From contig NW_027362763.1 of NCBI RefSeq assembly GCF_046119375.1, forward strand, positions 417,012,001 to 417,076,000: a DNA stretch of 64,000 nt, in the 5' to 3' direction. The translations under genes and the position numbers were made by a program. The notes under the pieces were generated by a model. The model was given only the letters and a program-made list of their open reading frames with translations, searched no databases and had not been told where the DNA came from. This DNA comes from Phyllobates terribilis (lineage: Eukaryota). Of this stretch, positions 1-64,000 are shown piece after piece (positions within the stretch are counted from its first letter, which is position 1; each line of letters starts with the position of its first letter).

Positions 1-3000
1 ATGTCTACTTCTTTTAGCGGACAATGTGATAAGATCCCTTTCTTACGGCCACGCCAATCGCTACAAATTCCAGATGAGGCACAAAAACAGCAGGTGCTTC
101 AACGGATATCAAGTGCTCCTTTAAGTGGGCTCTCCTCCACATCAACTTCAACATCACAAATACTCCAGTCCTCAAAGGTGTCACCCAAATCGCACTTGCT
201 TCCTCACAGCTCCCAAATCTCCAGCTGCCCGTCTGAGTATGAGGTAGAACAGATGGTTGAGTCTGCAGAGCTGTTTACTCATACTATAGCCTGGGAATCA
301 GAGGTCGACTCCAGCGCTTCTGTGAATCCAGACGAGGAAATGATCTGCACTGATGCCCAGAATCTTTATGAGTCGGATCCAGGACCAGACGCAGAAGGTT
401 CTGACCATAATGTAGACCCTCATTCCCAAACTGTAACTCCTGTTGGTGGAGACAATGAGGAAGACGATGATAAGACTCAAATACCTGATTGGAGCGACAA
501 CTTTAGTTTTTTGTCAGGGCAGGAACAGGTTGGCTCTGAGGACGACGGGTGTGATAACGCACAGGGTGATGATGATGAGGTCGGAGATCCCACTTACTGT
601 CAACCCACAGTCAGCCAAGAGATGAGGTCAGCAGAGGAGGTGGAGGAAGATGCTAGTGACGACGAGGTCAGGTTGCGCCTTCCTGGACAGAGACGTAGTA
701 CTGGAAGCACGTCAACAACTGCATCCTCAAACACAACTCTGCCTCTCACCACAAGTCGTGGTGGCTCTTCAGGTCGCATGGGTGCTAAGCCTTGCATAGC
801 CTGGGCATTTTTTCAGATCGATAAAGATGACCCAACTCGTGTTATCTGTAACATTTGTCAGCAAAAGCTAAGTAGAGGCCAAAAAATACATAGTTTGAGT
901 ACTTCATGCATGAACCGGCACATGGACATGAAGCATAAGTTGCAGTGGGAAGCTCAGTGTGCTACAATGCGGTCTAGCCGGCCGGGCCAACCACCGTCTG
1001 CCATATCTTGTGCATCCGCAGCCTCTTCATCCTCTGTGACTGGGGGGACAGCAGTCACACCTGTTTTGGGGCGCAGACCTGCCACCTCTTTACCCGCAAC
1101 AGCCAGCGTGATTGGCAGGTCATCATTTTCTTTGGAGGTGGTAACACCAGCTGGTCTTGAGCGCTGTCCGACATCGATAGCACCACCTTTGGATCAAGGC
1201 AACCTAACATGTCCGCCTGCATCTTCCTCACAGACCGGCAGTTTGCCGGGGACACCCTTATCAACCCCGTCTAAGCACAATAGCCAGCCCTCGGTCCCTC
1301 AGATGTGGACAAGTAAAAGACCATTTCCTCCTAGCCATGAGAAAGCTAAGAGGTTGAATTTCACCATCTGCAAGCTCTTGGCTACAGAAATGCTGCCTTT
1401 CCGCCTGGTGGACACAGAGGATTTTCGAGACCTTATGTCCGTCGCAGTGCCCCAGTACCAGATGCCCAGTCGGCACTACTTCTCAAAGAAAGGTGTGCCT
1501 GCGCTCCACCAGCATGTCGCACACAACATCACCGCTTCTTTGAGAAACTCTGTGTGTGACAGGGTGCATTTCACCACAGACACTTGGACGAGTAGGCATG
1601 GACAGGGGCGTTACATGTCGCTGACTGGGCACTGGGTAACTATGGTGACAGCAGGACAAGGGGCTGCTGTCCAAGTCTTGCCGTCCCCACGAGTTGTGCG
1701 TCAATCCTCTTTATGTCATTTTTCCTCCACTGCTTCTGCCTCCTCAACCTCCTCTCGGTCTTCCACCTGCACCCAAAGCCTGTCTGGTCATGCCACAAGC
1801 TTTCTAACTGCGCAGAAGGGATCCTGCACACCTCCTTACTATGCTGGCAGTAGGGCTCAACGTCATCAGGCGGTTTTTACATTGAAATGTCTGGGAAATG
1901 TGAGTCACACAGCTGAGGAGTTGTGGTCAGCTCTGGAGAACCAATTTCATGAATGGTTGTCTCCACTGGACCTGAAACCAGGGAAGGCCGTGTGCGACAA
2001 TGCTGCAAACCTGGGTGCGGCCCTTCGCCGGGGCAATGTCACACACGTGCCTTGTATGGCTCACGTGTTGAACCTGGTTGTCCAGCAATTTTTAGCCCAC
2101 TATCCCAGACTAGATGGCCTTCTGCAGAGGGCACGGTCGCTGTGTGCTCACTTCCGCCGTTCGCATCCCGCAGCTCAGCGACTTACATCTCTACAGAAGT
2201 CGTTGGGCCTGCCACTTCACCGGCTAAAATGCGATGTGCCTACCCGGTGGAATTCAACTCTGCACATGTTGCAGCGACTGTGGCAGCACCGACAAGCCCT
2301 GGTGCAATACGTTCTGACGTATAGCCTGGGCCAACGAGATTCAGAGGTGGGGCAAATCACGCTGGAGGAGTGGTCTCAGATCAGGGACCTATGCACCCTT
2401 CTGCACAGTTTTGAAATGGCGACGAAGATGTTTAGTGCTGACGATGCCATTATTAGCATGACTATTCCGGTGATTTACATGCTGGAGCACATGTTAAACA
2501 GAATTCGGAGTCAGGTGGTGGCACAAGAGGAGGTGGAGGAAGTAGAGGAGGAGGAGTTGTATGCGGAAGGGCTAACATCTGCAAGGTCCAGAAGGTCGGC
2601 AGCACCAAGGCGGCAGGCATGTGAGGGTGGGGGAGATGGTTTTACCAGGGTGCATGGTAGCAGCCAAACTAGTGAGGAAGGTGCAGGAGCCCAGGAAGAA
2701 GTGGAGGACGAACTGATGGAAGACTCATCAGATGAGGGAGACCTTGATCACATTTCTGTTGTGCGAGGTTGGGGGGAGAGGACAGAGGAAGGAAGCATGA
2801 TTGTTACCTCGCCACCAACACAACAGGGACTTGGTGCTCCTGGATGCGCAACACACATGAGTGCCTTCTTGCTGCACTACCTGCAACATGACCCTCGAAT
2901 TGTGAGAATTAGAAATAATCCTGACTACTGGGTTGCCACACTGTTAGATCCCCGGTACAAAAGTAAATTTGCAGAAATTATTCCTGCCATAGAAAGGGAT

Positions 3001-3564
3001 GCACGCATGCAGGAGTATCAGCAGAGACTGTTGCAGAATCTTACATGTGCTTTTCCACAAAATACCAGTGGTGCACGTAGTGAATCTCACAGTTCCAACT
3101 TGCCAACCGTGGGACCGTCAAGTGTTCAGCACTCAAACCGTAACAGAACCACAGTATCTGCTGGTAACATCAATTTTGCGGAATCATTTCACCACTTTTT
3201 TAGCCCATCCTTTGCAAGGCCACAGGAGACAAGAAGTCTGACACATAGTCAACGCCTAGAGACGATGGTACAGGAGTATCTCCAAGTAAACATTGAAGCC
3301 ACGACTGTGTCACTGGACCCTTGCTCTTTTTGGGCTTCCAATCTGGATAAATGGCCGGAGCTAGCCACTTACGCCTTGGAGATCTTGTCATGCCCCGCAG
3401 CCAGCGTTCTGTCTGAACGTGTGTTCAGCGCTGGTGGTGGTGTGCTGACAGATAAGCGCACGCGGCTCTCCACTGATAATGTAGACAGACTCACGTTCAT
3501 AAAGATGAACAAATCATGGATCCGAAACGACTTTTCTACCCCTGTGTCATCCTGGGGAGAGTAA
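1..3564 (+). CDS. hAT-superfamily transposase with BED zinc finger (ZBED-like), open ORF of at least 1187 aa
   Basis: BED finger (AWAFF...VICNICQQKLSRG...MNRHMDMKH). Catalytic core motifs HFTTDTWTS, VCDNAANL, CMAHVLNL and DVPTRWNST. C-terminal hAT dimerization domain WASNLDKWPELATYALEILSCPAASVLSERVFS. No stops or frameshifts; may start upstream of the window. Confidence 0.95.
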   Translation: MSTSFSGQCDKIPFLRPRQSLQIPDEAQKQQVLQRISSAPLSGLSSTSTSTSQILQSSKVSPKSHLLPHSSQISSCPSEYEVEQMVESAELFTHTIAWESEVDSSASVNPDEEMICTDAQNLYESDPGPDAEGSDHNVDPHSQTVTPVGGDNEEDDDKTQIPDWSDNFSFLSGQEQVGSEDDGCDNAQGDDDEVGDPTYCQPTVSQEMRSAEEVEEDASDDEVRLRLPGQRRSTGSTSTTASSNTTLPLTTSRGGSSGRMGAKPCIAWAFFQIDKDDPTRVICNICQQKLSRGQKIHSLSTSCMNRHMDMKHKLQWEAQCATMRSSRPGQPPSAISCASAASSSSVTGGTAVTPVLGRRPATSLPATASVIGRSSFSLEVVTPAGLERCPTSIAPPLDQGNLTCPPASSSQTGSLPGTPLSTPSKHNSQPSVPQMWTSKRPFPPSHEKAKRLNFTICKLLATEMLPFRLVDTEDFRDLMSVAVPQYQMPSRHYFSKKGVPALHQHVAHNITASLRNSVCDRVHFTTDTWTSRHGQGRYMSLTGHWVTMVTAGQGAAVQVLPSPRVVRQSSLCHFSSTASASSTSSRSSTCTQSLSGHATSFLTAQKGSCTPPYYAGSRAQRHQAVFTLKCLGNVSHTAEELWSALENQFHEWLSPLDLKPGKAVCDNAANLGAALRRGNVTHVPCMAHVLNLVVQQFLAHYPRLDGLLQRARSLCAHFRRSHPAAQRLTSLQKSLGLPLHRLKCDVPTRWNSTLHMLQRLWQHRQALVQYVLTYSLGQRDSEVGQITLEEWSQIRDLCTLLHSFEMATKMFSADDAIISMTIPVIYMLEHMLNRIRSQVVAQEEVEEVEEEELYAEGLTSARSRRSAAPRRQACEGGGDGFTRVHGSSQTSEEGAGAQEEVEDELMEDSSDEGDLDHISVVRGWGERTEEGSMIVTSPPTQQGLGAPGCATHMSAFLLHYLQHDPRIVRIRNNPDYWVATLLDPRYKSKFAEIIPAIERDARMQEYQQRLLQNLTCAFPQNTSGARSESHSSNLPTVGPSSVQHSNRNRTTVSAGNINFAESFHHFFSPSFARPQETRSLTHSQRLETMVQEYLQVNIEATTVSLDPCSFWASNLDKWPELATYALEILSCPAASVLSERVFSAGGGVLTDKRTRLSTDNVDRLTFIKMNKSWIRNDFSTPVSSWGE

Positions 3565-3779
3565 AAGCTTGATGATTGGTTAAAATCACCCTACCAACCG
3601 TTTTAAGCTTTCAAATTACTAATCATGTTTATCTGTATCTTGACTGGAAAATAATTTGGGCTTTGTAGCAGTGTGCAGCACTGATCCTATTAGGCCATCT
3701 ATAATAAGCTTCACCAGATTTAAAATTAAAAATAATTTTTAGCTGCATCTAGCCCGGAAAATAATTTTGGGGCTCCGAG

Positions 3780-3890
3780 ATGCGCAAGACACATAAGTGC
3801 CTTCTTGCTGCACTACCTGCAGCATGACCCTCATATTGTCAGAATTCGAAGTAATCATGACTACTGGGTTGCCACACTCTTAGATCCCCC
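3780..3890 (+). pseudogene. Diverged duplicate fragment of the hAT transposase ORF (matches ~2843-2953; resumes at 5266-5330 matching ~3045-3110)
   Basis: GATGCGCAAGACACATAAGTGCCTTCTTGCTGCACTACCTGCAGCATGACCC...TTAGATCCCC aligns to 2843-2953. After the Tc1, CATGTGCTTTTCCACAAAACACCAGTGG aligns to 3045 onward. Confidence 0.85.
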
Positions 3891-5263
3891 AAACTTTTCG
3901 ATCAACCTTTTCATTTTAATAAAGACCAAAAAAATGGTCATTTTTGAAATTATAAGCATTAGCAGGTTGTTAGAAACTGAAATCAAACAGTTTTCAACTC
4001 AAAACTTTATTCTAGGTGATGTTACATTTTCACATAGGACCCCTTGTTCGAAAGGAGCTTCTGAACTCTCTCGTCCATTGAATTTGTCAGGTTTTGGATG
4101 GTTTCTGCTTCAATTGTTTTGCATGAGGACAGAATACCCTCCCAGAGCTGTTGCTTAGATGTGAACTGCCTCCCGCCATCATAGACACTCCTTTTAATGA
4201 TGCTCCAAAGGTTCTGAATGGGGTAGAGGTCAGGGGAGCATGGGGGTCACACCATAAGTTTGTCCCCTTTTATGCCCATATCAGCCAGAGATGCAGATGT
4301 TTTATGTGCAGCATGAGATGGTGCATTATCATGCAGAAAAATGATCTTGCTGTGAAATACACGGTTCTTCTTCTTGAACCATGGCAGGAAGTGCTGTTTG
4401 AGAAAATCCACATACATTATGGAGTTCATCTTTAGCGCCTTCAGGGATCCTAAAGGGGCCGACAATCTCTCTCCCCATGATTCCAGCCCAAAACATTACT
4501 CCACCTCCTCCTTGTTGGCGCTGTAGCCGTGTTTGCGTGGGGTGTCCATCAACCAGCCATCCTCCACTCCATTCATCTGGACCATCGAGCGCTGCACGGC
4601 ACTCATCCGTGAACAAAACAGTTTTGAAATCAGTCTTCATGTAATGTTTGGCCCACTGGAGCCGTTTCTGCTTGTGTGAAGTGGATAGAGGAGGTCGACA
4701 GGATGGCGTATGCACAGCTGCAAACCTCTGAAGGACCCTGCATCTTGTTGTTCGGGGGACGTTGGAGGCACAAGCAGCTTCAAAAACTTGTCTGCTGCTA
4801 TGACAAGGCTTTTTTGCCGCTGCTCTTTCAACCTGACGTAATTGCCTGTAGGAAAGAGTCCTCAATTTGCCCTTATCAGCACGCACACGTGTGTACTGTG
4901 AATCAGCTACATACTTCTTGATTGCCAAGACACTTCATCCTGATCATCGCACAATGTTGATTGTAGTCATGCCTTGACCTAAACACTCCACAATTTGTTG
5001 CTTCTCAGCAGCCGACACATCCTTTTTCTTTCCCATTTTGGCAGAAAATGTAGGCTGCTTAATAATGTGAGAGAGCCTTCTTAAGTAGTCTTGCCTTTCA
5101 TTGGACACACCTGCCAAACTAATTAGCACAGGTGTCTGCAATTGCTTACAGTGATATAAAGAGCCCTGACACACATCACCATCAATGAGTTTAACTGACA
5201 AACAAACAAATTCTTCCCTTATCACTCCTAAACACTTTTTGCATAATAATTTGGAACGCGGTG
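3891..5263 (-). mobile_element. Tc1/mariner element, one end truncated, inserted at a TA in the hAT duplicate
   Basis: TIR-like end TTTGCATAATAATTTGGAACGCGGTG followed by TA (5264-5265) that corresponds to the TA of cTTAcatgtg in the parental hAT sequence. The other end is missing. Confidence 0.85.
4022..5036 (-). pseudogene. Tc1 transposase pseudogene (frameshifted)
   Basis: MGKKKDVSAAEKQQIVECL start; VLFTDEC, GGGVMFWAGI, FLHDNAPSH and a WPPCSPDLYPIQNLW-like motif, split over several frames. Confidence 0.92.
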
Positions 5264-5339
5264 TACATGTGCTTTTCCACAAAACACCAGTGGTTCACGT
5301 AGTGAATCTTACAGTTCTAACTTGCCAACCGTGGTCTGT

Positions 5340-7180
5340 ATGGAATTGTTCAATAAAGGGCCCAAAATTAAGATAACATAGATGGGAGAGGTCTCTATGA
5401 ATAGGAATTCCTAAGTATTTGATACCCTGTGAGGGCCAGGCAAAGGGAAAGTTGGACTGGATGGAATCCTATATGGATTTAGGGAGGGAGACATCGAGGG
5501 CCTCAGACTTCGCTGCATTGATTTTAAAATTTTACCATGTAACAAAGTGATCTATTTCAGCCATAACAGCAGGGATGGATATATGTGATTGAGTGATATA
5601 TACTAGGACATCATCAGCAAATAGAGAGCACTTGTACTCGGTGCCTCCCACCTCAATCCACCTAATATTGGGGTTATGGCGAATTGATGAGAGCAGGTGC
5701 TCCGTCACTAGGATGTATAAGAGAGGGGACAGAGGACATCCCTGCCTTGTCCCATTGGTGATTGTGAAAGGTGATGAAAATGTTCTGACGCACCCCCTGG
5801 GCCTTGGGACACCCGGAGCCGGACCCTTTTTGGTGGATGCTGGTGGTTGTAGTCTTCGTGGCGGCGATCCGGTTCCGTGGCTCAGGGCGGTCAAACCAGT
5901 GGCGGAACTATTTATGTGGTTTTGATGTTTAAATGTCCGACTACGCCACCCGTGGATTGCGGTCAGAGTGAACCGCCGCTACAGGGCAGACCGCTAAGGC
6001 TGGTGTTGTGGGTGCAGCAGAGCGTAGCATAACTCCCCACGGGAGGAGTATAGCCTCAGGGCAGTGTATGCGGAGGATGGGGGTGATGGTGCAGGGCAGC
6101 AGCAGTAACGACACGGAGTCAGTGATGCAGTTCAGGGCCTTTACTCACAGTTCTTATTATCCAGACCACGTCTGCAGGTAACGGCTGCCCACGTCGTACT
6201 GTGCTCACCAGGTGAGGGGCTCAGACAACTCCCAGATAACTTTGGAGCGCTTCACAGGACCCCCTTTGTGTGTCCTTTGTCTGGCCTTTCTTACCAACAC
6301 TTCTGTCCGGCTGCCTCGGGCCTCCTCTTGGTAAACTTGGCGCCAGTTTCCCTGACCCTATGTGGTGCCTTCCTAGCGGGTGGAGCAAGGGGCTGCGCCA
6401 CATAAAATGTCAGAGCCTCCGGTTTCTAGCTGAGGGTCGTTTCCTGCCTCCACTAGTTCGGGGACCGGTCTCCCCCTTTGGCCTGACCCCTCCACGCAGG
6501 TGGATTCGGGCGTGCGGTGGCGACTCGCCCGTCCGCACCCCTGGGATCCCTTCATTCCTCGTTCCTGGAGCCTTCTCCGCTCCTCTTCCTTCCTTCTCCC
6601 TCTTGCAGGCCTGGGCCTCTGTTACTAGGCCCGCCTCCGGAGCAGAGCTCATGCAGAGCCCCTGCTCCCTGCCACTTCTGCTCAGACTTCTCTGCACTGA
6701 ACTAAGATGGTGCCCACCTTTTATACTCCCTTCTCAATGCACCCAGGAACTGCTTCCTCCTTGCTCCTGCACTGCAGGGTTCCCCTTCCTCAGTGTTCCC
6801 TCCCCCCACTCCAGCCAGGGACAGGGACTGTCGTGCCCATCTCAGGGGCATATTGGTCGCCCTGCCCCACGGCAATGTGGTGTAATGCATGCAGGTGTCG
6901 GGTCCTGATCCACACTCCATCCTTATCTGAGAGTGAGATATCACACCTCTGGGTGAGGTGCAATACGTCTGTAGCAACCGAGCCCTCGGTGCTACAGTTC
7001 CATTTATCTTCAGCCTAGGTGACGTATTGTGATACAGGGCCGTGATTTTGGCTATAAAAGGGTCCCCTAGACCCCTACCCCAAGCTTTTTAAGAGAATCA
7101 TATATGGCGTGCCAGGAGACTCTATGGAATGCTTTCTCAGCATCCAACGAGAGTATCTACTTACAAATTTTTAACTGCAT
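5340..7180 (-). mobile_element. L1-clade (L1/Tx1) LINE reverse transcriptase fragment, split by a solo LTR
   Basis: Removing 5786-6996 joins LSLDAEKAFHRVSW...[28 protein letters not shown]...SLFADDVLVY...IKYLGIPI, which are L1-type RT motifs. Confidence 0.9.
5786..6996 (-). mobile_element. Solo LTR (Ty3/Gypsy family, 1211 bp) with 4-bp TSD GTTC
   Basis: TG...CA termini (minus strand TGTAGCACCG...GGGGGTGCGTCA). GTTC at 5782-5785 and 6997-7000. U5 end similar to the LTRs of the Gypsy elements in this window. Confidence 0.92.
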
Positions 7181-7335
7181 CTAGCCCAGGAAATACTTTG
7201 TGCCTAGTAGCAGTGTCTGCTAGTCAGCGGATTATCCCGGCTGTTAAGCAAGCTACACCACCTGTAGTTTGGACACTTAATTTTTTCAAAGGAAATGCTT
7301 CGGGACCACGGGATACTTAGTGAAGAGCATCAGGA

Positions 7336-7537
7336 GGCACCCCAAGGCATAGGGGCTGGGACTGGCACTAGGATGCCTTGCGGTGGACAGCCGAGCTCGA
7401 TCCTTATAAAAGCTTTTTAACTGCAGCAGCTTTAGTGGACGCTACTGGAGCTGGAATTACGCGGCTGCTGGCATAAGACTTGCCCTCCAATAGATCCTTG
7501 TAAATGGATTTAAAGTGTATTCATTCAAATTAGAGGG
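7336..7537 (-). pseudogene. Degenerate 18S rRNA fragment (helix 18 / 530-loop region)
   Basis: Plus strand AGCTTTTTAACTGCAGCAGCTTTAG...GCTACTGGAGCTGGAATTACGCGGCTGCTGGCATAAGACTTGCCCTCCAATAGATCC...GGATTTAAAGTGTATTCATT is the reverse complement of the conserved 18S segment GGAGGGCAAGTCTGGTGCCAGCAGCCGCGGTAATTCCAGCTCCAATAGCG, with substitutions. Confidence 0.9.
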
Positions 7538-8621
7538 ACAATTTAAATTAAAAAGCTTAGAGCTGCCTCCACCACAGGGGGGCTCTCTCGACCCACCAGC
7601 GGACAGGCACCAGTATTGGGAGAGGGGGGCTGGCCGTCAGGGTTCACCGCGGCTCTGGCACAAACCCGGCGACACGGAGGTGGCACGGGCAGGAGCGGAC
7701 TGGCCGTCTCGGCTTCTCACTTTTTGGATTTTAGAAGGGCATGACATGCCTATATCTGTGTCTCCCCCTCCTTTTACTCCTCCACCTCTTTTCTTTTCGC
7801 ATGACTATATGTACTTGTCACTTTTCCATGTGTTAGTTGTGTCTTCTGAGCAGTTTGTCAGCTTTTGGACACCTTTGAAGGTGTTTTCTATGTGTTTCTA
7901 TGTGTTTTTGTTTGCCTGCCATTGGTTTTAACGGTGTTCGAAGGTGTTCGACGAACCGAACCGAACTCGAACACTACGGGGGTGGCTCAACACTAGTCAA
8001 AACGAGGGCTTGGGGTCCTTTAGGCTCCAGAGCCAGGTGTGACCGCAGTCCTAACACCCACCATAGTTACAGTTTATATAGTGATGTGGTTGAGAGATGA
8101 GATTGAGAACTGTTATTTATACAATGATATGATGCATCAGCAAAACATTTCACTGTCATCCTGTATAAATCTGCCCTCAAGCAAATAGTTTTCACATTCC
8201 ATTTTCTTATTCTGTTTTTACTAATCATACCGTTAGAAAAAAAACTGTTTAAAGTGAACTTTCCTAGTATACTTGCCACCAACTAACTCTGAGGGCACAA
8301 ACATTTTGGGTATGTATACACAAGTCATATCCTCTAAAAAAAAATCTGCTGCAAAATCCACAGCGATATAAAACCTCTGCAGATTTTGTTGCAGAATTGT
8401 GTCAGATTTGTTTCCCCCTATGCATTGTAATGCCAGTCAATTTACATTGAAGATTTTCTCCATAGCTTGTGTATGACATTTATTAAAAATTAAAAAATCT
8501 CTGCCATTGTAATACACAGGGCATTTTTGGGGAAAATCTATTGCTTATACACCCAGTCTCTATGTGCCCTAATACTTTGCAAAATTAGTTAATTGACATC
8601 AAATATACAAAAATGTCTTAA

Positions 8622-9061
8622 AAGTAGTCTGTCAACAGTTTTTTCCATGTAATCTGAGAGCATCATTATGTAGGGGCAGAGACTCTGATTCCAGTGATGT
8701 GTCACTTACTGAGCTGTATGTTGTTCTGTCAATAAAATAAATGTAAAATCAGTGTTTTATTGGTAGATTAACACTAGAGGACTAGCTGTCACATGCCTCC
8801 TAGTCCAACCACACCCCGACCAGTGCTTAGCAGCTTCCTGTCAATATACAGTGTACACAGAAAGCTGCCAATCAGTGTAAAGGGCGGGGTTATACACAGC
8901 TCAGCATTCTGAGCACTGCTACATGTGCAGCAGAGAAAACTGGATTTTATTACAACTGCTGCACCTAGTAAACTAAGTGATACATCGCTGGAATCAGGCT
9001 CTCTGCCCCTATATAATGGTGCTCTCAGATAAAGTAGCAAACACCTGGTGATAGATTCCCT
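8622..9061. mobile_element. TTAA-flanked palindromic MITE (T2/Kolobok-type)
   Basis: TTAA on both sides; long imperfect inverted arms (GTAATCTGAGAGCATCATTATGTAGGGGCAGAGACTCTGATTCCAGTGATG and its reverse complement). Confidence 0.75.
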
Positions 9062-9728
9062 TTAACTTACTAATTGTTCTTTAAGTTATGGTACATATGA
9101 CTATGCTAACTGAATGGTATGTACAATCGATTACGTCGATTTAATGTACTTTCTCTGGCCATAAATTATTTCACATAAAATTTGTATACAAATACTGTAC
9201 TTTTCTTATGACATGCCTGCAGTGCTTACATTATGTCATGTCATGAAAAACTCTAAATACCCTAGCTAGCAGGCATAAACTGTTCATATTCATTATGTGC
9301 CATCCACTGTAATATATACAGTAAGTTGTTACATTATTATGACACACACTAAATAATTTCAAGACCAAAGCAAATAGAAACAAACAATGGGAAGGCTATT
9401 TTCAAGCCTGCCTTCATTTTCTATCTGCTTTTAGATGCCAGAAATTATATAAAGTGAAACTGCATCTTAGAGGCAACCAAACACCTCTTCAGAAGTTTTT
9501 AAGTGCAATTATGAGTGATTGCCTGAAAAGAAAAAAATATTTAATATTGAAAATTCTATATAATCTCTTATGTTTATGAGGTTTGGTTATGGTTGTGAAT
9601 TTTTTGTACCTATGGATATGTATTTTACATATGTATATAAGTATGTATAGTTGTATATTACTATTTATTTACTAGTAAAAGAAATGTGATTAAATAATCT
9701 GGAAGAACTGATGGCAGAAAGTATTTAA

Positions 9729-10862
9729 AGGCAACTTAGCAGAAATGGTATTTCCTTGTAGATATAGTGGTAATCCACAGGTAAATAACATTTAAATCTT
9801 ATTGGAGCAGCGGCTACAGGGAGGAAAGGAAGTTTTATTCTCTCTGCAGCCATTTGCTTTAAGTCATTGCGATGAAACAGGGGCTGTTAGGGCTTTTTCG
9901 GATGTTTGAGATCATCGGTCCAATCTCGGATTGCAATGCACGGACTGGCTGTGCGTCCCCTGACCCCGAGCGTGACAGCTTTATATATTTCTATGCAGCT
10001 GTCACGCTTGGGGACGGTAGACGGCCGGCAAGTCAGTGCATTGCAATCCGAGATAGGACCGATGATCGCGAACATCTGAAAGAGCCCTTATAGTGAGTGC
10101 GCTGTAATCCCCGCACATTGATTGACAGCCAGCTCTGCACATATACGCCATACACACACTGCAGAGCAGGCTGTCAATCAATATGCAGCGGTGTGATTAT
10201 AGCCACGCTCACTGTGTAGTGTGTGGTGACTGCAAAGGCTCTCTGTACTGGAAGCAAGTGGCTGCAGAGAATAAAATTACATTTTCTCACTGTAACATTT
10301 GCTCCAATAAGCCTGCCAGGCACATTTAAACTCTTATTTCACTACAGATTACCATTATTTGGCTGGAGACACATTAGCGTATGGCATGTGATGCGATATG
10401 CTAAAGAAACTTGGCTCCTGTGCTGCTGCGAGCTGGAGCCGAGTGTCAGTGCTCTGATCCTCTCACGTGAGAGGATGGCAGCACAGCTGCGGAAGAGACA
10501 GAAAAAGTAATTTCTCCATCTCCTCCACTGCCTGGGTCTGAGGGAATCGCACTGCACTCGGGTAATATCCGAGTGCAGTGCATTGTTTCACACGCACTCA
10601 ATGAATTATATGGGTGCGTGCGATCCGAATTTCGCATGCAATCACAGCATGCTGCGTTTTTTTTTCCGATCTCGATCCGATCGGAGCTGGAAAAAAAACG
10701 CATATGAGCACAAACTCATAGATTAACATTGGACCGAATGCAATCCAATTTTTTATCGGATTGCATTCGTCCAATTTAATCATAAGTGGGAGCGAGCCCT
10801 TAACCTACAGATTGCCACTATATCTAAAGGTAAATTGTGTATTTGGAGGCGATAGGTTCCCT
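9729..10862. mobile_element. TTAA-flanked MITE carrying nested MITE insertions
   Basis: TTAA-AGGCAACTT ... GGTTCCCT-TTAA termini; inverted arms GATATAGTGGTAATC / GATTGCCACTATATC and CTTATTGGAGC / GCTCCAATAAG. Confidence 0.6.
9890..10087. mobile_element. PIF/Harbinger-type foldback MITE with TTA TSD
   Basis: GGGC...GCCC termini, TTA at 9887-9889 and 10088-10090, almost the whole element is an inverted repeat. Confidence 0.8.
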
Positions 10863-12795
10863 TTAAGAAAAGGTTACAATGTTTTCCTCAAATACAAAAT
10901 ATGCAAGATTTCTAGAGAAATTAAAACCATGTAGCACATTGTTCCAGGCACCAGTCCCATTGCCAGTAGGGAAGGAATTTTTCTGCTTTTAAACTATGCC
11001 TTATAAGGGTGTTTGTTTTCTTCATAATGATCAATTGAGGTTTGTAAATATGAACACATACTGTATGGACATATGAGCTGTTTCCAAGCCAACTATGTAA
11101 CTAAAAAGCCAAAGCGTACTTGCACTGTAAACACTCACCTAATGCACAAGATCATGGAAGGCATTATAGAATCTTTTCATCTCCACACATTCACATATCT
11201 AAAAAATTGTGATTATTTATTTTGAAAGTTCGTGTACATCTCATCCAACTGCCAAACAGTGATTCCTATAGTTTACAACATGTTATCGGAAGAGAAAAAG
11301 GTTGTTGGCTTTTGAATTTCTTTTTATCAACACACATTAAGAATATTTTTCAAAACCATAATAACATTTCCTTTTTATTACTCAATATCTGTATTTGCAT
11401 ATCCAAGTCTCAGTTTTTTAACCATATTGTGTTGTATGTTAAAATAAAGTCTATTTGCACCTTTGACATATAAAAATTATTTCTACATATGTTGATGTTA
11501 CCTTTAATTAATTTATTACCTTTAGCTAATAAAAATGAATGAAGTTTCAGTCTGCAAGCTTCATTCATTTTCCATTCTTCCTGATATGCAGTTTGCAGCC
11601 TGATCCAGGTTTCCAATTTTTCTCTTGTTGCAGTGCCTCTCTCGGGTAAAAATGTGAGATCTGTGTGTATCCAGGATGCTGAGATTTTCAGTAGCTATCC
11701 TGCTTATATCCTGCTTCTATTTACACTTCATGTTGTTTCCTCCTTTTCTATTTTTTTCTATTTATTTTCTTTATTTTATTGTTTTCTTTGCCCTCTATGA
11801 TACTTTTCTTTCCACTACCCATACTGGACCAGTCTGCTATCTCTAACATTGAGAGAAGGGTGGGGAAAGCAGAAAAAGCCCTCAGAACCAAGATCAGGAG
11901 ATCTGAATTGTAGTATTTTTGAAAAAGCACTGAGCTAAATACCATAGGAAGTAAGCAGCAGGTGATAACCAAACACGTACAGAGTTGTTGTTCCTGGTGG
12001 TAACCGCACAACTTTACAAGGTAAGTGCACTACCTGGAAAGTTCCTCCAATCCTTCCAATTTACTGTTTGCAAAGAATCCTCTGCACTATGGAGGGTCCT
12101 GTTTCTTTCTTTCCTGTCTTATTCAACTAGATAAAGGATCTATAGACATCTAAAGATACAAAATGGTAGAACTTTTTTTTTAATAAAAACCCTTTAAAAA
12201 GTATCTTGATTTTGCATTTAGGAAGCAAATAATAAAAAATAGTGGAAAGGTGAACATAGCCTTTAAAAGTATTGGATTTCTAAGCAGAGTTTTAAAGTTT
12301 GAAACACTTGAGTCCCAATGTAAAATTTGTAACAGGACCTACCGTGTGCCATTTGTTATACTTGTGTCTTCTGGTAAAGAGCTATTAGGCTACCTCAGGT
12401 TCAAAGACGTGGATTAATCTGCTACCTCTGTACTGCTAGGTCTCTGTTTCAAAGGGTCACTAATAGGCATGAGCGAACATTTCAATGTTTGGTTCGGAAA
12501 AGTTTGCCGAACAAATTGATATTCGCCGACTGTTCGTCGAACATTTCCGAATCCCATAGGAGTCAATGTGGGGGACCAAAAAAATGAATATACAACATCT
12601 AGAAATGGGACCAAAAGCTGCCAAAACACATCAAATTAGGTGTAGATACCAGGGAAGTGCCATCAATTGACCCAGAGTACAAGTACTATAATTATTATTA
12701 CTGTGACAGCGACATTTATTCAGCTGCACTTTACATGTCAAAAGGAGTCAACAACTGGTATAACAGGAGAGAGGACCATGCCTGCGAGGGCGCAC

Positions 12796-13485
12796 TGTCA
12801 CGGACGTGGTTTGTGGAACCACTGTGCCGGCGAGCCTGGCGGGGCATAACTAAGCGAGCACCGGACTGTTCACTAGAGCCCCTGATGGTGAGGTTACACT
12901 TGGCTCCCGATGAATGCCAGGTGCCACTCCAGGACAGACCAACGGACACGCATCAGCTGGACCCAGTAGGACAGACTAGATGGTGCAGCAGGCAGAGTCT
13001 GTATCAGAGTGCAGCAGTCAGAGTCTGTATCAGAGTGCAGCAGTCAGAGTCTGTATCAGAATGCAGCAGGCAGAGTCTGTATCAGAATGCAGCAAGCAGA
13101 GTCTGTATCAGAGTGCAGCAGGCAGAGTCTGTATCAGGAGTGCAGCAGGCAGAGTCTGTATCAGAGTTCAGCAGGCAGAGTCTGTATCAGAGTTCAGCAG
13201 GCAGAGTCTGTATCAGAGTTCAGCAGGCAGAGTCTGTATCAGGAGTGCAGCAGGCAGAGTCTGTATCAGGAGTGCAGCAGGTAGAGTCTGTATCAGGAGT
13301 GCAGCAGGCAGAGTCTGTATCAGGAGTGCAGCAGGCAGAGTCTGTATCAGGAGTGCAGCAGGCAGAGTCTGTATCAGGAGTGCAGCAGGCAGAGTCTGTA
13401 TCAGGAGTGCAGCAGGCAGAGTCAATATCAGGAGTGCAGCAAGGACTGGTAGGCAAACTTACACAACTTAGACTGCAGAACAGGA
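12796..13485. mobile_element. Truncated LTR fragment inserted in the hAT element
   Basis: Begins TGTCACGG..., an LTR-like terminus in GC-rich sequence, at a sharp junction with the hAT interior. No second terminus or TSD found. Confidence 0.45.
12984..13440 (+). repeat. 26/27-bp minisatellite (GCAGCAGGCAGAGTCTGTATCAG[G]AGT), about 17 copies
   Basis: Direct tandem repeats; they explain the repetitive ORFs VQQAESVSG, SAAGRVCIR and CCTPDTDSA. Confidence 0.95.
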
Positions 13486-13490
13486 AGGTT

Positions 13491-14070
13491 CCACTACAGC
13501 CAACCCAATAGATGGAGACCCAATCAGGAGTCCCCACATTTAAAAAAAAATTAGTGGCAGACGCCAGCAAAGTGGCATCAATTTCACTACTGTAGAAATA
13601 GTGTAAATAAGACCCACACCTCTCCCAGTACAGCCAACCCAGGAGATGGAGACCTAACCAGGAGTGTTCACATTGCCCTAAATGAGGGCCTAACACCACC
13701 TAAGTGACATCAATATCACTAGAGTATAAGTATTGCAAAGGAGGCCTAAACCAGTTCCACTACAGCCAACCCAATAGATGGAGACCCAATCGGGATTCCC
13801 CACATTTAAAAAAAATAATGGCAGACGCCAGCAAAGTGGCATCAATTTCACTACTGTTCAGATAGTGTAAATAAGACCCACACCTCTTCCAGTACAGCCA
13901 ACCCAAGAGATGGAGACCTAACCAGGAGTGTTCACATTGCCCTAAATGAGGACCTAACACCACCGAAGTGGCATCAATGTCATCAGACTACAAGTAGTTT
14001 AACGCAGACCCAAACCTGTCCCATTACAGCCAACCCAATGGATGGAGACACAATCAGAATTCTCCACATT
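13491..14070 (+). repeat. ~265-bp direct repeats (each made of two ~133-bp halves)
   Basis: CCACTACAGCCAACCCAATAGATGGAGACCCAATC at 13491 and 13757, and a variant at 14021. Confidence 0.85.
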
Positions 14071-14182
14071 TCCCAAAATTAGGGCCTAAAACTTGCAGCA
14101 GCAGCAAGAGCAGGCACAGAAGCCATATCACAGACTGCAACTTCAAGAGATCAATGCAGCACACTCAAAACGACAACATCGC

Positions 14183-14640
14183 CTACTCTGTACAGTCTGC
14201 AATTGGGGTGCAAAAGTCCTTGGAGATCCATGACTTGTTCATCTTGATGAAAGTTAGGCAGTCTACACTTTCAGGGGACAGCCAGGTGCGCTTATCCGTC
14301 AAGACACTACCAGCAGCGCTGAAGACACGTTCAGAGAGAACACTGGCTGCCGGGCATGATAAAACCTCCAAGGTATGAGAGGCGAGCTCAGGCCATTCAT
14401 CCATTTTTGAAGACCAAAATGTAAAAGGGTCCAAACCCTCCCTGATGGTATTGATATTGAACTCTAAATACTCCTGCACCATCCTCTCAAGTTGTTCACC
14501 ACATGTCAGACTCTGTCTGTACTCTGTTATGCTGATGCACGAGCTGGTGCAAAAAATGTGTGAATCCAAGCTAAAAAAATTTTGAGCATCGATGCAGATG
14601 CTTTCCTCCCCTTGACTCTGTGACTGTTTGGAGTACACTT
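14183..14640 (-). pseudogene. hAT transposase C-terminal (dimerization domain) remnant
   Basis: QLERMVQEYL...FWSSKMDEWPELASHTLEVLSCPAASVLSERVFSAAGSVLTDKRTWLS. Confidence 0.92.
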
Positions 14641-16507
14641 CTGATGCCTATGGTGTAGAATGGGTGAAGAGTTCTACAGACTCATCCATCTGTGGTTCAC
14701 TACAGTCAGCTGGGCTGTTGGCCAGTTGTGACGCGGGGGGAAGCATGGGTAATTGGGGTGCCACCTCTGTGGACTGTACTGCGTGTGATGTTGAGGTGGA
14801 GGAAGAAGCGGAGAGGGCACTGGAAGCTCACAGTAAAAAACCTTTGATGGACTCTGCCTGCCAACCAAAAATATATATAGGTTTGACTGTGCGTACAAGC
14901 TGAATTTGACCGCCACTGGCGTAGTAGCTGGCTTATAGCACTGTATGAGTTTTGGCACAGGAAAAAATATTTTTTGGACTGGGCGTAGTAAGAGAAAAAA
15001 TGTATTTTTTTTACTCTGAAACCACCTGAAGTTCAACTCCACTAAAATAATATCTGACACTAAAAAAACTTTAGTGCACACAGGTTTCAATATCACATTA
15101 GCAACGGAAAAAAAAAAACAGATTTTGTGCTCTGCAATAAGAAGCTCTGAAGACTGTGCAGGGCACAAGTTCAACCCCACTAAATGAAAAGGTGCACTGC
15201 GCTTGCTTGATCACATTAGCAAGTGTAAAAAAAGATTCAAGGTAATATGAGCCATGGAGCTCTATACCAGCGGTGCACAGCACTATTGTACGGCATGGGC
15301 CCTCTGTTTCTGTCAGAATCTCAGTACTTGCACAAGAACACCAAAAATGTGCTGCACCAGCGGTTGCAGAGGTACACAGGCCAGGAATTATCTACACTAT
15401 CTGACTACCACACAAGCACCCATCTATCTAGCTAATATCTCTCATTACACAGGAGAACACTGAGCTGCGTCTGTCTCCAGCAGTGACATGGATATAATGG
15501 CGCTGAGGGAACATGGCCGCTTTTTATATTGAGAGGACATGTGATTTCTGCTGCCAATTGCAGAAGCCCTGTGTCTGGACAGTGTAGATGCTTCCTGCGC
15601 TATGATTGGCTGGCCGCGCTTTCCTCAGTTAAAATTACCGCCCACAGGAAAAAAAATAGAAACCAGTGGCCGCTGATCTGACCTGTTCTAAGCTCTCCAC
15701 AGCCCCCACACTCACCTGGCACATGTCACCGCTCATCATACACTTGTACTATGCTAACAAAACTGTTCAAAACGCCGTGGTTGCCCTGTATTCACGGTCC
15801 AGCACAAAGTCGTCTAACTTTTCCGATTTTAAGAAAATTTGCTTGCCTTTTCGATCACGAATCCGAATGTGCCATATTTGTGCCGAATTTGAAACTTTCT
15901 AACATTGGCCAAACAAATTCGCTTAACACTAGTCACTAATAATGTTATTTCATGGTTTGAGAATGGAAGACCAATGATATCACTTGCTCTACAGATGCTG
16001 CATATAGGCAGTAAAGCAAACGGGAGCTACCCTCATAAACTATGGGAATTATGGAAAACACGGCGTCAGTAGACTATAATATACAGTAGTTTAGGTTCCC
16101 TTTCATTTTGTATGTAGCGCAGTTCTGCAATCACATAAATAGTTTATCTGGAATCTGAGCCATCTCTATAAAATTTGACTTTCTAAAAGTGTAGGTTTTG
16201 GATATAGTTTTTTGCTACTAATAGAGAACTTTCTATGGCTTACTTCAGATATCCAATTATTTTGCTATTATAAGTGCTTCTGGCATAACATACTGCAGAG
16301 CATGATCTCATCTCCATATAACAACTCCATAAAATATCTTGGAAGTTTTACCACAAATAAAGGAAAGTGCAGGTAGCATGAATAATGAAACTGGAGATGC
16401 ATAATGAAAACCTGCATGTAGAACAGATTGAAACCACAATGTGATACCAACACACATTTTCTACCATACAGAAAAACAAATATTCTTAACTTCTGCAAAT
16501 GTCTTAC

Positions 16508-16954
16508 AGGGATTGTCCGGTGAAAAATTATAGGTCTGCAAACACTCTGTGTGACTGCAGATTGATGAATCCCCCCAGGACACGCACTGTGCGCTGCGGG
16601 GATTCACCGGTTTCAGACCTGGGACCGGAGGGTATGTGTGAGTTATACATACTCCTGGCCATTCAGCGCCACCTCTCTGCATACACTTGTATAGAGCGAG
16701 GCCACGCCCCGTCTAGTGACGCGGACGGCCAGTGGGTGCGCCCGACTAGAAGGAGCGGCTTCGCTCAATACAAATGTATAGAGAGCAAGGCCACGCCCAC
16801 TGACCGGGGGTATCTATAACATATACATACCCTCCGTTACCAGGTCTCATACCGGCGAATCCCCACAGTGCACAGTGCCTACACTGGGGGGATTCATAAG
16901 TCTGCAGTCACACAGAGTGACTGCAGACTTATCACTTTTGATCGGACAATCCCT
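16508..16954. mobile_element. Palindromic T2/Kolobok-type MITE
   Basis: TIR AGGGATTGTCCG / CGGACAATCCCT; right flank TTAA, left flank TTAC (one change); inverted internal arms. Confidence 0.8.
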
Positions 16955-17129
16955 TTAACCTTTGCTGCCTCTAAATTAGGAGTGCAAAACCTGCAACCAA
17001 TGATGTGACTCCCAACCATTGAGACACAAACATGCTTGCATCTAGTGACATCTCATAGGTAGTTTTCATGTCTTATTTATTTTACTCACTTTCCAAACAC
17101 CATCACTGTCCCCATTGAGTTTCACAATC

Positions 17130-17286
17130 TAAATTCCCTATCACACTGATAGGAGTGTGAGAGGAAACCCATGCAAACATGGGGAGAACATAGAGTCTCT
17201 TTGCTGATGTGGTCCTTGCTAGATTGTGAACCAGCACCTCAGCGCTGCATGGCTATAGTACTAACCACTTAGTCACTGTGCTTCCC
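17130..17286 (-). mobile_element. tRNA-derived SINE 5' portion (V-SINE-like)
   Basis: Minus strand GGGAAGCACAGTGACTAAGTGGTTAG (A box-like) ... GGTTCACAATC (B box-like), followed by ATGTTCTCCCCATGTTTGCATGGGTTTCCTC resembling the V-SINE central domain. Confidence 0.75.
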
Positions 17287-17959
17287 CTGAAGTCTTCGAA
17301 AATTGGCATCCAGTGCACAGGCGGGGATAGGTAACTACTAGTGTTGAGCGAGCATGCTCGACACTGCTCGGTACTCGCCCGAGCATCTCACTACTCGGGA
17401 TGTTCGGCGAGCACCGAGCATTTCCGGGTTACTCGGGCGGGAGATCGGGTCTCCGCCCTGCACGTTTGGCGCTCTTTACGGAGCCAATGAACATGCAGGG
17501 ATTGCCAGCCAGTCACTGTAATACCACAGCCATGTTGTTTGTGGGCATTACAGTGATTGGCTGGCCGCACAGCATCACCTCGAGTATTTAAAACCGGGCG
17601 CCGCCATCTTGGACACAGTCGCTCCGGATCAGACAGTGTAGGGAGAGTGCTGCTGAGTTAGGGAGAGATATAAAGTGCGAAATAGGTAGTGTAGGGTCTC
17701 TAAAGCCTGCCAAATCAAACAAACAGTCCTTCTCAGGACTAATATCCATCCCAGATATCAGGCAGGCAGGCTGTATAGGAGACGCAGTGGTTATACCAGC
17801 AAACGCTGCATTACAGTCCTGTGTGTTCCTGTTGGTCAAATTGCTAGACTTATCACCCCGGTCTCAGGGGCCAGGAATTTTTTTTTTTTTCATATAAATC
17901 CTGTATTTATTTTTTTTTCCTCAGTCAGACTGTCCAAATACGCGTCTTATTAACTTTTT

Positions 17960-18860
17960 CGCATTTTTTGCCGTAAAAAAAAACAGTAATAGTGTCTCCC
18001 TGACTGGTCAGACACCAATATATCAGTTTAAAAGAGTCTGGTGTAGGCCAGAAAAATATAACTGTGGTTTTGCAGTCCCACGGTTCAAATCTCTGTATTA
18101 TCCAGCTTTTGGTATTTTTTCCGTAAAGAAAAACAGTAATAGTGTCTCCCTGATTGTTCAGACGCAAATATATTTGTTTGAAAGATTCTGGTGTAGGCTA
18201 GAAAAATATAACTGTGGTTTTGCAGTTCCACGGGTCAAATCTCTGTATTATCCAGCTTTTGGCATTTTTTTGCGTAAAAAAAACTGTAATAGTGTCTCCC
18301 TGACTGGTCAGACACCAATATTTCTGTTTAAAAGAGTCTGGTATAGGCCAGAAAAATATAACTGTGGTTTTGCAGTTCCATGGGTCAAATCTCTGTATTA
18401 TCCTGTTTTTGCCATTTTTTGCCGTAAAAAAAAACAGTAATAGTGTCTCCCTGACTGGTCAGACACCAATATATCTGTTTAAAAGAGTCTGGTGTAGGTC
18501 AGAAAAATATAACTGTGGTTTTGCAGTTCCACGGTTCAAATCTCTGTATTATCCACTTTTGGGCCTTTTTTACATAAAAAAAACTGTTTGAGTGTGTCGC
18601 TGACTGTTCAGCCCCAAATATATCTATTAAAAAAAGTCTGGTATACGCCAGTAAATTAGAACTGTGGTTTTGCAGTTCCACGGTTCAAATCTCTGTATTA
18701 TCCAGCTTTTGGCCTGTTTTACGTAAAAAAAAATAAATAAATAGTGTCTCCCTGTCTGTTCAGTCACAAATATATTTGTTTAAAAGATTCTGGTGTAGGC
18801 CAGAGAAATAGAACTGTGGTTTTCCTCTTCCACGGTTCTAATCTCCTTTTTATTACCCTT
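17960..18860 (+). repeat. ~150-bp tandem repeat (about 6 copies) in the hAT-1 5' region
   Basis: AGTGTCTCCC at 17991, 18141, 18291 and 18442, with weaker copies beyond. Confidence 0.9.
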
Positions 18861-19198
18861 TTTCCATTGATAGTGCGAGTGTAAGCTATTTTACTTAATT
18901 TATAATGGGCAAGGCGCGTGCAAGGGACGTGGAACTGGACGTTCTGGTGATGGTGCGTGTAGAGGACGGGGCCGTGGCCAAGGTGAAAATGTGCCACAAC
19001 CAACAGCCACATCTTCTCCATCCAACTTCTTGACCGAATTGCTAGGGAAGCACACTACAACACCAGTATTGCGAACTGATCAGTGTGAATAGGTTATTAA
19101 TTGGATAGCAGATAATACTTCCAGTTACCTGGGCACCACCACCTCCGGTCTGTCTTCCACATGGTCAAGTTTTAGTAGCCGTGAGTCTCGACCGCATA

Positions 19199-20242
19199 TG
19201 TGGCACCCCAGGTCTGGTCGCCACAGTGGCAGCAATGTCATGTCTGAGAGCAGGTGGGAGGTTCCCTGGTTGGGGACAATTAGCAAGCAGCACCTCCTGC
19301 CTCAGTCCAGGGAGGGGAGAAATCTGCCCTTTATAAACTGGATCTGGGGCGAGGTTAGAGACCAGTTAGAGAGAAGTTCCAGACAAGGTTCCAGTGAAGT
19401 TGCAGATAGGGACAGGTCAGCAGCAGGCTGAGGAGTCCCTGTAGGCAGAGGAGCAACACGAGGCCAGGAGGGGAGCTAGCAGAGCTCATGCTGGCTAGAG
19501 ACTTACAAAGCCGGACACTGGAGTCCGAGGCTGTGAGGGTTTTAAGCCCAGCAGCAGAAAACCACCACGCAGGGGTCTTCAAGTCCTCTGGCCCAAGGAA
19601 GCCCGGAGGCTCAGCCACACGAGAGGGACCACTACTACCCCGGAGGGGTGAGAAGTATGGAAGGCCCGAGTCGCCAGTCATACGGGCGAGAACAACACGG
19701 TACACTCAGAGACGTGGGCTACCACTACACTACAGCGGGATAGCAAAGAAAGAGTGAAGTCAGCATGGTAGGCCTACAAACTCCCCCTGACCAGCGGGAT
19801 TTCCCAGTTGCTCTCAGACTGACCAGGCCTCCATTGTTAACCTGTATTCCGGACGGGTCCCTTAATACCACCAACAGTAAAGACCCTGAATTGCATGACA
19901 GACTCCGTGTGGTTACTGCTGCTCCCGCGCACCATCACCACCAATATCCCTATTTACTGCCCTGAGGCTATACTCCTCCCGTGGGGAGTTATACTACCCT
20001 CTGCTGCACCCACAGCACCAGCCTCAGCGGTCTGCCCTGCAGCGGCGGTTCACTCTGACCGCAATCCATGGGTGGCATAGTCGGATATTTAATCGCAAAA
20101 CCCTATAAATAGACCGCCATTTGGGTTGACCACCCTGAGCCACGGGACCGGGTCTCCGCCACGCAAGGGCTACAACCCCCAGCATGCACAAAAGGTCCGG
20201 TTCCGGGTATCCCCACACATACATGGCCCAGGGGGCGCGTCA
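19199..20242 (+). repeat. Gypsy-1 5' LTR (1044 bp)
   Basis: TGTGGCACCCC ... GGGGGCGCGTCA, immediately followed by the PBS. Confidence 0.92.
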
Positions 20243-20247
20243 ACTTT

Positions 20248-20266
20248 TGGCGTAGTCGGCAGGATT
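20248..20266 (+). promoter_or_regulatory. Primer binding site, tRNA-Ser(AGA/UGA)
   Basis: TGGCGTAGTCGGCAGGATT is complementary to the vertebrate tRNA-Ser 3' end ...AATCCTGCCGACTACGCCA (tRNA sequence recalled, not looked up). Confidence 0.88.
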
Positions 20267-20621
20267 TCGTGCCCGCCACCAACGGGTACTGCGTGCCTGA
20301 AGAAAGACTGTAATACTTACCTTGGTGGAGTTTCCCGCCATCCGCAGCCGTTTCCCGCCATCTGCAGCCATTTTCCCGCCATCGGGCGCCATCTTTGGGA
20401 CGCCGCGCGGGAAGAAGAGGGACGTGGACGACGAAAGCGCGCGAGAACTGGAGCCCCGCCTTACGCACGGATGCTGCGCAAGGTCCTGAAAGGAGCCGAG
20501 CGGACGCTGACGTCACCAGGACGCGACGCAAGGTCCTCAACCCCGACGGTCGCCTGCGGAGTCGCGGCCTACAGAAGAAAAGCAACGGAAGGTAGGCCAC
20601 GGTTGACTAGGGGGGAAGAAA

Positions 20622-21613
20622 ATGTTGGAAGCGGAGGGAACTGCCACCGCCAGTGCGGCCGCTGCCGCTGTAATGCCGTTCACAATGCCTTACATCCCCG
20701 GAGCGGCCTGGTTGCCCCAGTACTCAGGGGAGTCGCATACCCTGAGCGACTTTAAAGAGAGACTGTATAGCCTATTTAAAGTATACCCCCTGACGGAGGA
20801 ACAAAAAGTGAGCATACTGATAGGCCAGTTAACCGGCGCGGCCCAACGAGAAGTAAAGTCCTGGTCAGTCAGGGACAAGGGGACCGTGAAGGAGATTTTA
20901 GCCCGTCTAAAGGACACTTTTGATACCCGCACCCCAGCAGAGATCAAAATGAGATTTTATGGGTGCAAGCAGCGGGCCCAAGACAGTATAAGAGACTATG
21001 CTTTGAATTTGCTAGAGGCCCTGAGAACCATTAAGCAGGCAGACCCTGACAGTGTGCGGGATGCAGATAAACTGCTGACTGAACAATTCATTGAGGGTCT
21101 GCTGTCCAGTGCCCACCGATCCCAGTTACGCCTAATGGCCCTGCAGAACCCTGAGTTAGACTTTGCACATTTTAAGGACAGAGCCATCCGGGTACTCCGA
21201 GAACCCGCACCCGGTGGCGTTGCGGCCTCCAGGCGCCCTGCTATCACTTATTACCAGGAGGCGGCGCCCCAGTCTATAGAACCTGCAGGAGCCAATGCAC
21301 AGACTACGAATAGTACCTCATCTACAGACCTGCATCATCAGGTCCAAGAACTGACCAAGAGCGTTGCCGCACTAACCAGGACTGTGCAGTCGTTACAGGT
21401 ATCCTCTCCAGGAAAGACCCAGCTGGCTACCAGTCCGAGGACGTCCCGTGGCACCGACTGAAGAGGATCCCACCGTCCAGAGGGAAGCCAACGGACCGCT
21501 ACGACCAGGAGGGACAACCCATCTGCCGCCGCCTCAGCCAGCCAGGACATATTGCGAGGTACTGTAATTTAAACGAGCCCAACCTGGGGCAGAGGGCCAA
21601 CCCCCAGGCGTAA
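20622..21613 (+). pseudogene. Gypsy-1 gag (frameshifted before the zinc knuckle)
   Basis: MPFTMPYIPGAAWLPQYSGE capsid-like N-terminus, nearly collinear with intact Gypsy-2 gag; the ORF breaks at 21461. Confidence 0.9.
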
Positions 21614-24600
21614 GATCATCAGGCCCGTCAAACTGGCGTGACAAGTATGTGGGGGGACAACCGGTCTTGCCTGTGGTACTGGATGGCATTCCTATGAGTG
21701 CACTGTTGGACACCGGGTCACAGGTAACCACCATCCCCTATGTACTTTTCAAGCGGTACTGGAATGACACGGATATTTCCCGCTACCCAGATAATGACTT
21801 GAGCATCATCGCCAGCAATGGTCAGCCCGTGCCGCAGGTGGGGTTCAAGGAGGTGACCATCAAAATTGGTAAAGTTGAACGGCCGGCGCAAGGACTGATT
21901 ACTGTGGAAATTGACCGTCGTGAAAGTCACCCTAAAATAACCTTGGGTACGAACGTTATTGAAAATTGTGTTTCAGAGATAATTGCTATATTACAGCAGG
22001 TTGCAATGAATGCCAGCTCCAGCCAGCAGCGTGTCTTACAAAAAGAGATCAGAGCCATGATGAAGCGACAACAGGTGGAACTGTCTGGTGGTGAGATTGG
22101 TAGCATTAGGATGAGTGACCCGTTCCCTATCGCCATGCCCCCAAAAAGTGAAATGATGATCTGGTGCCGGACTGCAATCGAGTTAAGAGGTAGAGACTAC
22201 CAAGCTATGGTAGAACCCGTTTACTCAGACAGTAGGCCCACCATTTTGACAGCACGGGGGGTGGTTGATGTCCGCCATGGGAGGGTACCAGTCTGCATCC
22301 TAAATATTGGGGAAAGAGAAGTACACTTGCCCCGGTATGCCACTCTAGCCAAATTGTTCACCATTAACCAAAACTCTGTAAAGGCCGTGGAACCCTTGCC
22401 TCCATCTCAACCAGAGGAGGGTAATGGCTCCAAGAAACAAATGGAGGACTGGTGTCAGAAACTGCATGTGGGCACCGACTCCACTCCCTCACACCAAAAA
22501 CAGGGAGTCTACCGGGTGGTTCAGGAGTACGAAAGAGTCTTTAGCAAACACCCGCTAGACTTTGGGCAAGTAAAGGGGGTAGAACACCAAATCCCCACAG
22601 GAGACCATCCACCCATAAAAGAGAGATACCGGCCTGTACCCCCTGCACACTATCAGAATGCCAAGGGTATGTTACGAGAAATGAAGGAGGCTGGGGTGAT
22701 CAGGGATAGCTGTAGCCCCTGGGCAGCTCCTCTAGTTCTTGTAAAAAAGAAAGATGGCACGATGAGGATGTGTGTAGATTATAGAAAGGTCAACAGAATA
22801 ACACACAAAGATGTGTACCCGTTACCTAGAATAGAGCAGTCTTTGGCTGCATTAAAATCTGCTAACTTCTACTCTACTTTGGATCTCACTAGCGGGTACT
22901 GGCAGGTTCCTGTAGCAGAGTCGGACAAGGAGAAGGCCGCCTTCACCACCCCGATGGGTCTCAGTGAATTCAACTGTATGCCGTTCGGACTCTGCAACGC
23001 ACCAGGGACCTTCCAGAGGCTGATGGAGTGCTGTCTGGGGCACAAAAATTTTGAGACGGTCCTACTCTACCTGGACGATATCATCGTGTATTCCAAGACC
23101 TATGAGGACCATCTAAAGCACCTGGCAGGCTTCGGCCTAAAGGTGAAACCCTCCAAGTGTCATCTACTGAAGCCAAAAGTACAGTACCTGGGACATGTGG
23201 TGAGTGCTGACAGAGTAGCCCCAGACCCTGACAAGATCACGGTGATTAAGGACTGGCCAAGACCCTCCAGCATAAAGGAAGTGCGGCAGTTCCTCGGGTT
23301 GGTAGGCTACTACCGAAGATTCATCTCTGGGTTCACCAAAATGGCAGCCCCTATGCAGGACCTCCTGTTAGGTCAGTCAAAGACTAAAAGTCAGAAAGCC
23401 GCCCTTTAAGTGGGACAAGCTGGAGGAGGAGTCTTTCCGCCAGCTGAAGATGGCCCTCACGGGGGATGAGATCCTGGCCTACCCTGATTACGGCCAGCCT
23501 TTTATCCTCCACACCGACGCCAGTAACGTGGGGCTAGGAGCCGTACTGTCCCAGATCCAGCAGGGCAGAGAACGGGTAATTGCTTATGCTAGCAGAAAGC
23601 TGAGACCCACAGAGAGAAACCCTGAGAATTATAGCTCCTTCAAGCTAGAGTTCCTGGCAGTGGTATGGGCGGTCACCGAACGCTTCAAGCATTACCTGGC
23701 TTCTTCTAAGTTCACTGTGTACACGGACAACAACCCCTTGACACACCTGGACACTGCAAGACTTGGTGCCCTAGAGCAGAGATGGATGGCCCGGCTGTCC
23801 AATTATGAATTTACCATCAAATACCGGACAGGGCGCGCAAATGCCAACGCAGATGCATTGTCCAGAATGCCTCACTTGCAGGACGGGGGAGAGGATCCAG
23901 AAGAATTGGAAGAAATTGAACTCCCTGCATTCCATCGTCATGGGATCACCCAGTGTTCCCACTGCGTAAAGGAGAGGTGCTCTGCCACCGCTACGTTCAA
24001 TCCCTTACCCCACCACGGCTGGGCAGAGACACAAGATAGTGACCCCGCAGTCCGCCTGGTAAAAGAGATGCTGACGCAGGCTGATGCCCACCTTGATCCG
24101 GATGCTCAAGAAGAGACCAAACAGCTGTGGAAGGAGAGGAGCAAGCTGTTTCTCTACGAGGGGAGGCTGTGCCGCAGAACGGTCAACTCTCGAACACACG
24201 AGCTGACCTGGCAGGTAGTGGTCCCAAGACGGGATGCGGCTATGGTCCTAGAAGCATACCATGACGGTGCAGGGCACTTTGGATGGAAGAAGCTGGAGTT
24301 CCTGTTGCGTGAGCGGTTCTTCTGGGTAGGCATGAGAGGGGCTATAGAGAGATGGTGCAGAGACTGTGGCCCGTGCAACCTAAGGAGGAAGGACCGCGCC
24401 AGCCAGAAGACTCCCCTGCGGCCCATCATCACAAAGCAGCCCCTTGAGCTGGTGGCCCTGGACCACGTAAAGCTGGCTCCAAGCAGATCGGGATACGTCT
24501 ACGCCCTCACAATCGTAGATCACTACTCCCGGTTCCTAGTGGTGGTCCCTGTCAAACACTTAACAGCTCAGACGGCCGCCAGAGCCTTTCAGCAGCATTT

Positions 24601-25741
24601 CTGCCGCCCACACGGGTATCCAGAGCAAGTGTTGACTGATCAAGGTCCAGCGTTCGAGGCTGAAGTCTTCCAGGAATTCTGCAGCCTGTATGGCTGCAAG
24701 AAGATAAGGACAACGCCTTACCACCCCCAAACCAACGGGATGTGTGAGAAAATTAACCAGGTAGTAATAGACCTGCTCAAGACGTTGCCCCTGGAGGAAC
24801 GCAGCCTGTGGCCTGAGACACAGCCGGATCTGGAGGACTTTTATAACCATATCCCAGTAAATTCTACCAACTGCACCCCAGCTTACCTAATGAGAGCAAG
24901 ACCTGGTAAGCTGCCAATTGACCTGGAGATGGGAGTCCTGACACCCGAGGACACCTCACCAGAAGCAGACTGGGACACAGAATGACAGCAGCAGTACCGG
25001 AAAGTACAGGAGAGTGTGGAACGAAGTCTGTCTCAAGCAAGAGAGAGGCAAGAGAGGAATTACAACCAGCATGCTCCTGCTGCTCCCCTTGCACCTGGAG
25101 AGCAGGTCTTGAAGAGGAAGAGACGGCTCCACAAGTTGGATGACCAGTGGGAGAAAGACCCGTACACGGTACTGCCCTCAAGCCATGAAAACCCAAAGGT
25201 ATGTGTTATCGGTAAGGATGGAAGAGAGACCACAGCCACTGTCTCCAGAGACCACCTGAAGAAGTGTCCCGAGCAGCTGCAAAGCGCTGATGAAGACCAA
25301 GATAGCCTTCAACCCGCAGAGGAAAGGGAAGAAATGGTCAGTACAGTGCTCGGAGAATCTCCCCGGTCCTGGACACAAATCAACAATGCTATAGTGGTAC
25401 CCGTCCTTACCTTTCTCCAGCCAGCCCCTCAAGAGCCTGCAGAAGAGCAAGTAGTGTTGGAAGAGCAAGTGGCCCCGGAGGCAGAAGAGTACATACCAGC
25501 AGCTCAGGAGAATCAACCCTCTGCTAGTAGTGAACCTGCCATGCCTGTGGTGAGCCAAAGAGTATGCAGAAACCTGCCCAACCTACCCGTAACATCTGCA
25601 AACACCTCTAGTGCAGACACGAGCACACCCAGTACACAGGGGGTGGAAACAGGGGACTCAAATAGAGTACCACCAGACATTAGGTTACGTAGGTCCAACA
25701 GGAGCACTAAAGGTCAGGTACCCGCTCGCTGGAGAATCTAA
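21568..25741 (+). pseudogene. Gypsy-1 pol (PR-RT-RNaseH-IN), disrupted
   Basis: LLDTGSQV, YLDD, HTDASNVGLGAVL, HHCC and DDE integrase motifs. Frameshift near 23410, stop at 24985, and a small deletion in RT (HLKHLA-GFGLKV). Confidence 0.95.
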
Positions 25742-26183
25742 ATGCAATGTATATATACCTGTAAATTGCAAATGTTAAAATGTTTGTTGCTTGCATACTA
25801 ATTATGTTTTTCTAATTACCCGACAGGGTTCATGGACTAACAGGTTATGGACAATGAATAACCGGAACTGTACCTTGTACATAGTTGCACCTGGTAAGGT
25901 GCCCTCTTTTGAAGATGACCACAGAGCACAAAACCCGTGGAGGTGGCTGAAGACATGGTCCAACTCCAGATCATCAAAGCCCTGTAGCCACCCCAGGGCC
26001 TACGTGGAGGGTTTGGGACGGGTCCCTCAAAGTGCATCTTGGGTGACAAGGACACCTGATTACGGGAGCGCCGTGACCTAAAAAGACTAAACTTCTTGTA
26101 TATATGTTAGTGTATTGTTATTACCTGTTATGTTTTTGCAAAATGTGTTTAGTCCCGGAGTACTAAATTTCACTAGGGGGGAA

Positions 26184-26214
26184 TGTGGCACCCCAGGTCC
26201 CAGGGGGCGCATCA
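26184..26214 (+). repeat. Gypsy-1 3' LTR reduced to 31 bp by internal deletion
   Basis: PPT CTAGGGGGGAA, then TGTGGCACCCCAGGT joined directly to CCCAGGGGGCGCATCA, then TSD CATA. Confidence 0.9.
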
Positions 26215-29200
26215 CATACTCCTCCTCACCCTGATGCCCCTTCCTCCCACCATGCCGAGTGTCGTCAGACAGCAACTGATCCCACACTTGGACACTCTGA
26301 AGAGCTGTTCACTGGTCCATTTCCATATTTGTGCCCCTCGCCTGCTCCGCTGGAAGTGGTGGAAGATGAGATCCCATGTAGCGATGCCCAAATATTTGAA
26401 CAGCCACGGCCACAGGAAGTCGACACTGGCAATTTGTCACAAGAGGTGGACGATTACGAGACACAATTGCCACGTAGTGAGGAGGAGGATCGTGGTGTGG
26501 AAGAGGAGGAGGTGGTGGATGATCTAGTAACTGACCCAACGTGGCAGGAGGACACGCAGAGCGAGGCCAGCAGCACACAGGGGGAGGGAGGCAGAGTACC
26601 CCAATAGGCAGGAAGAAGCAGTGTGGTGGCCGCACACAGAAGGCGGGCAACAGTTCCCCGTAACACCAACATGAGCGACGTTGCCAGTACAACTGTTAGG
26701 TCTTCCAGAGTCTGGAATTTTTTTAAAGACTCTGCTGATAACCCCAAAAATGTCATTTGTACCACCTGCCATGCCAGCATCAGCAGGGGTGACAAAACTA
26801 CCAGCCTGACCACCACCAGCATGATCAGGCACATGGCAGCAAAGCACCCGACTTTGTGGGTTGAACCCCAGGGTCCACAAGTGTCAATGGGTGTCACCAC
26901 TGCTTCTTCTGCTGTTGTGCGTGTAATAGAGCCCCCTGTTGTGCATGCAAGGCAATCCCCTGTCCATACTGCATGCAAAGATGCCCCCTCCTCTCAGTCT
27001 TCACTTGTTATGGCAGTTTCTCAAGAAACAGCATCAACGTCCACGTCCACGTCCCACCACAGCGTTCAATTGTCCATATCCCAGAGCTTTGAACGAAAGC
27101 GCAAATTCGCAGCCAACGCCCCACAGGCCACAGTGCTAAATATGCACATTTCACGACTGCTTGCGTTGGAAATGCTGCCTTTTAGGCTGGTGGAGACGGA
27201 ATCCTTCCGCAACCTTATGGCGGTGGCCGTCCCTCGGTACTCAGTCCCCAGCCGATACTATTTTGCCCGGTGTGCCATCCCCGCACTACACAAGCACGTG
27301 TCCCAAAATATCTGCCGTGCCCTCAACAACGCAGTTACTGGGAGAGTCCACCTGACAACGGACACGTGGACAAGTGCTTGTGGCCAGGGACGGTACATCT
27401 CCCTGACGGCACACTGGGTAAACATAGTGGAAGCCGGGACCCAGTCGGACCTTGGGACGGAACACATCCTCCCCACACCGAGGATCGCGGGCCCTATGTC
27501 AGTCAGAGTTGCCTCCACAGTGTACAGCTCCTGCGCATCATCCTCCTCCTCCTCCTCATGTTCAGCCTCCATCTCAGATATCACCACATCAGTAACAAGC
27601 TGGAAGCACTGCAGTACTGTCTCAGCCAAGCGGCAACAGGCTGTGCTGAAACTCATAAGCTTAGGTGATAAACCTCACACTGCTTGTGAGTTGTGGACAG
27701 CTGTGAAAGAGCAGGCAGATCTGTGGCTGAGACCGCTGAACCTACATCCCGGCATGGTCGTGTGTGACAATGGCCGTAACCTGGTGGCGGCTCTGAGGCG
27801 AGGCGAGATCACACACGTACCATGCCTGGCTCATGTGCTTAACCTCGTGGTTCAGTGGTTTCTTAAATCGTACCCCGAGTTGCCAGATCTGCTCGTCAAA
27901 GTATGCCGCCTGTCAGCTCACTTTCGCAAGTCGGCTACAGCTTCCGCCGCCCTTGCTGAGCTGCAGCAGCGTTTGCAGCTTCCGGCACACCGACTGGTGT
28001 GTGATGTCTCCACACATTGGAACTCTACCCTCCACATGTTGCAAAGGATTTGTGAGCAGAAGAGAGCAGTTGTGGAGTACTAGCTGCAACAAGGCCGTCG
28101 ATATTCAGGTCAGACTCCACACATAAGACCTCAGGAGTGGACCTGGATGTCTGACATATGTACCATCCTGACAAACTTTGAGGAGTCCACCAAGATGGTG
28201 AGTGGCGATGACGCCATCATTAGCGTCAGCATCCCACTTGTCTGTCTTTTGCAACGTTCTCTGCAGAGAATTAAAGAGGAGGCATTGAATCCAGAGTATG
28301 ATGAGATGGATCAAGAAGCTGTAGCGGGCGATTACACACAGCCCAGCCTCATCTCATCCCAACGTGCATTGGGGGACAATGAGGGAGAGGAGGAGGAGGA
28401 GGAGGAGGAGGAGGAGGAAGAGGAGAACAGGAGCTGGTATCATGCGCTGTAGACGGTAGTACCTGTACAACTGTCATACCGTCGGTTCAGCGTGGGTGGC
28501 CTGAGGACAGGGGGGAGGAGGTGGAGGAGGAGAGCATGGTCAGTCGTCATCTTGGTGAGGACACGGAAGTCTTGCCCGTTACCAGTCTGGCACGCATGGC
28601 TGACTTTATGTTACGCTGCCTTAACCGTGACCCTCGCATTGTAAAAATGTTGGGTGACAGTCATTACTGGTTGGTGACACTTTTAGACCCCCACTACAAG
28701 GAGAACTTTCACTCTCTTATTCCTGAGGTGGAGAGGTCTACAAAAATGGGGCAGTACCAGAAGGCCCTTGTTGCAGAACTGTTAAAAAAATTCCCATCTG
28801 AACACGCTAGCGGCAGAGGTCACAGTTTGCTGCCCAACCAAGGCGTACAGGCGAGAGAGACGCAACTCCAATCCAGCAGAGGCAGGGGAACACTGTCAAA
28901 GTTCTGTGACAGTTTTCTGAGACCCTCCCAGCTTACAGGCCCTCAGGCACGGGGTACTCTCACAAGGAGTGGAAAGTTTCAAAAGATGGTGAGGGTGTAC
29001 CTTGCCGACCATACCAGCGGCCTCCATGATTCCTCTGTGCCTTTTAATTATTGGGTATCCAAGCTGGACACTTGGAATGAACTCGCTCAGTACACCTTGG
29101 AGGTCCTGGCCTGCCCTGCTGCTAGCGTGTTATCGGAGCGTGTTTTTAGTGCCGCTGGGGGAATTATAACAGATATGCGCACTCGCCTGTCAACTGACAA

Positions 29201-29562
29201 TGCTGACAAGCTGACCCTCATCAAAATGAACAAGAACTGGATTGGACCAGACTTCTCATCACCACCAAATGACAGCAGAGTAACATAAAGTCAAATCCAC
29301 TGTGTTATTTCGGGAGGTGTATTCCCATGCACCGCTTCACACCCACACATGGGTATACGCTTCCTCATTTCGGCTGTATTTTGCTCTTCTCCTTATCCTC
29401 AGCCTCCACCACCATTATACCACCAGGGTGACCTTGGTCCGTGTTGCCAGCATTGCAAGTTCCTCTGTCTTAATTTTTGGTAGCTTTTGTTTGGAAGGCA
29501 TAGGAAAAGATTATGGGAGACCCACTCTGGGAATAATGTTTTTAAGATGCTGTACTGCATGG

Positions 29563-32025
29563 CTCTTCCAAGGGGAATTTAAACCGTCTTGTTAAGCTAC
29601 TGCAACCTCCATGTCTCTTCCAAGGGGCATTAAAACCGTCTTGATAAGCTACTGCGACCTCCACCACTTTTCCCAGGGGCATTAAAACCGTCTTGTTAAG
29701 CTACTGCGACCTCCACCACTTTTCCAAGGGGCATTAAAACCATCTTGTTAAGCTACTGCGACCTCCACCACTTTTCCCAGGGGCATTAAAACCGTCTTGT
29801 TAAGCTACTGCGACCTCCACCACTTTTCCAAGGGGCATTAAAACCATCTTGTTAAGCTATTGCGACCTCCACCACTCTTCCAAGGGGCATTGATGCTGTC
29901 TTTTTATTCCACTGTGACCTCCACGTCTCTTCCAAGGGGCATTTAAACTGTCTTTTTAAGCTACTGTGACCTCCACCACTCTTCCAAGGGGCATTAAAAC
30001 CGTCTTGTTAAGCTACTGCGACCTCCACCGCTCTTCCAAGGGGCATTAAAACTGTCTTGTTAAGCTACTGCGACCTCCACCATTCTTCCAAGGGGCATTA
30101 AAACTGTCTTGTTAAGCTACTGCGACCTCCACCACTCTTCCAAGGGGCATTGATATTGTCTTTTTATTCCACTGCGACCTCAACGTCTCTTGCAAGGGGC
30201 ATTAAAACCGACTTGTTAAGCTACTACGACCTCCACCATTCTTCCAAGGGGCATTAAAACCGTCTTGTTAAGCTACTGCGACCTCCACTACATTTTCAAG
30301 GAGCATTGATATTGTCTTTTTATTCCACTGCGACCTCCACGTCTCTTCCAAGGGGCATTAAAACCATCTTGTTAAGCTCCAGCAACCTCCACAACTTCTC
30401 CAAGGGGCATTAAAACCATCTTGTTAAGCTACTGCGACCTCCACCACTCTTCCAATGGGCATTGATATTGTCTTTTTATTCCACTGCGACCTCCACGTCT
30501 TTTCCAAGGGGCATTAAAACCGTCTTTTTAAGCTACTGCGACCTCCACCATTCTTCCAAGGGGCATTAAAACCGTCTTGTTAAGATACTGCGACCTCCAC
30601 CACATTTTCAAGGGGCATTGATATTGTCTTTTTATTCCACTGTGACCTCCACGTCTCTTGCAAGGGGCATTAAAACCGTCTTGTTAAGCTACTGCGACCT
30701 CCACCATTCTTCCAATGGGCATTAAAACCGTCTTGTTATGCTACTGCGACCTCCACTACATTTTCAAGGGGCATTGATATTGTCTTTTTATTCCACTGCG
30801 ACCTCCACGTCTCTTCCAAGGGACATTAAAACCGTCTTGTTAAGCTACAGCGACCTCCACCACTTCTCCAAGGGGCATTAAAACCGTCTTGTTAAGCTAC
30901 TGCGACCTCCACCACTCTTCCAATGGGCATTGATATTGTCTTTTTATTCGACTGTGACCTCCACGTCTTTTCCAAGGGGCATTAAAACCGTCTTGTTAAG
31001 CTACTGCGACCTCCACCGCTCCTCCAAGGGGCATTAAAACCGTCTTGTTAAGCTACTGCGACCTCCACCATTCTTCAAGGGGCATTAAAACCGTCTTGTT
31101 AAGCTACTGCGACCTCCACCGCATTTTCAAGGGGCATTGATATTGTCTTTTTTTTCCACTGCGACCTCCACGTCTCTTCCAAGTGGCATTAAAACCATCT
31201 TGTTAAGCTACTGCAACCTCCACCACTTCTCCAAGGGGCATTAAAACCATCTTGTTAAGCTACTGCGACCTCCACCACTCTTCCAAGGGGCATTAAAACC
31301 GTATTATTAAGCTACTGCTACCTCCACCATTCTTCCAAGGGGCGTTAAAACCGTCTTGTTAAGCTACTGCGACCTCCACCGCTCTGCCAAGGGGCATTAA
31401 AACCGTTTTATTAAGCTACTGTGACCTCCACCATTCTTCCAAGGGGCATTAAAACCGTCATGTTAAGCTCCTGCGACCTCCACCACATTTTCAAGGGGCA
31501 TTGATATTGTCTTTTTATTCCACTGCGACCTCCACGTCACTTCCAAGGGGCATTAAAACCATCTTGCTAAGCTACTGCAACCTCCACCACTTCTCCAAGG
31601 GGCATTAAAACCATCTTGTTAAGCTACTGCGACCTCCACCACTCTTCCAAGGGGCATTAAAACCGTATTATTAAGCTACTGCTACCTCCACCATTCTTCC
31701 AAGGGGCATTAAAACCGTCTTGTTAAGCTACTGCGACCTCCACCGCTCTGCCAAGGGGCATTAAAACCGTTTTATTAAGCTACTGTGAACTCCACCATTC
31801 TTCCAAGGGGCATTAAAACCGTCATGTTAAGCTACTGCGACCTCCACCACATTTTCAAGGGGCATTGATATTGTCTTTTTATTCCACTGCGACCTCCACG
31901 TCTCTTCCAAGGGGCATTAAAATCGTCTTGTTAAGCTACTGCGACCTCCACCACTTCTCCAAGGGGCATTAAAACTGTCTTGTTAAGCTACTGCGACCTC
32001 CACCACATTTCCAAGGGGCATTGAT
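29563..32025 (+). repeat. 52-bp satellite array (about 47 units, two unit types, 364-bp higher-order repeat)
   Basis: Unit TTCCAAGGGGCATTAAAACCGTCTTGTTAAGCTACTGCGACCTCCACCACTC, with variant ...GCATTGATATTGTCTTTTTATTCCACTGCGACCTCCACGTCTC. Confidence 0.97.
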
Positions 32026-32289
32026 AGTGTAGCCGAACCGCTCCTTTTGGTACAGAAACATATACTACAAGACATGTGTGGTTGACTGGCCTGATATTGA
32101 TGTGAATGGTCCCTGTTCCTCCTGCTCTTTCTCCTTTGCCACCACCTCATCCATTATTCATCACCTGAAGCTTTGTTTTAACGGGAGTCATAGAACTGGG
32201 ATAGTAGCAGGAAAACATCCAGCAATCCTCGGAGGAGGTAGGATATGCGCCAAAACGCTGACCACCTCAGTCCTAGCCACTACTACATA

Positions 32290-33290
32290 CATGCGCTTGC
32301 ATTCCAAGAATACAAAGCAGACGCTAACTTCTATCATCATCATCATGCTCCTCACCTTGGCACTCTCAACTCCCCTGATGGAGAAGCCAGGGCCCACCGG
32401 AGGAGTCTGGTTCTCTGGTGGGCTCGTCCAATGCTGCCCTAAAGCAGGCCAGGCTAAGAAAAGTGTGGGGGAAGTTCACAGGAGAAATAGGGGCGACTGG
32501 GGACCGTTTATGGACACCTGGCCGTGGGGCGGCTGGGGACCGAGTATGGACACCCGGCCGCCCCCTGGCGGCTGGGGACTGAGCGTGGACACCCGGCCGC
32601 CGGGCGGCTGGGGACTGAGTATGAATACCTCGCTGCCGAAGCAGCGATGAGTTAGTGACCAGCTTCGGCCTCCTCCAAACTAAAAGACCCCATTTCAAGT
32701 GCAAGCTAGCAGTATGGTATTGCAGCCTGGGGGTGGGTGGGTGGCAGGTTGCACACTTTCGCTTGCATTCCAAGAAAACAAAGCAGATGCTAACTTCTAT
32801 CATGATCATCATGCTCCTCACCTTGGCACTCTCAACTCCCCTGATGGAGAAGCCAGTGCCCACCGGAGGAGTCTGGTTCTCTGGTGGGCTCGTCCAATGC
32901 TGCCCTAAAGCAGGCCAGGCTAAGAAAAGTGTATGGGGGATGTTCCAAGGAGAAATGGGGGCAGCTGAGGACTGTTTATGGACACCCGGCTGCCCCCATG
33001 CGGCTGGGGAGCGTGTGTGGACACCCGGCCGCGGGGCGGCTGGGGACCGAGTATGGACACCCGGCCGCCCCCTGGCGGCTGGGGACCGAGCGTGGACACC
33101 CGGCCGCCGGGCGGCTGGGGACTGAGTATGGATACCTCGCTGACGAAGCAGCCATGAGGTAGTGGCTAGCTTCGGCCTCCTCCAAACTAAAAGGCCCCAT
33201 TTCAAGTGCAAGCTAGCAGTATGGTATCGCAGCCTGGGGGTGTGTGGGTGGCAGGCTGCATACTTGCGCTTGCATTGCAAGGAATGGGGG
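32290..33290 (+). repeat. ~470-505-bp tandem duplication containing short GC-rich sub-repeats
   Basis: CGCTTGCATTCCAAGAA near 32294 and 32760, with a third partial copy near 33267; internal GGACACCCGGCCGCC...GGCGGCTGGGGAC repeats vary in number between copies. Confidence 0.9.
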
Positions 33291-34757
33291 AGGTACAACT
33301 GAACACTGCCCTGGGACAAGGACTTGCATGGGGATAGTCTTCCCCATGCTGTTCCCATGTCTTTTCAGCACTGTATGCATGTGTCACACAGCACATGGCC
33401 AGATAAGATTGTAAAATGTTAAAATGACATTTCCCGGTGAATGCATTTGTCACGGTTGAAAGCAATACAAAAGTGCAAAAACGCATAAAAATGCTACTTG
33501 TGAACATTGCCCACGGTGTGGAGGAGTATTTTTGTTTTTGGTTATTTATTTTACCTTATGCACAAGTCTTTACCCTGGAAAGGAAGTTCCTTAACATATT
33601 TCACAGGAAAACCGTTTCAGTTTAGTTTTTGAACGTTTTATTGTGAGCCCGTAAAAGTGGCTTAATACCTCTGACTACGTTGTTGGCAGAAGTGACCTGG
33701 GAGTCAGAAATGCTTCCTGGGGCGATGCCCATGCTGTCCCCATATCTTTTGAGCACTGTCACTATTGTTTTGGGCACTTTTTAGGCATTCTACAGACTGC
33801 CGGGGGTGCCGCCGCAAAAATGCTCGGGTCTCCCATAGACTAATATTGGGCTCGTTGCTCGGGTCGAGCACCCGAGTATCACGGCGAGCTCGGCCCGAGC
33901 TTCGAGCACCCGAGCATTTTAGTGCTCGCTCAACACTAGTAACTACTAATGGTCGGTGCACTGGAGAAATATTCAACTGTTTTTGCAACTCCTCTGGAGT
34001 GTTGAATTGGGGAGAAAACAGCCATCATTCTGCCCATAGGGAGGAGTCCAGGAAATTTTCCACCCAGTTCTCAGATATTTTTGGCATACACTATTGATAT
34101 CCCACAGCATTTCTCATAGGAATACCTGTTCAAGATGTATTAAAGGGGTTGTCAAAAGTGAGATCTGCACTTTCTGCTTGTGCATTCTCTGGGGGGGCGG
34201 GGGGGGGGTGCTTCACCTGCCAGATGGGTAAGGTTTCTTTTTATTGAACTATTCGATGGTGGTTTTTCTGACATACTTTCATTTACACATGTGTAATATA
34301 ATACCTTCTATACTTGCATGTTGCATGTGTTTTCCCTACCCCAGGGTTTTTTGCTTGTTGCTATTTTGCTTGTCCTGGTTATTTGAAAGAATGTTTTTAA
34401 CCAGTATTTTATAAAAATTTATATTTTATACACACTCCCTTTGCTCCTCCTCTTTTCAACCCCTTTAAGACCCCCTGCGAGCAGTTCAGTCTATGAAAGA
34501 AAAATGCCAGAAAATTGTTTAGAGTAACAGAGGGGTATTTTAAAGTCCTATGAACATCTAGGAAACATTGTAGTGCAATCTTACCATAATCTCCAGATTT
34601 TTCAGAGAATATTGTAAGTATGTACACCCAATATATTGCATCAAAACTGCTGTTTATAAAGTGGCACCCAGATTCTAGTTGCACACAGGATTTGTCAGCT
34701 TGGTAATGCAAACAACTGGACAAAAGTGGAAAGGCACCACAATAGACATATCATTAG

Positions 34758-37700
34758 TAGTGATGAGCGAGCATGCTCTCTACTGCTCGGTGCCCACCCA
34801 AGCATCTCACTGCTCGGGCGAGCAGTGAGATTTTTAGGAAAAACCCCACTAAGAATTTAAAGACACATGGAGCAGGGCCACAGTAACAAAGTACGACATG
34901 TTCCCATTAGAAAGGAGAGGGTCTGCTATACAGTTATAGGGTATGCAGTGAGTCCAACGGCTGACCATTTTTAGGAAAAACCCCACTAAGAATTTAAAGA
35001 CACACAGAGCAGGGCCACAGTAACAACAAATTCCCATTAGAAAGGAGTGGGTCTCCCATTGTGTTTGCCTATGCAGTGAATGCAAGGGCTGCCAAAAATT
35101 TGGAGGCACTTCAATGCCCCTTGGAAGAGACGTGGAGGAGGGCCTCATAAAAAAATGTTCCCATTAGAAAGGAGCAGGCCTCCTATACTTGTAATGCCCA
35201 TGCACTAAGTGTATGGGCTGACAAACATTTACCCCTGGGGGGTATACATGAACATACTGTATAAAAATTTTTTTTACGTGCATCATAGACACCCTTTAAA
35301 AAAATGATGTGGGTGTTGCATCATGGACCACGGTCACCCTGGTGATATGGTGGTGGAGGATGAGGAAAAGGAGGAGGACAAGAGGAAATAGACAAAATCA
35401 GGAAGCGTATACCCATGTCTGGGTGTGAAAAGGTGCATGGGAATATACCTCCCCAGAAAAGACACTGGATTTGAGTTTATGTTACACTGCTATCATTCGG
35501 TGGTGTTGAGAAATCTGGCCCAATCCAGCCCTTGTTCATTTTTATAAGAGTCAGCCTGTCAGCATTTTCAGTTGACAGGCGGATGCGCTTATCAGTTATA
35601 ATTCCACCAGAGGCAATAAAAACCCGCTCTGATAAAACGCTGGCGGCAGGGGAGGCCAGGATCTCCAAGGCATAGAGAGTCAGTTCATTCCACGTATCCA
35701 GCTTGGATACCCAATAATTATAAGGCACAGAGGAATCACGGAGGACGTTGGTACGGTCGGCAAGGTACTCCCTCAGCATCTTTCCAAACTTTGCACTCCT
35801 TGTGAGAGTACCCCGCGCCTCAGGGCCTGTGCGATAGGATGGTCTGAGAAAACTCTCCAGGAACTTTGACAGTGTTTCCCTGCCTCTGCTGGATTGAAGT
35901 TGTGTCTCTCTCTTCTGTTCTCCTTGGTTGTCCAACGAAGTGTGCCCTCTGCCGCCAGCGTTTTCAGATGGGAATTTTTTTAATAGTTCCGCAACAAGGG
36001 CCTTCTGGTATTGCCCCATTTTTGTAGACCTGTCTGCCTCAGGAATAAGAGATATAAAGTTTTCCTTGTAGCGTGGGTCTCGAAGCGTCACCAACCAGTA
36101 ATGACTGTCACCCAAAATTTTGAGAATGCGAGGGTCATGGGAAAGGCAGCGTAACATAAACTCAGCCATGCGTGCCAGACTACTAACAGGCAAGACTTCC
36201 GTGTCCTCACCAAGAGGATGACTGACCATGCTCTCCTCCTCCTCTCTGTCCTCTGGCCATCCACGCTGAACAGACGGTATGACAGCTGTGCAGGTAGTAC
36301 CGTCCATAGTGCATGAAACTAGCTCCTGTCCTTCCTCCTCCTCCTCCTCTTCCTCATTGTCACCCAAACCACATTGGGATGAGATGAGGCTTGGCTGTGT
36401 GTAATCACCCTGTATGGTTCCTTGCTCCATCTCATCGTGCTCCGCCTGAAATGCATTCTCTTTGATTGTGAGCAGAGAGCGTTTCAGAAGACAGAGAAGC
36501 GGGATGGTGATGCTAATTATGGCGTCATTGTCTCTCACCATCTTGGTGGAGTCCTCAAAGTTTTGGAGGATGGTACATATGTCTGACATCCATGTCCACT
36601 CCTGAGGTCTTATGTGTGGAGTCTGAACTGAATACCGACGGCCTTGTTGATGCTGGTACTCAACAACTGCCCTCTTCTGCTCACAAATCCTTCCCAACAT
36701 CTGTAGTGTAGAGTTCCAACACATGGGGACATCACACACCAGTCTGTGAGTCGGAAGCTGCAAACGCTGCTGAAACACGGCAAGGGCGGCGGAAGCTGTA
36801 GCTGACTTTCTAAAATGAGCACACAAGCGGCGTACTTTAACAAGCAGATCCGGCAGCTCTGGGTAGGATTTGAGAAACCGCTGAACCATGAGGTTAAGCA
36901 CATGGGCCAGGCATGATACGTGTGTGAGCTCGCCTCGCCTCAGAGCCGCCACCAGTTTCCGGCCATAGTCACACACGACCATGCCTGGCTGTATATTCAG
37001 CGGTGTGAGTCACAGATCTGCCTGCTCTTTCAGAGCTGTCCATAGCTCTTCAGCATTGTGCGGTTTTTCACCTAAGCATATTAGCTTCAGCACAGACTAT
37101 TGCTGCTTGGCCGAGGCAGTGCTGCAGTGCTTCCAGTTTGTGACTGATGTGGTCATTTTTGAGATGGAGGCTGAAGAGGAGGGGGAGGCTGAGGAGGATG
37201 AGGTGGAGGAGCTGTAGACCATGGGGGCAACCTTGATTGACCTAGGGCCCGCAATCCTTGGCGTCGGGAGGACGGCTTCCACTATGTTAACCCAGTGTGC
37301 CGTCAGCGAGATGTACCGTCCCTGCCCACAAGAACTTGTCCACATGTCCGTGGTTAGGTGGACTTTACCGGTAACTGCATTGTTGAGAGCGCGGCTAATG
37401 TTTTGGGACACGTGCTTGTGTAATGCGGGGACGGCACACCGGGAGAAATAGTGGCGGCTGGGCACCGTGTCCCTAGGGACGGCCGCCGCCATCAGGTTGC
37501 GGAATGCTTCCGTCTCCACGAGCCTAAAAGGCAACATTTTGAGCACAAGCAGTCGTGAAATGTGAGAATTTAGTAGTGTGGCCTGTGGGGCGTTGGCTGC
37601 ATATTTGCGCTTGCGATCCATGGACTTGGGTATGGACAACTGAATGCTGCGCTGGGACAAGGACAAGGACGTGCTTCCTGATGCTGCTACTTGATAGTGT

Positions 37701-39690
37701 GCAGTGACAGGTGCAGGGCAGGAGGCGTCTTCGCATGCACCATGGACAGGGGATTGGCTTGCATGCACAACAGCGGAAGAAGCAATGGTGCCACCCGCAG
37801 ACACTATTCCTGGACCCTGGAGTTCTGCCCACAAAGTCGGGTGCTTTGCTGCCATGTGCTTGATCATGCTGGTGGTGGTCAGGCTAGTCGTTTTGCCACC
37901 CCTGCTGATGCTGGCCTGGCAGGTGGTGCAAATGGCCTTTTTGGGGTTATCGGCAGAGTTTTTAAAAAACAACCAGACTTGGAAAGACCTAACAGTTGTA
38001 CTGGCAACTTCCTTCGTGTTGGTGTTACGGGGAATGGTTGCCTGCCTTCTGTCTGCGGCCACCACACTGCTTCTTCCTGCCTGTTGGGGTGCTCTGCCTC
38101 CCTCCCCCTGTGTGCTGCTGTCCTCGCTCTGCATGTCCTCCTGCCAGGTTGGGTCAGTTACTATATCATCCACCACTTCGTCTTCCACTTCCGCACCCTG
38201 GTCCTCCTCCTGACCTTTTGGCAATTGTGTCTCATCATCGTCCACCTCTTGTGACACTTTCCCACCGTCGCCTTCGTGTGACCGTGGCTGCTCAAATATT
38301 TGGGCGTCGCTGCACGCGATCTCCTCTTGCCCCGCTTCAAGTGGACCGGGCGAGAGGCGCGAATCTATAAATGGAAAAGTGAACAGCTCTTCAGAGTGTC
38401 CAAGTGTGGGATCAGTTGTCTCTGGGTACTCGGCGTGGTGGGAGAAAGGAGGCTCAGGGTGAGGAATATGCGGTCCAGACTCATGGCTACTGAGACTTGA
38501 CTGTGTGGAAGACAGGGTGGTGGTGGTGGTGGCTAAGTGACTGGAAGCATTATCTGCTATCCAACCAATAACCTTTTGACACTGCTCTGGGTTCAATAGT
38601 GGTGTGCTGCGGTCCCCTAGAAATTGGGACAGAAAGGTCAGGCGAGAAGATGTGGATGTTTGTTGTGGCACAATTTCGGCTTGCCCACGGCCTTGCCTGT
38701 AGGTAAGTAGTTTGAACAGCAAATTGCGGTGAATTGCTTCAATGACACACTAAAGGAAATTTTTAATGGAGGCCAGAAATGGCAATATTTTCTGACAACA
38801 TATATGTGATCCGTTTGACGGAGAAAACAGAGTTTTAAATACCTGGCCTGTAGGTAAGTAGTTTGAACAGCAAACTGCAGTGAATTGCTTCAATGACACA
38901 CTAAATGAAATTTTTAATGGAGGCCAGTAATGGCAGTATTTTCTGACAACGTATATGTGATCCGTGTGACGGAGAAAACAGAGTTTTAAATATCTGGATT
39001 TCTAGCGCTCTTATATGGAGAGGACCTGGCTGTATTCTGTAGTGCCAACAAGCAAATGACACAGAAAAAATGGTGTTCTCTGGATTGCTTTTTAAGAAAA
39101 TAATGAGAATTAAGATCCAAAGAAAAGTATTCCTGGCCCCTGAGACCTGGGCCTTTGTATAGAAATATCTAACAGCAGCAGAAGGCAGAATTGGAATGGA
39201 GCCTCTTGTGCTATATGCACTGCAGTCTGCTATATACCCTGCTTGCCTATACACTCTGCCTGCCTGATATCTCTGCAGATAGATTAGTCCTCAGAAGGAC
39301 TGTTTGTTAAGATGGATATGTGTAATGTACGGTTTTTCTCCCTACACTACCTATTACACAATCAAATCTCCTCCTGACACAGCAGCAGCTCTCCCTACAC
39401 TGTCTGATCCGGAGTGACTGTGACGAGCATGGCGGTGCCAGGTCTGATATAGACCTGATGATGCTGTGCGGTCAGCCAATCACTGTAATGCCCACAACCA
39501 ACATGGCTGCGGCATTACAGTGCATGGCAGGGAATCCCTGCATGTTCATTGGCTCTCTAAAGAGCGCCAAACATGCAGGGAGGGGACTCGAGTTCCCGCC
39601 CAAGCAACCCGGAATTACCCGCCGAGCTTGTCGAGCACTGTGATGCTCGGGCGAGTACCGAGCAGTGGCGAGCACGTTCGCTCATCACTA
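34758..39690 (-). mobile_element. hAT element 2 (same family as element 1), rearranged right end, no TSD
   Basis: Left-end sequence at 39690 is the reverse complement of 17339-17580. The other terminus TAGTGATGAGCGAGCATGCTC at 34758 also resembles a left end. Flanks ATCATTAG and TATCTGTG do not match. Confidence 0.85.
35477..38722 (-). pseudogene. hAT/BED transposase pseudogene of element 2
   Basis: BED finger (QVWLFFKNS...ICTTCQ...MIKHMAAKH), HLTTDMWTS, VVCDYGRK and SPAASVLSERVF; in-frame stops between the two ORF segments; N-terminus truncated. Confidence 0.93.
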
Positions 39691-39700
39691 TATCTGTGTC

Positions 39701-40101
39701 TTTAATATTTCATATGCAAATTGCCTCTTTAGAGAGGAAGAGGACTTGAACTCTAGTGACAGCCATTGGAAGTAGCAATCCTAAAAGTCATTATCGACCT
39801 TTTAAAGATCCATGTCACATGACTTAGTATAAAGACCAAACTAGAATCTGAGTTTTCAGACACGTGTTTCGGGATGTTTCCCTTCGTCAGTGCAAAGCAT
39901 GAGATTTGATTTGACTGTATGAGAGGCCTCTGATTGGAGTCTAAGGTAACGTTTCTTCTTTTTGAGAGTGACATGCCAGGCTATGGAGGCTTATAGGTCA
40001 TGCAAGGTTTCTCTACCAGAGGAGCATTGCATGGCCTATAAGCCTCCTTAGCCTGGCATGTCACTCTACACAAGGAGAAACATTGCCCTTTAATATTTCA
40101 T
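39701..40101 (-). mobile_element. ~388-bp retrozyme-like / Penelope-associated repeat unit
   Basis: Direct repeat TTTAATATTTCAT at 39701 and 40089; contains a hammerhead core and a ~100-bp hairpin (39965-40067). Confidence 0.6.
39846..39905 (-). ncRNA. Type I hammerhead ribozyme-like motif (minimal, probably dimer-dependent)
   Basis: Minus strand ...UUUGCA CUGACGA A GGG-AAACAU-CCC GAA AC-ACGU-GUC UGAAAA: conserved CUGANGA and GAAA boxes, stem II, palindromic stem III (ACACGUGU), GUC triplet, and stem I with one mismatch. Confidence 0.72.
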
Positions 40102-41964
40102 GCATACCTGTCTCACTTTCATATCTACAGAAGATTGTCAAAGTGATCACTTTATATTGCCAATTTCTATCAACTGAAGTTCCACCTTAATCTTTTGGAC
40201 TTTGTGTTGAATTAATCTGACATGGTCAAATGTGAGATTTCATTATTGTCAATTGCTGTACCATAGATCAATCAGGTGCCAGGCTGCCACCCAAACATCT
40301 GCTTCTGCGTAATTAAAATGTGTAATATTCTAACTGAGCAGTAACTGGAAAACCACAGGTCTCCTTTATGAAAACCAGTACAGACATAAGGTAATATCCA
40401 TAGTATCTAATCAGATGCCATATGTCATTTCCCAAGCTGGCTTGGAAACCAGAATAAAACCCTTCCCTTTCACACAGGAATCTCCTGCTCGTCATATCCT
40501 TGCACTGTAGGATGCAATGTTAAATGAATGTGCATCAAGCCCCCAATCTACAGAATTAATTTATCATTTTCATTACTCCCCTATTAATATGGTAACCTTA
40601 TGCGGTGAGGACATAGTCAAGTATCAGCCTTTTGCTTGTTCTCAGCTATGTTATTCGGCACAAAGATAAACACTATTTGATATATATTCATGTCAAATAT
40701 GGACTTTACTTGTTTTCAGGTCCAAGTAGCGTTGCCAGGATTCATTTCTTGTTAATCTTAACATGACAACAGAGGTACGGTACCTCTCTGATCTTCATCT
40801 TTCAGGTTGGCAGTCCTTGTCACTTTTTCCACTACTTCAAAGAAACTAGTACATTTAGGAAAAGTGCCAGTGCATCATGGCTGCCCCTTTTATAGACTTT
40901 GTACGTAACTATGGGCATGCAACCCTTTCCAGGTTTAATTAATCCTTTCTTTGTGGAGCTTAAAATGATTATTTCAGACAGAGATAAATGAATTACGTTG
41001 TGCAGGAACGAGGAGAAAGAAAACAGACTCTTGACTATGCCCTTCTCCAAGAAGTTACCCGCTGTGCCTGTCTACAAAATAGCATTAAAATAGTTTTTTC
41101 GCTTTTTAGAAATTGCAGATATGAAGTCAGTTTTGTTGGTGCTTGTAAATACCTGCCGCAGAAGCTTGGAAGAATCACAGTATCTGTGTACTCATTTGTA
41201 TCTAGATTGCCCATAGGATGTATTTGTATCTAGCACTTCATGTAATCCTGGTATGCTTCCAGATTCCAATACAGTGTTTACTGTGCCTGGAGGAAATAAA
41301 GTGGAGCTTTACAATTTTCTCATAATTAATTTCCTTCCTTCAAACTGCAGAGAATTAGCCTGGTGGAAGTTACCAGCGGTGTAGATCAATTAGCTGTGCG
41401 GGCACTGGAGAGCCATTACTATTCTGGGTCCCTGTGTTCTACGAGGCTCATTTTCTCATTCTAATTTATGGATATATTCACTGTACAGAGCATCAGGACA
41501 TACATCACTTTGATCATTTCTGTGTTATTCCTATGCACTCTTTTTACTTTTCAACTTAAATGGAGACTAATAGCAAGTTCAATATTATGGTGTTCCAAAG
41601 GACGTACGGTATATAGAAATTTCTACGTTATTTCACTGCCAGTTTACAACAAAGGAACAGACAGAGTGGCAAAATGGAATGTTAAGTGGAGCACAAAGTG
41701 GAAGTCATAAGAAATGTTATTGAAGGCATTTTAGAACATTCTGAAGTGCTGTGGAAAGATTTTTCAATTATTCTACATTAGGTTTCAGCTAAAGACATCT
41801 TTTTCTGTGTGAGCCCCAGTCCGGAAGCTTTGCAGCAGCAGGACTGTACATAGTAAGACTTTTTAGGATGCTGGGAGATTACAACATACGCTTCTCTACA
41901 ACCTCATTTTCTGATTGTGTGATTTCTTAAACAGAAAGCAGTTATATCTTACACTTCTAGCCAC

Positions 41965-43219
41965 TGTGGCGCCCCTGAGGGTTCAGTCGCCGTAGAGGTA
42001 CTGTACCTCACCCAGAGGTGTGGTGTCTCCTTCTTTCAGGTAAGGAGGGAGTGCTGCCCGGAACCCCAACACCTGCATCCAACACGACACTGCTCCAGGC
42101 TGGCTGGAAGGGCAAGATGCAATGTGTTTTCCTGCTGAGCCCTGGCCCTGGCTGGAGTGGGGGGAACCCAAAGGTAGGGGGAACCAGTAGTGGGTGTGGG
42201 TGGAGGAAGTAGTTTAGAGGAGCACTTTGACAGTAGGTATAAAAAGGGAAGCCATCTTAGGGTGGCAGATCAGTGAGTGAGGACAGACAGTCTGGGAGCA
42301 GAGTCTCTTTAGGAGCTCTGCTCCACAAGTAGGGCCCAGTCCTAGAGGCCCAGGTGGGGAGCAGAGGATTAGGCTCCGATCTAAAGAAAGGATCCTAGGG
42401 GGTACGGCGAGTGCGAGACGGTACCCATACGTCCCGAATCTGTCAGAAGACAGAGAGATCGTAGGCCGCAAGAAGGGGACCGGCCCCTGGTCCAGCCGTT
42501 TTACTCTAGGTCTCGGCTGGGAAAACCGGAGGCTTCTGGCTTATATAGTCAGTTGCTGAAGCCTCATTCTAATCCCCGTGAGGTGAGAGTCAAGCAGGTC
42601 CGGGAACTCCGATGCACAGGAGGGACTTCAGAGCACCCGAGCGGGACTGAGAGTGGGAAGCGCAGGGCAGGAGGGAGAAAGACCCAGCGTGAAGATGGTC
42701 TAGCTAGGAACACAAGAAAATGGGGTTCCGTCAGGCACTCCTAATCTGCCTGAGGAAGTGCTGAACCCCTGCCTGGTGAACACAGCGCGACGTGGGAGGC
42801 TGGCACCCGTACAGTGCACCAGTGGAACTGTCATAAGAACTGTGAGTAAAGACTCGGATGACTGCACCGCACTGCCTCCGTCCATTATTTAAAGCTGCGC
42901 CATCTTTCCCTCCTGGCACTACAACGCCCAGCTACTTACACTACTTACACTGCCCTCGAGCTCGCTCTACCTGTGGAGAGCCACACCATCCCTGCTGCCG
43001 TAACACCAGCTCCAGAGGACTGCTCCGCAGCGGCGGCACCCTTTAGCTGCAATCCACAGGTGGCGTCACGAACACTATTCCAAAAACCCCATATAAATAG
43101 AAGTTTCCCCTTTTTACTGACCGCCCTGGGTCACGGACCGGACCAGCCACCGTGATATCCCCCACCGGCATACACATAGGCCCGGCTGCCGAGTACCGCA
43201 CGGCCCAGGGGGCGCGTCA
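41965..43219 (+). mobile_element. Solo LTR (Gypsy family, 1255 bp) with TSD CCAC
   Basis: TGTGGCGCCCC ... GGGGGCGCGTCA; CCAC at 41961-41964 and 43220-43223. Confidence 0.93.
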
Positions 43220-43257
43220 CCACCACAGAGGTTTTGGGTTTTTTTTTCGCTATGTAA

Positions 43258-43716
43258 GGCTATGTTCACACATTATGTTTTTTTGGTGTCAATTTTCTGC
43301 AGCAAAACCTGATCTCTCAAGGGAGGTTTGTTCAGAATTCTTCTTGCAATTTTGGCAATTTTTTGGATGCGTTTTTTTCAGCGTTTTTTTCACTGTCCTT
43401 CTGTCTCTTTTTATGCATGTACATAAAGTTCAGTGAAAAAAAAAAAACATTCTATTTTGGCATCAAAAACACTGAAAAAATTTTTGGTGCGTTTCTTTCA
43501 CCACCCATTACTTCCTATGGGTGAAAAAACTCGCGAAAAACATGCTCCATTTTCTGAAAAACCATGCAAGGCACAAAATCCTGAACAAAAAAAACCATGA
43601 TGTGTGAACTAAGAATTCTGGAGTCTCATAGACTTTGCTGCAAAATGCAGCTAAAAATTTGAATAAAAAAGTGCATCAATAAACCCTGAAAAAAAACATG
43701 ATGTGTGAACATAGCC
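43258..43716. mobile_element. PIF/Harbinger-type MITE, TSD TAA
   Basis: TIR GGCTATGTTCACAC / GTGTGAACATAGCC flanked by TAA on both sides. Confidence 0.85.
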
Positions 43717-44093
43717 TAAAAAAAGAAAAACTACGGTAGATACCAAAAGGCATTTTTAGTGGCATCAGCAGGTCTGGGCACCAGGGGCACAGATGTAGGG
43801 AGGGTAAAATGGGAAAATGTCTATCTGTTGCAGATAATGGAATGTTATACTATTTTGTTGCATGTCCCTCTCAAGACTACCATTTAAAGACTGCTCAGAT
43901 ATTATTTTTTTGTATTGTGTATATCAATATGTATTTTGTTGCATTGTACAAATGTTGTTGCTTTGCGGGAGCTTTCGGAATACAGACTGTTCTGTCTTGT
44001 GGCACCAATGTATGGGAATGTAGCTATAGTAGATGCTTCTGCAGGACAGTCACAAGGGAAGTGAGTTGTCCTACTTATTTTTAAATCACATAT

Positions 44094-45120
44094 TTTTTTT
44101 ATTGAGAATTTACAATAAAGTACATTAATAACAAAGACAAAACATATTATTACCATACAGGCTCAAACAGAAGGACAATTAAGAGATAAAATAAAAAAAA
44201 CTCTGAAGCCATAACAGACCCGAAAATCGAACCCAAAACTCCTACCCACCCCTTTCCTACCCACTATTAATAACCTTTTATTACTAGGGAATCATGTTTC
44301 AAAGAGTTTCACCCTCATTGGAACAGGAACCCAAGTGCTTCACAGCAAAATTACACGAGCGAGCTAAACCCATATATCACACACACCCAACCAGAACACA
44401 AAGCTCCACCGAATACTGACGGTCAACGCAATTGCCCAATAATGTACATATTCAGTAAATTCTGGTTTCATATAGGATCAGTGAAAGAAGGCCTGGTGTC
44501 TCTATCCACCTTCCCCAGACAGTTTTGAATTTAGCTAAACACTTCCTTTTAAAATAAATCCATTTCTCAAAACAAATTAGATCATTCATTTTGGAGATTA
44601 ATTCAACAATCTTTGGTGGTATGACCTGAATCCACCCAGCCGCAAAGCATTCTAGCCTGATAAAGATTATGCTATATTCATATCTCAGTCCGCTCTTCAA
44701 ACTCCAGGTCCCTCCAATATTCTAAGCAAATTTACATTGAGTGCCGCAGGCACACTCACAGAGTACGCTTTATGAATAATTGCAAGAACCACTTTCTAGA
44801 AATGCCCCAATTCGGTCATTCCCATATCATGTACAGCAGCTGAGCATCATCCATCCTACATTTTGGATATGACGAATAAGGTCCTACCCCTATTTTATAT
44901 AAAGTACAAAATGGGTCGTTTTACAATCATTTGCAATAAATAGAGTTGGGAGTGTCATTGTGGTTCACCAAGAGAAATTTTCGTCACTCAAACTAGAATC
45001 TCCCCCCACTGCTCCTCCATAATTTGGCCAACAGCAGTTTCCCATTTAGTTTTAACCAACAGTGGATGATTATGCAGGAACATAGAAAGTAGCTGATTAT
45101 AAATATAACAACTCGTTTAC
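44094..45120 (-). mobile_element. L1-clade LINE 3' fragment (ORF2 C-terminus, 3' UTR, poly-A)
   Basis: T-run at ~44094-44100 (poly-A on minus). The ORF end ...WIQVIPPKIVELISKMND...EKWIY...KFKTVWGRW and a degenerate C-terminal knuckle resemble L1/Tx1 ORF2 ends. Confidence 0.65.
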
Positions 45121-46466
45121 CTTATTCCCCTCCAGTCGCTATAAAGTGTTGTTAAGTCAAAGAAGACCCTGGTGCTGGCTAGGAGGAAGGAAAGAGGTGA
45201 TGTGCTGCTCCAATGTGCTAGTAGGAGGAAGGCCATAAATTTTGAAGATTTGGGACCTTTGAGTAGAACGTGCAGTTTACTGTGTCAGGGGCTAGACTGG
45301 GATATCAACCATCCGAGTCTTACTTAGACTTTGGTTTCCGGAAGTTCTAACTTGCTCCTCTGTGCTGAGTCAACAAGTAGTAAAAAGTGGTGGAACAGCA
45401 CCTCAAGTCATAAAGATAGAAATGAGTGCATGCCTTTGAGTTGAAAAATGTCCACATAAACCACCTACAATATAGTCTGTAGAGCAAAGAAGAATGCAGC
45501 AAAATCAATTGTTGCACTGGAGCTCACAGAATTCTATGTTTCAGCTGTAACATTAGAACCAAAACATCATATTCTATGAACTTTACTCTATTAAGGCAAT
45601 GAGTGACTAGAAAGTAGATGAGACTACATTAGATGAGATTAGATGAGCCTACCTTAAATGTGAATTGGCCTAAAATTAACGTCCTGAATTGTATTGAACT
45701 GTGGGGTATAGACAGTGGGAGGAGGAAACCTAAATACAGCCCTTGTGAAAATGGTCTAAGTCAACAGTTTCCTTGTCAGTGTGAGGGTGAGAAGAGGCCT
45801 GGACGTCTACATCTTGTGATGGAAGAACCTGTCAGGCATGATTTTAAGAAAAAATTTGGAAGATTGTGTCCTTGAGAATCTAGACGAAGTGAAGTAAAAC
45901 AGGAAATATTGACAAAAAATAAAACCCTTGAGACTCAGTACTGTGGATTGGATGTTCATGTGTATGGGCAAGTCAGGAGAATAAGGGAGTAACGTCAACT
46001 TGTGGCTAGCATAGGAAATTTTCAGCTCTGTTGGTTACAGCGGCTGGTGGGGACAGCAGCTGATATAGTGTCGGTTACTGTCCTGGTGGTATATATGGCC
46101 TGCACTTTTGTAGTTGTTGTGGGAAGCATCTGTGATTGTCATGGATGACAAATTATGATGTTATAAGGAGGCAATCACGAGGGAGCATATAGAAAAGTAA
46201 GGCACCATTGGAGTCAGAAATTTAAACCATAGGAATTATTAGATCCGTGGGCTGATTTCAGAAAAATTTAAAAGGGTACGCCCATCTCCAAGATCCTATC
46301 CCAATATGTAGTAGGTGTAATAATAATAATATTAGCAAATATCTCCAATTAGAAATGTAGAATAGTTTTTCTGATTCACTATGTCTCTTTCCTCATGTGC
46401 AGGCATTGCAGGACCTTAGGTATCCATGGTTACGACCACTAGCAACTAGATAACTATCGCTATATA

Positions 46467-48098
46467 CAGTTATATGAAAAAGTTTGGGCACCCCTATTAA
46501 TCTTAAGCTTAATGATTTCTTAAAATTGGTGTTTTTGCAACAGCTATTTCAGTTTGATATATGTAATAACTGTTGGACACAGTAATGTTTTTGCCTTGAA
46601 ATGAGGTTTATTGTACTAACAGAAAATGTGCAATCTGCATTCAAACAAAATTTGAAAGGCGCATAAGTATGGGTACCCTTATCATTTTCTTGTTTTAAAT
46701 ACTCCTACCTACTTTTTACTGACTTACTAAAGCACTTTTTTTGGTTTTGTAACCTCACTGAGCTTTGAACTTCATAGCCAGGTGTATGCAATCATGAGAA
46801 AAGCTACTTAAAGTGGCCACTTGCAAGTTGTTCTCCTGTTTGAATCTCCTCTGAAGAGTGGCATCATGGGCTCCTCAAAACAACTGTCAAATGATCTGAA
46901 AACAAAGATTATTCAACATAGTTGTTCAGGGGAAGGATACAAAAAGCTGTCTCAGAGATTTAACCTGTCAGTTTCCACTGTGAGGAACATATTAAGGAAA
47001 TGGAAGAACGCAGGGACAGTTCTTGTTAAGGCCAGAAGTGGCAGGCCAAGAAAAACATCAGAAAGGCAGAGAAGAAGAATGGTGAGATCAGTCAAGGACA
47101 ATCCTCAGACCACCTCCAGAGAGCTGCAGCATCAACTTGCTGCAGATGGTGTCACTGTGCATCGGTCAACTATACAACGCACTTTGCACAAGGAGAAGCT
47201 GTATGGGAGAGTGATGCGAAAGAAGCCGTTTCTGCAAGCACGCCACAAACAGAGTCGGCTGAGGTATGCAAAAGCACATTTGGAGAAGCCAATTTGTTTT
47301 TGGAAGAAGGTCCTGTGGACTGATGAAACCAAGATTGAGTTGTTTGGTCATACAAAAAGGCGTTATGCATGGCGGCAAAAAAACACAGCATTCCAAGAAA
47401 AACACTTGCTACACACAGTAAAATTTGGTGGAGGTTCCATCATGCTTTGGGGCTGTGTGGCCAATGCCGGCACCGGGAATCTTTTAAAGTTGAGGGACGC
47501 ATGGATTCCACTCAGTATCAGCAGATTCTTGACAATAATGTTCAAGAATCAGTGACAAAGTTGAAGTTACGCAGGGGATGGATCTTTCAGCAAGACAATG
47601 ATCCAAAACACCGCTCCAAATTTACTCAGGCATTACAATGTTCTGGAATGGCCATCCCAGTCCCCAGACCTGAATATCATTGAACATCTGTGGGACCATT
47701 TGAAGAGGGCTGTCCATGCTCGGCGACCATCAAACTTAACTGAACTGGAATTGTTTTGTAAAGAGGAATGGTCAAAAATACCTTCATCCAGGATCCAGGA
47801 AATCATTAAAAGCTACAGGAAGCGACTAGAGGCTGTTATTTTTGCAAAAGGAGGATCTACTAAATATTAATGTCACTTTTCTGGTGAGGTGCCCATACTT
47901 ATGCACCTGTCAAATTTTGTTTGAATGCAGATTGCACATTTTCTGTTAGTACAATAAACCTCATTTCAAGGCAGAAACATTACTGTGTCCAACAGTTATT
48001 ACATATATCAAACTGAAATAGCTGTTGCAAAAACACCAATTTTTATAAAACATTAAGCTTAAGATTAATAGGGGTGCCCAAACTTTTTCATATAACTG
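46467..48098 (+). mobile_element. Full-length Tc1 element (1632 bp, ~210-bp IR/DR-type TIRs, TA TSD)
   Basis: TA-CAGTTATATGAAAAAGTTTGGGCACCCC ... GGGGTGCCCAAACTTTTTCATATAACTG-TA. Confidence 0.95.
46866..47870 (+). pseudogene. Tc1 DD34E transposase, frameshifted
   Basis: MGSSKQLSNDLKTKII paired-like HTH; WTDETKIELF, QQDNDPKH and WPSQSPDLNIIEHLW motifs; frameshift near 47440 and a short deletion after KHRSKF. Confidence 0.93.
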
Positions 48099-48813
48099 TA
48101 AGTGGTTGTAAGCATGGATAGCTAAGGTCCTGCAATGCCTGCACATGACGGAAGAGATATAGCGAATCAGAAAAACTATACTACATTTCTAATTGTAGGT
48201 ATTTGCTAATATTATTATTATTACACCTACTCCATATTGGGAGAGGATTTTGGAGATGGGAATACCCCTTTAAATACTAGTGTGGACACAATCTTATCAC
48301 TAAGTGGTGGTATTATTCAGTCATTGCAGCATTATTTAGCCCATATGTAGAGAGATTTTTGATCAGTATATATAAATATAGTTTATAAGTTTGCAGGATT
48401 TATTTATGGTGGGACATATTATTAAGGGGTGAAATTAACCAGCACACATTTTCATCGTGAATAATTATCATGCAGTGAAATCGCACATCCTCTTCCTTCT
48501 AGGGTATATAATATCTGCAGGTGCTACAGGTGTTTTAAATGTTTATCAATGGTCCTAATTTTCACCTGAACCCTGAAGTCACTCTAAACTATAAGTGAAG
48601 TTGTTCTCTTCTGTTGGGCTTTCAGAGACTTCTGAATGAAAAACATTTTTTCAGTTATTTAGGCTTACTTTGGCAGACTAAACAAATTTAACAATTTAGA
48701 CAAGCAGCACACTTCAAGTTCACATTTAAAAGAAACTCCAGCTAGAAATTCATGAAAATAAAAAGGATATCCTTAAAGACTAATTAATCATTACTACCTT
48801 GACAGTTTCTTAA

Positions 48814-49644
48814 GGCTGCATGCCATGCCATCTCCTCCGCGAAAACGCATTAAAAACGCTTGTTAAGTTATCTGCCATGTTTCCCAATGATAATCCGCAT
48901 ATGCTGTGCACATGCTGCGGAAATTTCCGCTGTGGATTATCATTGCGGAAAAATCCGCAGCACAACCATTAATTTTGCGGAATTGCGGCGAAATCACCGC
49001 CTTTGACTTGCATTGGACCGCATAACATCCGCACGACTACACGTACACATGTGGATATAATGCGATTCAATGCGCGGTGGTACCCGGGTCTGGAGAAGAG
49101 GAGACTCTCCTCCAGACCCGGGCACCGTAGTACCTGTAGTTAAAAAATAATTAAAAGAAAAGAAAAACATATACTTACCTTCTGATGGCCCCCTGTCTGC
49201 TCCCGGCGGCGCTGCTGGCTCTTCGGCTGCTCGCGGTGGTGTAAAAAGACCTTCCATGATGTAATTTAGTCACGTGAAAGGTCACGCGACCACCGACATC
49301 AGCGGTCGCCGAAGACACCGGACGCACCGTAGTGGAGACCGGGGGCCATCAGAAGGTGAGTATAATGTTTTTTTTTATTTTTCAACATTTTTATTCTTTT
49401 TTTTACTATTGATGCTGGTTGCATGGATTTATATAGTGTGACCAAGTTGTCAAGCACTTTTCCAAGTGATGCTAAAATCGCTTGGAAAAGCGCTTGACAA
49501 CCCACATGCGAAATCGCATGTTCAAAACGCTTCACAAACGCTTCTACCTGGCTGAAAAAAACGCATGTAAAATCCGCATGCTTTTTTTCTGCCAGGGAGA
49601 TGCAGAAACGCTCCGCAGCATTTCTGTATCGTGGGCACTTAGCC
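48814..49644. mobile_element. Harbinger-type MITE (degenerate)
   Basis: GGCT...AGCC termini each flanked by TAA; internal inverted repeats (TACTTACCTTCTGATGGCCCC / GGGGCCATCAGAAGGTGAGTA). Confidence 0.55.
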
Positions 49645-49666
49645 TAACACTATAATGTGTTTCATA

Positions 49667-51105
49667 TGTAATGTGGCTCAGGGCTATAGCCATGGGCGAG
49701 GTACTCGTCTGTTAAGCATTACATGTAGGTGGGGGTCCTACCTGAGTGTGTGGACTGGTGTTGTGACGGTGCTACGCCCGTGCAGGCCTCATTTAACTGA
49801 TGCTGCTGGTAGGCCAGGACTAGGTGTTTTGCAGTTCAATGAGGAAGAACATTAGTCAAAAATAATTTTTTTACTGAACAGAAACTTGGTTGGGAATATA
49901 TACAAGAGAAAGTGGGTACACTGTCTTATGAACGTTTTCTTTACTACTCAAAGCATTTTCCACACCATTTCCTTCCTTCTTTTCTCTCTATTCACCTTTC
50001 TTCTTCTCCACATGTCTTCTATATCCTCTGTTTCTCACTAATTCACCACATCCCAGCACAACACTACAGTGCTGTTTAGCAAGAGCCCTTTTCTCGACCC
50101 ACGGTTCAGCATTTTCTTTCCCCTCAGTGTGCCAGCATGGCTGATCCTTATCTTCTCTAGTGCTGACGCTCTGGAACTCCCGCCTGAGACAATCTATTCG
50201 TCTCACATACTCAGTCCTGTCTATGCCTATTACCTTCAAGAGTTATAAACTCTGGGCCTTTCTGCTAGGTGTCTTCTCCCGGGACTCATCTCTGGTAGAT
50301 TACTCTGTCTCTTAGATAGATCTGGAGCAGAAAGGACTATCTCTTTCCTTCAGTCTCCTCTCACTTTAGGGACACACCAGAATGCGGCACTGCTCACAAT
50401 AGACCTTAGGTCTTTTTTCTATGCACTCGAGACCATATCTGACTCCTAGAAAGGAACAGTCTCTTGTTCCTTCACCTTACCCCCTGACACTCTGGGCTAG
50501 TCCCAAACATTAACTCTCATTATCCCTATTGTCATATTACACACACTATCAACATTACTAACATATTTAACACACATCACAATTCACATTACATCACATA
50601 ACATTATACTTGTTTCTTCAAGGGGGAACGCGAGCAGTATGTCCATCTCCTTATATTTCCCCCTTATTTAACGATGGCTGTTCTTGGCCATCCGGAACCT
50701 GTAGCACTAAGGCACCCTCCAGCACATAACTTATATGACTAGATACTTGTGAAAGACATCAAACCACTCTCCTGTACATTACTTAGACCGGATGATGTTT
50801 CTTTTCTTTTCATTTAAGCCGGTCCTCTCTGTTAGGACCCTAAGACTTACAACCGGGTTGATTTAGCCTTACTGAACAAGCTTCCTCATACCAACAATAC
50901 AGTCCATCCCTGTAAGGGTAGCTCTTTTCACAGTGGGCACAGTCCATTTTTCCCCCATCAGTCTATAAGTACTTTGACTTCGAATTCCTGTTCATGAGAC
51001 AAGTGCATAGTCCCTTAGGGACCATTCTGGATTGGGCTTAGTCCTTAACTCAGGGTAAAGGACCCTCCAGCTACTTCAATGCCTTGCAATCCAATAGAGT
51101 GAAAG
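49667..51105 (-). mobile_element. Old LTR element: 3' LTR (49667-50655) plus degraded internal sequence that continues after 63847
   Basis: PPT-like TAAGGGGGAAA (minus) abuts a ~990-bp LTR-like block. Gypsy-2 inserted into the adjoining sequence with TSD AAAG. Family not identified. Confidence 0.5.
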
Positions 51106-52164
51106 TGACTCACCCCCTGGGCCAGTGCTGTAGTGCGGCGCGCGTGCGCGCGGGGGATACCCGGAGCCGGATCCGATGGGGGTAGTAGTCTTCGTGTGGC
51201 GGTGACCCGGTCCGCGCCCAGGGTGGTCAAACTAAGTGTCAGTTATTGGTATGATGGTATTAGTGTCCGACTACGCCACCCGTTGAATGCGGTTATGAAA
51301 CCGCCGCTGCAGGGCAGACCGCTGAGGCCGGTGGTATAGGTGTGCAGCAATGTTGATATAACCCCCAACGGGAGAGGTATGGCCTCAGGGCAGCGGATGT
51401 GGGTGATGTTGGGAGTGATGGTGTGGATGTCCCAGCACTAACGGTGCGACAAGGAAGCACGGAGACGCGAGGGTACAGTTCAGGGCCTTTACTGATGGTA
51501 CAAGGCAAATTCCCCCGGGAGTACTGGCTAGTAGTTGGGGCCTGGTTAGTCTGCGAGTAAGCCGGAGTTCCCCTGGCCAGGTGGAGTTGTAGGCCTTCCC
51601 GTTAGTCTGTACCCTTCCTGGCTACCCTGCTTTCGGCGGTTACAAGTAGCCCACGTCCCTGGGTATACCGTGTGGTGCTCACCCGTATGGCTGGTGACCT
51701 GGGGCCTCCTGTTAGCCTCCGCTCCGGGATGGCGGTGCTGGTCCCTTCGTTGTGACTGAGCCTCCGGGCTTTTATGGCCAGAGGACCTGGAATCCCCTGC
51801 CGGATGGATTCTGCTGCTGGGTATATCTTAGTCCCCACAGCCTCGGACTCCTGTGTCCGGTTTTAGTACCTTCTCCCAGGGCGAGCTCTGCACAGCTCCA
51901 GCCCCTGGCGCTTCTCCTTGGCTCCTACAGAGCTCCTGATGTCTCTCTGTCCCTGTTTCTACGTGTCCAGACCAGACTCCGTCTCTGTCTGGAACTCCTC
52001 TCTCTAACCCTGCCTCAGCCCCAGTTTATGTAGGGGAAGTTCTTCCCCTCCCAGGACTGGGCAGGAGGTGTGGCATGCTTAGGATTCCTGCCCAGGAGAC
52101 CTCCCACCTGCTCACAGACGTAATACTGCTATTACTGTGGAAACCAGACCCCTGGGGTGCCACA
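51106..52164 (-). repeat. Gypsy-2 3' LTR (1059 bp)
   Basis: Near-identical to 58031-59057 plus 63812-63843; PPT complement TTCCCCCCTAG at 52165-52175. Confidence 0.95.
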
Positions 52165-52520
52165 TTCCCCCCTAGTGAAATTTAGTACTCCCGGACTAAA
52201 CATAAACATAACAGGGTATAAACAATAACAATTAAATACATGAGATGGTCACGGCGTGTCCGTAACCGGGAAGCAATAAGGGTGTCCATTTCACCAAAGA
52301 ACAGGGAGCCGTAACCAGGTAGGGGTCTGTCCTGCCCCGAGTCTTTAACAGTCTTTAGTCCATTCCTGGGTTACGCTCCAAACATATTTACAGCAGAGTT
52401 CCGGTTACTCACTGTCCATAACCTGTCAGTCCATATAAAGAAATCTGTAACTGAAAAACATAATTAGCAACGGCTACAACAAAACAGGTAAACATAAAAT
52501 AGTTAAAGCAACTAGCCAAC

Positions 52521-55500
52521 TTAGATTCTCCAACGTACGGGCATCTGGCCTCTGGTATCCCTAGTGGACCTACGGAGCTCACTAACTGGTCCTGCACTAC
52601 AGGGTGTAGAAGGTGTTATGGGCAGGCTGGGCAGCTTTCTGCGCACTCTTTGGCTCACTAGGGGCATGGCAGGCTCACTACTAGCAGAGGGTTGATCCTC
52701 CTGTACTGCTGGTGTGGACTCTTCTGCCTCTTGGGCCGGCTGCTTTTCCAGCTCTACTGGTTCCTCTGTAGGCACTTGCGGGGCTGGCTGGAGAAAGGTG
52801 AGGACGGGTACCACGACAGCACCGTTTACTTGTGTCCAAGACCGGGGGAAGTCTCCGAGTACAGTCCTGATCATTTCTTCCCTTTCCTCTGCGGGTCGAG
52901 GGTTTTCTTGATCTTCTTCTTCAGGGTTTTGCAGCTGCTCGGGACACTTCTTCAGGTGGTCTCTGGAGACAACGGCTGTGGTTTCTCCTCCATCCTTACT
53001 GATCACGCAAATCTTTGGGTTCTCATGGCTTGATGGCAGTACGGTGTACGGGTCCTTCTCCCACTGGTCGTCCAACTTGTGGAGCCGTCTTTTCCTCTTC
53101 AAGACCTGCTCTCCAGGTACCAGGGGAACAGTGGGAGCATACTGATTATAAGCCCTCTCTTGCCTTTCTCTAGCTTGAGACAGACTTCGCTCCACGCTCT
53201 CCTGCACTTTCCGATACTGCTGCTGCCGTCCTGTATCCCAGTCTGCCTCTGGCGAGGTGTCCTCGGGCGTCAGGACTCCCATATCCAGGTCGATAGGCAG
53301 CTTACCAGGCCTCGCTCTCATTAGGTAAGCCGGGGTACAGTTGGTAGAACCTACAGGGATGTGGTTGTATAGGTCCACCAGATCAGGCAGCTTCTCAGGC
53401 CACAGACTGCGTTCTTCCAGGGGCAATGTTTTCAGGAGGTCTATCACCACCTGGTTCATCTTCTCGCAGAGTCCATTAGTCTGTGGGTGATAGGGCGTTG
53501 TTCTTATCTTCGTGCAGCCATACAGGTTGCAGAACTCCTGGAAGACTTCCGCTTCGAAGGCTGGCCCTTGGTCTGTCAGCACTTGGTCCGGGTACCCGTG
53601 TGGACGGCAGAAGTGCTGCTGGAAGGCTCTAGCTGCTGTTTGAGCCGTTAAGTCCTTGACCGGGACCACCACCAGGAACCGGGAGTAATGATCTACGATT
53701 GTAAGGGCGTAGACATACCCAGATCTGCTTGGAGCCAGTTTCACATGGTCCAGGGCTACCAGTTCCAGTGGCTGTCGGGTGATGATGGGCTGCAAGGGAG
53801 TCTTCTGGCTGGCACGGTCCTTCCTTCTTAGGTGGCACGGTCCACAGTCTCTGCACCACCTCTCGATGGCTCCTCTCATGCCTACCCAGTAGAACCGTTC
53901 ACGCAATAAGAACTCCAGCTTCTTCCACCCGAAATGTCCTGCTCCGTTGTGGTACGCCTCCAGAATCATAGCCGCGTCTCGTCTGGGGACCACTACCTGC
54001 CAGGTCAACTCATGTGTTCGAGAGTTAACCATTCTCCGGCACAACTTCTCCCTGTAGAGGAACAGCCTACTTTTCTCCTTCCACAGTTGCTTAGTCTCCT
54101 CTGGGGCGTCTGGGTCCAGACTGGCATCGGCTTGGGTCAGCATTTCCTTCACCAGACGGACTGCAGGATTACTATCTTGCGTCTCCGCCCAGTTGTAGTG
54201 GGGCAAGGGATTGAACGTCGCGGAGCGCCTGTCCTTCACACGGTGGGAATACAGGGTAATCCCATGACGGTGGAACGCAGGGAGCTCAACTTCTTCCAGA
54301 TCTTCTGGATCTTCCCCCACGTCCGGTAAGTTCGGCATTCTAGACAGGGCATCCGCGTTGGCATTTGAGCGTCCTGCCCGGTATTTGATGGTGAATTCAA
54401 AGTTGGACAGGCGAGCCATCCATCTCTGTTCCAGAGCACCGAGCCTTGCAGTGTCCAGGTGTGTCAACGGGTTGTTATCCGTGTACACGATGAATTTGGA
54501 GGAGGCAAGGTAATGCTTGAAACGTTCGGTCACTGCCCACACTACTGCCAGGAACTCCAGCTTGAATGAGCTATAATTCTCAGGGTTCCTCTCGGTGGGT
54601 CGTAGCTTTCGGCTAGCGTAAGCGATTACTCGTTCTTTTCCTTGCTGGATCTGGGACAGCACGGCTCCTAGCCCGATGTTACTTGCGTCCGTGTGGAGGA
54701 TAAAGGGCTGGCTGTAGTCTGGATATGCCAGGATTTCATCCCCCGTGAGGGCCATCTTCAGCTGGCAAAAGGACTCCTCTTCCAGCTTTTCCCACCTGAA
54801 GGGCAGCTTCTGGTTTTTGGCTTTTCGAGATTGACCTATCAGGAGGTCCTGCATAGGGGCTGCCATTTTGGTGAAACCGGGAATGAATCTTCGGTAGTAG
54901 CCTACCAACCCGAGGAACTGCCGCACTTCCTTTATGCTGGAGGGTCTTGGCCAGTCCTTAATCACGGTGATCTTATCAGGGTCAGGAGCCACTCCGTCAG
55001 CACTCACCACGTGTCCCAGGTATTGCACCTTTGGTTTCAGGAGGTGACACTTTGAGGGTTTCACCTTTAGGCCGTAGTTTGCCAGAGCTTCGAACACTTC
55101 TGCCAGGTGTTTCAGGTGGTCCTCGTAGGTCTTGGAATAGACGATGACATCGTCCAGGTATAACAGGACCGTCTCGAAGTTCCGGTGTCCCAGACAGCAT
55201 TCCATCAACCGTTGGAAGGTTCCTGGTGCGTTGCAGAGCCCGAACGGCATACAGTTAAATTCGCTGAGACCCATCGGGGTGGTGAATGCGGTCTTCTCTC
55301 GGTCTGCCTCTGCTACAGGAACCTGCCAGTACCCGCTAGTGAGATCCAAAGTAGAGAAGAAGTTAGCAGATTTTAATGCAGCTAAGGACTCTTCTATCCT
55401 TGGTAACGGGTACGCATCTTTGTGTGTGATACGGTTGACCTTCCTGTAATCTACACACATTCTCATAGTGTTGTCCTTCTTTTTCACTAAGACTAGTGGA

Positions 55501-56660
55501 GCTGCCCAGGGGCTACAGCTGTCCCTGATTACCCCAGCCTCCTTCATGTCTCTAAGCATCCCCTTGGCGTGTTGGTAGTGTGCAGGGGGTACGGGTCGGT
55601 ATCTCTCCTTTATGGGAGGATGGTCTCCCGTGGGGATGTGGTGTTCTACCCCCTTTACTCGCCCGAAGTCTAACGGGTGTTTACTAAACACTCTCTCGTA
55701 CTCTTGAACCACCCGATAGACTCCTTGTTTCTGGTGTGAGGGAGTGGAGTCAGTACCCAAATGTAGTTGCTGACACCAGTCCTCCACTGGTTTCTTAGAG
55801 CCGTTACCTTCCTCTGGTTGAGATGGAGGCAAGGGTTCCACGGCCTGTACAGAATTCTGGTTTATGGTGAACAATTTAGCTAGCGTGGCATACCGGGGCA
55901 GGTGTACTTCTCTCTCACCGATATTTATGATGCGAACGGGCACCCTCCCATGGCGTACATCGACCACCCCCCGTGCTGTCAAAATGGTGGGCCTACTGTC
56001 TGAGTAGACGGGTTCTACCATTGCTTGGTAGTCTCTACCTCTTAGACCAATAGCTGCCCGGCACCAAATCATCATCTCACTTTTTGGGGGCATGGCAATA
56101 GGGAACGGGTCACACATTCTCACGCTACCTATCTCACCACCAGATAGTTCCACCTGTTGCCGCTTCATCAGTGCCCGGATCTCTTTTTGGAGCACTCGCT
56201 GCTGGCCGGAACTGGCGTTCTTGGCAACCTGCTGTAAAATGAGAATCACCTCTGCAAGACAATTTTCAATTACATTGGTTCCCAGGGTGATTCTAGGGTG
56301 ACTCTCATGACGGTCTATGTCCACTATAATGAGTCCTTGTGCCGCCAGTTCGACTTTACCGATTTTAATGGTCACCTCCTTGAATCCCACCTGCGGCACG
56401 GGCTGACCATTGCTGGCGATGATACTCAGGTCGTCGTCTGGGTAGCGGGATATGTCCGAATCATTCCAGTACTGCTTGAAGAGCACGTACGGGATGGTGG
56501 TGACCTGTGACCCAGTGTCTAGTAGGGCACTCATAGGAATGCCATCCAGTACCACAGGCAAGATTGGACGTCCCCCTACGTATTTATCACGCCAGTTTGA
56601 TGGGCCTGATGGTCTTATGCCTGGGGGTTGGCCCTCTACCCCAGGTTGTGCCCGTTTAAA
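52521..56660 (-). CDS. pol: Gypsy-2 Pol (PR-RT-RNase H-integrase), expressed by -1 frameshift from gag
   Basis: Uninterrupted 1419-aa frame: LLDTGSQV, LYLDDVIV, LHTDASNIGLGAVL, H-H-C-C, LVALDH / VLTDQGPAFE / GLCEKMN. Confidence 0.96.
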   Translation of the reverse strand, partial: FKRAQPGVEGQPPGIRPSGPSNWRDKYVGGRPILPVVLDGIPMSALLDTGSQVTTIPYVLFKQYWNDSDISRYPDDDLSIIASNGQPVPQVGFKEVTIKIGKVELAAQGLIIVDIDRHESHPRITLGTNVIENCLAEVILILQQVAKNASSGQQRVLQKEIRALMKRQQVELSGGEIGSVRMCDPFPIAMPPKSEMMIWCRAAIGLRGRDYQAMVEPVYSDSRPTILTARGVVDVRHGRVPVRIINIGEREVHLPRYATLAKLFTINQNSVQAVEPLPPSQPEEGNGSKKPVEDWCQQLHLGTDSTPSHQKQGVYRVVQEYERVFSKHPLDFGRVKGVEHHIPTGDHPPIKERYRPVPPAHYQHAKGMLRDMKEAGVIRDSCSPWAAPLVLVKKKDNTMRMCVDYRKVNRITHKDAYPLPRIEESLAALKSANFFSTLDLTSGYWQVPVAEADREKTAFTTPMGLSEFNCMPFGLCNAPGTFQRLMECCLGHRNFETVLLYLDDVIVYSKTYEDHLKHLAEVFEALANYGLKVKPSKCHLLKPKVQYLGHVVSADGVAPDPDKITVIKDWPRPSSIKEVRQFLGLVGYYRRFIPGFTKMAAPMQDLLIGQSRKAKNQKLPFRWEKLEEESFCQLKMALTGDEILAYPDYSQPFILHTDASNIGLGAVLSQIQQGKERVIAYASRKLRPTERNPENYSSFKLEFLAVVWAVTERFKHYLASSKFIVYTDNNPLTHLDTARLGALEQRWMARLSNFEFTIKYRAGRSNANADALSRMPNLPDVGEDPEDLEEVELPAFHRHGITLYSHRVKDRRSATFNPLPHYNWAETQDSNPAVRLVKEMLTQADASLDPDAPEETKQLWKEKSRLFLYREKLCRRMVNSRTHELTWQVVVPRRDAAMILEAYHNGAGHFGWKKLEFLLRERFYWVGMRGAIERWCRDCGPCHLRRKDRASQKTPLQPIITRQPLELVALDHVKLAPSRSGYVYALTIVDHYSRFLVVVPVKDLTAQTAARAFQQHFCRPHGYPDQVLTDQGPAFEAEVFQEFCNLYGCTKIRTTPYHPQTNGLCEKMNQVVIDLLKTLPLEERSLWPEKLPDLVDLYNHIPVGSTNCTPAYLMRARPGKLPIDLDMGVLTPEDTSPEADWDTGRQQQYRKVQESVERSLSQARERQERAYNQYAPTVPLVPGEQVLKRKRRLHKLDDQWEKDPYTVLPSSHENPKICVISKDGGETTAVVSRDHLKKCPEQLQNPEEEDQENPRPAEEREEMIRTVLGDFPRSWTQVNGAVVVPVLTFLQPAPQVPTEEPVELEKQPAQEAEESTPAVQEDQPSASSEPAMPLVSQRVRRKLPSLPITPSTPCSAGPVSELRRSTRDTRGQMPVRWRI

Positions 56661-57619
56661 TGACAGTACCTTGCCACATGTCCGGGTTGATTGCAGCGGC
56701 GGCAAATAGGTCGTCCGTCCTCGTTGTATCGATCGCTGGGTCTTCCTCTGGCCGGTGGGGTCCTCCTTGGTCGGCGCCACGGGATGTCCTCCGGTCCGGA
56801 TGCCAGCTCGATCTTCCCTGCAGTAGAAACCTGTAAAGACTGCACAGTTCGGGTTAGCGCGGCAACGCTTTTAGTTAGCTCTTGGACCTGATGGTGCAGG
56901 TCTGTAGCCGGGTCACTGTTTAAAGCCTGCGCATCAGCTCCCACAGGCCCTGCAGACAAGGGCGCCATCTCCTGGTGATAAGTGATAGCAGGGCGCCTGT
57001 GGGTCACAGCGCCACCTGGTGCCAGTTCTCGGAGCACCCGGATGGCTCTGTACTTGAACTGTGCAAAGTCCAGGTCAAGGTCCTGTAAGGCCATTGCCCG
57101 CAACTGGGTTCGGTGGGCATTGCACAGTAGACCCTCAATGAATTGTTCAGTCAACAGCTTATCTTCATTTCCCACGCTGTCAGGGTCTGCCTGCTTAATG
57201 GCTCTCAGGGCCTCTTGTAGGTTTAGAGCATAGTCTCTTATACTCTCATGTGCCCGTTGTTTGCACCCATAAAATCTTAGTTTTATTTCGGCTGAGCTGC
57301 GGGTGTCAAATGTGTCTTTCAGCCGGGTTAGTATGTCTCTGACAGTCCTCTTCCTCCCAGGTGGCCAGGACTTTACCTCCCTTTGGGCTGCCCCGATTAA
57401 TTGGGCCACCAGGATGCTCACTTTTTGCGCCTCCGTGAGGGGATACACCTGGAAGACGCTATCCAGCCTTTCTCTGAAGTCATTTAGCGTATGTGACTCC
57501 CCTGAGTACTGGGGTAGCCAGGCTGCCCCCGGGATATAGGGCATGGTGAAAGGCATGACCGCAGCAGCGGTGGCGCTGGCGGCGGCTGTGGCGGTGAAGC
57601 TCTCCTCCGTATCCGACAT
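56636..57619 (-). CDS. gag: Gypsy-2 Gag (PNMA-like capsid, CCHC zinc knuckle), 327 aa
   Basis: Intact ORF ending in CRRCNQPGHVARYC (CX2CX4HX4C). Confidence 0.94.
   Translation of the reverse strand: MSDTEESFTATAAASATAAAVMPFTMPYIPGAAWLPQYSGESHTLNDFRERLDSVFQVYPLTEAQKVSILVAQLIGAAQREVKSWPPGRKRTVRDILTRLKDTFDTRSSAEIKLRFYGCKQRAHESIRDYALNLQEALRAIKQADPDSVGNEDKLLTEQFIEGLLCNAHRTQLRAMALQDLDLDFAQFKYRAIRVLRELAPGGAVTHRRPAITYHQEMAPLSAGPVGADAQALNSDPATDLHHQVQELTKSVAALTRTVQSLQVSTAGKIELASGPEDIPWRRPRRTPPARGRPSDRYNEDGRPICRRCNQPGHVARYCHLNGHNLG
56654..56660 (-). promoter_or_regulatory. -1 ribosomal frameshift slippery site U UUA AAC
   Basis: The gag frame reads TTA AAC and the pol frame reads TTT AAA. It is followed 8 nt later by a CCTGGGG/CCCCAGG stem. 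The same site occurs in Gypsy-1 at 21568-21574. Confidence 0.85.
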
Positions 57620-58007
57620 CCTCCTCCCCCCTAGTGGACCGTGGCCTACCTTGCGATGATCCTCTTCCGTAGGCCGCGGCTCCGCAGTGGATCGTCAGGG
57701 TTGAGGACCTTCCGTCGCGCTCCTGTGACGTCGGCGTCTGCTGGGCTCCTTCCAGGACCTTACGCAACGTCCGGACGTGAGGCGGGGCTTCAGTTCTCGT
57801 GGGCTTTCGGAGTCCACGCCCCTCTTCTTCCCGCGCGGCGCCCTCAGGATGGCGTCCAATGGCGGGAAAACTCCACGGATGGCGGGAAGAAGGCAGAAGA
57901 TGGCGTCGGATGGCGGGAATCGGCTCCAGATGGTGGGAAACTTCACCACAGGTAAGTATAAAAGTCTCTTTTTTCAGGCACGCAGTACCCGGTGGTTACG
58001 GGCACGT

Positions 58008-58026
58008 AATCCTGCCGACTACGCCA
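58008..58026 (-). promoter_or_regulatory. Gypsy-2 primer binding site, tRNA-Ser(AGA/UGA)
   Basis: AATCCTGCCGACTACGCCA on plus, 4 nt from the LTR boundary at 58031. Confidence 0.9.
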
Positions 58027-60233
58027 AAGTTGACTCACCCCCTGGGCCAGTGCTGTAGTGCGGCGTGCGTGCGCGCGGGGGATACCCGGAGCCGGATCCG
58101 ATGGGGGTAGTAGTCTTCGTGTGGCGGTGACCCGGTCCGCGCCCAGGGTGGTCAAACTAAGTGGCAGTTATTGGTATGATGGTATTAGTGTCCGACTACG
58201 CCACCCGTTGAATGCGGTTATGAAACCGCCGCTGCAGGGCAGACCGCTGAGGCCGGTGGTATAGGTGTGCAGCAATGTTGATATAACCCCCAACGGGAGA
58301 GGTATGGCCTCAGGGCAGCGGATGTGGGTGATGTTGGGAGTGATGGTGTGGATGTCCCAGCACTAACGGTGCGACAAGGAAGCACGGAGACGCGAGGGTA
58401 CAGTTCAGGGCCTTTACTGATGGTACAAGGCAAATTCCCCCGGGAGTACTGGCTAGTAGTTGGGGCCTGGTTAGTCTGCGAGTAAGCCGGAGTTCCCCTG
58501 GCCAGGTGGAGTTGTAGGCCTTCCCGTTAGTCTGTACCCTTCCTGGCTACCCTGCTTTCGGCGGTTACAAGTAGCCCACGTCCCTGGGTATACCGTGTGG
58601 TGCTCACCCGTATGGCTGGTGACCTGGGGCCTCCTGTTAGCCTCCGCTCCGGGATGGCGGTGCTGGTCCCTTCGTTGTGACTGAGCCTCCGGGCTTTTAT
58701 GGCCAGAGGACCTGGAATCCCCTGCCGGATGGATTCTGCTGCTGGGTATATCTTAGTCCCCACAGCCTCGGACTCCTGTGTCCGGTTTTAGTACCTTCTC
58801 CCAGGGCGAGCTCTGCACAGCTCCAGCCCCTGGCGCTTCTCCTTGGCTCCTACAGAGCTCCTGATGTCTCTCTGTCCCTGTTTCTGCGTGTCCAGACCAG
58901 ACTCCGTCTCTGTCTGGAACTCCTCTCTCTAACCCTGCCTCAGCCCCAGTTTATGTAGGGGAAGTTCTTCCCCTCCCAGGACTGGGCAGGAGGTGTGGCA
59001 TGCTTAGGATTCCTGCCCAGGAGACCTCCCACCTGCTCACAGATGTAATACTGCTATTGTAGCACCCTGAGGATTCGGCTGCTACAGGGGTATTACACCT
59101 CAAGCCAGAGGTGTGGTATTCCACTCCCGGGTAAGGATGGAGTGTGGAACTGAGCTCAGTTAGCTGCATGCACTACACACATCCCATTTCCGGGGAACAG
59201 ACCGATGGTACTCCCACTAGAGAAATGTGCAGGTACGACAGTGTCTGTTCCTGGCTGGAGTGGGAGGGGGGTGGAACATCCCAGTAGTGTAGGGGCAGAT
59301 AGGGGAAGCAGCCTGGGTAAAGCTAGGAGCTCATTGGGTGCTGGTCACCTGAGCTCACACATAGAGGGAGTATATAAGGTGGGCACCATCTTAGATCAGG
59401 GTCAGTCTGTGAGACGTCGGTCAGTCAGTCTGTCTGAGAGCCTGAGAAGCAGAGCAGAGGAGAAGGAAGAGGGACCCAGAGGCGCAGGAAGAGGGGACCC
59501 CAAGAGCCCATAAGAGAGCTAATAGGGTGAAGGGTCGGCAACAGGGTACCGGATCCCAAGCTGGTGGAGGCTACAGTACTAATCCTCAGCCAGAGACCGG
59601 AGGTCGTGGGCAGGATCTGCCACGACCACCCACTAAATCCACCCGGAAGGCAGACCAAGAATAGGGTCAGGGAGCCCAGAGGAGGCTTGACCAACAAGAG
59701 GCCCGAGGGAGCCGGACTTAGGTGGATCCCTGGTGGGAACGGCCAGAAGAAGGGAGAGTCAGAAAGGAGCTCAGGACCACACTCCGGAGTTGCCTGGGAG
59801 TTGACCGAGTCCAGGACCTGGTGGACGCAGCACGGCTCGGGTGGTCACTGCTGTACACAGTGACCCGAGCAACACCAGTAAGTAAAACCCTGGAACTGCA
59901 TTTTATGCCTCTGAGTCTCTTTGCTGCACCTTCACAACCACCATCCTCCACGGCTGACCCCCTGAGGCTATACCCCTCCCGTTGGGGGTTATACTACCAA
60001 AGCTGCACACATACCAACAGCCTCAGCGGACCCTGCTGCAGCGGCGGCCTTTTGACCGCAAATCAACGGGTGGCGTAGTCGACACAAAGAACTAATAACA
60101 TCTGTAGGACTGCCACACTCTGAGCTTGACACCCTGGGCACGGACCGGGTCACAGCCACTCGGAGACTACAACCCCCATCTGATCCGGCTCCGGGTATCC
60201 CCAACAACACTGGCCCAGGGGGCGCGTCAACTT

Positions 60234-60252
60234 TGGCGTAGTCGGCAGGATT
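60234..60252 (+). promoter_or_regulatory. PBS of the CSD element, tRNA-Ser(AGA/UGA)
   Basis: TGGCGTAGTCGGCAGGATT, identical to the PBS of Gypsy-1 and Gypsy-2. Confidence 0.9.
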
Positions 60253-60410
60253 ACGTGCCCGCAACAACCGGGTACTGCGTGCCTGAAGAAAAGTTCACCG
60301 TTACCTTAAAAAGAAGTCTCCCGCCGGTTCCGGAGGGTCCCCGCCAACGGACCCCATCACAGGTCGTTTCCCGCCGGTTGTCCGCCATTTGCAGCTTTTT
60401 CCCGCCATCC

Positions 60411-62183
60411 ATGGAGTTTCCCGCCACTGGGAGACGATTCCCGCCATTTCCGAAGATTTCCCGCCTTGGAAGAGCGGACGCCATTATGGGCGTGCCAGAG
60501 GGTGGCAAGAGGCCACCTCCCATCGTGGGCCAGGTCGAAGAATGGCGCCAAAAGCGGAAACCGCGCCCACCAACAGAGACTGTGATGCTGGAAGTGTCCA
60601 TCAGCGTGAGAGAACTGCCCCTGGAACTGACAATCACTAAGTTGCCCCGGGACCACCCTCAATGTGGGCGGAGACAGAACAAGAGAGCAAAGATGGGTGC
60701 AGCCTGGAGAAGTCTGGAGAGAGCGCACCCGGAGACAAGAAGTCTGGAGAGGAGTCCAGAGAAAGCCTACCCGGAGATGGAGGGAGAGTCAGGCAGCACC
60801 GACCCAGTGGTCAGGAGCCTGTTGCAGGTCGCCACTCCAGAAGGCCTGCTGGAGATCCTAACACAGCTCCCCCGAGACCGGGAGTGTGCACAGACCGCGT
60901 TGGAGGGCCTCGCACGGAGGATGGCCCGGGTACAGCGAGAGACGTTGGCGGAGTGGAGCCGAGAGATGGCCCAGCAGACCGGAACCCGTCAGCGGAGCAC
61001 GCCGCCCGAGACGAGGAGACAGACCGCCTCTGAGGATGGCGCAGGAGGAATGAAGGCAGGAGACGGCGCCGAGAAGGGAGCTGAACGGACGGAGGCAGGT
61101 AAAGGGGACGTCTCTACCCCGAGCCGGGAAACCGCGTGCCTGCCCCAGCTCCCCGTCGCAGAGCCCGAAATTCCCCCTGCCGTGCCCGTCGCTGCATCGT
61201 CACCGCCGCAGACTAGGCCTCAACCGGAAGCCGCGGCCGCGACCCCTGTGACGTCACGCGCTTCGACCCTGAGCGCGGCAAAGCAGGAAATACCACCGGC
61301 CTGGTCGCAAGGCCTAGTACCCCCGGGCGCCGCTATTCCAACAGCGCCCCCACCGGCCTGGCCGCAGGGCCGAGTAACCACGGGCGCCGCCGTTCTTACG
61401 GTGCCCTTTTCCTTTAGCGTGCCCCAAGCCTGGTCGCAAGGCCTGGTCAACCCGGGCGCCGCTACCACCACAGCGCCCATAGCACCTAAAGTGCCGCACC
61501 TGGGTGAAAATCTATTTGCCCAGCATACGTGCCCGGATGGGCAGCCCTTCATATGGCCCCAGGAGTACATTCAGCTGGAACTCCAGAGAGCAAGGCCCAT
61601 GTGCGAGCCCCTGATTCCGGCTCCGAAGCCCGTAAAGAGGACCTCACCCCCGCTGGAGGGGGCACAGTTTGAGTGGGACCCCACCGGAGAAGACCTCATG
61701 GGGTTCACTCAGGAGACTCGGGCGGCCGCAGCGGAGCGTGCAGAGTGCTGCCGGCAGCAGCTCGAGGTCTTCGAGAGGGAGCGGAGAGAGAGGCGGGTCC
61801 GGGAACAGCAAGCGCAGATAAGGAGCGCGGAGCAGAAGAGCCGGACCAGGAGGAATCCCCGTGCAGCTCATGGTCCCCCTTCCACCGGGACTGTGATAAA
61901 ATTCAACATGCAGCATGGGTGGGGCTTCATTAGAGACCATCATACCCCCGGCGACGTCTTTGTGACCCGCAGAGACGTAGAAAGCCATCTGCCGGAGGGA
62001 CACAGAGGTCGTGACCTGTATGTAGGGGACGAGGTCACCTTCACCCGGCACAAGTGTGCCAAAGGACCCTACGCCCTCCATGTGCATCGCCTGACAGAGG
62101 AGGAGCTGCGGTGTGAGGAGGAGCAAGAGGACCCGGACGGGTCTGAAGAATCTAAAGAAGGAGCAGGAGGACGCCGTCATTGA
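60411..62183 (+). CDS. ~590-aa protein: helical N-terminal region, Pro/Ala-rich repeats, coiled coil, C-terminal cold-shock domain, acidic tail
   Basis: The first ATG after the PBS is at 60411 (frame open from 60126). Codons 61884-62094 read TGTVIKFNMQHGWGFIRDHHTPGDVFVTRRDVESHLPEGHRGRDLYVGDEVTFTRHKCAKGPYALHVHRL, matching the CSD pattern GTVKWFN..GYGFI...DVFVH...GE.VEF...KG..A..V. Confidence 0.85.
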   Translation: MEFPATGRRFPPFPKISRLGRADAIMGVPEGGKRPPPIVGQVEEWRQKRKPRPPTETVMLEVSISVRELPLELTITKLPRDHPQCGRRQNKRAKMGAAWRSLERAHPETRSLERSPEKAYPEMEGESGSTDPVVRSLLQVATPEGLLEILTQLPRDRECAQTALEGLARRMARVQRETLAEWSREMAQQTGTRQRSTPPETRRQTASEDGAGGMKAGDGAEKGAERTEAGKGDVSTPSRETACLPQLPVAEPEIPPAVPVAASSPPQTRPQPEAAAATPVTSRASTLSAAKQEIPPAWSQGLVPPGAAIPTAPPPAWPQGRVTTGAAVLTVPFSFSVPQAWSQGLVNPGAATTTAPIAPKVPHLGENLFAQHTCPDGQPFIWPQEYIQLELQRARPMCEPLIPAPKPVKRTSPPLEGAQFEWDPTGEDLMGFTQETRAAAAERAECCRQQLEVFERERRERRVREQQAQIRSAEQKSRTRRNPRAAHGPPSTGTVIKFNMQHGWGFIRDHHTPGDVFVTRRDVESHLPEGHRGRDLYVGDEVTFTRHKCAKGPYALHVHRLTEEELRCEEEQEDPDGSEESKEGAGGRRH

Positions 62184-64000
62184 AGTACGGTAGAGAGAGA
62201 CTGTACATAGTTACCCGTCAGGGTATAAGAACTGTTCTAGTTAAAATATAGTCCCCGTTGGGACCAGCAGATTGAACTGAAACCCGTGTGTCCCTATTCC
62301 CACTGACCGAGGACTGAGAGCGGTCATTCCTCCCTAATACCTGGCCGAGGACTGAGAGCGGCCATATTTCCCTTGTATATAGTTGCGCTTCCTAAAGCGC
62401 CCCCTACCGGTTTTATAGGGAACTGTTTTATTCCAAGAGAGACTGTCGCACCTTACCCGGTCACAAGTTGCACCGTGACCGGAGGAACCAGAAACAAGAA
62501 TGTTATTTATATGAAAAGTTTACTGCTGATATATATATATGATGTTTTCTATGTTTATGTTTATGAAAAAAATTGTATGTTTTGGATGTTTATATCTTAC
62601 AGCCCGAGGACGTGCTGTGATTTACCAGGGGGGAATGTAGCACCCTGAGGATTCGGCTGCTACAGGGGTATTACACCTCAAGCCAGAGGTGTGGTATTCC
62701 ACTCCCGGGTAAGGATGGAGTGTGGAACTGAGCTCAGTTAGCTGCATGCACTACACACATCCCATTTCCGGGGAACAGACCGATGGTACTCCCACTAGAG
62801 AAATGTGCAGGTACGACAGTGTCTGTTCCTGGCTGGAGTGGGAGGGGGGTGGAACATCCCAGTAGTGTAGGGGCAGATAGGGGGAGCAGCCTGGGTAAAG
62901 CTAGGAGCTCATTGGGTGCTGGTCACCTGAGCTCACACATAGAGGGAGTATATAAGGTGGGCACCATCTTAGATCAGGGTCAGTCTGTGAGACGTCGGTC
63001 AGTCAGTCTGTCTGAGAGCCTGAGAAGCAGAGCAGAGGAGAAGGAAGAGGGACCCAGAGGCGCAGGAAGAGGGGACCCCAAGAGCCCATAAGAGAGCTAA
63101 TAGGGTGAAGGGTCGGCAACAGGGTACCGGATCCCAAGCTGGTGGAGGCTACAGCACTAATCCTCAGCCAGAGACCGGAGGTCGTGGGCAGGATCTGCCA
63201 CGACCACCCACTAAATCCACCCGGAAGGCAGACCAAGAATAGGGTCAGGGAGCCCAGAGGAGGCTTGACCAACAAGAGGCCCGAGGGAGCCGGACTTAGG
63301 TGGATCCCTGGTGGGAACGGCCAGAAGAAGGGAGAGTCAGAAAGGAGCTCAGGACCACACTCCGGAGTTGCCTGGGAGTTGACCGAGTCCAGGACCTGGT
63401 GGACGCAGCACGGCTCGGGTGGTCACTGCTGTACACAGTGACCCGAGCAACACCAGTAAGTAAAACCCTGGAACTGCATTTTAGGCCTCTGAGTCTCTTT
63501 GCTGCACCTTCACAACCACCATCCTCCACGGCTGACCCCCTGAGGCTATACCCCTCCCGTTGGGGGTTATACTACCAAAGCTGCACACATACCAACAGCC
63601 TCAGCGGACCCTGCTGCAGCGGCGGCCTTTTGACCGCAAATCAACGGGTGGCGTAGGCGACACAAAGAACTAATAACATCTGTAGGACTGCCACACTCTG
63701 AGCTTGACACCCTGGGCACGGACCGGGTCACAGCCACTCGGAGACTACAACCCCCATCTGATCCGGCTCCGGGTATCCCCAACAACACTGGCCCAGGGGG
63801 CGCGTCACTATTACTGTGGAAACCAGACCCCTGGGGTGCCACAAAAGCGCAATGAGCATGACAAAACTGAGGAAATAATGGCTCTAGCCATCCATGACTA
63901 ACAAGTTATAAGAGTTCCAGACATGTGGATCATAGATCCGCTGGGTTTTGGCTCTTCTGGAACTTAGAAACTGCTCCACATTCGAGAGTGCAACAGGCAC

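What the first reader, a model, noticed from the sequence alone, without database searches (positions are those of the whole stretch)
43061..43074. Every complete Gypsy-family LTR here carries a second PBS-like motif ~150 nt before its end, and it switches with the tRNA-Ser isoacceptor
TGGCGTAGTCG(G), the first 11-12 nt of the true PBS, occurs inside the LTR at 5937-5948 (minus), 20073-20084 (one change), 51267-51278 and 58192-58203 (minus), and 60071-60081 and 63649-63659 (one change). At the equivalent position the solo LTR at 41965-43219 has TGGCGTCACGAACA. This is complementary to the 3' end of a different tRNA-Ser (CGA, ...CCTGTTCGTGACGCCA; recalled from human tRNA sequences). The LTRs are otherwise highly diverged, so conservation plus an isoacceptor swap points to selection for tRNA pairing. 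Possible roles (inference): a bipartite or second primer site as in Ty3, tRNA-bridged genome circularisation or dimerisation, or a decoy or target for 3' tRNA fragments.
Basis: partly seen in the sequence, partly recalled or inferred. Interest (0 to 1): 0.7.

Follow-up and report, generated by a model that had tools for sequence, protein, structure and literature searches.

The report
Retrotransposon's three-site tRNA primer clamp

Summary
The motif is real and co-switches with the primer. Genome-wide, motif and PBS type agree in 59,013 (Ser-AGA/TGA type) plus 4,238 (Ser-CGA type) matches and disagree in 5. The tRNA genes are in this genome. An LTR tree needs two changes, not one. The motif is 10-11 nt, the complement of tRNA nt 66-76, and probably lies in U5. 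Two further parts turned up. (1) An 11-12-nt box in the terminal U5 hairpin loop is complementary to tRNA nt 1-11/12 and switches too; dual-specificity boxes occur on both sides of one switch. (2) A ~110-nt covarying double-pseudoknot domain ends with a 7-bp helix exactly at motif position 1. Best reading (inferred): a tRNA docking and unzipping clamp that loads the primer, with the pseudoknot blocking extension from the motif. It resembles the FIV U5/tRNA 5'-end contact, HIV PAS and T-box NCCA docking, but is none of them. A Ty3-type bipartite PBS and a tRF decoy fit poorly. No tRNA binding was measured and transcript ends were not mapped.

The parts
41965..43219 (+). Solo LTR of a Ser-CGA-type Gypsy family, 4-nt target-site duplication
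   Evidence: relatives carry the CGA-type PBS
42237..42244 (+). TATA-like box, followed by a YY1-like GCCATCTT (label recalled); inferred U3/R border shortly downstream
   Evidence: function inferred
42845..42850 (+). AGTAAA, the only A[AGT]TAAA hexamer in each of the 7 LTRs; inferred poly(A) signal, which would put everything below in U5
   Evidence: not confirmed by RNA
42953..43060 (+). Covarying double-pseudoknot RNA domain (P1, P2, P3, PK1, PK2) directly 5' of the motif
42970..42976 (+). PK1 5' strand (loop of hairpin P2)
43054..43060 (+). PK1 3' strand, ending with no spacer at motif position 1
43061..43071 (+). Internal motif, CGA type: complement of tRNA-Ser(CGA) nt 66-76 (match continues to 43074)
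43118..43219 (+). Terminal U5 hairpin domain (P4, P5) ending at the LTR end
43146..43156 (+). Loop box, CGA type: complement of tRNA-Ser(CGA) nt 1-11
5938..5948 (-). Internal motif, AGA type, solo LTR ~5786-6996 (box 5849-5862, PK1 5949-5955 with 6037-6043)
20073..20083 (+). Internal motif, AGA type, one change; 5' LTR 19199-20242 (box 20158-20173)
20248..20265 (+). True PBS, tRNA-Ser(AGA/TGA)
51268..51278 (-). Internal motif, AGA type, 3' LTR of the gag-pol element (box 51185-51200)
58193..58203 (-). Internal motif, AGA type, 5' LTR (box 58110-58125)
58009..58026 (-). True PBS, tRNA-Ser(AGA/TGA)
60071..60081 (+). Internal motif, AGA type, 5' LTR 59058-60229 (box 60155-60170)
60234..60251 (+). 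True PBS, tRNA-Ser(AGA/TGA)
63649..63659 (+). Internal motif, AGA type, one change; 3' LTR 62636-63807 (box 63733-63748)

Best explanation
These LTRs carry three sites complementary to the family's own tRNA-Ser (the motif to nt 66-76, a hairpin-loop box to nt 1-11/12, the PBS to nt 59-76), and the first two likely act as a docking and unzipping clamp that opens the tRNA acceptor stem and passes the 3' strand to the PBS. Shown by sequence and comparison: the three complementarities, their co-switch, the covarying pseudoknot that ends at motif position 1, and the near absence of integrated products joined at the motif. Inferred: the tRNA's free NCCA end pairs with the motif's UGGC and stacks on the 7-bp pseudoknot helix. 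Motif and box then take the two acceptor strands (11 + 11 bp for the 7 bp lost). The 18-nt PBS displaces the motif while the box keeps the 5' strand, as proposed for FIV. The pseudoknot directly upstream of the docked 3'-OH would keep reverse transcriptase from extending there.
For: Motif x PBS, whole genome: 59,013 and 4,238 concordant, 2 and 3 discordant. Motif x box: 170,925 and 18,754 concordant; 751 and 753 cross, and 10 of 12 cross loci read are dual boxes matching both tRNAs (2 not parsed). In 55 of 66 family representatives the best-matching 13-nt window of the whole tRNA for the loop starts at nt 1-2; own tRNA beats the other in 58 of 66, the motif in 54, the PBS in 55. The box's two halves are in the right order for the tRNA 5' strand and the wrong order for motif or PBS. 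tRNA-Ser(CGA) has a G7.U66 wobble: motif position 11 is A in 31 of 32 CGA rows (complement of U66), and the box has C opposite G7, so each follows its own tRNA strand rather than the other site. Two changes on the tree, 0% of bootstrap trees with one, AU p=0.043, with two different box solutions. Structure: 92.9% of cells paired, 21 of 44 pairs with double changes, slid controls 36-50%; PK1 96% paired with two compensatory pairs changing 3 and 2 times. Motif:tRNA duplex about -21 kcal/mol, PBS:tRNA about -34, so hand-over is downhill. Only 3 motif-to-full-PBS copies in the genome.
Against: No binding, kinetics or priming was measured. The order of events is inference; a second tRNA could sit on the motif at the same time (rival 1). 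Pseudoknot-free folding leaves motif positions 1-4 mostly paired (unpaired probability 0.15-0.16), and the MFE of the 41965 U5 extends PK1 over the first motif bases, so a free toehold is not predicted without the pseudoknot form. The box is weak in one AGA subgroup (7 rows, mean -12.7 kcal/mol, 4 of 7 above shuffles) and has a C.A mismatch in most of one CGA clade. Only two tRNA states exist here and no third was found; short-patch recombination could turn one origin into two. Gag has a CCHC knuckle, so a protein chaperone is available. The U5 location is unmapped. G-U against A-C strand bias is modest (114 vs 83, p=0.03).
Confidence: 0.5

Rival explanations
1. The motif holds a second, non-priming tRNA-Ser at the same time as the primer sits on the PBS, serving packaging, dimer bridging or a pause for minus-strand synthesis; the box serves the PBS-bound primer, as in FIV.
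For: Same complementarity and co-switch data. An 11-bp duplex of about -21 kcal/mol plus stacking could be stable. Box-to-motif and box-to-PBS distances are similar, about 80 nt.
Against: There is one box for two 3'-end sites, so a motif-bound second tRNA would have no partner for its released 5' strand once the primer takes the box. No direct evidence of two tRNAs.
Confidence: 0.2
2. The pseudoknot domain plus motif is a T-box-like sensor: only uncharged tRNA-Ser docks, stacks on PK1 and shifts the fold (P2 against an extended PK1), controlling translation, packaging or primer choice.
For: UGGN lies at the edge of a helix with no spacer, the geometry described for T-boxes (PMC7583486, passages). 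The MFE shows an alternative in which P2's 5' strand covers the motif start. The ~110-nt domain is more elaborate than a simple docking site needs.
Against: No Rfam match; no anticodon-reading part found; pairing runs 11 nt into the acceptor stem rather than 4; no expression platform identified.
Confidence: 0.13
3. The motif is a relic kept equal to the PBS by template-switch conversion during reverse transcription; any constraint on it is intramolecular.
For: L200: the 5' LTR motif is converted in place to the full 18-nt tRNA complement (4 adjacent changes) while the 3' LTR keeps the short motif. tRNA read-through copies occur at PBSs. The motif-to-box span (median 92 nt) is close to the tRNA length of 85.
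Against: Such events are 3 against more than 63,000. The match stops at 10-11 nt in all clades and positions 1-9 are near-invariant while 13-18 are free. Conversion from the PBS cannot produce the 5'-end box or its wobble-tolerant variants. The middle of the span is not tRNA-like in 0 of 66. Motif-box and box-PBS pairing is predicted in 1 of 66 each.
Confidence: 0.1
4. The sites act on the DNA copy or at the RNA 3' end: a minus-strand tRNA-like stem or a strand-transfer aid like the tRNA-like sequence reported in HIV-1 U3-R, Ty3-type circularisation, or a tRF decoy.
For: In minus-strand DNA the box and motif copies lie in tRNA order. If polyadenylation were downstream of the motif, the motif would be in R and at both RNA ends; transcript ends are unmapped.
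Against: Common box variants (GRCTGC, YGTGAY) keep G-U pairs on the plus strand and give A-C mismatches on the minus strand. A single AGTAAA lies about 190-215 nt upstream of the motif in all 7 window LTRs. The motif lacks tRF seed pairing.
Confidence: 0.07

Closest known systems
[quoted passage not shown]
   Same: A U5 hairpin contacts the primer's 5' end released by PBS annealing; the loop box here is the direct analogue.
   Different: Here the box is 11-12 nt, has co-switched with the tRNA in nature, and comes with a second acceptor-end site and a pseudoknot domain not mentioned in that passage.
HIV-1 primer activation signal, PAS (PMC1865047 abstract; PMC3185550 and PMC11181671 passages)
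   Same: An extra tRNA-pairing site in the leader whose change is needed for a primer switch.
   Different: PAS pairs with the T-arm, which the PBS releases. The motif here pairs with the same 3' end as the PBS, and the box with nt 1-12.
Ty3 and Ty1 bipartite PBS (PMC5371799, passages and section 2.2)
   Same: A Ty3/Gypsy element with more than one tRNA-pairing segment.
   Different: Ty3 has a short 5' PBS completed by U3 boxes ~4800 nt away that pair with the T and D arms. Here the PBS is a full 18 nt and the extra 3'-end site duplicates it, ~160 nt upstream in inferred U5.
T-box riboswitch discriminator (PMC7583486, passages)
   Same: UGGN placed with no spacer next to a helix, so that the tRNA NCCA end can pair and stack.
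   Different: Bacterial; 4-bp contact with the tRNA left folded; reads the anticodon through Stem I; has an expression platform. No Rfam match here.
tRNA-Lys3-gene-like sequence in HIV-1 U3-R (title and one citing sentence seen in PMC6468702; paper not held)
   Same: tRNA-complementary sequence inside an LTR.
   Different: Reported for U3-R and minus-strand transfer; here only the two tRNA ends are matched, the middle is not tRNA-like, and the place is inferred U5.

Membership tests
Ty3/Gypsy LTR retrotransposon | gag then pol in the order PR-RT-RNaseH-IN, LTRs with TG..CA ends, PBS and PPT, no env | tested here: met
   Pfam on 52521-56870 and 56636-57694; ends, PBS and PPT; no ORF of 150 aa between pol and the 3' LTR; CCHC knuckle
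tRNA-primed element | 18-nt PBS complementary to a host tRNA that is copied during replication | tested here: met
   tRNA-Ser AGA, TGA and CGA genes in G000 (L179, L180, L183); read-through tRNA copies at PBSs, e.g. L152, L156, L184, L185, L196
Ty3-type bipartite PBS | Short 5' PBS completed by a second segment pairing with other tRNA arms | tested here: not met
   PBS is a full 18 nt; the motif duplicates positions 1-11
Ty3-type bipartite PBS | Second segment in U3, at the RNA 3' end | tested here: inconclusive
   Signals point to U5; RNA contigs gave no ends
FIV-type U5/tRNA 5'-end contact | U5 stem-loop complementary to the primer's 5' nucleotides | tested here: met
FIV-type U5/tRNA 5'-end contact | The contact controls initiation of minus-strand synthesis | not testable with these tools
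   needs an in vitro assay
HIV/RSV PAS | Complement of the T-arm 5' strand that co-adapts with the primer | tested here: not met
   A 7-nt T-arm match appears in the P2 loop of CGA families but is explained by the PK1 partner with which it covaries; it does not follow the tRNA type
T-box riboswitch | UGGN adjacent to a helix with no spacer | tested here: met
   alignment A1 columns 153-159 then 160
T-box riboswitch | Stem I specifier reading the anticodon; Rfam T-box model | tested here: not met
   no Rfam hit; no shared 7-nt anticodon-loop complement
T-box riboswitch | Discriminates charged from uncharged tRNA | not testable with these tools
   needs a binding assay

The most novel reading that the evidence does not exclude
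A vertebrate retrotransposon encodes in its LTR a structured RNA machine, a double pseudoknot with a T-box-like NCCA dock plus a 5'-strand catcher, that selects uncharged tRNA-Ser by its free 3' end, unzips it by strand exchange and gates primer loading or RNA fate: a eukaryotic tRNA-sensing switch, whose change of ligand went through a dual-specificity intermediate still visible in the genome.
Probability: 0.2. Interest if true: 0.92.

Novelty: new variant of a known kind. Interest (0 to 1): 0.75.

Why it matters
How a folded tRNA is selected, opened and placed on the PBS is a long-standing question, and the extra tRNA contacts proposed for HIV-1 are disputed (PMC3185550, passages). Here evolution has run the compensatory experiment: about 190,000 genomic matches, two tRNA states, two switches with different solutions, and dual-specificity intermediates. 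The whole device fits in about 300 nt of RNA and can be tested in vitro. A second acceptor-end site capped by a pseudoknot did not appear in my literature searches (open-access library only). It also shows how a multi-site RNA-tRNA interface can change ligand stepwise.

Tried and rejected
Third tRNA state: none in the first 100 listed of 1,467 or of 396, nor in 26 matches (10 read). The 5,915 matches with a changed motif are, in the 20 loci read, mostly LTRs that share one downstream flank, i.e. passively amplified, with the AGA box intact. Box as partner of motif or PBS: my first reading; dropped when the box proved longer and ordered for tRNA nt 1-12. Captured whole antisense tRNA: 0 of 66 middles above z=2. 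PAS-like T-arm site: explained by PK1. Known RNA family: none. Transcript ends: no RNA holder listed; contigs of X1-X4 gave no poly(A) end or start, which is no evidence either way. Other genomes: the one metagenome match (L223) is chance sequence in a bacterial-looking contig; viral contigs gave 0 and 1 matches (L224 not examined). RNAalifold recovered P2, PK2 and P3 with covariation but cannot show PK1 or P1 together with them. No solved-structure match for Gag. Rows dropped: 5 of 71 clusters as rearranged before the tree; 4 of 51; the loop was not located in 4 of 66 and mislocated in 2 of 66 (L052, L132), where they count as misses. The 133 junctions required a motif within 2 mismatches, and some loci were fetched by motif patterns, so conservation figures are inflated; one search is the unbiased version. 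Supplements were not read; most subscription papers and repeat databases were not searchable.

Full report
Setting. The window lies in a 10.6-Gb genome. It holds three Gypsy elements and two solo LTRs of one superfamily: PNMA-like gag with a CCHC knuckle, pol in the order PR-RT-RH-IN, no env, and one pol-less element whose long ORF ends in a cold-shock domain.

Observation. Of the 30 loci closest to the 41965 solo LTR, 4 are 5' LTRs and all 4 have the CGA-type PBS. Among 84 LTR-PBS junctions found without asking for the motif, 45 were AGA/AGA, 34 CGA/CGA, 5 had no callable motif and none was discordant. Whole-genome exact counts (12-nt motif, 135-175 nt, 17-nt PBS) are 59,013 AGA/AGA, 4,238 CGA/CGA, 2 AGA-motif/CGA-PBS and 3 CGA-motif/AGA-PBS. 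PBS totals after a TCA end are 65,202 and 4,319. The five discordant copies belong to families whose other sampled members are concordant; two show a chimeric junction at the PBS. The genome's own tRNA-Ser(AGA) and (TGA) genes share the first 3' end and tRNA-Ser(CGA) has the second; read-through tRNA copies at several PBSs show that these tRNAs are copied as primers.

How conserved. In the unbiased set the motif is one of several conserved U5 blocks, not the only one. What singles it out is that positions 7-11 follow the tRNA type and the match ends at 10-11 nt, which is NCCA plus the acceptor 3' strand.

How many switches. From 133 junctions, 71 clusters at 88% identity were formed and 66 used. 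Trees without the motif need 2 changes (0% of bootstrap trees need one; AU p=0.043); upstream part alone 3, downstream part alone 2; again 2 with PK1, motif, box and PBS columns removed. The second AGA clade was sought after seeing two of its members. There is no outgroup, and short-patch recombination is not excluded.

Where in the LTR. Each of the 7 LTRs has one AGTAAA about 350-390 nt before its end; five have a TATA-like box by my pattern 100-330 nt from the start. That would place the motif in a long U5, present only at the RNA 5' end. This is inference; RNA contigs did not show ends.

New part 1, the loop box. The terminal U5 hairpin loop holds GCCAC plus a hexamer that switches with the motif. 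The hexamer pairs fully with the own type in 42 of 62 rows, with the other type in 2, and in 2.8% of shuffles. Read as a whole it is the complement of tRNA nt 1-11/12: contiguous in CGA families and in the second AGA clade, with a 2-5-nt bulge in the main AGA clade. In 55 of 66 rows the best tRNA window starts at nt 1-2; 57 of 66 beat shuffles at p<=0.05; own tRNA beats the other in 58 of 66, and 7 of the 8 exceptions are dual boxes. Genome-wide, motif and box agree in 170,925 and 18,754 matches and cross in 751 and 753; 10 of 12 cross loci read carry a dual box fitting both tRNAs, on both sides of the main switch. This suggests that the box became dual first and that motif and PBS switched after (inferred). 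The G7.U66 wobble of tRNA-Ser(CGA) is informative: the motif has A opposite U66 and the box has C opposite G7, which do not pair with each other. The second AGA clade also has a 7-10-nt complement of the D-loop just after the motif in 9 of 9 rows.

New part 2, the pseudoknot domain. The ~110 nt before the motif form P1, P2, P3 and two crossing helices. I named this structure by eye from the alignment, with RNAalifold agreeing on P2, PK2 and P3. On the MAFFT alignment 92.9% of cells pair, 21 of 44 pairs have double changes, no shuffle of 500 reaches that, and slid controls give 36-50%. PK1 joins the P2 loop to the 7 nt directly before motif position 1; it is 96% paired, with U-A/C-G and G-C/U-A exchanges changing 3 and 2 times on the tree. 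This explains the conserved GG before the motif. Rfam has no match.

Is the motif a primer site? Only 3 genomic copies join its upstream context to a full 18-nt PBS. Two continue into the leader, having lost the U5 end; no 3' LTR was found for them in 10 kb. In L200 the 5' LTR motif is converted in place to the full tRNA complement while the 3' LTR is not. This shows a route by which the motif can be rewritten from the tRNA or PBS. Abortive priming would leave no integrated trace, so it is not excluded.

Mechanism. Most likely (0.5): tRNA-Ser docks by NCCA on the motif and stacks on PK1; motif and box take the two acceptor strands; the PBS (about -34 against -21 kcal/mol) takes over the 3' strand while the box keeps the 5' end; PK1 blocks extension from the motif. 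That motif and box pair with the tRNA at some step I put near 0.85; the order of steps is the uncertain part. Against it: pseudoknot-free folding buries motif positions 1-4, the box is weak in one subgroup, and nothing was measured. Rivals are a second resident tRNA (0.2), a T-box-like charge sensor (0.13), a conversion relic (0.1) and DNA-level, R-based or tRF roles (0.07).

Comparison. It works like the FIV U5/tRNA 5'-end contact (PMC3230847, passage) and like HIV PAS in co-adapting with the primer (PMC1865047 abstract; PMC3185550 passages; PMC11181671 passages). The NCCA-next-to-helix geometry recalls the T-box (PMC7583486 passages). It is not a Ty3 bipartite PBS (PMC5371799 passages and section 2.2) and not a T-box member. 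PMC6088434 (passages) added nothing specific; the HIV U3-R paper was seen only as a citation in PMC6468702. Searches for a duplicated PBS in an LTR found nothing relevant in the listings. No supplements were read, and repeat databases and subscription journals were not available. An unreviewed AI note from another genome (e1-7508199) reports a PBS copy with a tRNA-matching hairpin in an LTR; I could not test it and it is no independent support. tRNA position numbers and the YY1, TATA and tRF-seed labels are from own knowledge.

Verdict. Observation confirmed; first reading partly supported; a new variant of a known kind with two additional, covariation-supported parts. Interest 0.75.

Noticed in passing
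window 60108-62183: Pol-less element with 99.7% identical LTRs whose long ORF ends in a cold-shock domain; inserted into the start of the neighbouring element's 5' LTR with a 4-nt duplication.
   Followed up: partly
window 26185-26216: The 3' LTR of the 19199 element is reduced to ~32 nt, its two ends joined at a short CCCAGG-like homology.
   Followed up: partly
window 20266-20620, 57600-58008(-), 60252-60700: Leaders after the PBS carry 3-5 CCGCCA repeats, some fitting a YY1-like GCCATnTT (label recalled); possible packaging or silencing signals, and complementary to the first PBS bases.
   Followed up: no
L152, L156, L181, L184, L185, L194, L196: PBSs extended by read-through copies of the primer tRNA reaching into the variable or anticodon arm; in L156 the far part resembles the other isoacceptor.
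   Followed up: partly
L200 (G000:C2 near 938,330,870): 5' LTR motif converted to the full 18-nt tRNA complement, 3' LTR unchanged; the 5' LTR also has a large internal deletion.
   Followed up: yes
L207-L222: One LTR end with a changed motif position recurs with the same downstream flank in most of 20 loci read (5,915 pattern matches): probably cargo of another amplified repeat.
   Followed up: partly
L112, L114-L116, L119, L120 and listing: A recurrent T-to-C change at PBS position 6 in unrelated AGA families with a normal motif; may reflect a tRNA variant or misreading at that tRNA base.
   Followed up: no
L121, L122, L127, L128, L130, L132, L139, L140, L142: The second AGA clade has a D-loop complement just 3' of the motif, and an LTR end resembling the start of the CGA-type PBS.
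   Followed up: partly
G000:C1:438.86-439.65 Mb: Dense cluster of dozens of near-identical copies of one AGA-type family, apparently segmentally amplified.
   Followed up: no
window 26223-29447 and 35318-38465; 29400-32000; 46266-48275; 7439-7558: Two inverted hAT transposase copies around a 52-nt satellite; a Tc1-like element with long inverted repeats; an 18S rRNA fragment.
   Followed up: no

What the first reader, a model, noticed from the sequence alone, without database searches (positions are those of the whole stretch)
59058..63807. Young non-autonomous LTR element that carries an intact cold-shock-domain (Y-box-like) protein gene in place of gag/pol
Seen in sequence: two 1172-bp LTRs differing at about 4 positions, a 4-bp TSD (CTAT), a tRNA-Ser PBS, a PPT, and a 2.4-kb interior with one uninterrupted ORF of ~590 aa. 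The ORF has no capsid, protease, RT, RNase H or integrase motifs. Its C-terminus is a clear CSD with RNP1-like HGWGFI and RNP2-like DVFVT. By eye it is far too diverged from YBX1 (GTVKWFNVRNGYGFI...DVFVH) to be a recent host retrocopy. Established: CSD proteins (YBX1, FRGY2, LIN28) are single-stranded nucleic-acid chaperones, and FRGY2 packages maternal mRNA in frog oocytes. Inference: this is a mobile, protein-coding parasite of the Gypsy family next to it, with its own RNA-binding accessory protein, possibly for RNA packaging or stabilisation in the germline or for recruiting the helper's Gag-Pol. I know of no described LTR element with this architecture but cannot search to confirm.
Basis: partly seen in the sequence, partly recalled or inferred. 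Interest (0 to 1): 0.93.

Follow-up and report, generated by a model that had tools for sequence, protein, structure and literature searches.

The report
Frog LTR retrotransposon carrying cold-shock gene
This is a young jumping gene in a frog genome that has lost its own copying enzymes, appears to borrow those of the Gypsy element it landed in, and instead carries one intact gene for a cold-shock-type nucleic-acid-binding protein, a layout that recurs in several poison frogs and a toad.

Summary
There are two 1172-bp LTRs with 4 mismatches, a 4-bp TSD (CTAT), a PBS, a PPT, a 2.4-kb interior and one 590-aa ORF. The ORF's C-terminus passes the Pfam CSD threshold. The element sits inside the 5' LTR of an intact minus-strand Gypsy, and that Gypsy's other LTR supplies the empty site, so this is a real integration. 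It shares LTR termini, U5, an identical PBS, leader and PPT with that Gypsy, but has no gag or pol.

The same layout, LTR-PBS-single CSD ORF-PPT-LTR at about 4.6-5 kb, occurs in Anomaloglossus (two loci), Ranitomeya variabilis (two loci, both damaged) and Bufo bufo. A decayed copy with only weak flanking repeats occurs in R. imitator. Across these copies the CSD codons show saturated synonymous change but limited non-synonymous change. The rest of the protein is mostly predicted disorder plus a long charged helix, with no Gag-like fold.

The CSD is closest to Y-box proteins at profile level but only 26-38% identical, so it is not a recent host retrocopy. No paper found describes a CSD-bearing LTR element. 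What the protein does was not tested here. An RNA-binding helper for the element's own transcript is my inference. Verdict: a new variant of a known kind, interest 0.72.

The parts
59054..59057 (+). 5' target-site duplication CTAT
   Evidence: The same 4 nt follow the 3' LTR. The empty site is seen in the Gypsy 3' LTR at 52129-52132.
59058..60229 (+). 5' LTR, 1172 bp, TG...CA. About 59058-59926 is U3/R, unique to this family apart from the first ~10 nt. About 59927-60229 is U5, homologous to the Gypsy LTR.
   Evidence: 4 mismatches against the 3' LTR; 59927-60291 is 77% identical to Gypsy 58348-57969. The TATA-like motif at 59371 and AGTAAA at 59881 are pattern matches only.
60234..60252 (+). 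Primer-binding site TGGCGTAGTCGGCAGGATT
   Evidence: Its first 18 nt (TGGCGTAGTCGGCAGGAT) were searched and match exactly in both Gypsy copies of the window, at 58009 (-) and 20248 (+). The tRNA-Ser assignment is from memory.
60230..60410 (+). Leader. 60230-60291 is near-identical to the Gypsy leader and includes a hairpin-capable GTGCCCG...CGGGTAC. Repeated TTCCCGCC motifs run from about 60320 into the ORF start.
   Evidence: (I1, 93% over 88 nt).
60411..62183 (+). Single ORF, 590 aa, stop included. The only coding capacity of the interior.
   Evidence: (72-75% identical to Phyllobates terribilis XP_073514116).
61293..61478 (+). Three imperfect 57-bp (19-aa) Pro/Ala-rich repeats inside the ORF, in a region predicted to be disordered
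61710..61853 (+). Long charged (E/R/K/Q-rich) alpha-helix, aa 434-481, directly upstream of the CSD
   Evidence: pLDDT 81-98. The composition is conserved across the family.
61878..62090 (+). Cold-shock domain, aa 490-560, five-stranded beta-barrel
62184..62626 (+). 3' untranslated interior. The last ~30 nt (CAGCCCGAGGACGTGCTG...) are conserved in the Anomaloglossus elements.
62627..62635 (+). Polypurine tract AGGGGGGAA
   Evidence: The same 9-mer precedes the Gypsy 3' LTR.
62636..63807 (+). 3' LTR, 1172 bp
63808..63811 (+). 3' target-site duplication CTAT
51106..63843 (-). Host and putative helper: a full Gypsy element.
- LTRs of 1059 bp lie at 51106-52164 and at 58031-59057 plus 63812-63843.
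- gag is 56636-57619 (PNMA-like, one CCHC knuckle).
- pol is 52521-56780 in the -1 frame (PR-RT-RH-IN).
- The TSD AAAG lies at 51102-05 and 63844-47.
- The CSD element is nested 32-36 nt from the outer end of its 5' LTR.

Best explanation
This is a recently integrated, non-autonomous derivative of a Ty3/Gypsy LTR retrotransposon. It keeps only the cis-acting parts that a Gypsy reverse transcriptase and integrase need: LTR tips, U5, PBS, proximal leader and PPT. It has its own U3/R, meaning its own promoter. In place of gag-pol it carries one gene.

That gene encodes a largely disordered Pro/Ala-rich protein that ends in a long charged helix, a divergent Y-box-type cold-shock domain and an acidic tail.

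**Shown:** the anatomy, the true integration, the shared cis elements, recurrence of the architecture in hyloid frogs, and purifying selection on the CSD.

**Inferred:**
1. Gag-Pol of the related autonomous Gypsy family copies and integrates the element in trans.
2. The CSD protein binds single-stranded nucleic acid, preferentially the RNA it was translated from. This would stabilise or chaperone that RNA and favour its entry into helper particles. It would work like LINE-1 ORF1p, or like the delta antigen of a satellite virus, rather than like Gag.
3. Because only copies with a working ORF propagate well, the ORF stays intact in young copies.
For: **Integration**
- LTRs are 99.66% identical, with a TSD and an empty site.

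**Helper link**
- U5 through PBS and leader is 77% identical overall, 93% over the 88 nt spanning the LTR end, PBS and leader. The 18-nt PBS and the PPT are identical. Both elements make a 4-bp TSD.
- The neighbouring Gypsy has open gag and pol carrying all the enzymatic domains.

**No coding capacity of its own for transposition**
-.

**Family recurrence**
- L002 Anomaloglossus: 1284-bp LTRs at 99.5%, TSD GGCCC.
- L005 Anomaloglossus: 1.15-kb LTRs at 99.8%, TSD TAAA.
- L004 Bufo bufo: 1132-bp LTRs at 96.8%.
- L007 R. variabilis: LTRs at 98.7%, 3' LTR truncated at its end.
- L006 R. variabilis: degraded LTRs.
- Sources.

**Selection**
- In the CSD block pN is 0.27-0.52 and pS is 0.66-1.0 in all 15 pairs. 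About half or more of the identical residues use different codons.
- Against P0001 the CSD block has about 5 differences in 79 residues, while the protein overall is 72-75% identical.

**Fold**
- The CSD barrel has blockwise pLDDT of about 64-95. It superposes on CspA (TM 0.89) and YBX1 (TM 0.80).

**Precedent for a Y-box protein aiding retroelement RNA**
- YB-1 is reported as a cofactor of HIV-1 replication and is found with MMTV Gag and RNA (PMC6040738, PMC4486188).
Against: - No binding, expression or mobilisation data exist.
- Two of the four aromatic or His residues that stack on RNA in YB-1 are replaced in this copy: the position of W65 is K and the position of H87 is T (alignment; the residue roles come from my knowledge of YB-1 structures). 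Canonical binding is therefore not assured.
- One fairly young R. variabilis copy (L007, LTRs 98.7%) has an open ORF whose CSD no longer hits Pfam. Mobilisation may not strictly need an intact CSD.
- Trans-mobilised non-coding elements such as VL30 (PMC4859993) show that no ORF is needed in principle.
- Copy number in the source genome is unknown.
- U3/R and most of the interior are unrelated to the neighbouring Gypsy, so the true helper could be another subfamily.
Confidence: 0.6

Rival explanations
1. Neutral passenger. A CSD gene, or a fragment of one, was transduced once into a defective Gypsy. It is simply carried along and plays no part in propagation.
For: Non-coding non-autonomous LTR elements propagate without any ORF (VL30, PMC4859993). 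The L007 copy has a degenerate CSD but 98.7% identical LTRs. The L001 copy carries a stop.
Against: ORFs of 328-590 aa remain open in six of the seven genomic loci (the R. imitator copy carries a stop). Their synonymous sites are saturated relative to each other, yet the CSD keeps pN at roughly 0.3-0.6 of pS. The CSD, together with the LTR tips, PBS and PPT, is the only part still alignable at DNA level between species.
Confidence: 0.13
2. Host-level function. The CSD genes are host genes, domesticated or LTR-promoted, kept by selection on the frog. The LTR context is incidental or ancestral.
For: NCBI annotates several as genes (LOC143808358, LOC142258684 and others). L006 has lost U5, PBS and leader on its 5' side yet keeps a 382-aa ORF directly behind LTR sequence.
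Against: The loci lie in different places with their own TSDs and near-identical LTRs, so they are recent insertions and not orthologous genes. Two divergent lineages coexist in Anomaloglossus. The window copy lies inside another transposon's LTR.
Confidence: 0.1
3. Counter-defence or regulator. The protein acts as a Y-box mimic on host pathways, for example mRNA masking or decay in germ cells, or small-RNA silencing. Alternatively it acts on the helper itself. In either case it is not a packaging chaperone for its own RNA.
For: The profile is closest to YB-1/YBX2. Like Y-box proteins, it has an Ala/Pro-rich region N-terminal of the CSD (Y-box architecture from my own knowledge). Y-box proteins package maternal mRNA in frog oocytes (established knowledge).
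Against: Nothing here separates this from the chaperone model. The RNA-contact residues have diverged. The Y-box C-terminal basic/acidic islands are absent.
Confidence: 0.14
4. The ORF is a very diverged Gag, making this a gag-only element like plant TR-GAG/BARE2 or Xenopus 1a11.
For: It occupies the gag position immediately after the leader. Some helices are predicted at aa 91-190.
Against: BLASTP and hhalign against the neighbouring Gag find nothing. The first 490 aa hit no Pfam family even at E 10. There is no CCHC knuckle. AlphaFold gives no globular capsid-like domain, with 321 of 590 residues below pLDDT 50. Foldseek against PDB and BFVD returns only CSD proteins.
Confidence: 0.03

Closest known systems
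Non-autonomous LTR retrotransposons mobilised in trans (plant LARD/TRIM, mouse ETn and VL30)
   Same: Intact LTRs, PBS and PPT are shared with an autonomous family. There is no pol, so the element depends on a helper. VL30 is described as a non-autonomous LTR retrotransposon in PMC4859993.
   Different: Those interiors are non-coding, from my own knowledge for LARD, TRIM and ETn. Here the interior is one long ORF for a folded nucleic-acid-binding domain, conserved across frog lineages.
Gag-only elements (plant BARE2/TR-GAG; Xenopus 1a11, a Gag-like 71-kDa ORF, PMC4585706) and ORF1-only LINE derivatives (HAL1)
   Same: A parasitic retroelement keeps a single RNA-binding or structural ORF and borrows the enzymes.
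   Different: The retained ORF here is not derived from the element's own gag. It is a foreign CSD protein with no Gag similarity.
LTR retrotransposons that acquired extra host-type domains (env, chromodomain, the AlkB ORF in orchid Gypsy; PMC9289625)
   Same: A nucleic-acid-related domain was acquired and has been kept through rounds of replication. PMC9289625 notes that acquired domains are biased towards RNA and DNA interaction.
   Different: In those cases the extra ORF sits beside an intact gag-pol. Here it is the sole ORF. None of the four full-text paper searches pairing 'cold shock domain' with retrotransposon, LTR or transposable-element terms returned a transposon with a cold-shock domain, and two poison-frog genome papers do not mention one.
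Replication-defective transducing retroviruses, and satellite agents that encode only an RNA-binding protein (hepatitis delta antigen)
   Same: A helper-dependent genome whose coding space is taken up by a non-replicative gene. The delta antigen is the closest functional analogy for a satellite that brings its own RNA-binding protein. This comparison is from my own knowledge.
   Different: No recent host progenitor is identifiable, since the CSD is 26-38% identical to the YB-1 CSD. The cargo has persisted across frog families. Acutely transforming retroviruses, by contrast, are short-lived.
Vertebrate Y-box proteins (YBX1/2/3, FRGY2)
   Same: Best profile match: 55 bits, E 4e-14, ahead of bacterial CspA (45), LIN28 (29), CSDE1 (24) and CARHSP1 (24). 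The long beta3-beta4 loop aligns with a single 1-residue gap.
   Different: Only 26-38% identical, whereas YB-1 against a bacterial Csp is 48%. The positions of W65 and H87 are replaced. There is no basic/acidic C-terminal domain, and the gene sits in an LTR element.
Xenopus Xretpos(L)
   Same: A frog LTR element with a single ORF, tens of copies and a developmental phenotype on injection (PMC4585706).
   Different: I could not obtain its sequence here, so the relationship is untested.

Membership tests
LTR retrotransposon (structural definition) | Two direct LTRs ending TG...CA, flanked by a short target-site duplication | tested here: met
   1172-bp LTRs, 4 mismatches, TSD CTAT, with the empty site in the paralogous Gypsy LTR.
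LTR retrotransposon (structural definition) | A PBS complementary to a tRNA 3' end just inside the 5' LTR, and a polypurine tract abutting the 3' LTR | tested here: met
   The PBS begins TGG, complementary to the tRNA's CCA end. The identity of the tRNA (Ser) is from memory and was not tested by a tool.
Ty3/Gypsy (Metaviridae) | pol with the order PR-RT-RH-IN and a Gypsy-type RT | tested here: not met
   The element has no pol. It can be filed only as a Gypsy-derived non-autonomous element, through cis-sequence homology to a Gypsy that does meet this feature.
LARD / TRIM | An interior without protein-coding capacity | tested here: not met
   A 590-aa ORF with a Pfam domain fills 74% of the interior.
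Cold-shock domain (PF00313) | Score above the Pfam gathering threshold | tested here: met
   34.6 bits against 27. Relatives: L005 32.1, P0004 33.7 and P0045 44.2 are above the threshold. L002, L003 and P0002 score 23.7-24.5, below it. P0024 has no hit.
Cold-shock domain (PF00313) | Five-stranded OB-type beta-barrel | tested here: met
   AlphaFold strands at 490-499, 504-509, 515-519, 541-549 and 552-560, with blockwise pLDDT of about 64-95 across the barrel. Foldseek TM 0.89 to CspA and 0.80 to the YBX1 CSD.
Cold-shock domain (PF00313) | RNP1/RNP2 aromatic and His residues that stack on single-stranded nucleic acid | tested here: inconclusive
   The alignment shows the F of GWGFI and the F of VFV retained, while the position of W65 is K and the position of H87 is T. 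A conserved RR follows RNP2 in most members.
Vertebrate Y-box protein family | A near-invariant CSD, plus a C-terminal domain of alternating basic and acidic clusters | tested here: not met
   35% identity to the YB-1 CSD. The printed human and zebrafish stretches are identical to each other. The tail after the CSD is about 30 aa and mostly acidic.
Retroelement Gag | A capsid-like helical two-domain fold and/or a CCHC nucleocapsid knuckle | tested here: not met
   The neighbouring Gypsy Gag does have a PNMA-like domain and a CCHC knuckle.
Helper-dependent (trans-mobilised) element of the neighbouring Gypsy family | Actual mobilisation by that family's Gag-Pol | not testable with these tools
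   Only the shared cis elements are shown.

The most novel reading that the evidence does not exclude
A long-lived satellite retrotransposon lineage of hyloid frogs has replaced gag-pol with a self-encoded cold-shock-domain RNA chaperone. That chaperone acts on the element's own RNA to get it stabilised and packaged by Gypsy helpers, or to shield it from germline mRNA masking or silencing. This would be a third kind of retroelement RNA-coating protein, independently recruited, beside Gag-NC and LINE ORF1p.
Probability: 0.3. Interest if true: 0.85.

Novelty: new variant of a known kind. Interest (0 to 1): 0.72.

Why it matters
Non-autonomous LTR elements are usually seen as stripped-down, non-coding hitch-hikers. 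Domain gains by LTR retrotransposons are regarded as rare (PMC9289625). This parasite of a parasite has discarded all canonical genes yet kept a foreign nucleic-acid-binding gene under selection in dendrobatoid frogs and in a toad, and it is still jumping.

If the protein promotes the element's own propagation, it gives a tractable system for three questions:
- How do retroelement RNAs compete for helper particles?
- Which minimal functions must be supplied in cis?
- Why do Y-box-type proteins keep turning up as retroviral cofactors?

It is also relevant to transposon-driven genome gigantism in poison frogs, and to genome annotation, because several copies are currently annotated as ordinary uncharacterised genes or as "YBX2-A-like".

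Tried and rejected
1. **Gag relic.** Rejected. BLASTP and hhalign against the neighbouring Gag, Pfam at E 10, AlphaFold and Foldseek on PDB and BFVD all found nothing.
2. **Recent YBX retrocopy.** Rejected on identity.
3. **An autonomous version carrying both gag-pol and the CSD.** The 9.9-kb L005 element looked like one. Its extra 4.6 kb is a nested Penelope-like insertion (RT-like ORF with a GIY-YIG-like motif, read by eye, no Pfam hit) flanked by a 263-bp duplication, not gag-pol.
4. **More family members.** Two further word-index protein searches found only P0001 or nothing. The exact window protein is not on record. DNA for the closest relative (P. terribilis) was unavailable, so no dN/dS could be computed between close copies.
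5. **Other copies in the window.** There are none. Only a solo LTR of a sister family was found.
6. **Conserved RNA structure after the PBS.** The hairpin is predicted in three elements, but the energies are not better than shuffles (z about -0.7) except in L002, and the stems do not covary. Inconclusive.
7. **tRNA-Ser check.** No tRNA gene was found in the window or in the five loci scanned, L001, L002, L004, L005 and L006.
8. **Literature.** No paper returned by four full-text searches pairing 'cold shock domain' with retrotransposon, LTR or transposable-element terms describes a transposon carrying one, and two poison-frog genome papers do not mention the term. Repbase and Dfam could not be queried.
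9. **CSD phylogeny against frog YBX, LIN28 and CSDE1.** Ranking of profile scores was used instead.
Full report
**1. The observation**

All the structural claims hold.
- The two LTRs are 59058-60229 and 62636-63807. Each is 1172 bp, runs TG...CA, and they differ at four positions.
- CTAT flanks both ends.
- Four nucleotides after the 5' LTR lies TGGCGTAGTCGGCAGGATT, at 60234-60252. This is a PBS that begins with the complement of a tRNA CCA end.
- AGGGGGGAA at 62627-62635 abuts the 3' LTR.
- The 2406-bp interior has one long ORF on the + strand. It is 590 aa from the first ATG at 60411 (context ccATGg), or 685 aa from an upstream TTG.
- Pfam finds only CSD (PF00313), at 34.6 bits against a gathering score of 27, E 1.7e-8. 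The first 490 residues match no family even at E 10.
- The tRNA-Ser assignment rests on my recollection of the vertebrate tRNA-Ser(AGA) 3' end. No tRNA gene was available for a tool check.

**2. A real insertion, nested in its likely helper**

- The flanking DNA is not anonymous. A complete Gypsy element lies on the minus strand at 51106-63843.
- Its gag (56636-57619) is PNMA-like with one CCHC knuckle. Its pol (52521-56780) is in the -1 frame and carries PR, RT, RNase H and IN.
- Its LTRs are 1059 bp and 99.5% identical over the 1033 bp that BLAST aligned. Its own 4-bp TSD, AAAG, lies at 51102-05 and 63844-47.
- The CSD element sits 32-36 nt from the outer end of that Gypsy's 5' LTR.
- The Gypsy's undisturbed 3' LTR reads ...CTGCTATTACTGTGG.... 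The disrupted LTR reads ...CTGCTAT[element]CTATTACTGTGG....
- This paralogous empty site proves integration with a 4-bp duplication, so chance is excluded.
- Transcription of an LTR element starts in R of the 5' LTR, and U3 is regenerated from the 3' LTR. An insertion at the extreme outer edge of the 5' U3 therefore need not disable the helper. This last point is inference.

**3. Relationship to the Gypsy family**

- BLASTN of the element against the window shows that 59927-60291 (U5, PBS and proximal leader) is 77% identical to both Gypsy copies in the window. Those copies are the neighbour and a broken one at about 20-26 kb.
- The 88 nt spanning the LTR end, PBS and leader are 93% identical.
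- The 18-nt PBS is identical.
- The LTR tips correspond: TGTAGCACCC against TGTGGCACCCC at one end, and ...CCCAGGGGGCGCGTCA against ...CCCAGGGGGTGAGTCA at the other.
- The PPT 9-mer is identical.
- A run of TTCCCGCC motifs in the leader is also shared. The ORF's ATG lies in that leader-derived stretch.
- U3/R (59058-59926) and the remainder of the interior are unrelated to the Gypsy.
- In short, the element keeps what a Gypsy RT and IN must recognise. It has its own promoter region and no enzymes.

**4. The protein**

- AlphaFold, run with a nine-sequence family alignment, gives mean pLDDT 54.5. Of 590 residues, 321 are below 50.
- The confident parts are a helix at 157-190, a long charged helix at 434-481 (pLDDT 81-98) and a five-stranded barrel at 490-560.
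- Foldseek against PDB returns only cold-shock proteins: CspA at TM 0.89 and the YBX1 CSD at 0.80. Against viral models it again returns only CSD proteins, with no Gag.
- BLASTP and hhalign against the neighbouring Gag find nothing.
- A profile of the family's CSD scores best on vertebrate Y-box proteins (YB-1 and YBX2, 54-55 bits, E about 4e-14). Bacterial CspA scores 45, LIN28 29, CSDE1 24 and CARHSP1 24.
- The long beta3-beta4 loop aligns to YB-1 with one single-residue gap, but needs a 5-residue gap against a bacterial Csp.
- Identity to the YB-1 CSD is only 26-38%, whereas YB-1 against a bacterial Csp is 48%. The printed human and zebrafish YB-1 stretches are identical.
- The domain is therefore Y-box-like in type but far outside the host YBX clade. 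It is not a recent retrocopy.
- Of the four residues I know to stack on RNA in YB-1, the two Phe are kept. The positions of W65 and H87 are K and T. Nucleic-acid binding is plausible but not assured.

**5. The architecture recurs**

An exhaustive HMMER scan of 1.84 billion representative proteins found one close relative and a set of relatives about 30-50% identical. All the named ones come from hyloid frogs. The multi-CSD proteins further down the list look unrelated in context.

The close relative is Phyllobates terribilis XP_073514116, at 75% identity. No DNA could be fetched for it.

| Locus | Species | Protein | LTRs | Other features |
|---|---|---|---|---|
| L002 | Anomaloglossus baeobatrachus | 481-aa ORF | 1284 bp, 99.5% | TSD GGCCC; 2.3-kb interior; U5/PBS and PPT/LTR start 72-76% identical to the window element |
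| L005 | Anomaloglossus baeobatrachus | 549 aa | 1.15 kb, 99.8% | TSD TAAA; nested Penelope-like insertion |
| L004 | Bufo bufo | annotated "YBX2-A-like" | 1132 bp, 96.8% | PBS one mismatch from the Anomaloglossus PBS |
| L007 | Ranitomeya variabilis | 328 aa | about 1 kb, 98.7% | 3' LTR truncated at its end |
| L006 | Ranitomeya variabilis | 382 aa | degraded, 94-96% | 5' U5, PBS and leader deleted |
| L001 | Ranitomeya imitator | broken | only a weak 233-bp flanking repeat at 85% | in-frame stop and broken CSD end, a dead copy |

One further relative comes from an unnamed sequencing run (Logan ERR14218477, L003).

Five loci besides the window thus show LTRs around a single CSD ORF with no gag-pol. 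Three of them are structurally complete and two are damaged. They come from three named species in Dendrobatidae, Aromobatidae and Bufonidae, and the source species of the window is not known. A conserved CAGCCCGAGGACGTGCTG motif precedes the PPT in the window element and in both Anomaloglossus elements.

**6. Selection**

- In a 68-codon CSD block from six copies with DNA, proportional synonymous differences are 0.66-1.0, which is saturated. Non-synonymous differences are 0.27-0.52 in all 15 pairs. About half or more of the identical residues use different codons.
- Between the window protein and P0001 the CSD block has about 5 differences in 79 residues, against 72-75% identity overall.
- At the DNA level only the CSD, LTR tips, U5/PBS and PPT remain alignable across species.
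- This is the footprint of purifying selection on the CSD over a long period.
- A second, weaker conserved block precedes the charged helix in the dendrobatid subgroup. It contains an aromatic-x-W-D/Q motif and then L/F-M/I-G-F.
- Caveat: the L007 copy has an open ORF, but its CSD has drifted and gives no Pfam hit.

**7. Mechanism**

*Shown:* a Gypsy-derived, helper-type cis skeleton, its own promoter region, a single conserved CSD ORF, and recent integration.

*Inferred:*
- Gag-Pol of the related Gypsy family mobilises the element in trans.
- The protein binds the RNA that encodes it through the CSD, possibly with the adjacent basic and charged helix.
- It then stabilises or chaperones that RNA and biases its entry into helper particles.
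- This would work like LINE-1 ORF1p or a satellite's own RNA-binding protein.

Selection acting through propagation would explain why young copies are intact and old ones decay. Host YB-1 is reported as a cofactor of HIV-1 replication and is found with MMTV Gag and RNA (PMC6040738, PMC4486188), which makes a self-encoded Y-box-like factor biologically reasonable.

The rivals, with my rough weights:
- Neutral passenger: 0.13.
- Host-level or domesticated gene: 0.10.
- Y-box mimic acting on host pathways or on the helper: 0.14.
- Diverged Gag: 0.03.

**8. Comparison with what is known**

- It works like a trans-mobilised non-autonomous LTR element (LARD, ETn, VL30; PMC4859993). It fails the "non-coding interior" feature of those classes.
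- It resembles gag-only elements (BARE2, TR-GAG, Xenopus 1a11; PMC4585706), but the ORF is not Gag.
- It resembles Gypsy lineages that gained extra RNA- or DNA-related domains, such as AlkB in orchids (PMC9289625). There the extra ORF accompanies gag-pol.
- The nearest conceptual analogues are transducing defective retroviruses and satellites that encode only an RNA-binding protein.
- I found no paper describing a CSD in any LTR element. Repbase and Dfam could not be searched.

**9. Verdict**

It can be extended: this is a family found in dendrobatid, aromobatid and bufonid frogs, not a one-off. It is a new variant of a known kind.

Confidence is about 0.85-0.9 for the structural and evolutionary statement, about 0.4 for the specific RNA-chaperone and packaging role, and 0.6 for the two combined. 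Interest is 0.72.

The source species is unknown. A dendrobatid poison frog is likely, given 75% identity to a Phyllobates protein, but that is inference. The window has no N runs, and no toxin or effector genes came up in any search or scan run here.

Noticed in passing
window 5786-6997 (-): A solo LTR of a sister family. It is 67-72% identical to the CSD element's LTR along its length, U3 parts included. It starts TGTAGCACC and ends GCGTCA, has a 4-bp TSD GAAC, and no PBS follows it.
   Followed up: partly
window ~19960-26000 (+): A second copy of the same Gypsy family, with an identical PBS at 20248. Its gag is PNMA-like (20622-21461). Its pol is split into several ORFs (21649-23409, 23450-24985), so it is a damaged copy.
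   Followed up: partly
window 60320-60470 and 57850-57930 (-): TTCCCGCC(A) motifs repeated about every 20 nt in the leaders of both the CSD element and the Gypsy. They resemble E2F or YY1 core sites, a comparison made from memory. The CSD ORF's ATG lies in one unit where the Gypsy has GTG.
   Followed up: no
window 60256-60276; 58004-57984 (-); L002 9760-9781: A hairpin-capable GTGCCCG-loop-CGGGTAC directly 3' of the PBS is conserved in the element, the Gypsy and the Anomaloglossus L002 element, with different loops. Fold energies are not better than shuffles except in L002 (z -3.3), and there is no covariation.
   Followed up: partly
window 29563-32022: A 52-bp satellite with 47 copies at 83% matches. 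It explains the strong negative GC skew there.
   Followed up: partly
window 46266-48275: A Tc1/mariner (Sleeping Beauty-type) element with inverted repeats of about 200-400 nt (97% and 89%). Its transposase ORF (46821-47555) is truncated to the HTH domains only.
   Followed up: partly
window 1-3564 (+), 26623-29288 (+), 35477-38722 (-): Three hAT-type transposase regions with a BED zinc finger and the hAT dimerisation domain. The first is an open 1187-aa frame that runs from the window's first base.
   Followed up: partly
L005 5367-9983: A Penelope-like element is nested in the N-terminal part of the Anomaloglossus CSD ORF. I identified it by eye from an RT-like ORF ending in a GIY-YIG-like motif; it has no Pfam hit. 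It is flanked by a perfect 263-bp duplication that includes the ORF's start, so an intact CSD ORF persists downstream.
   Followed up: partly
L002 9997-11412 (-): An antisense ORF of 471 aa is almost co-extensive with the 481-aa CSD ORF. The window copy does not share it (longest antisense ORF 178 aa), so it is probably a composition effect.
   Followed up: no
L002 7784-8450 and 13320-13853; L004 4001-7874 and 13560-21363: The Anomaloglossus L002 element is embedded in a tandem-repeat array, and the Bufo bufo L004 element lies between two. This may hint at insertion into, or survival in, heterochromatic DNA.
   Followed up: no
L006 9217-11149: The R. variabilis copy has lost U5, PBS and leader, so its 382-aa ORF starts 4 nt after LTR-derived sequence. 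It is annotated as LOC143808358. It is a candidate for an immobilised, possibly domesticated copy.
   Followed up: no
window 62308-62368: Two copies of CCGAGGACTGAGAGCGG(T/C)CAT, about 38 nt apart, in the element's 3' untranslated region. Function unknown.
   Followed up: no
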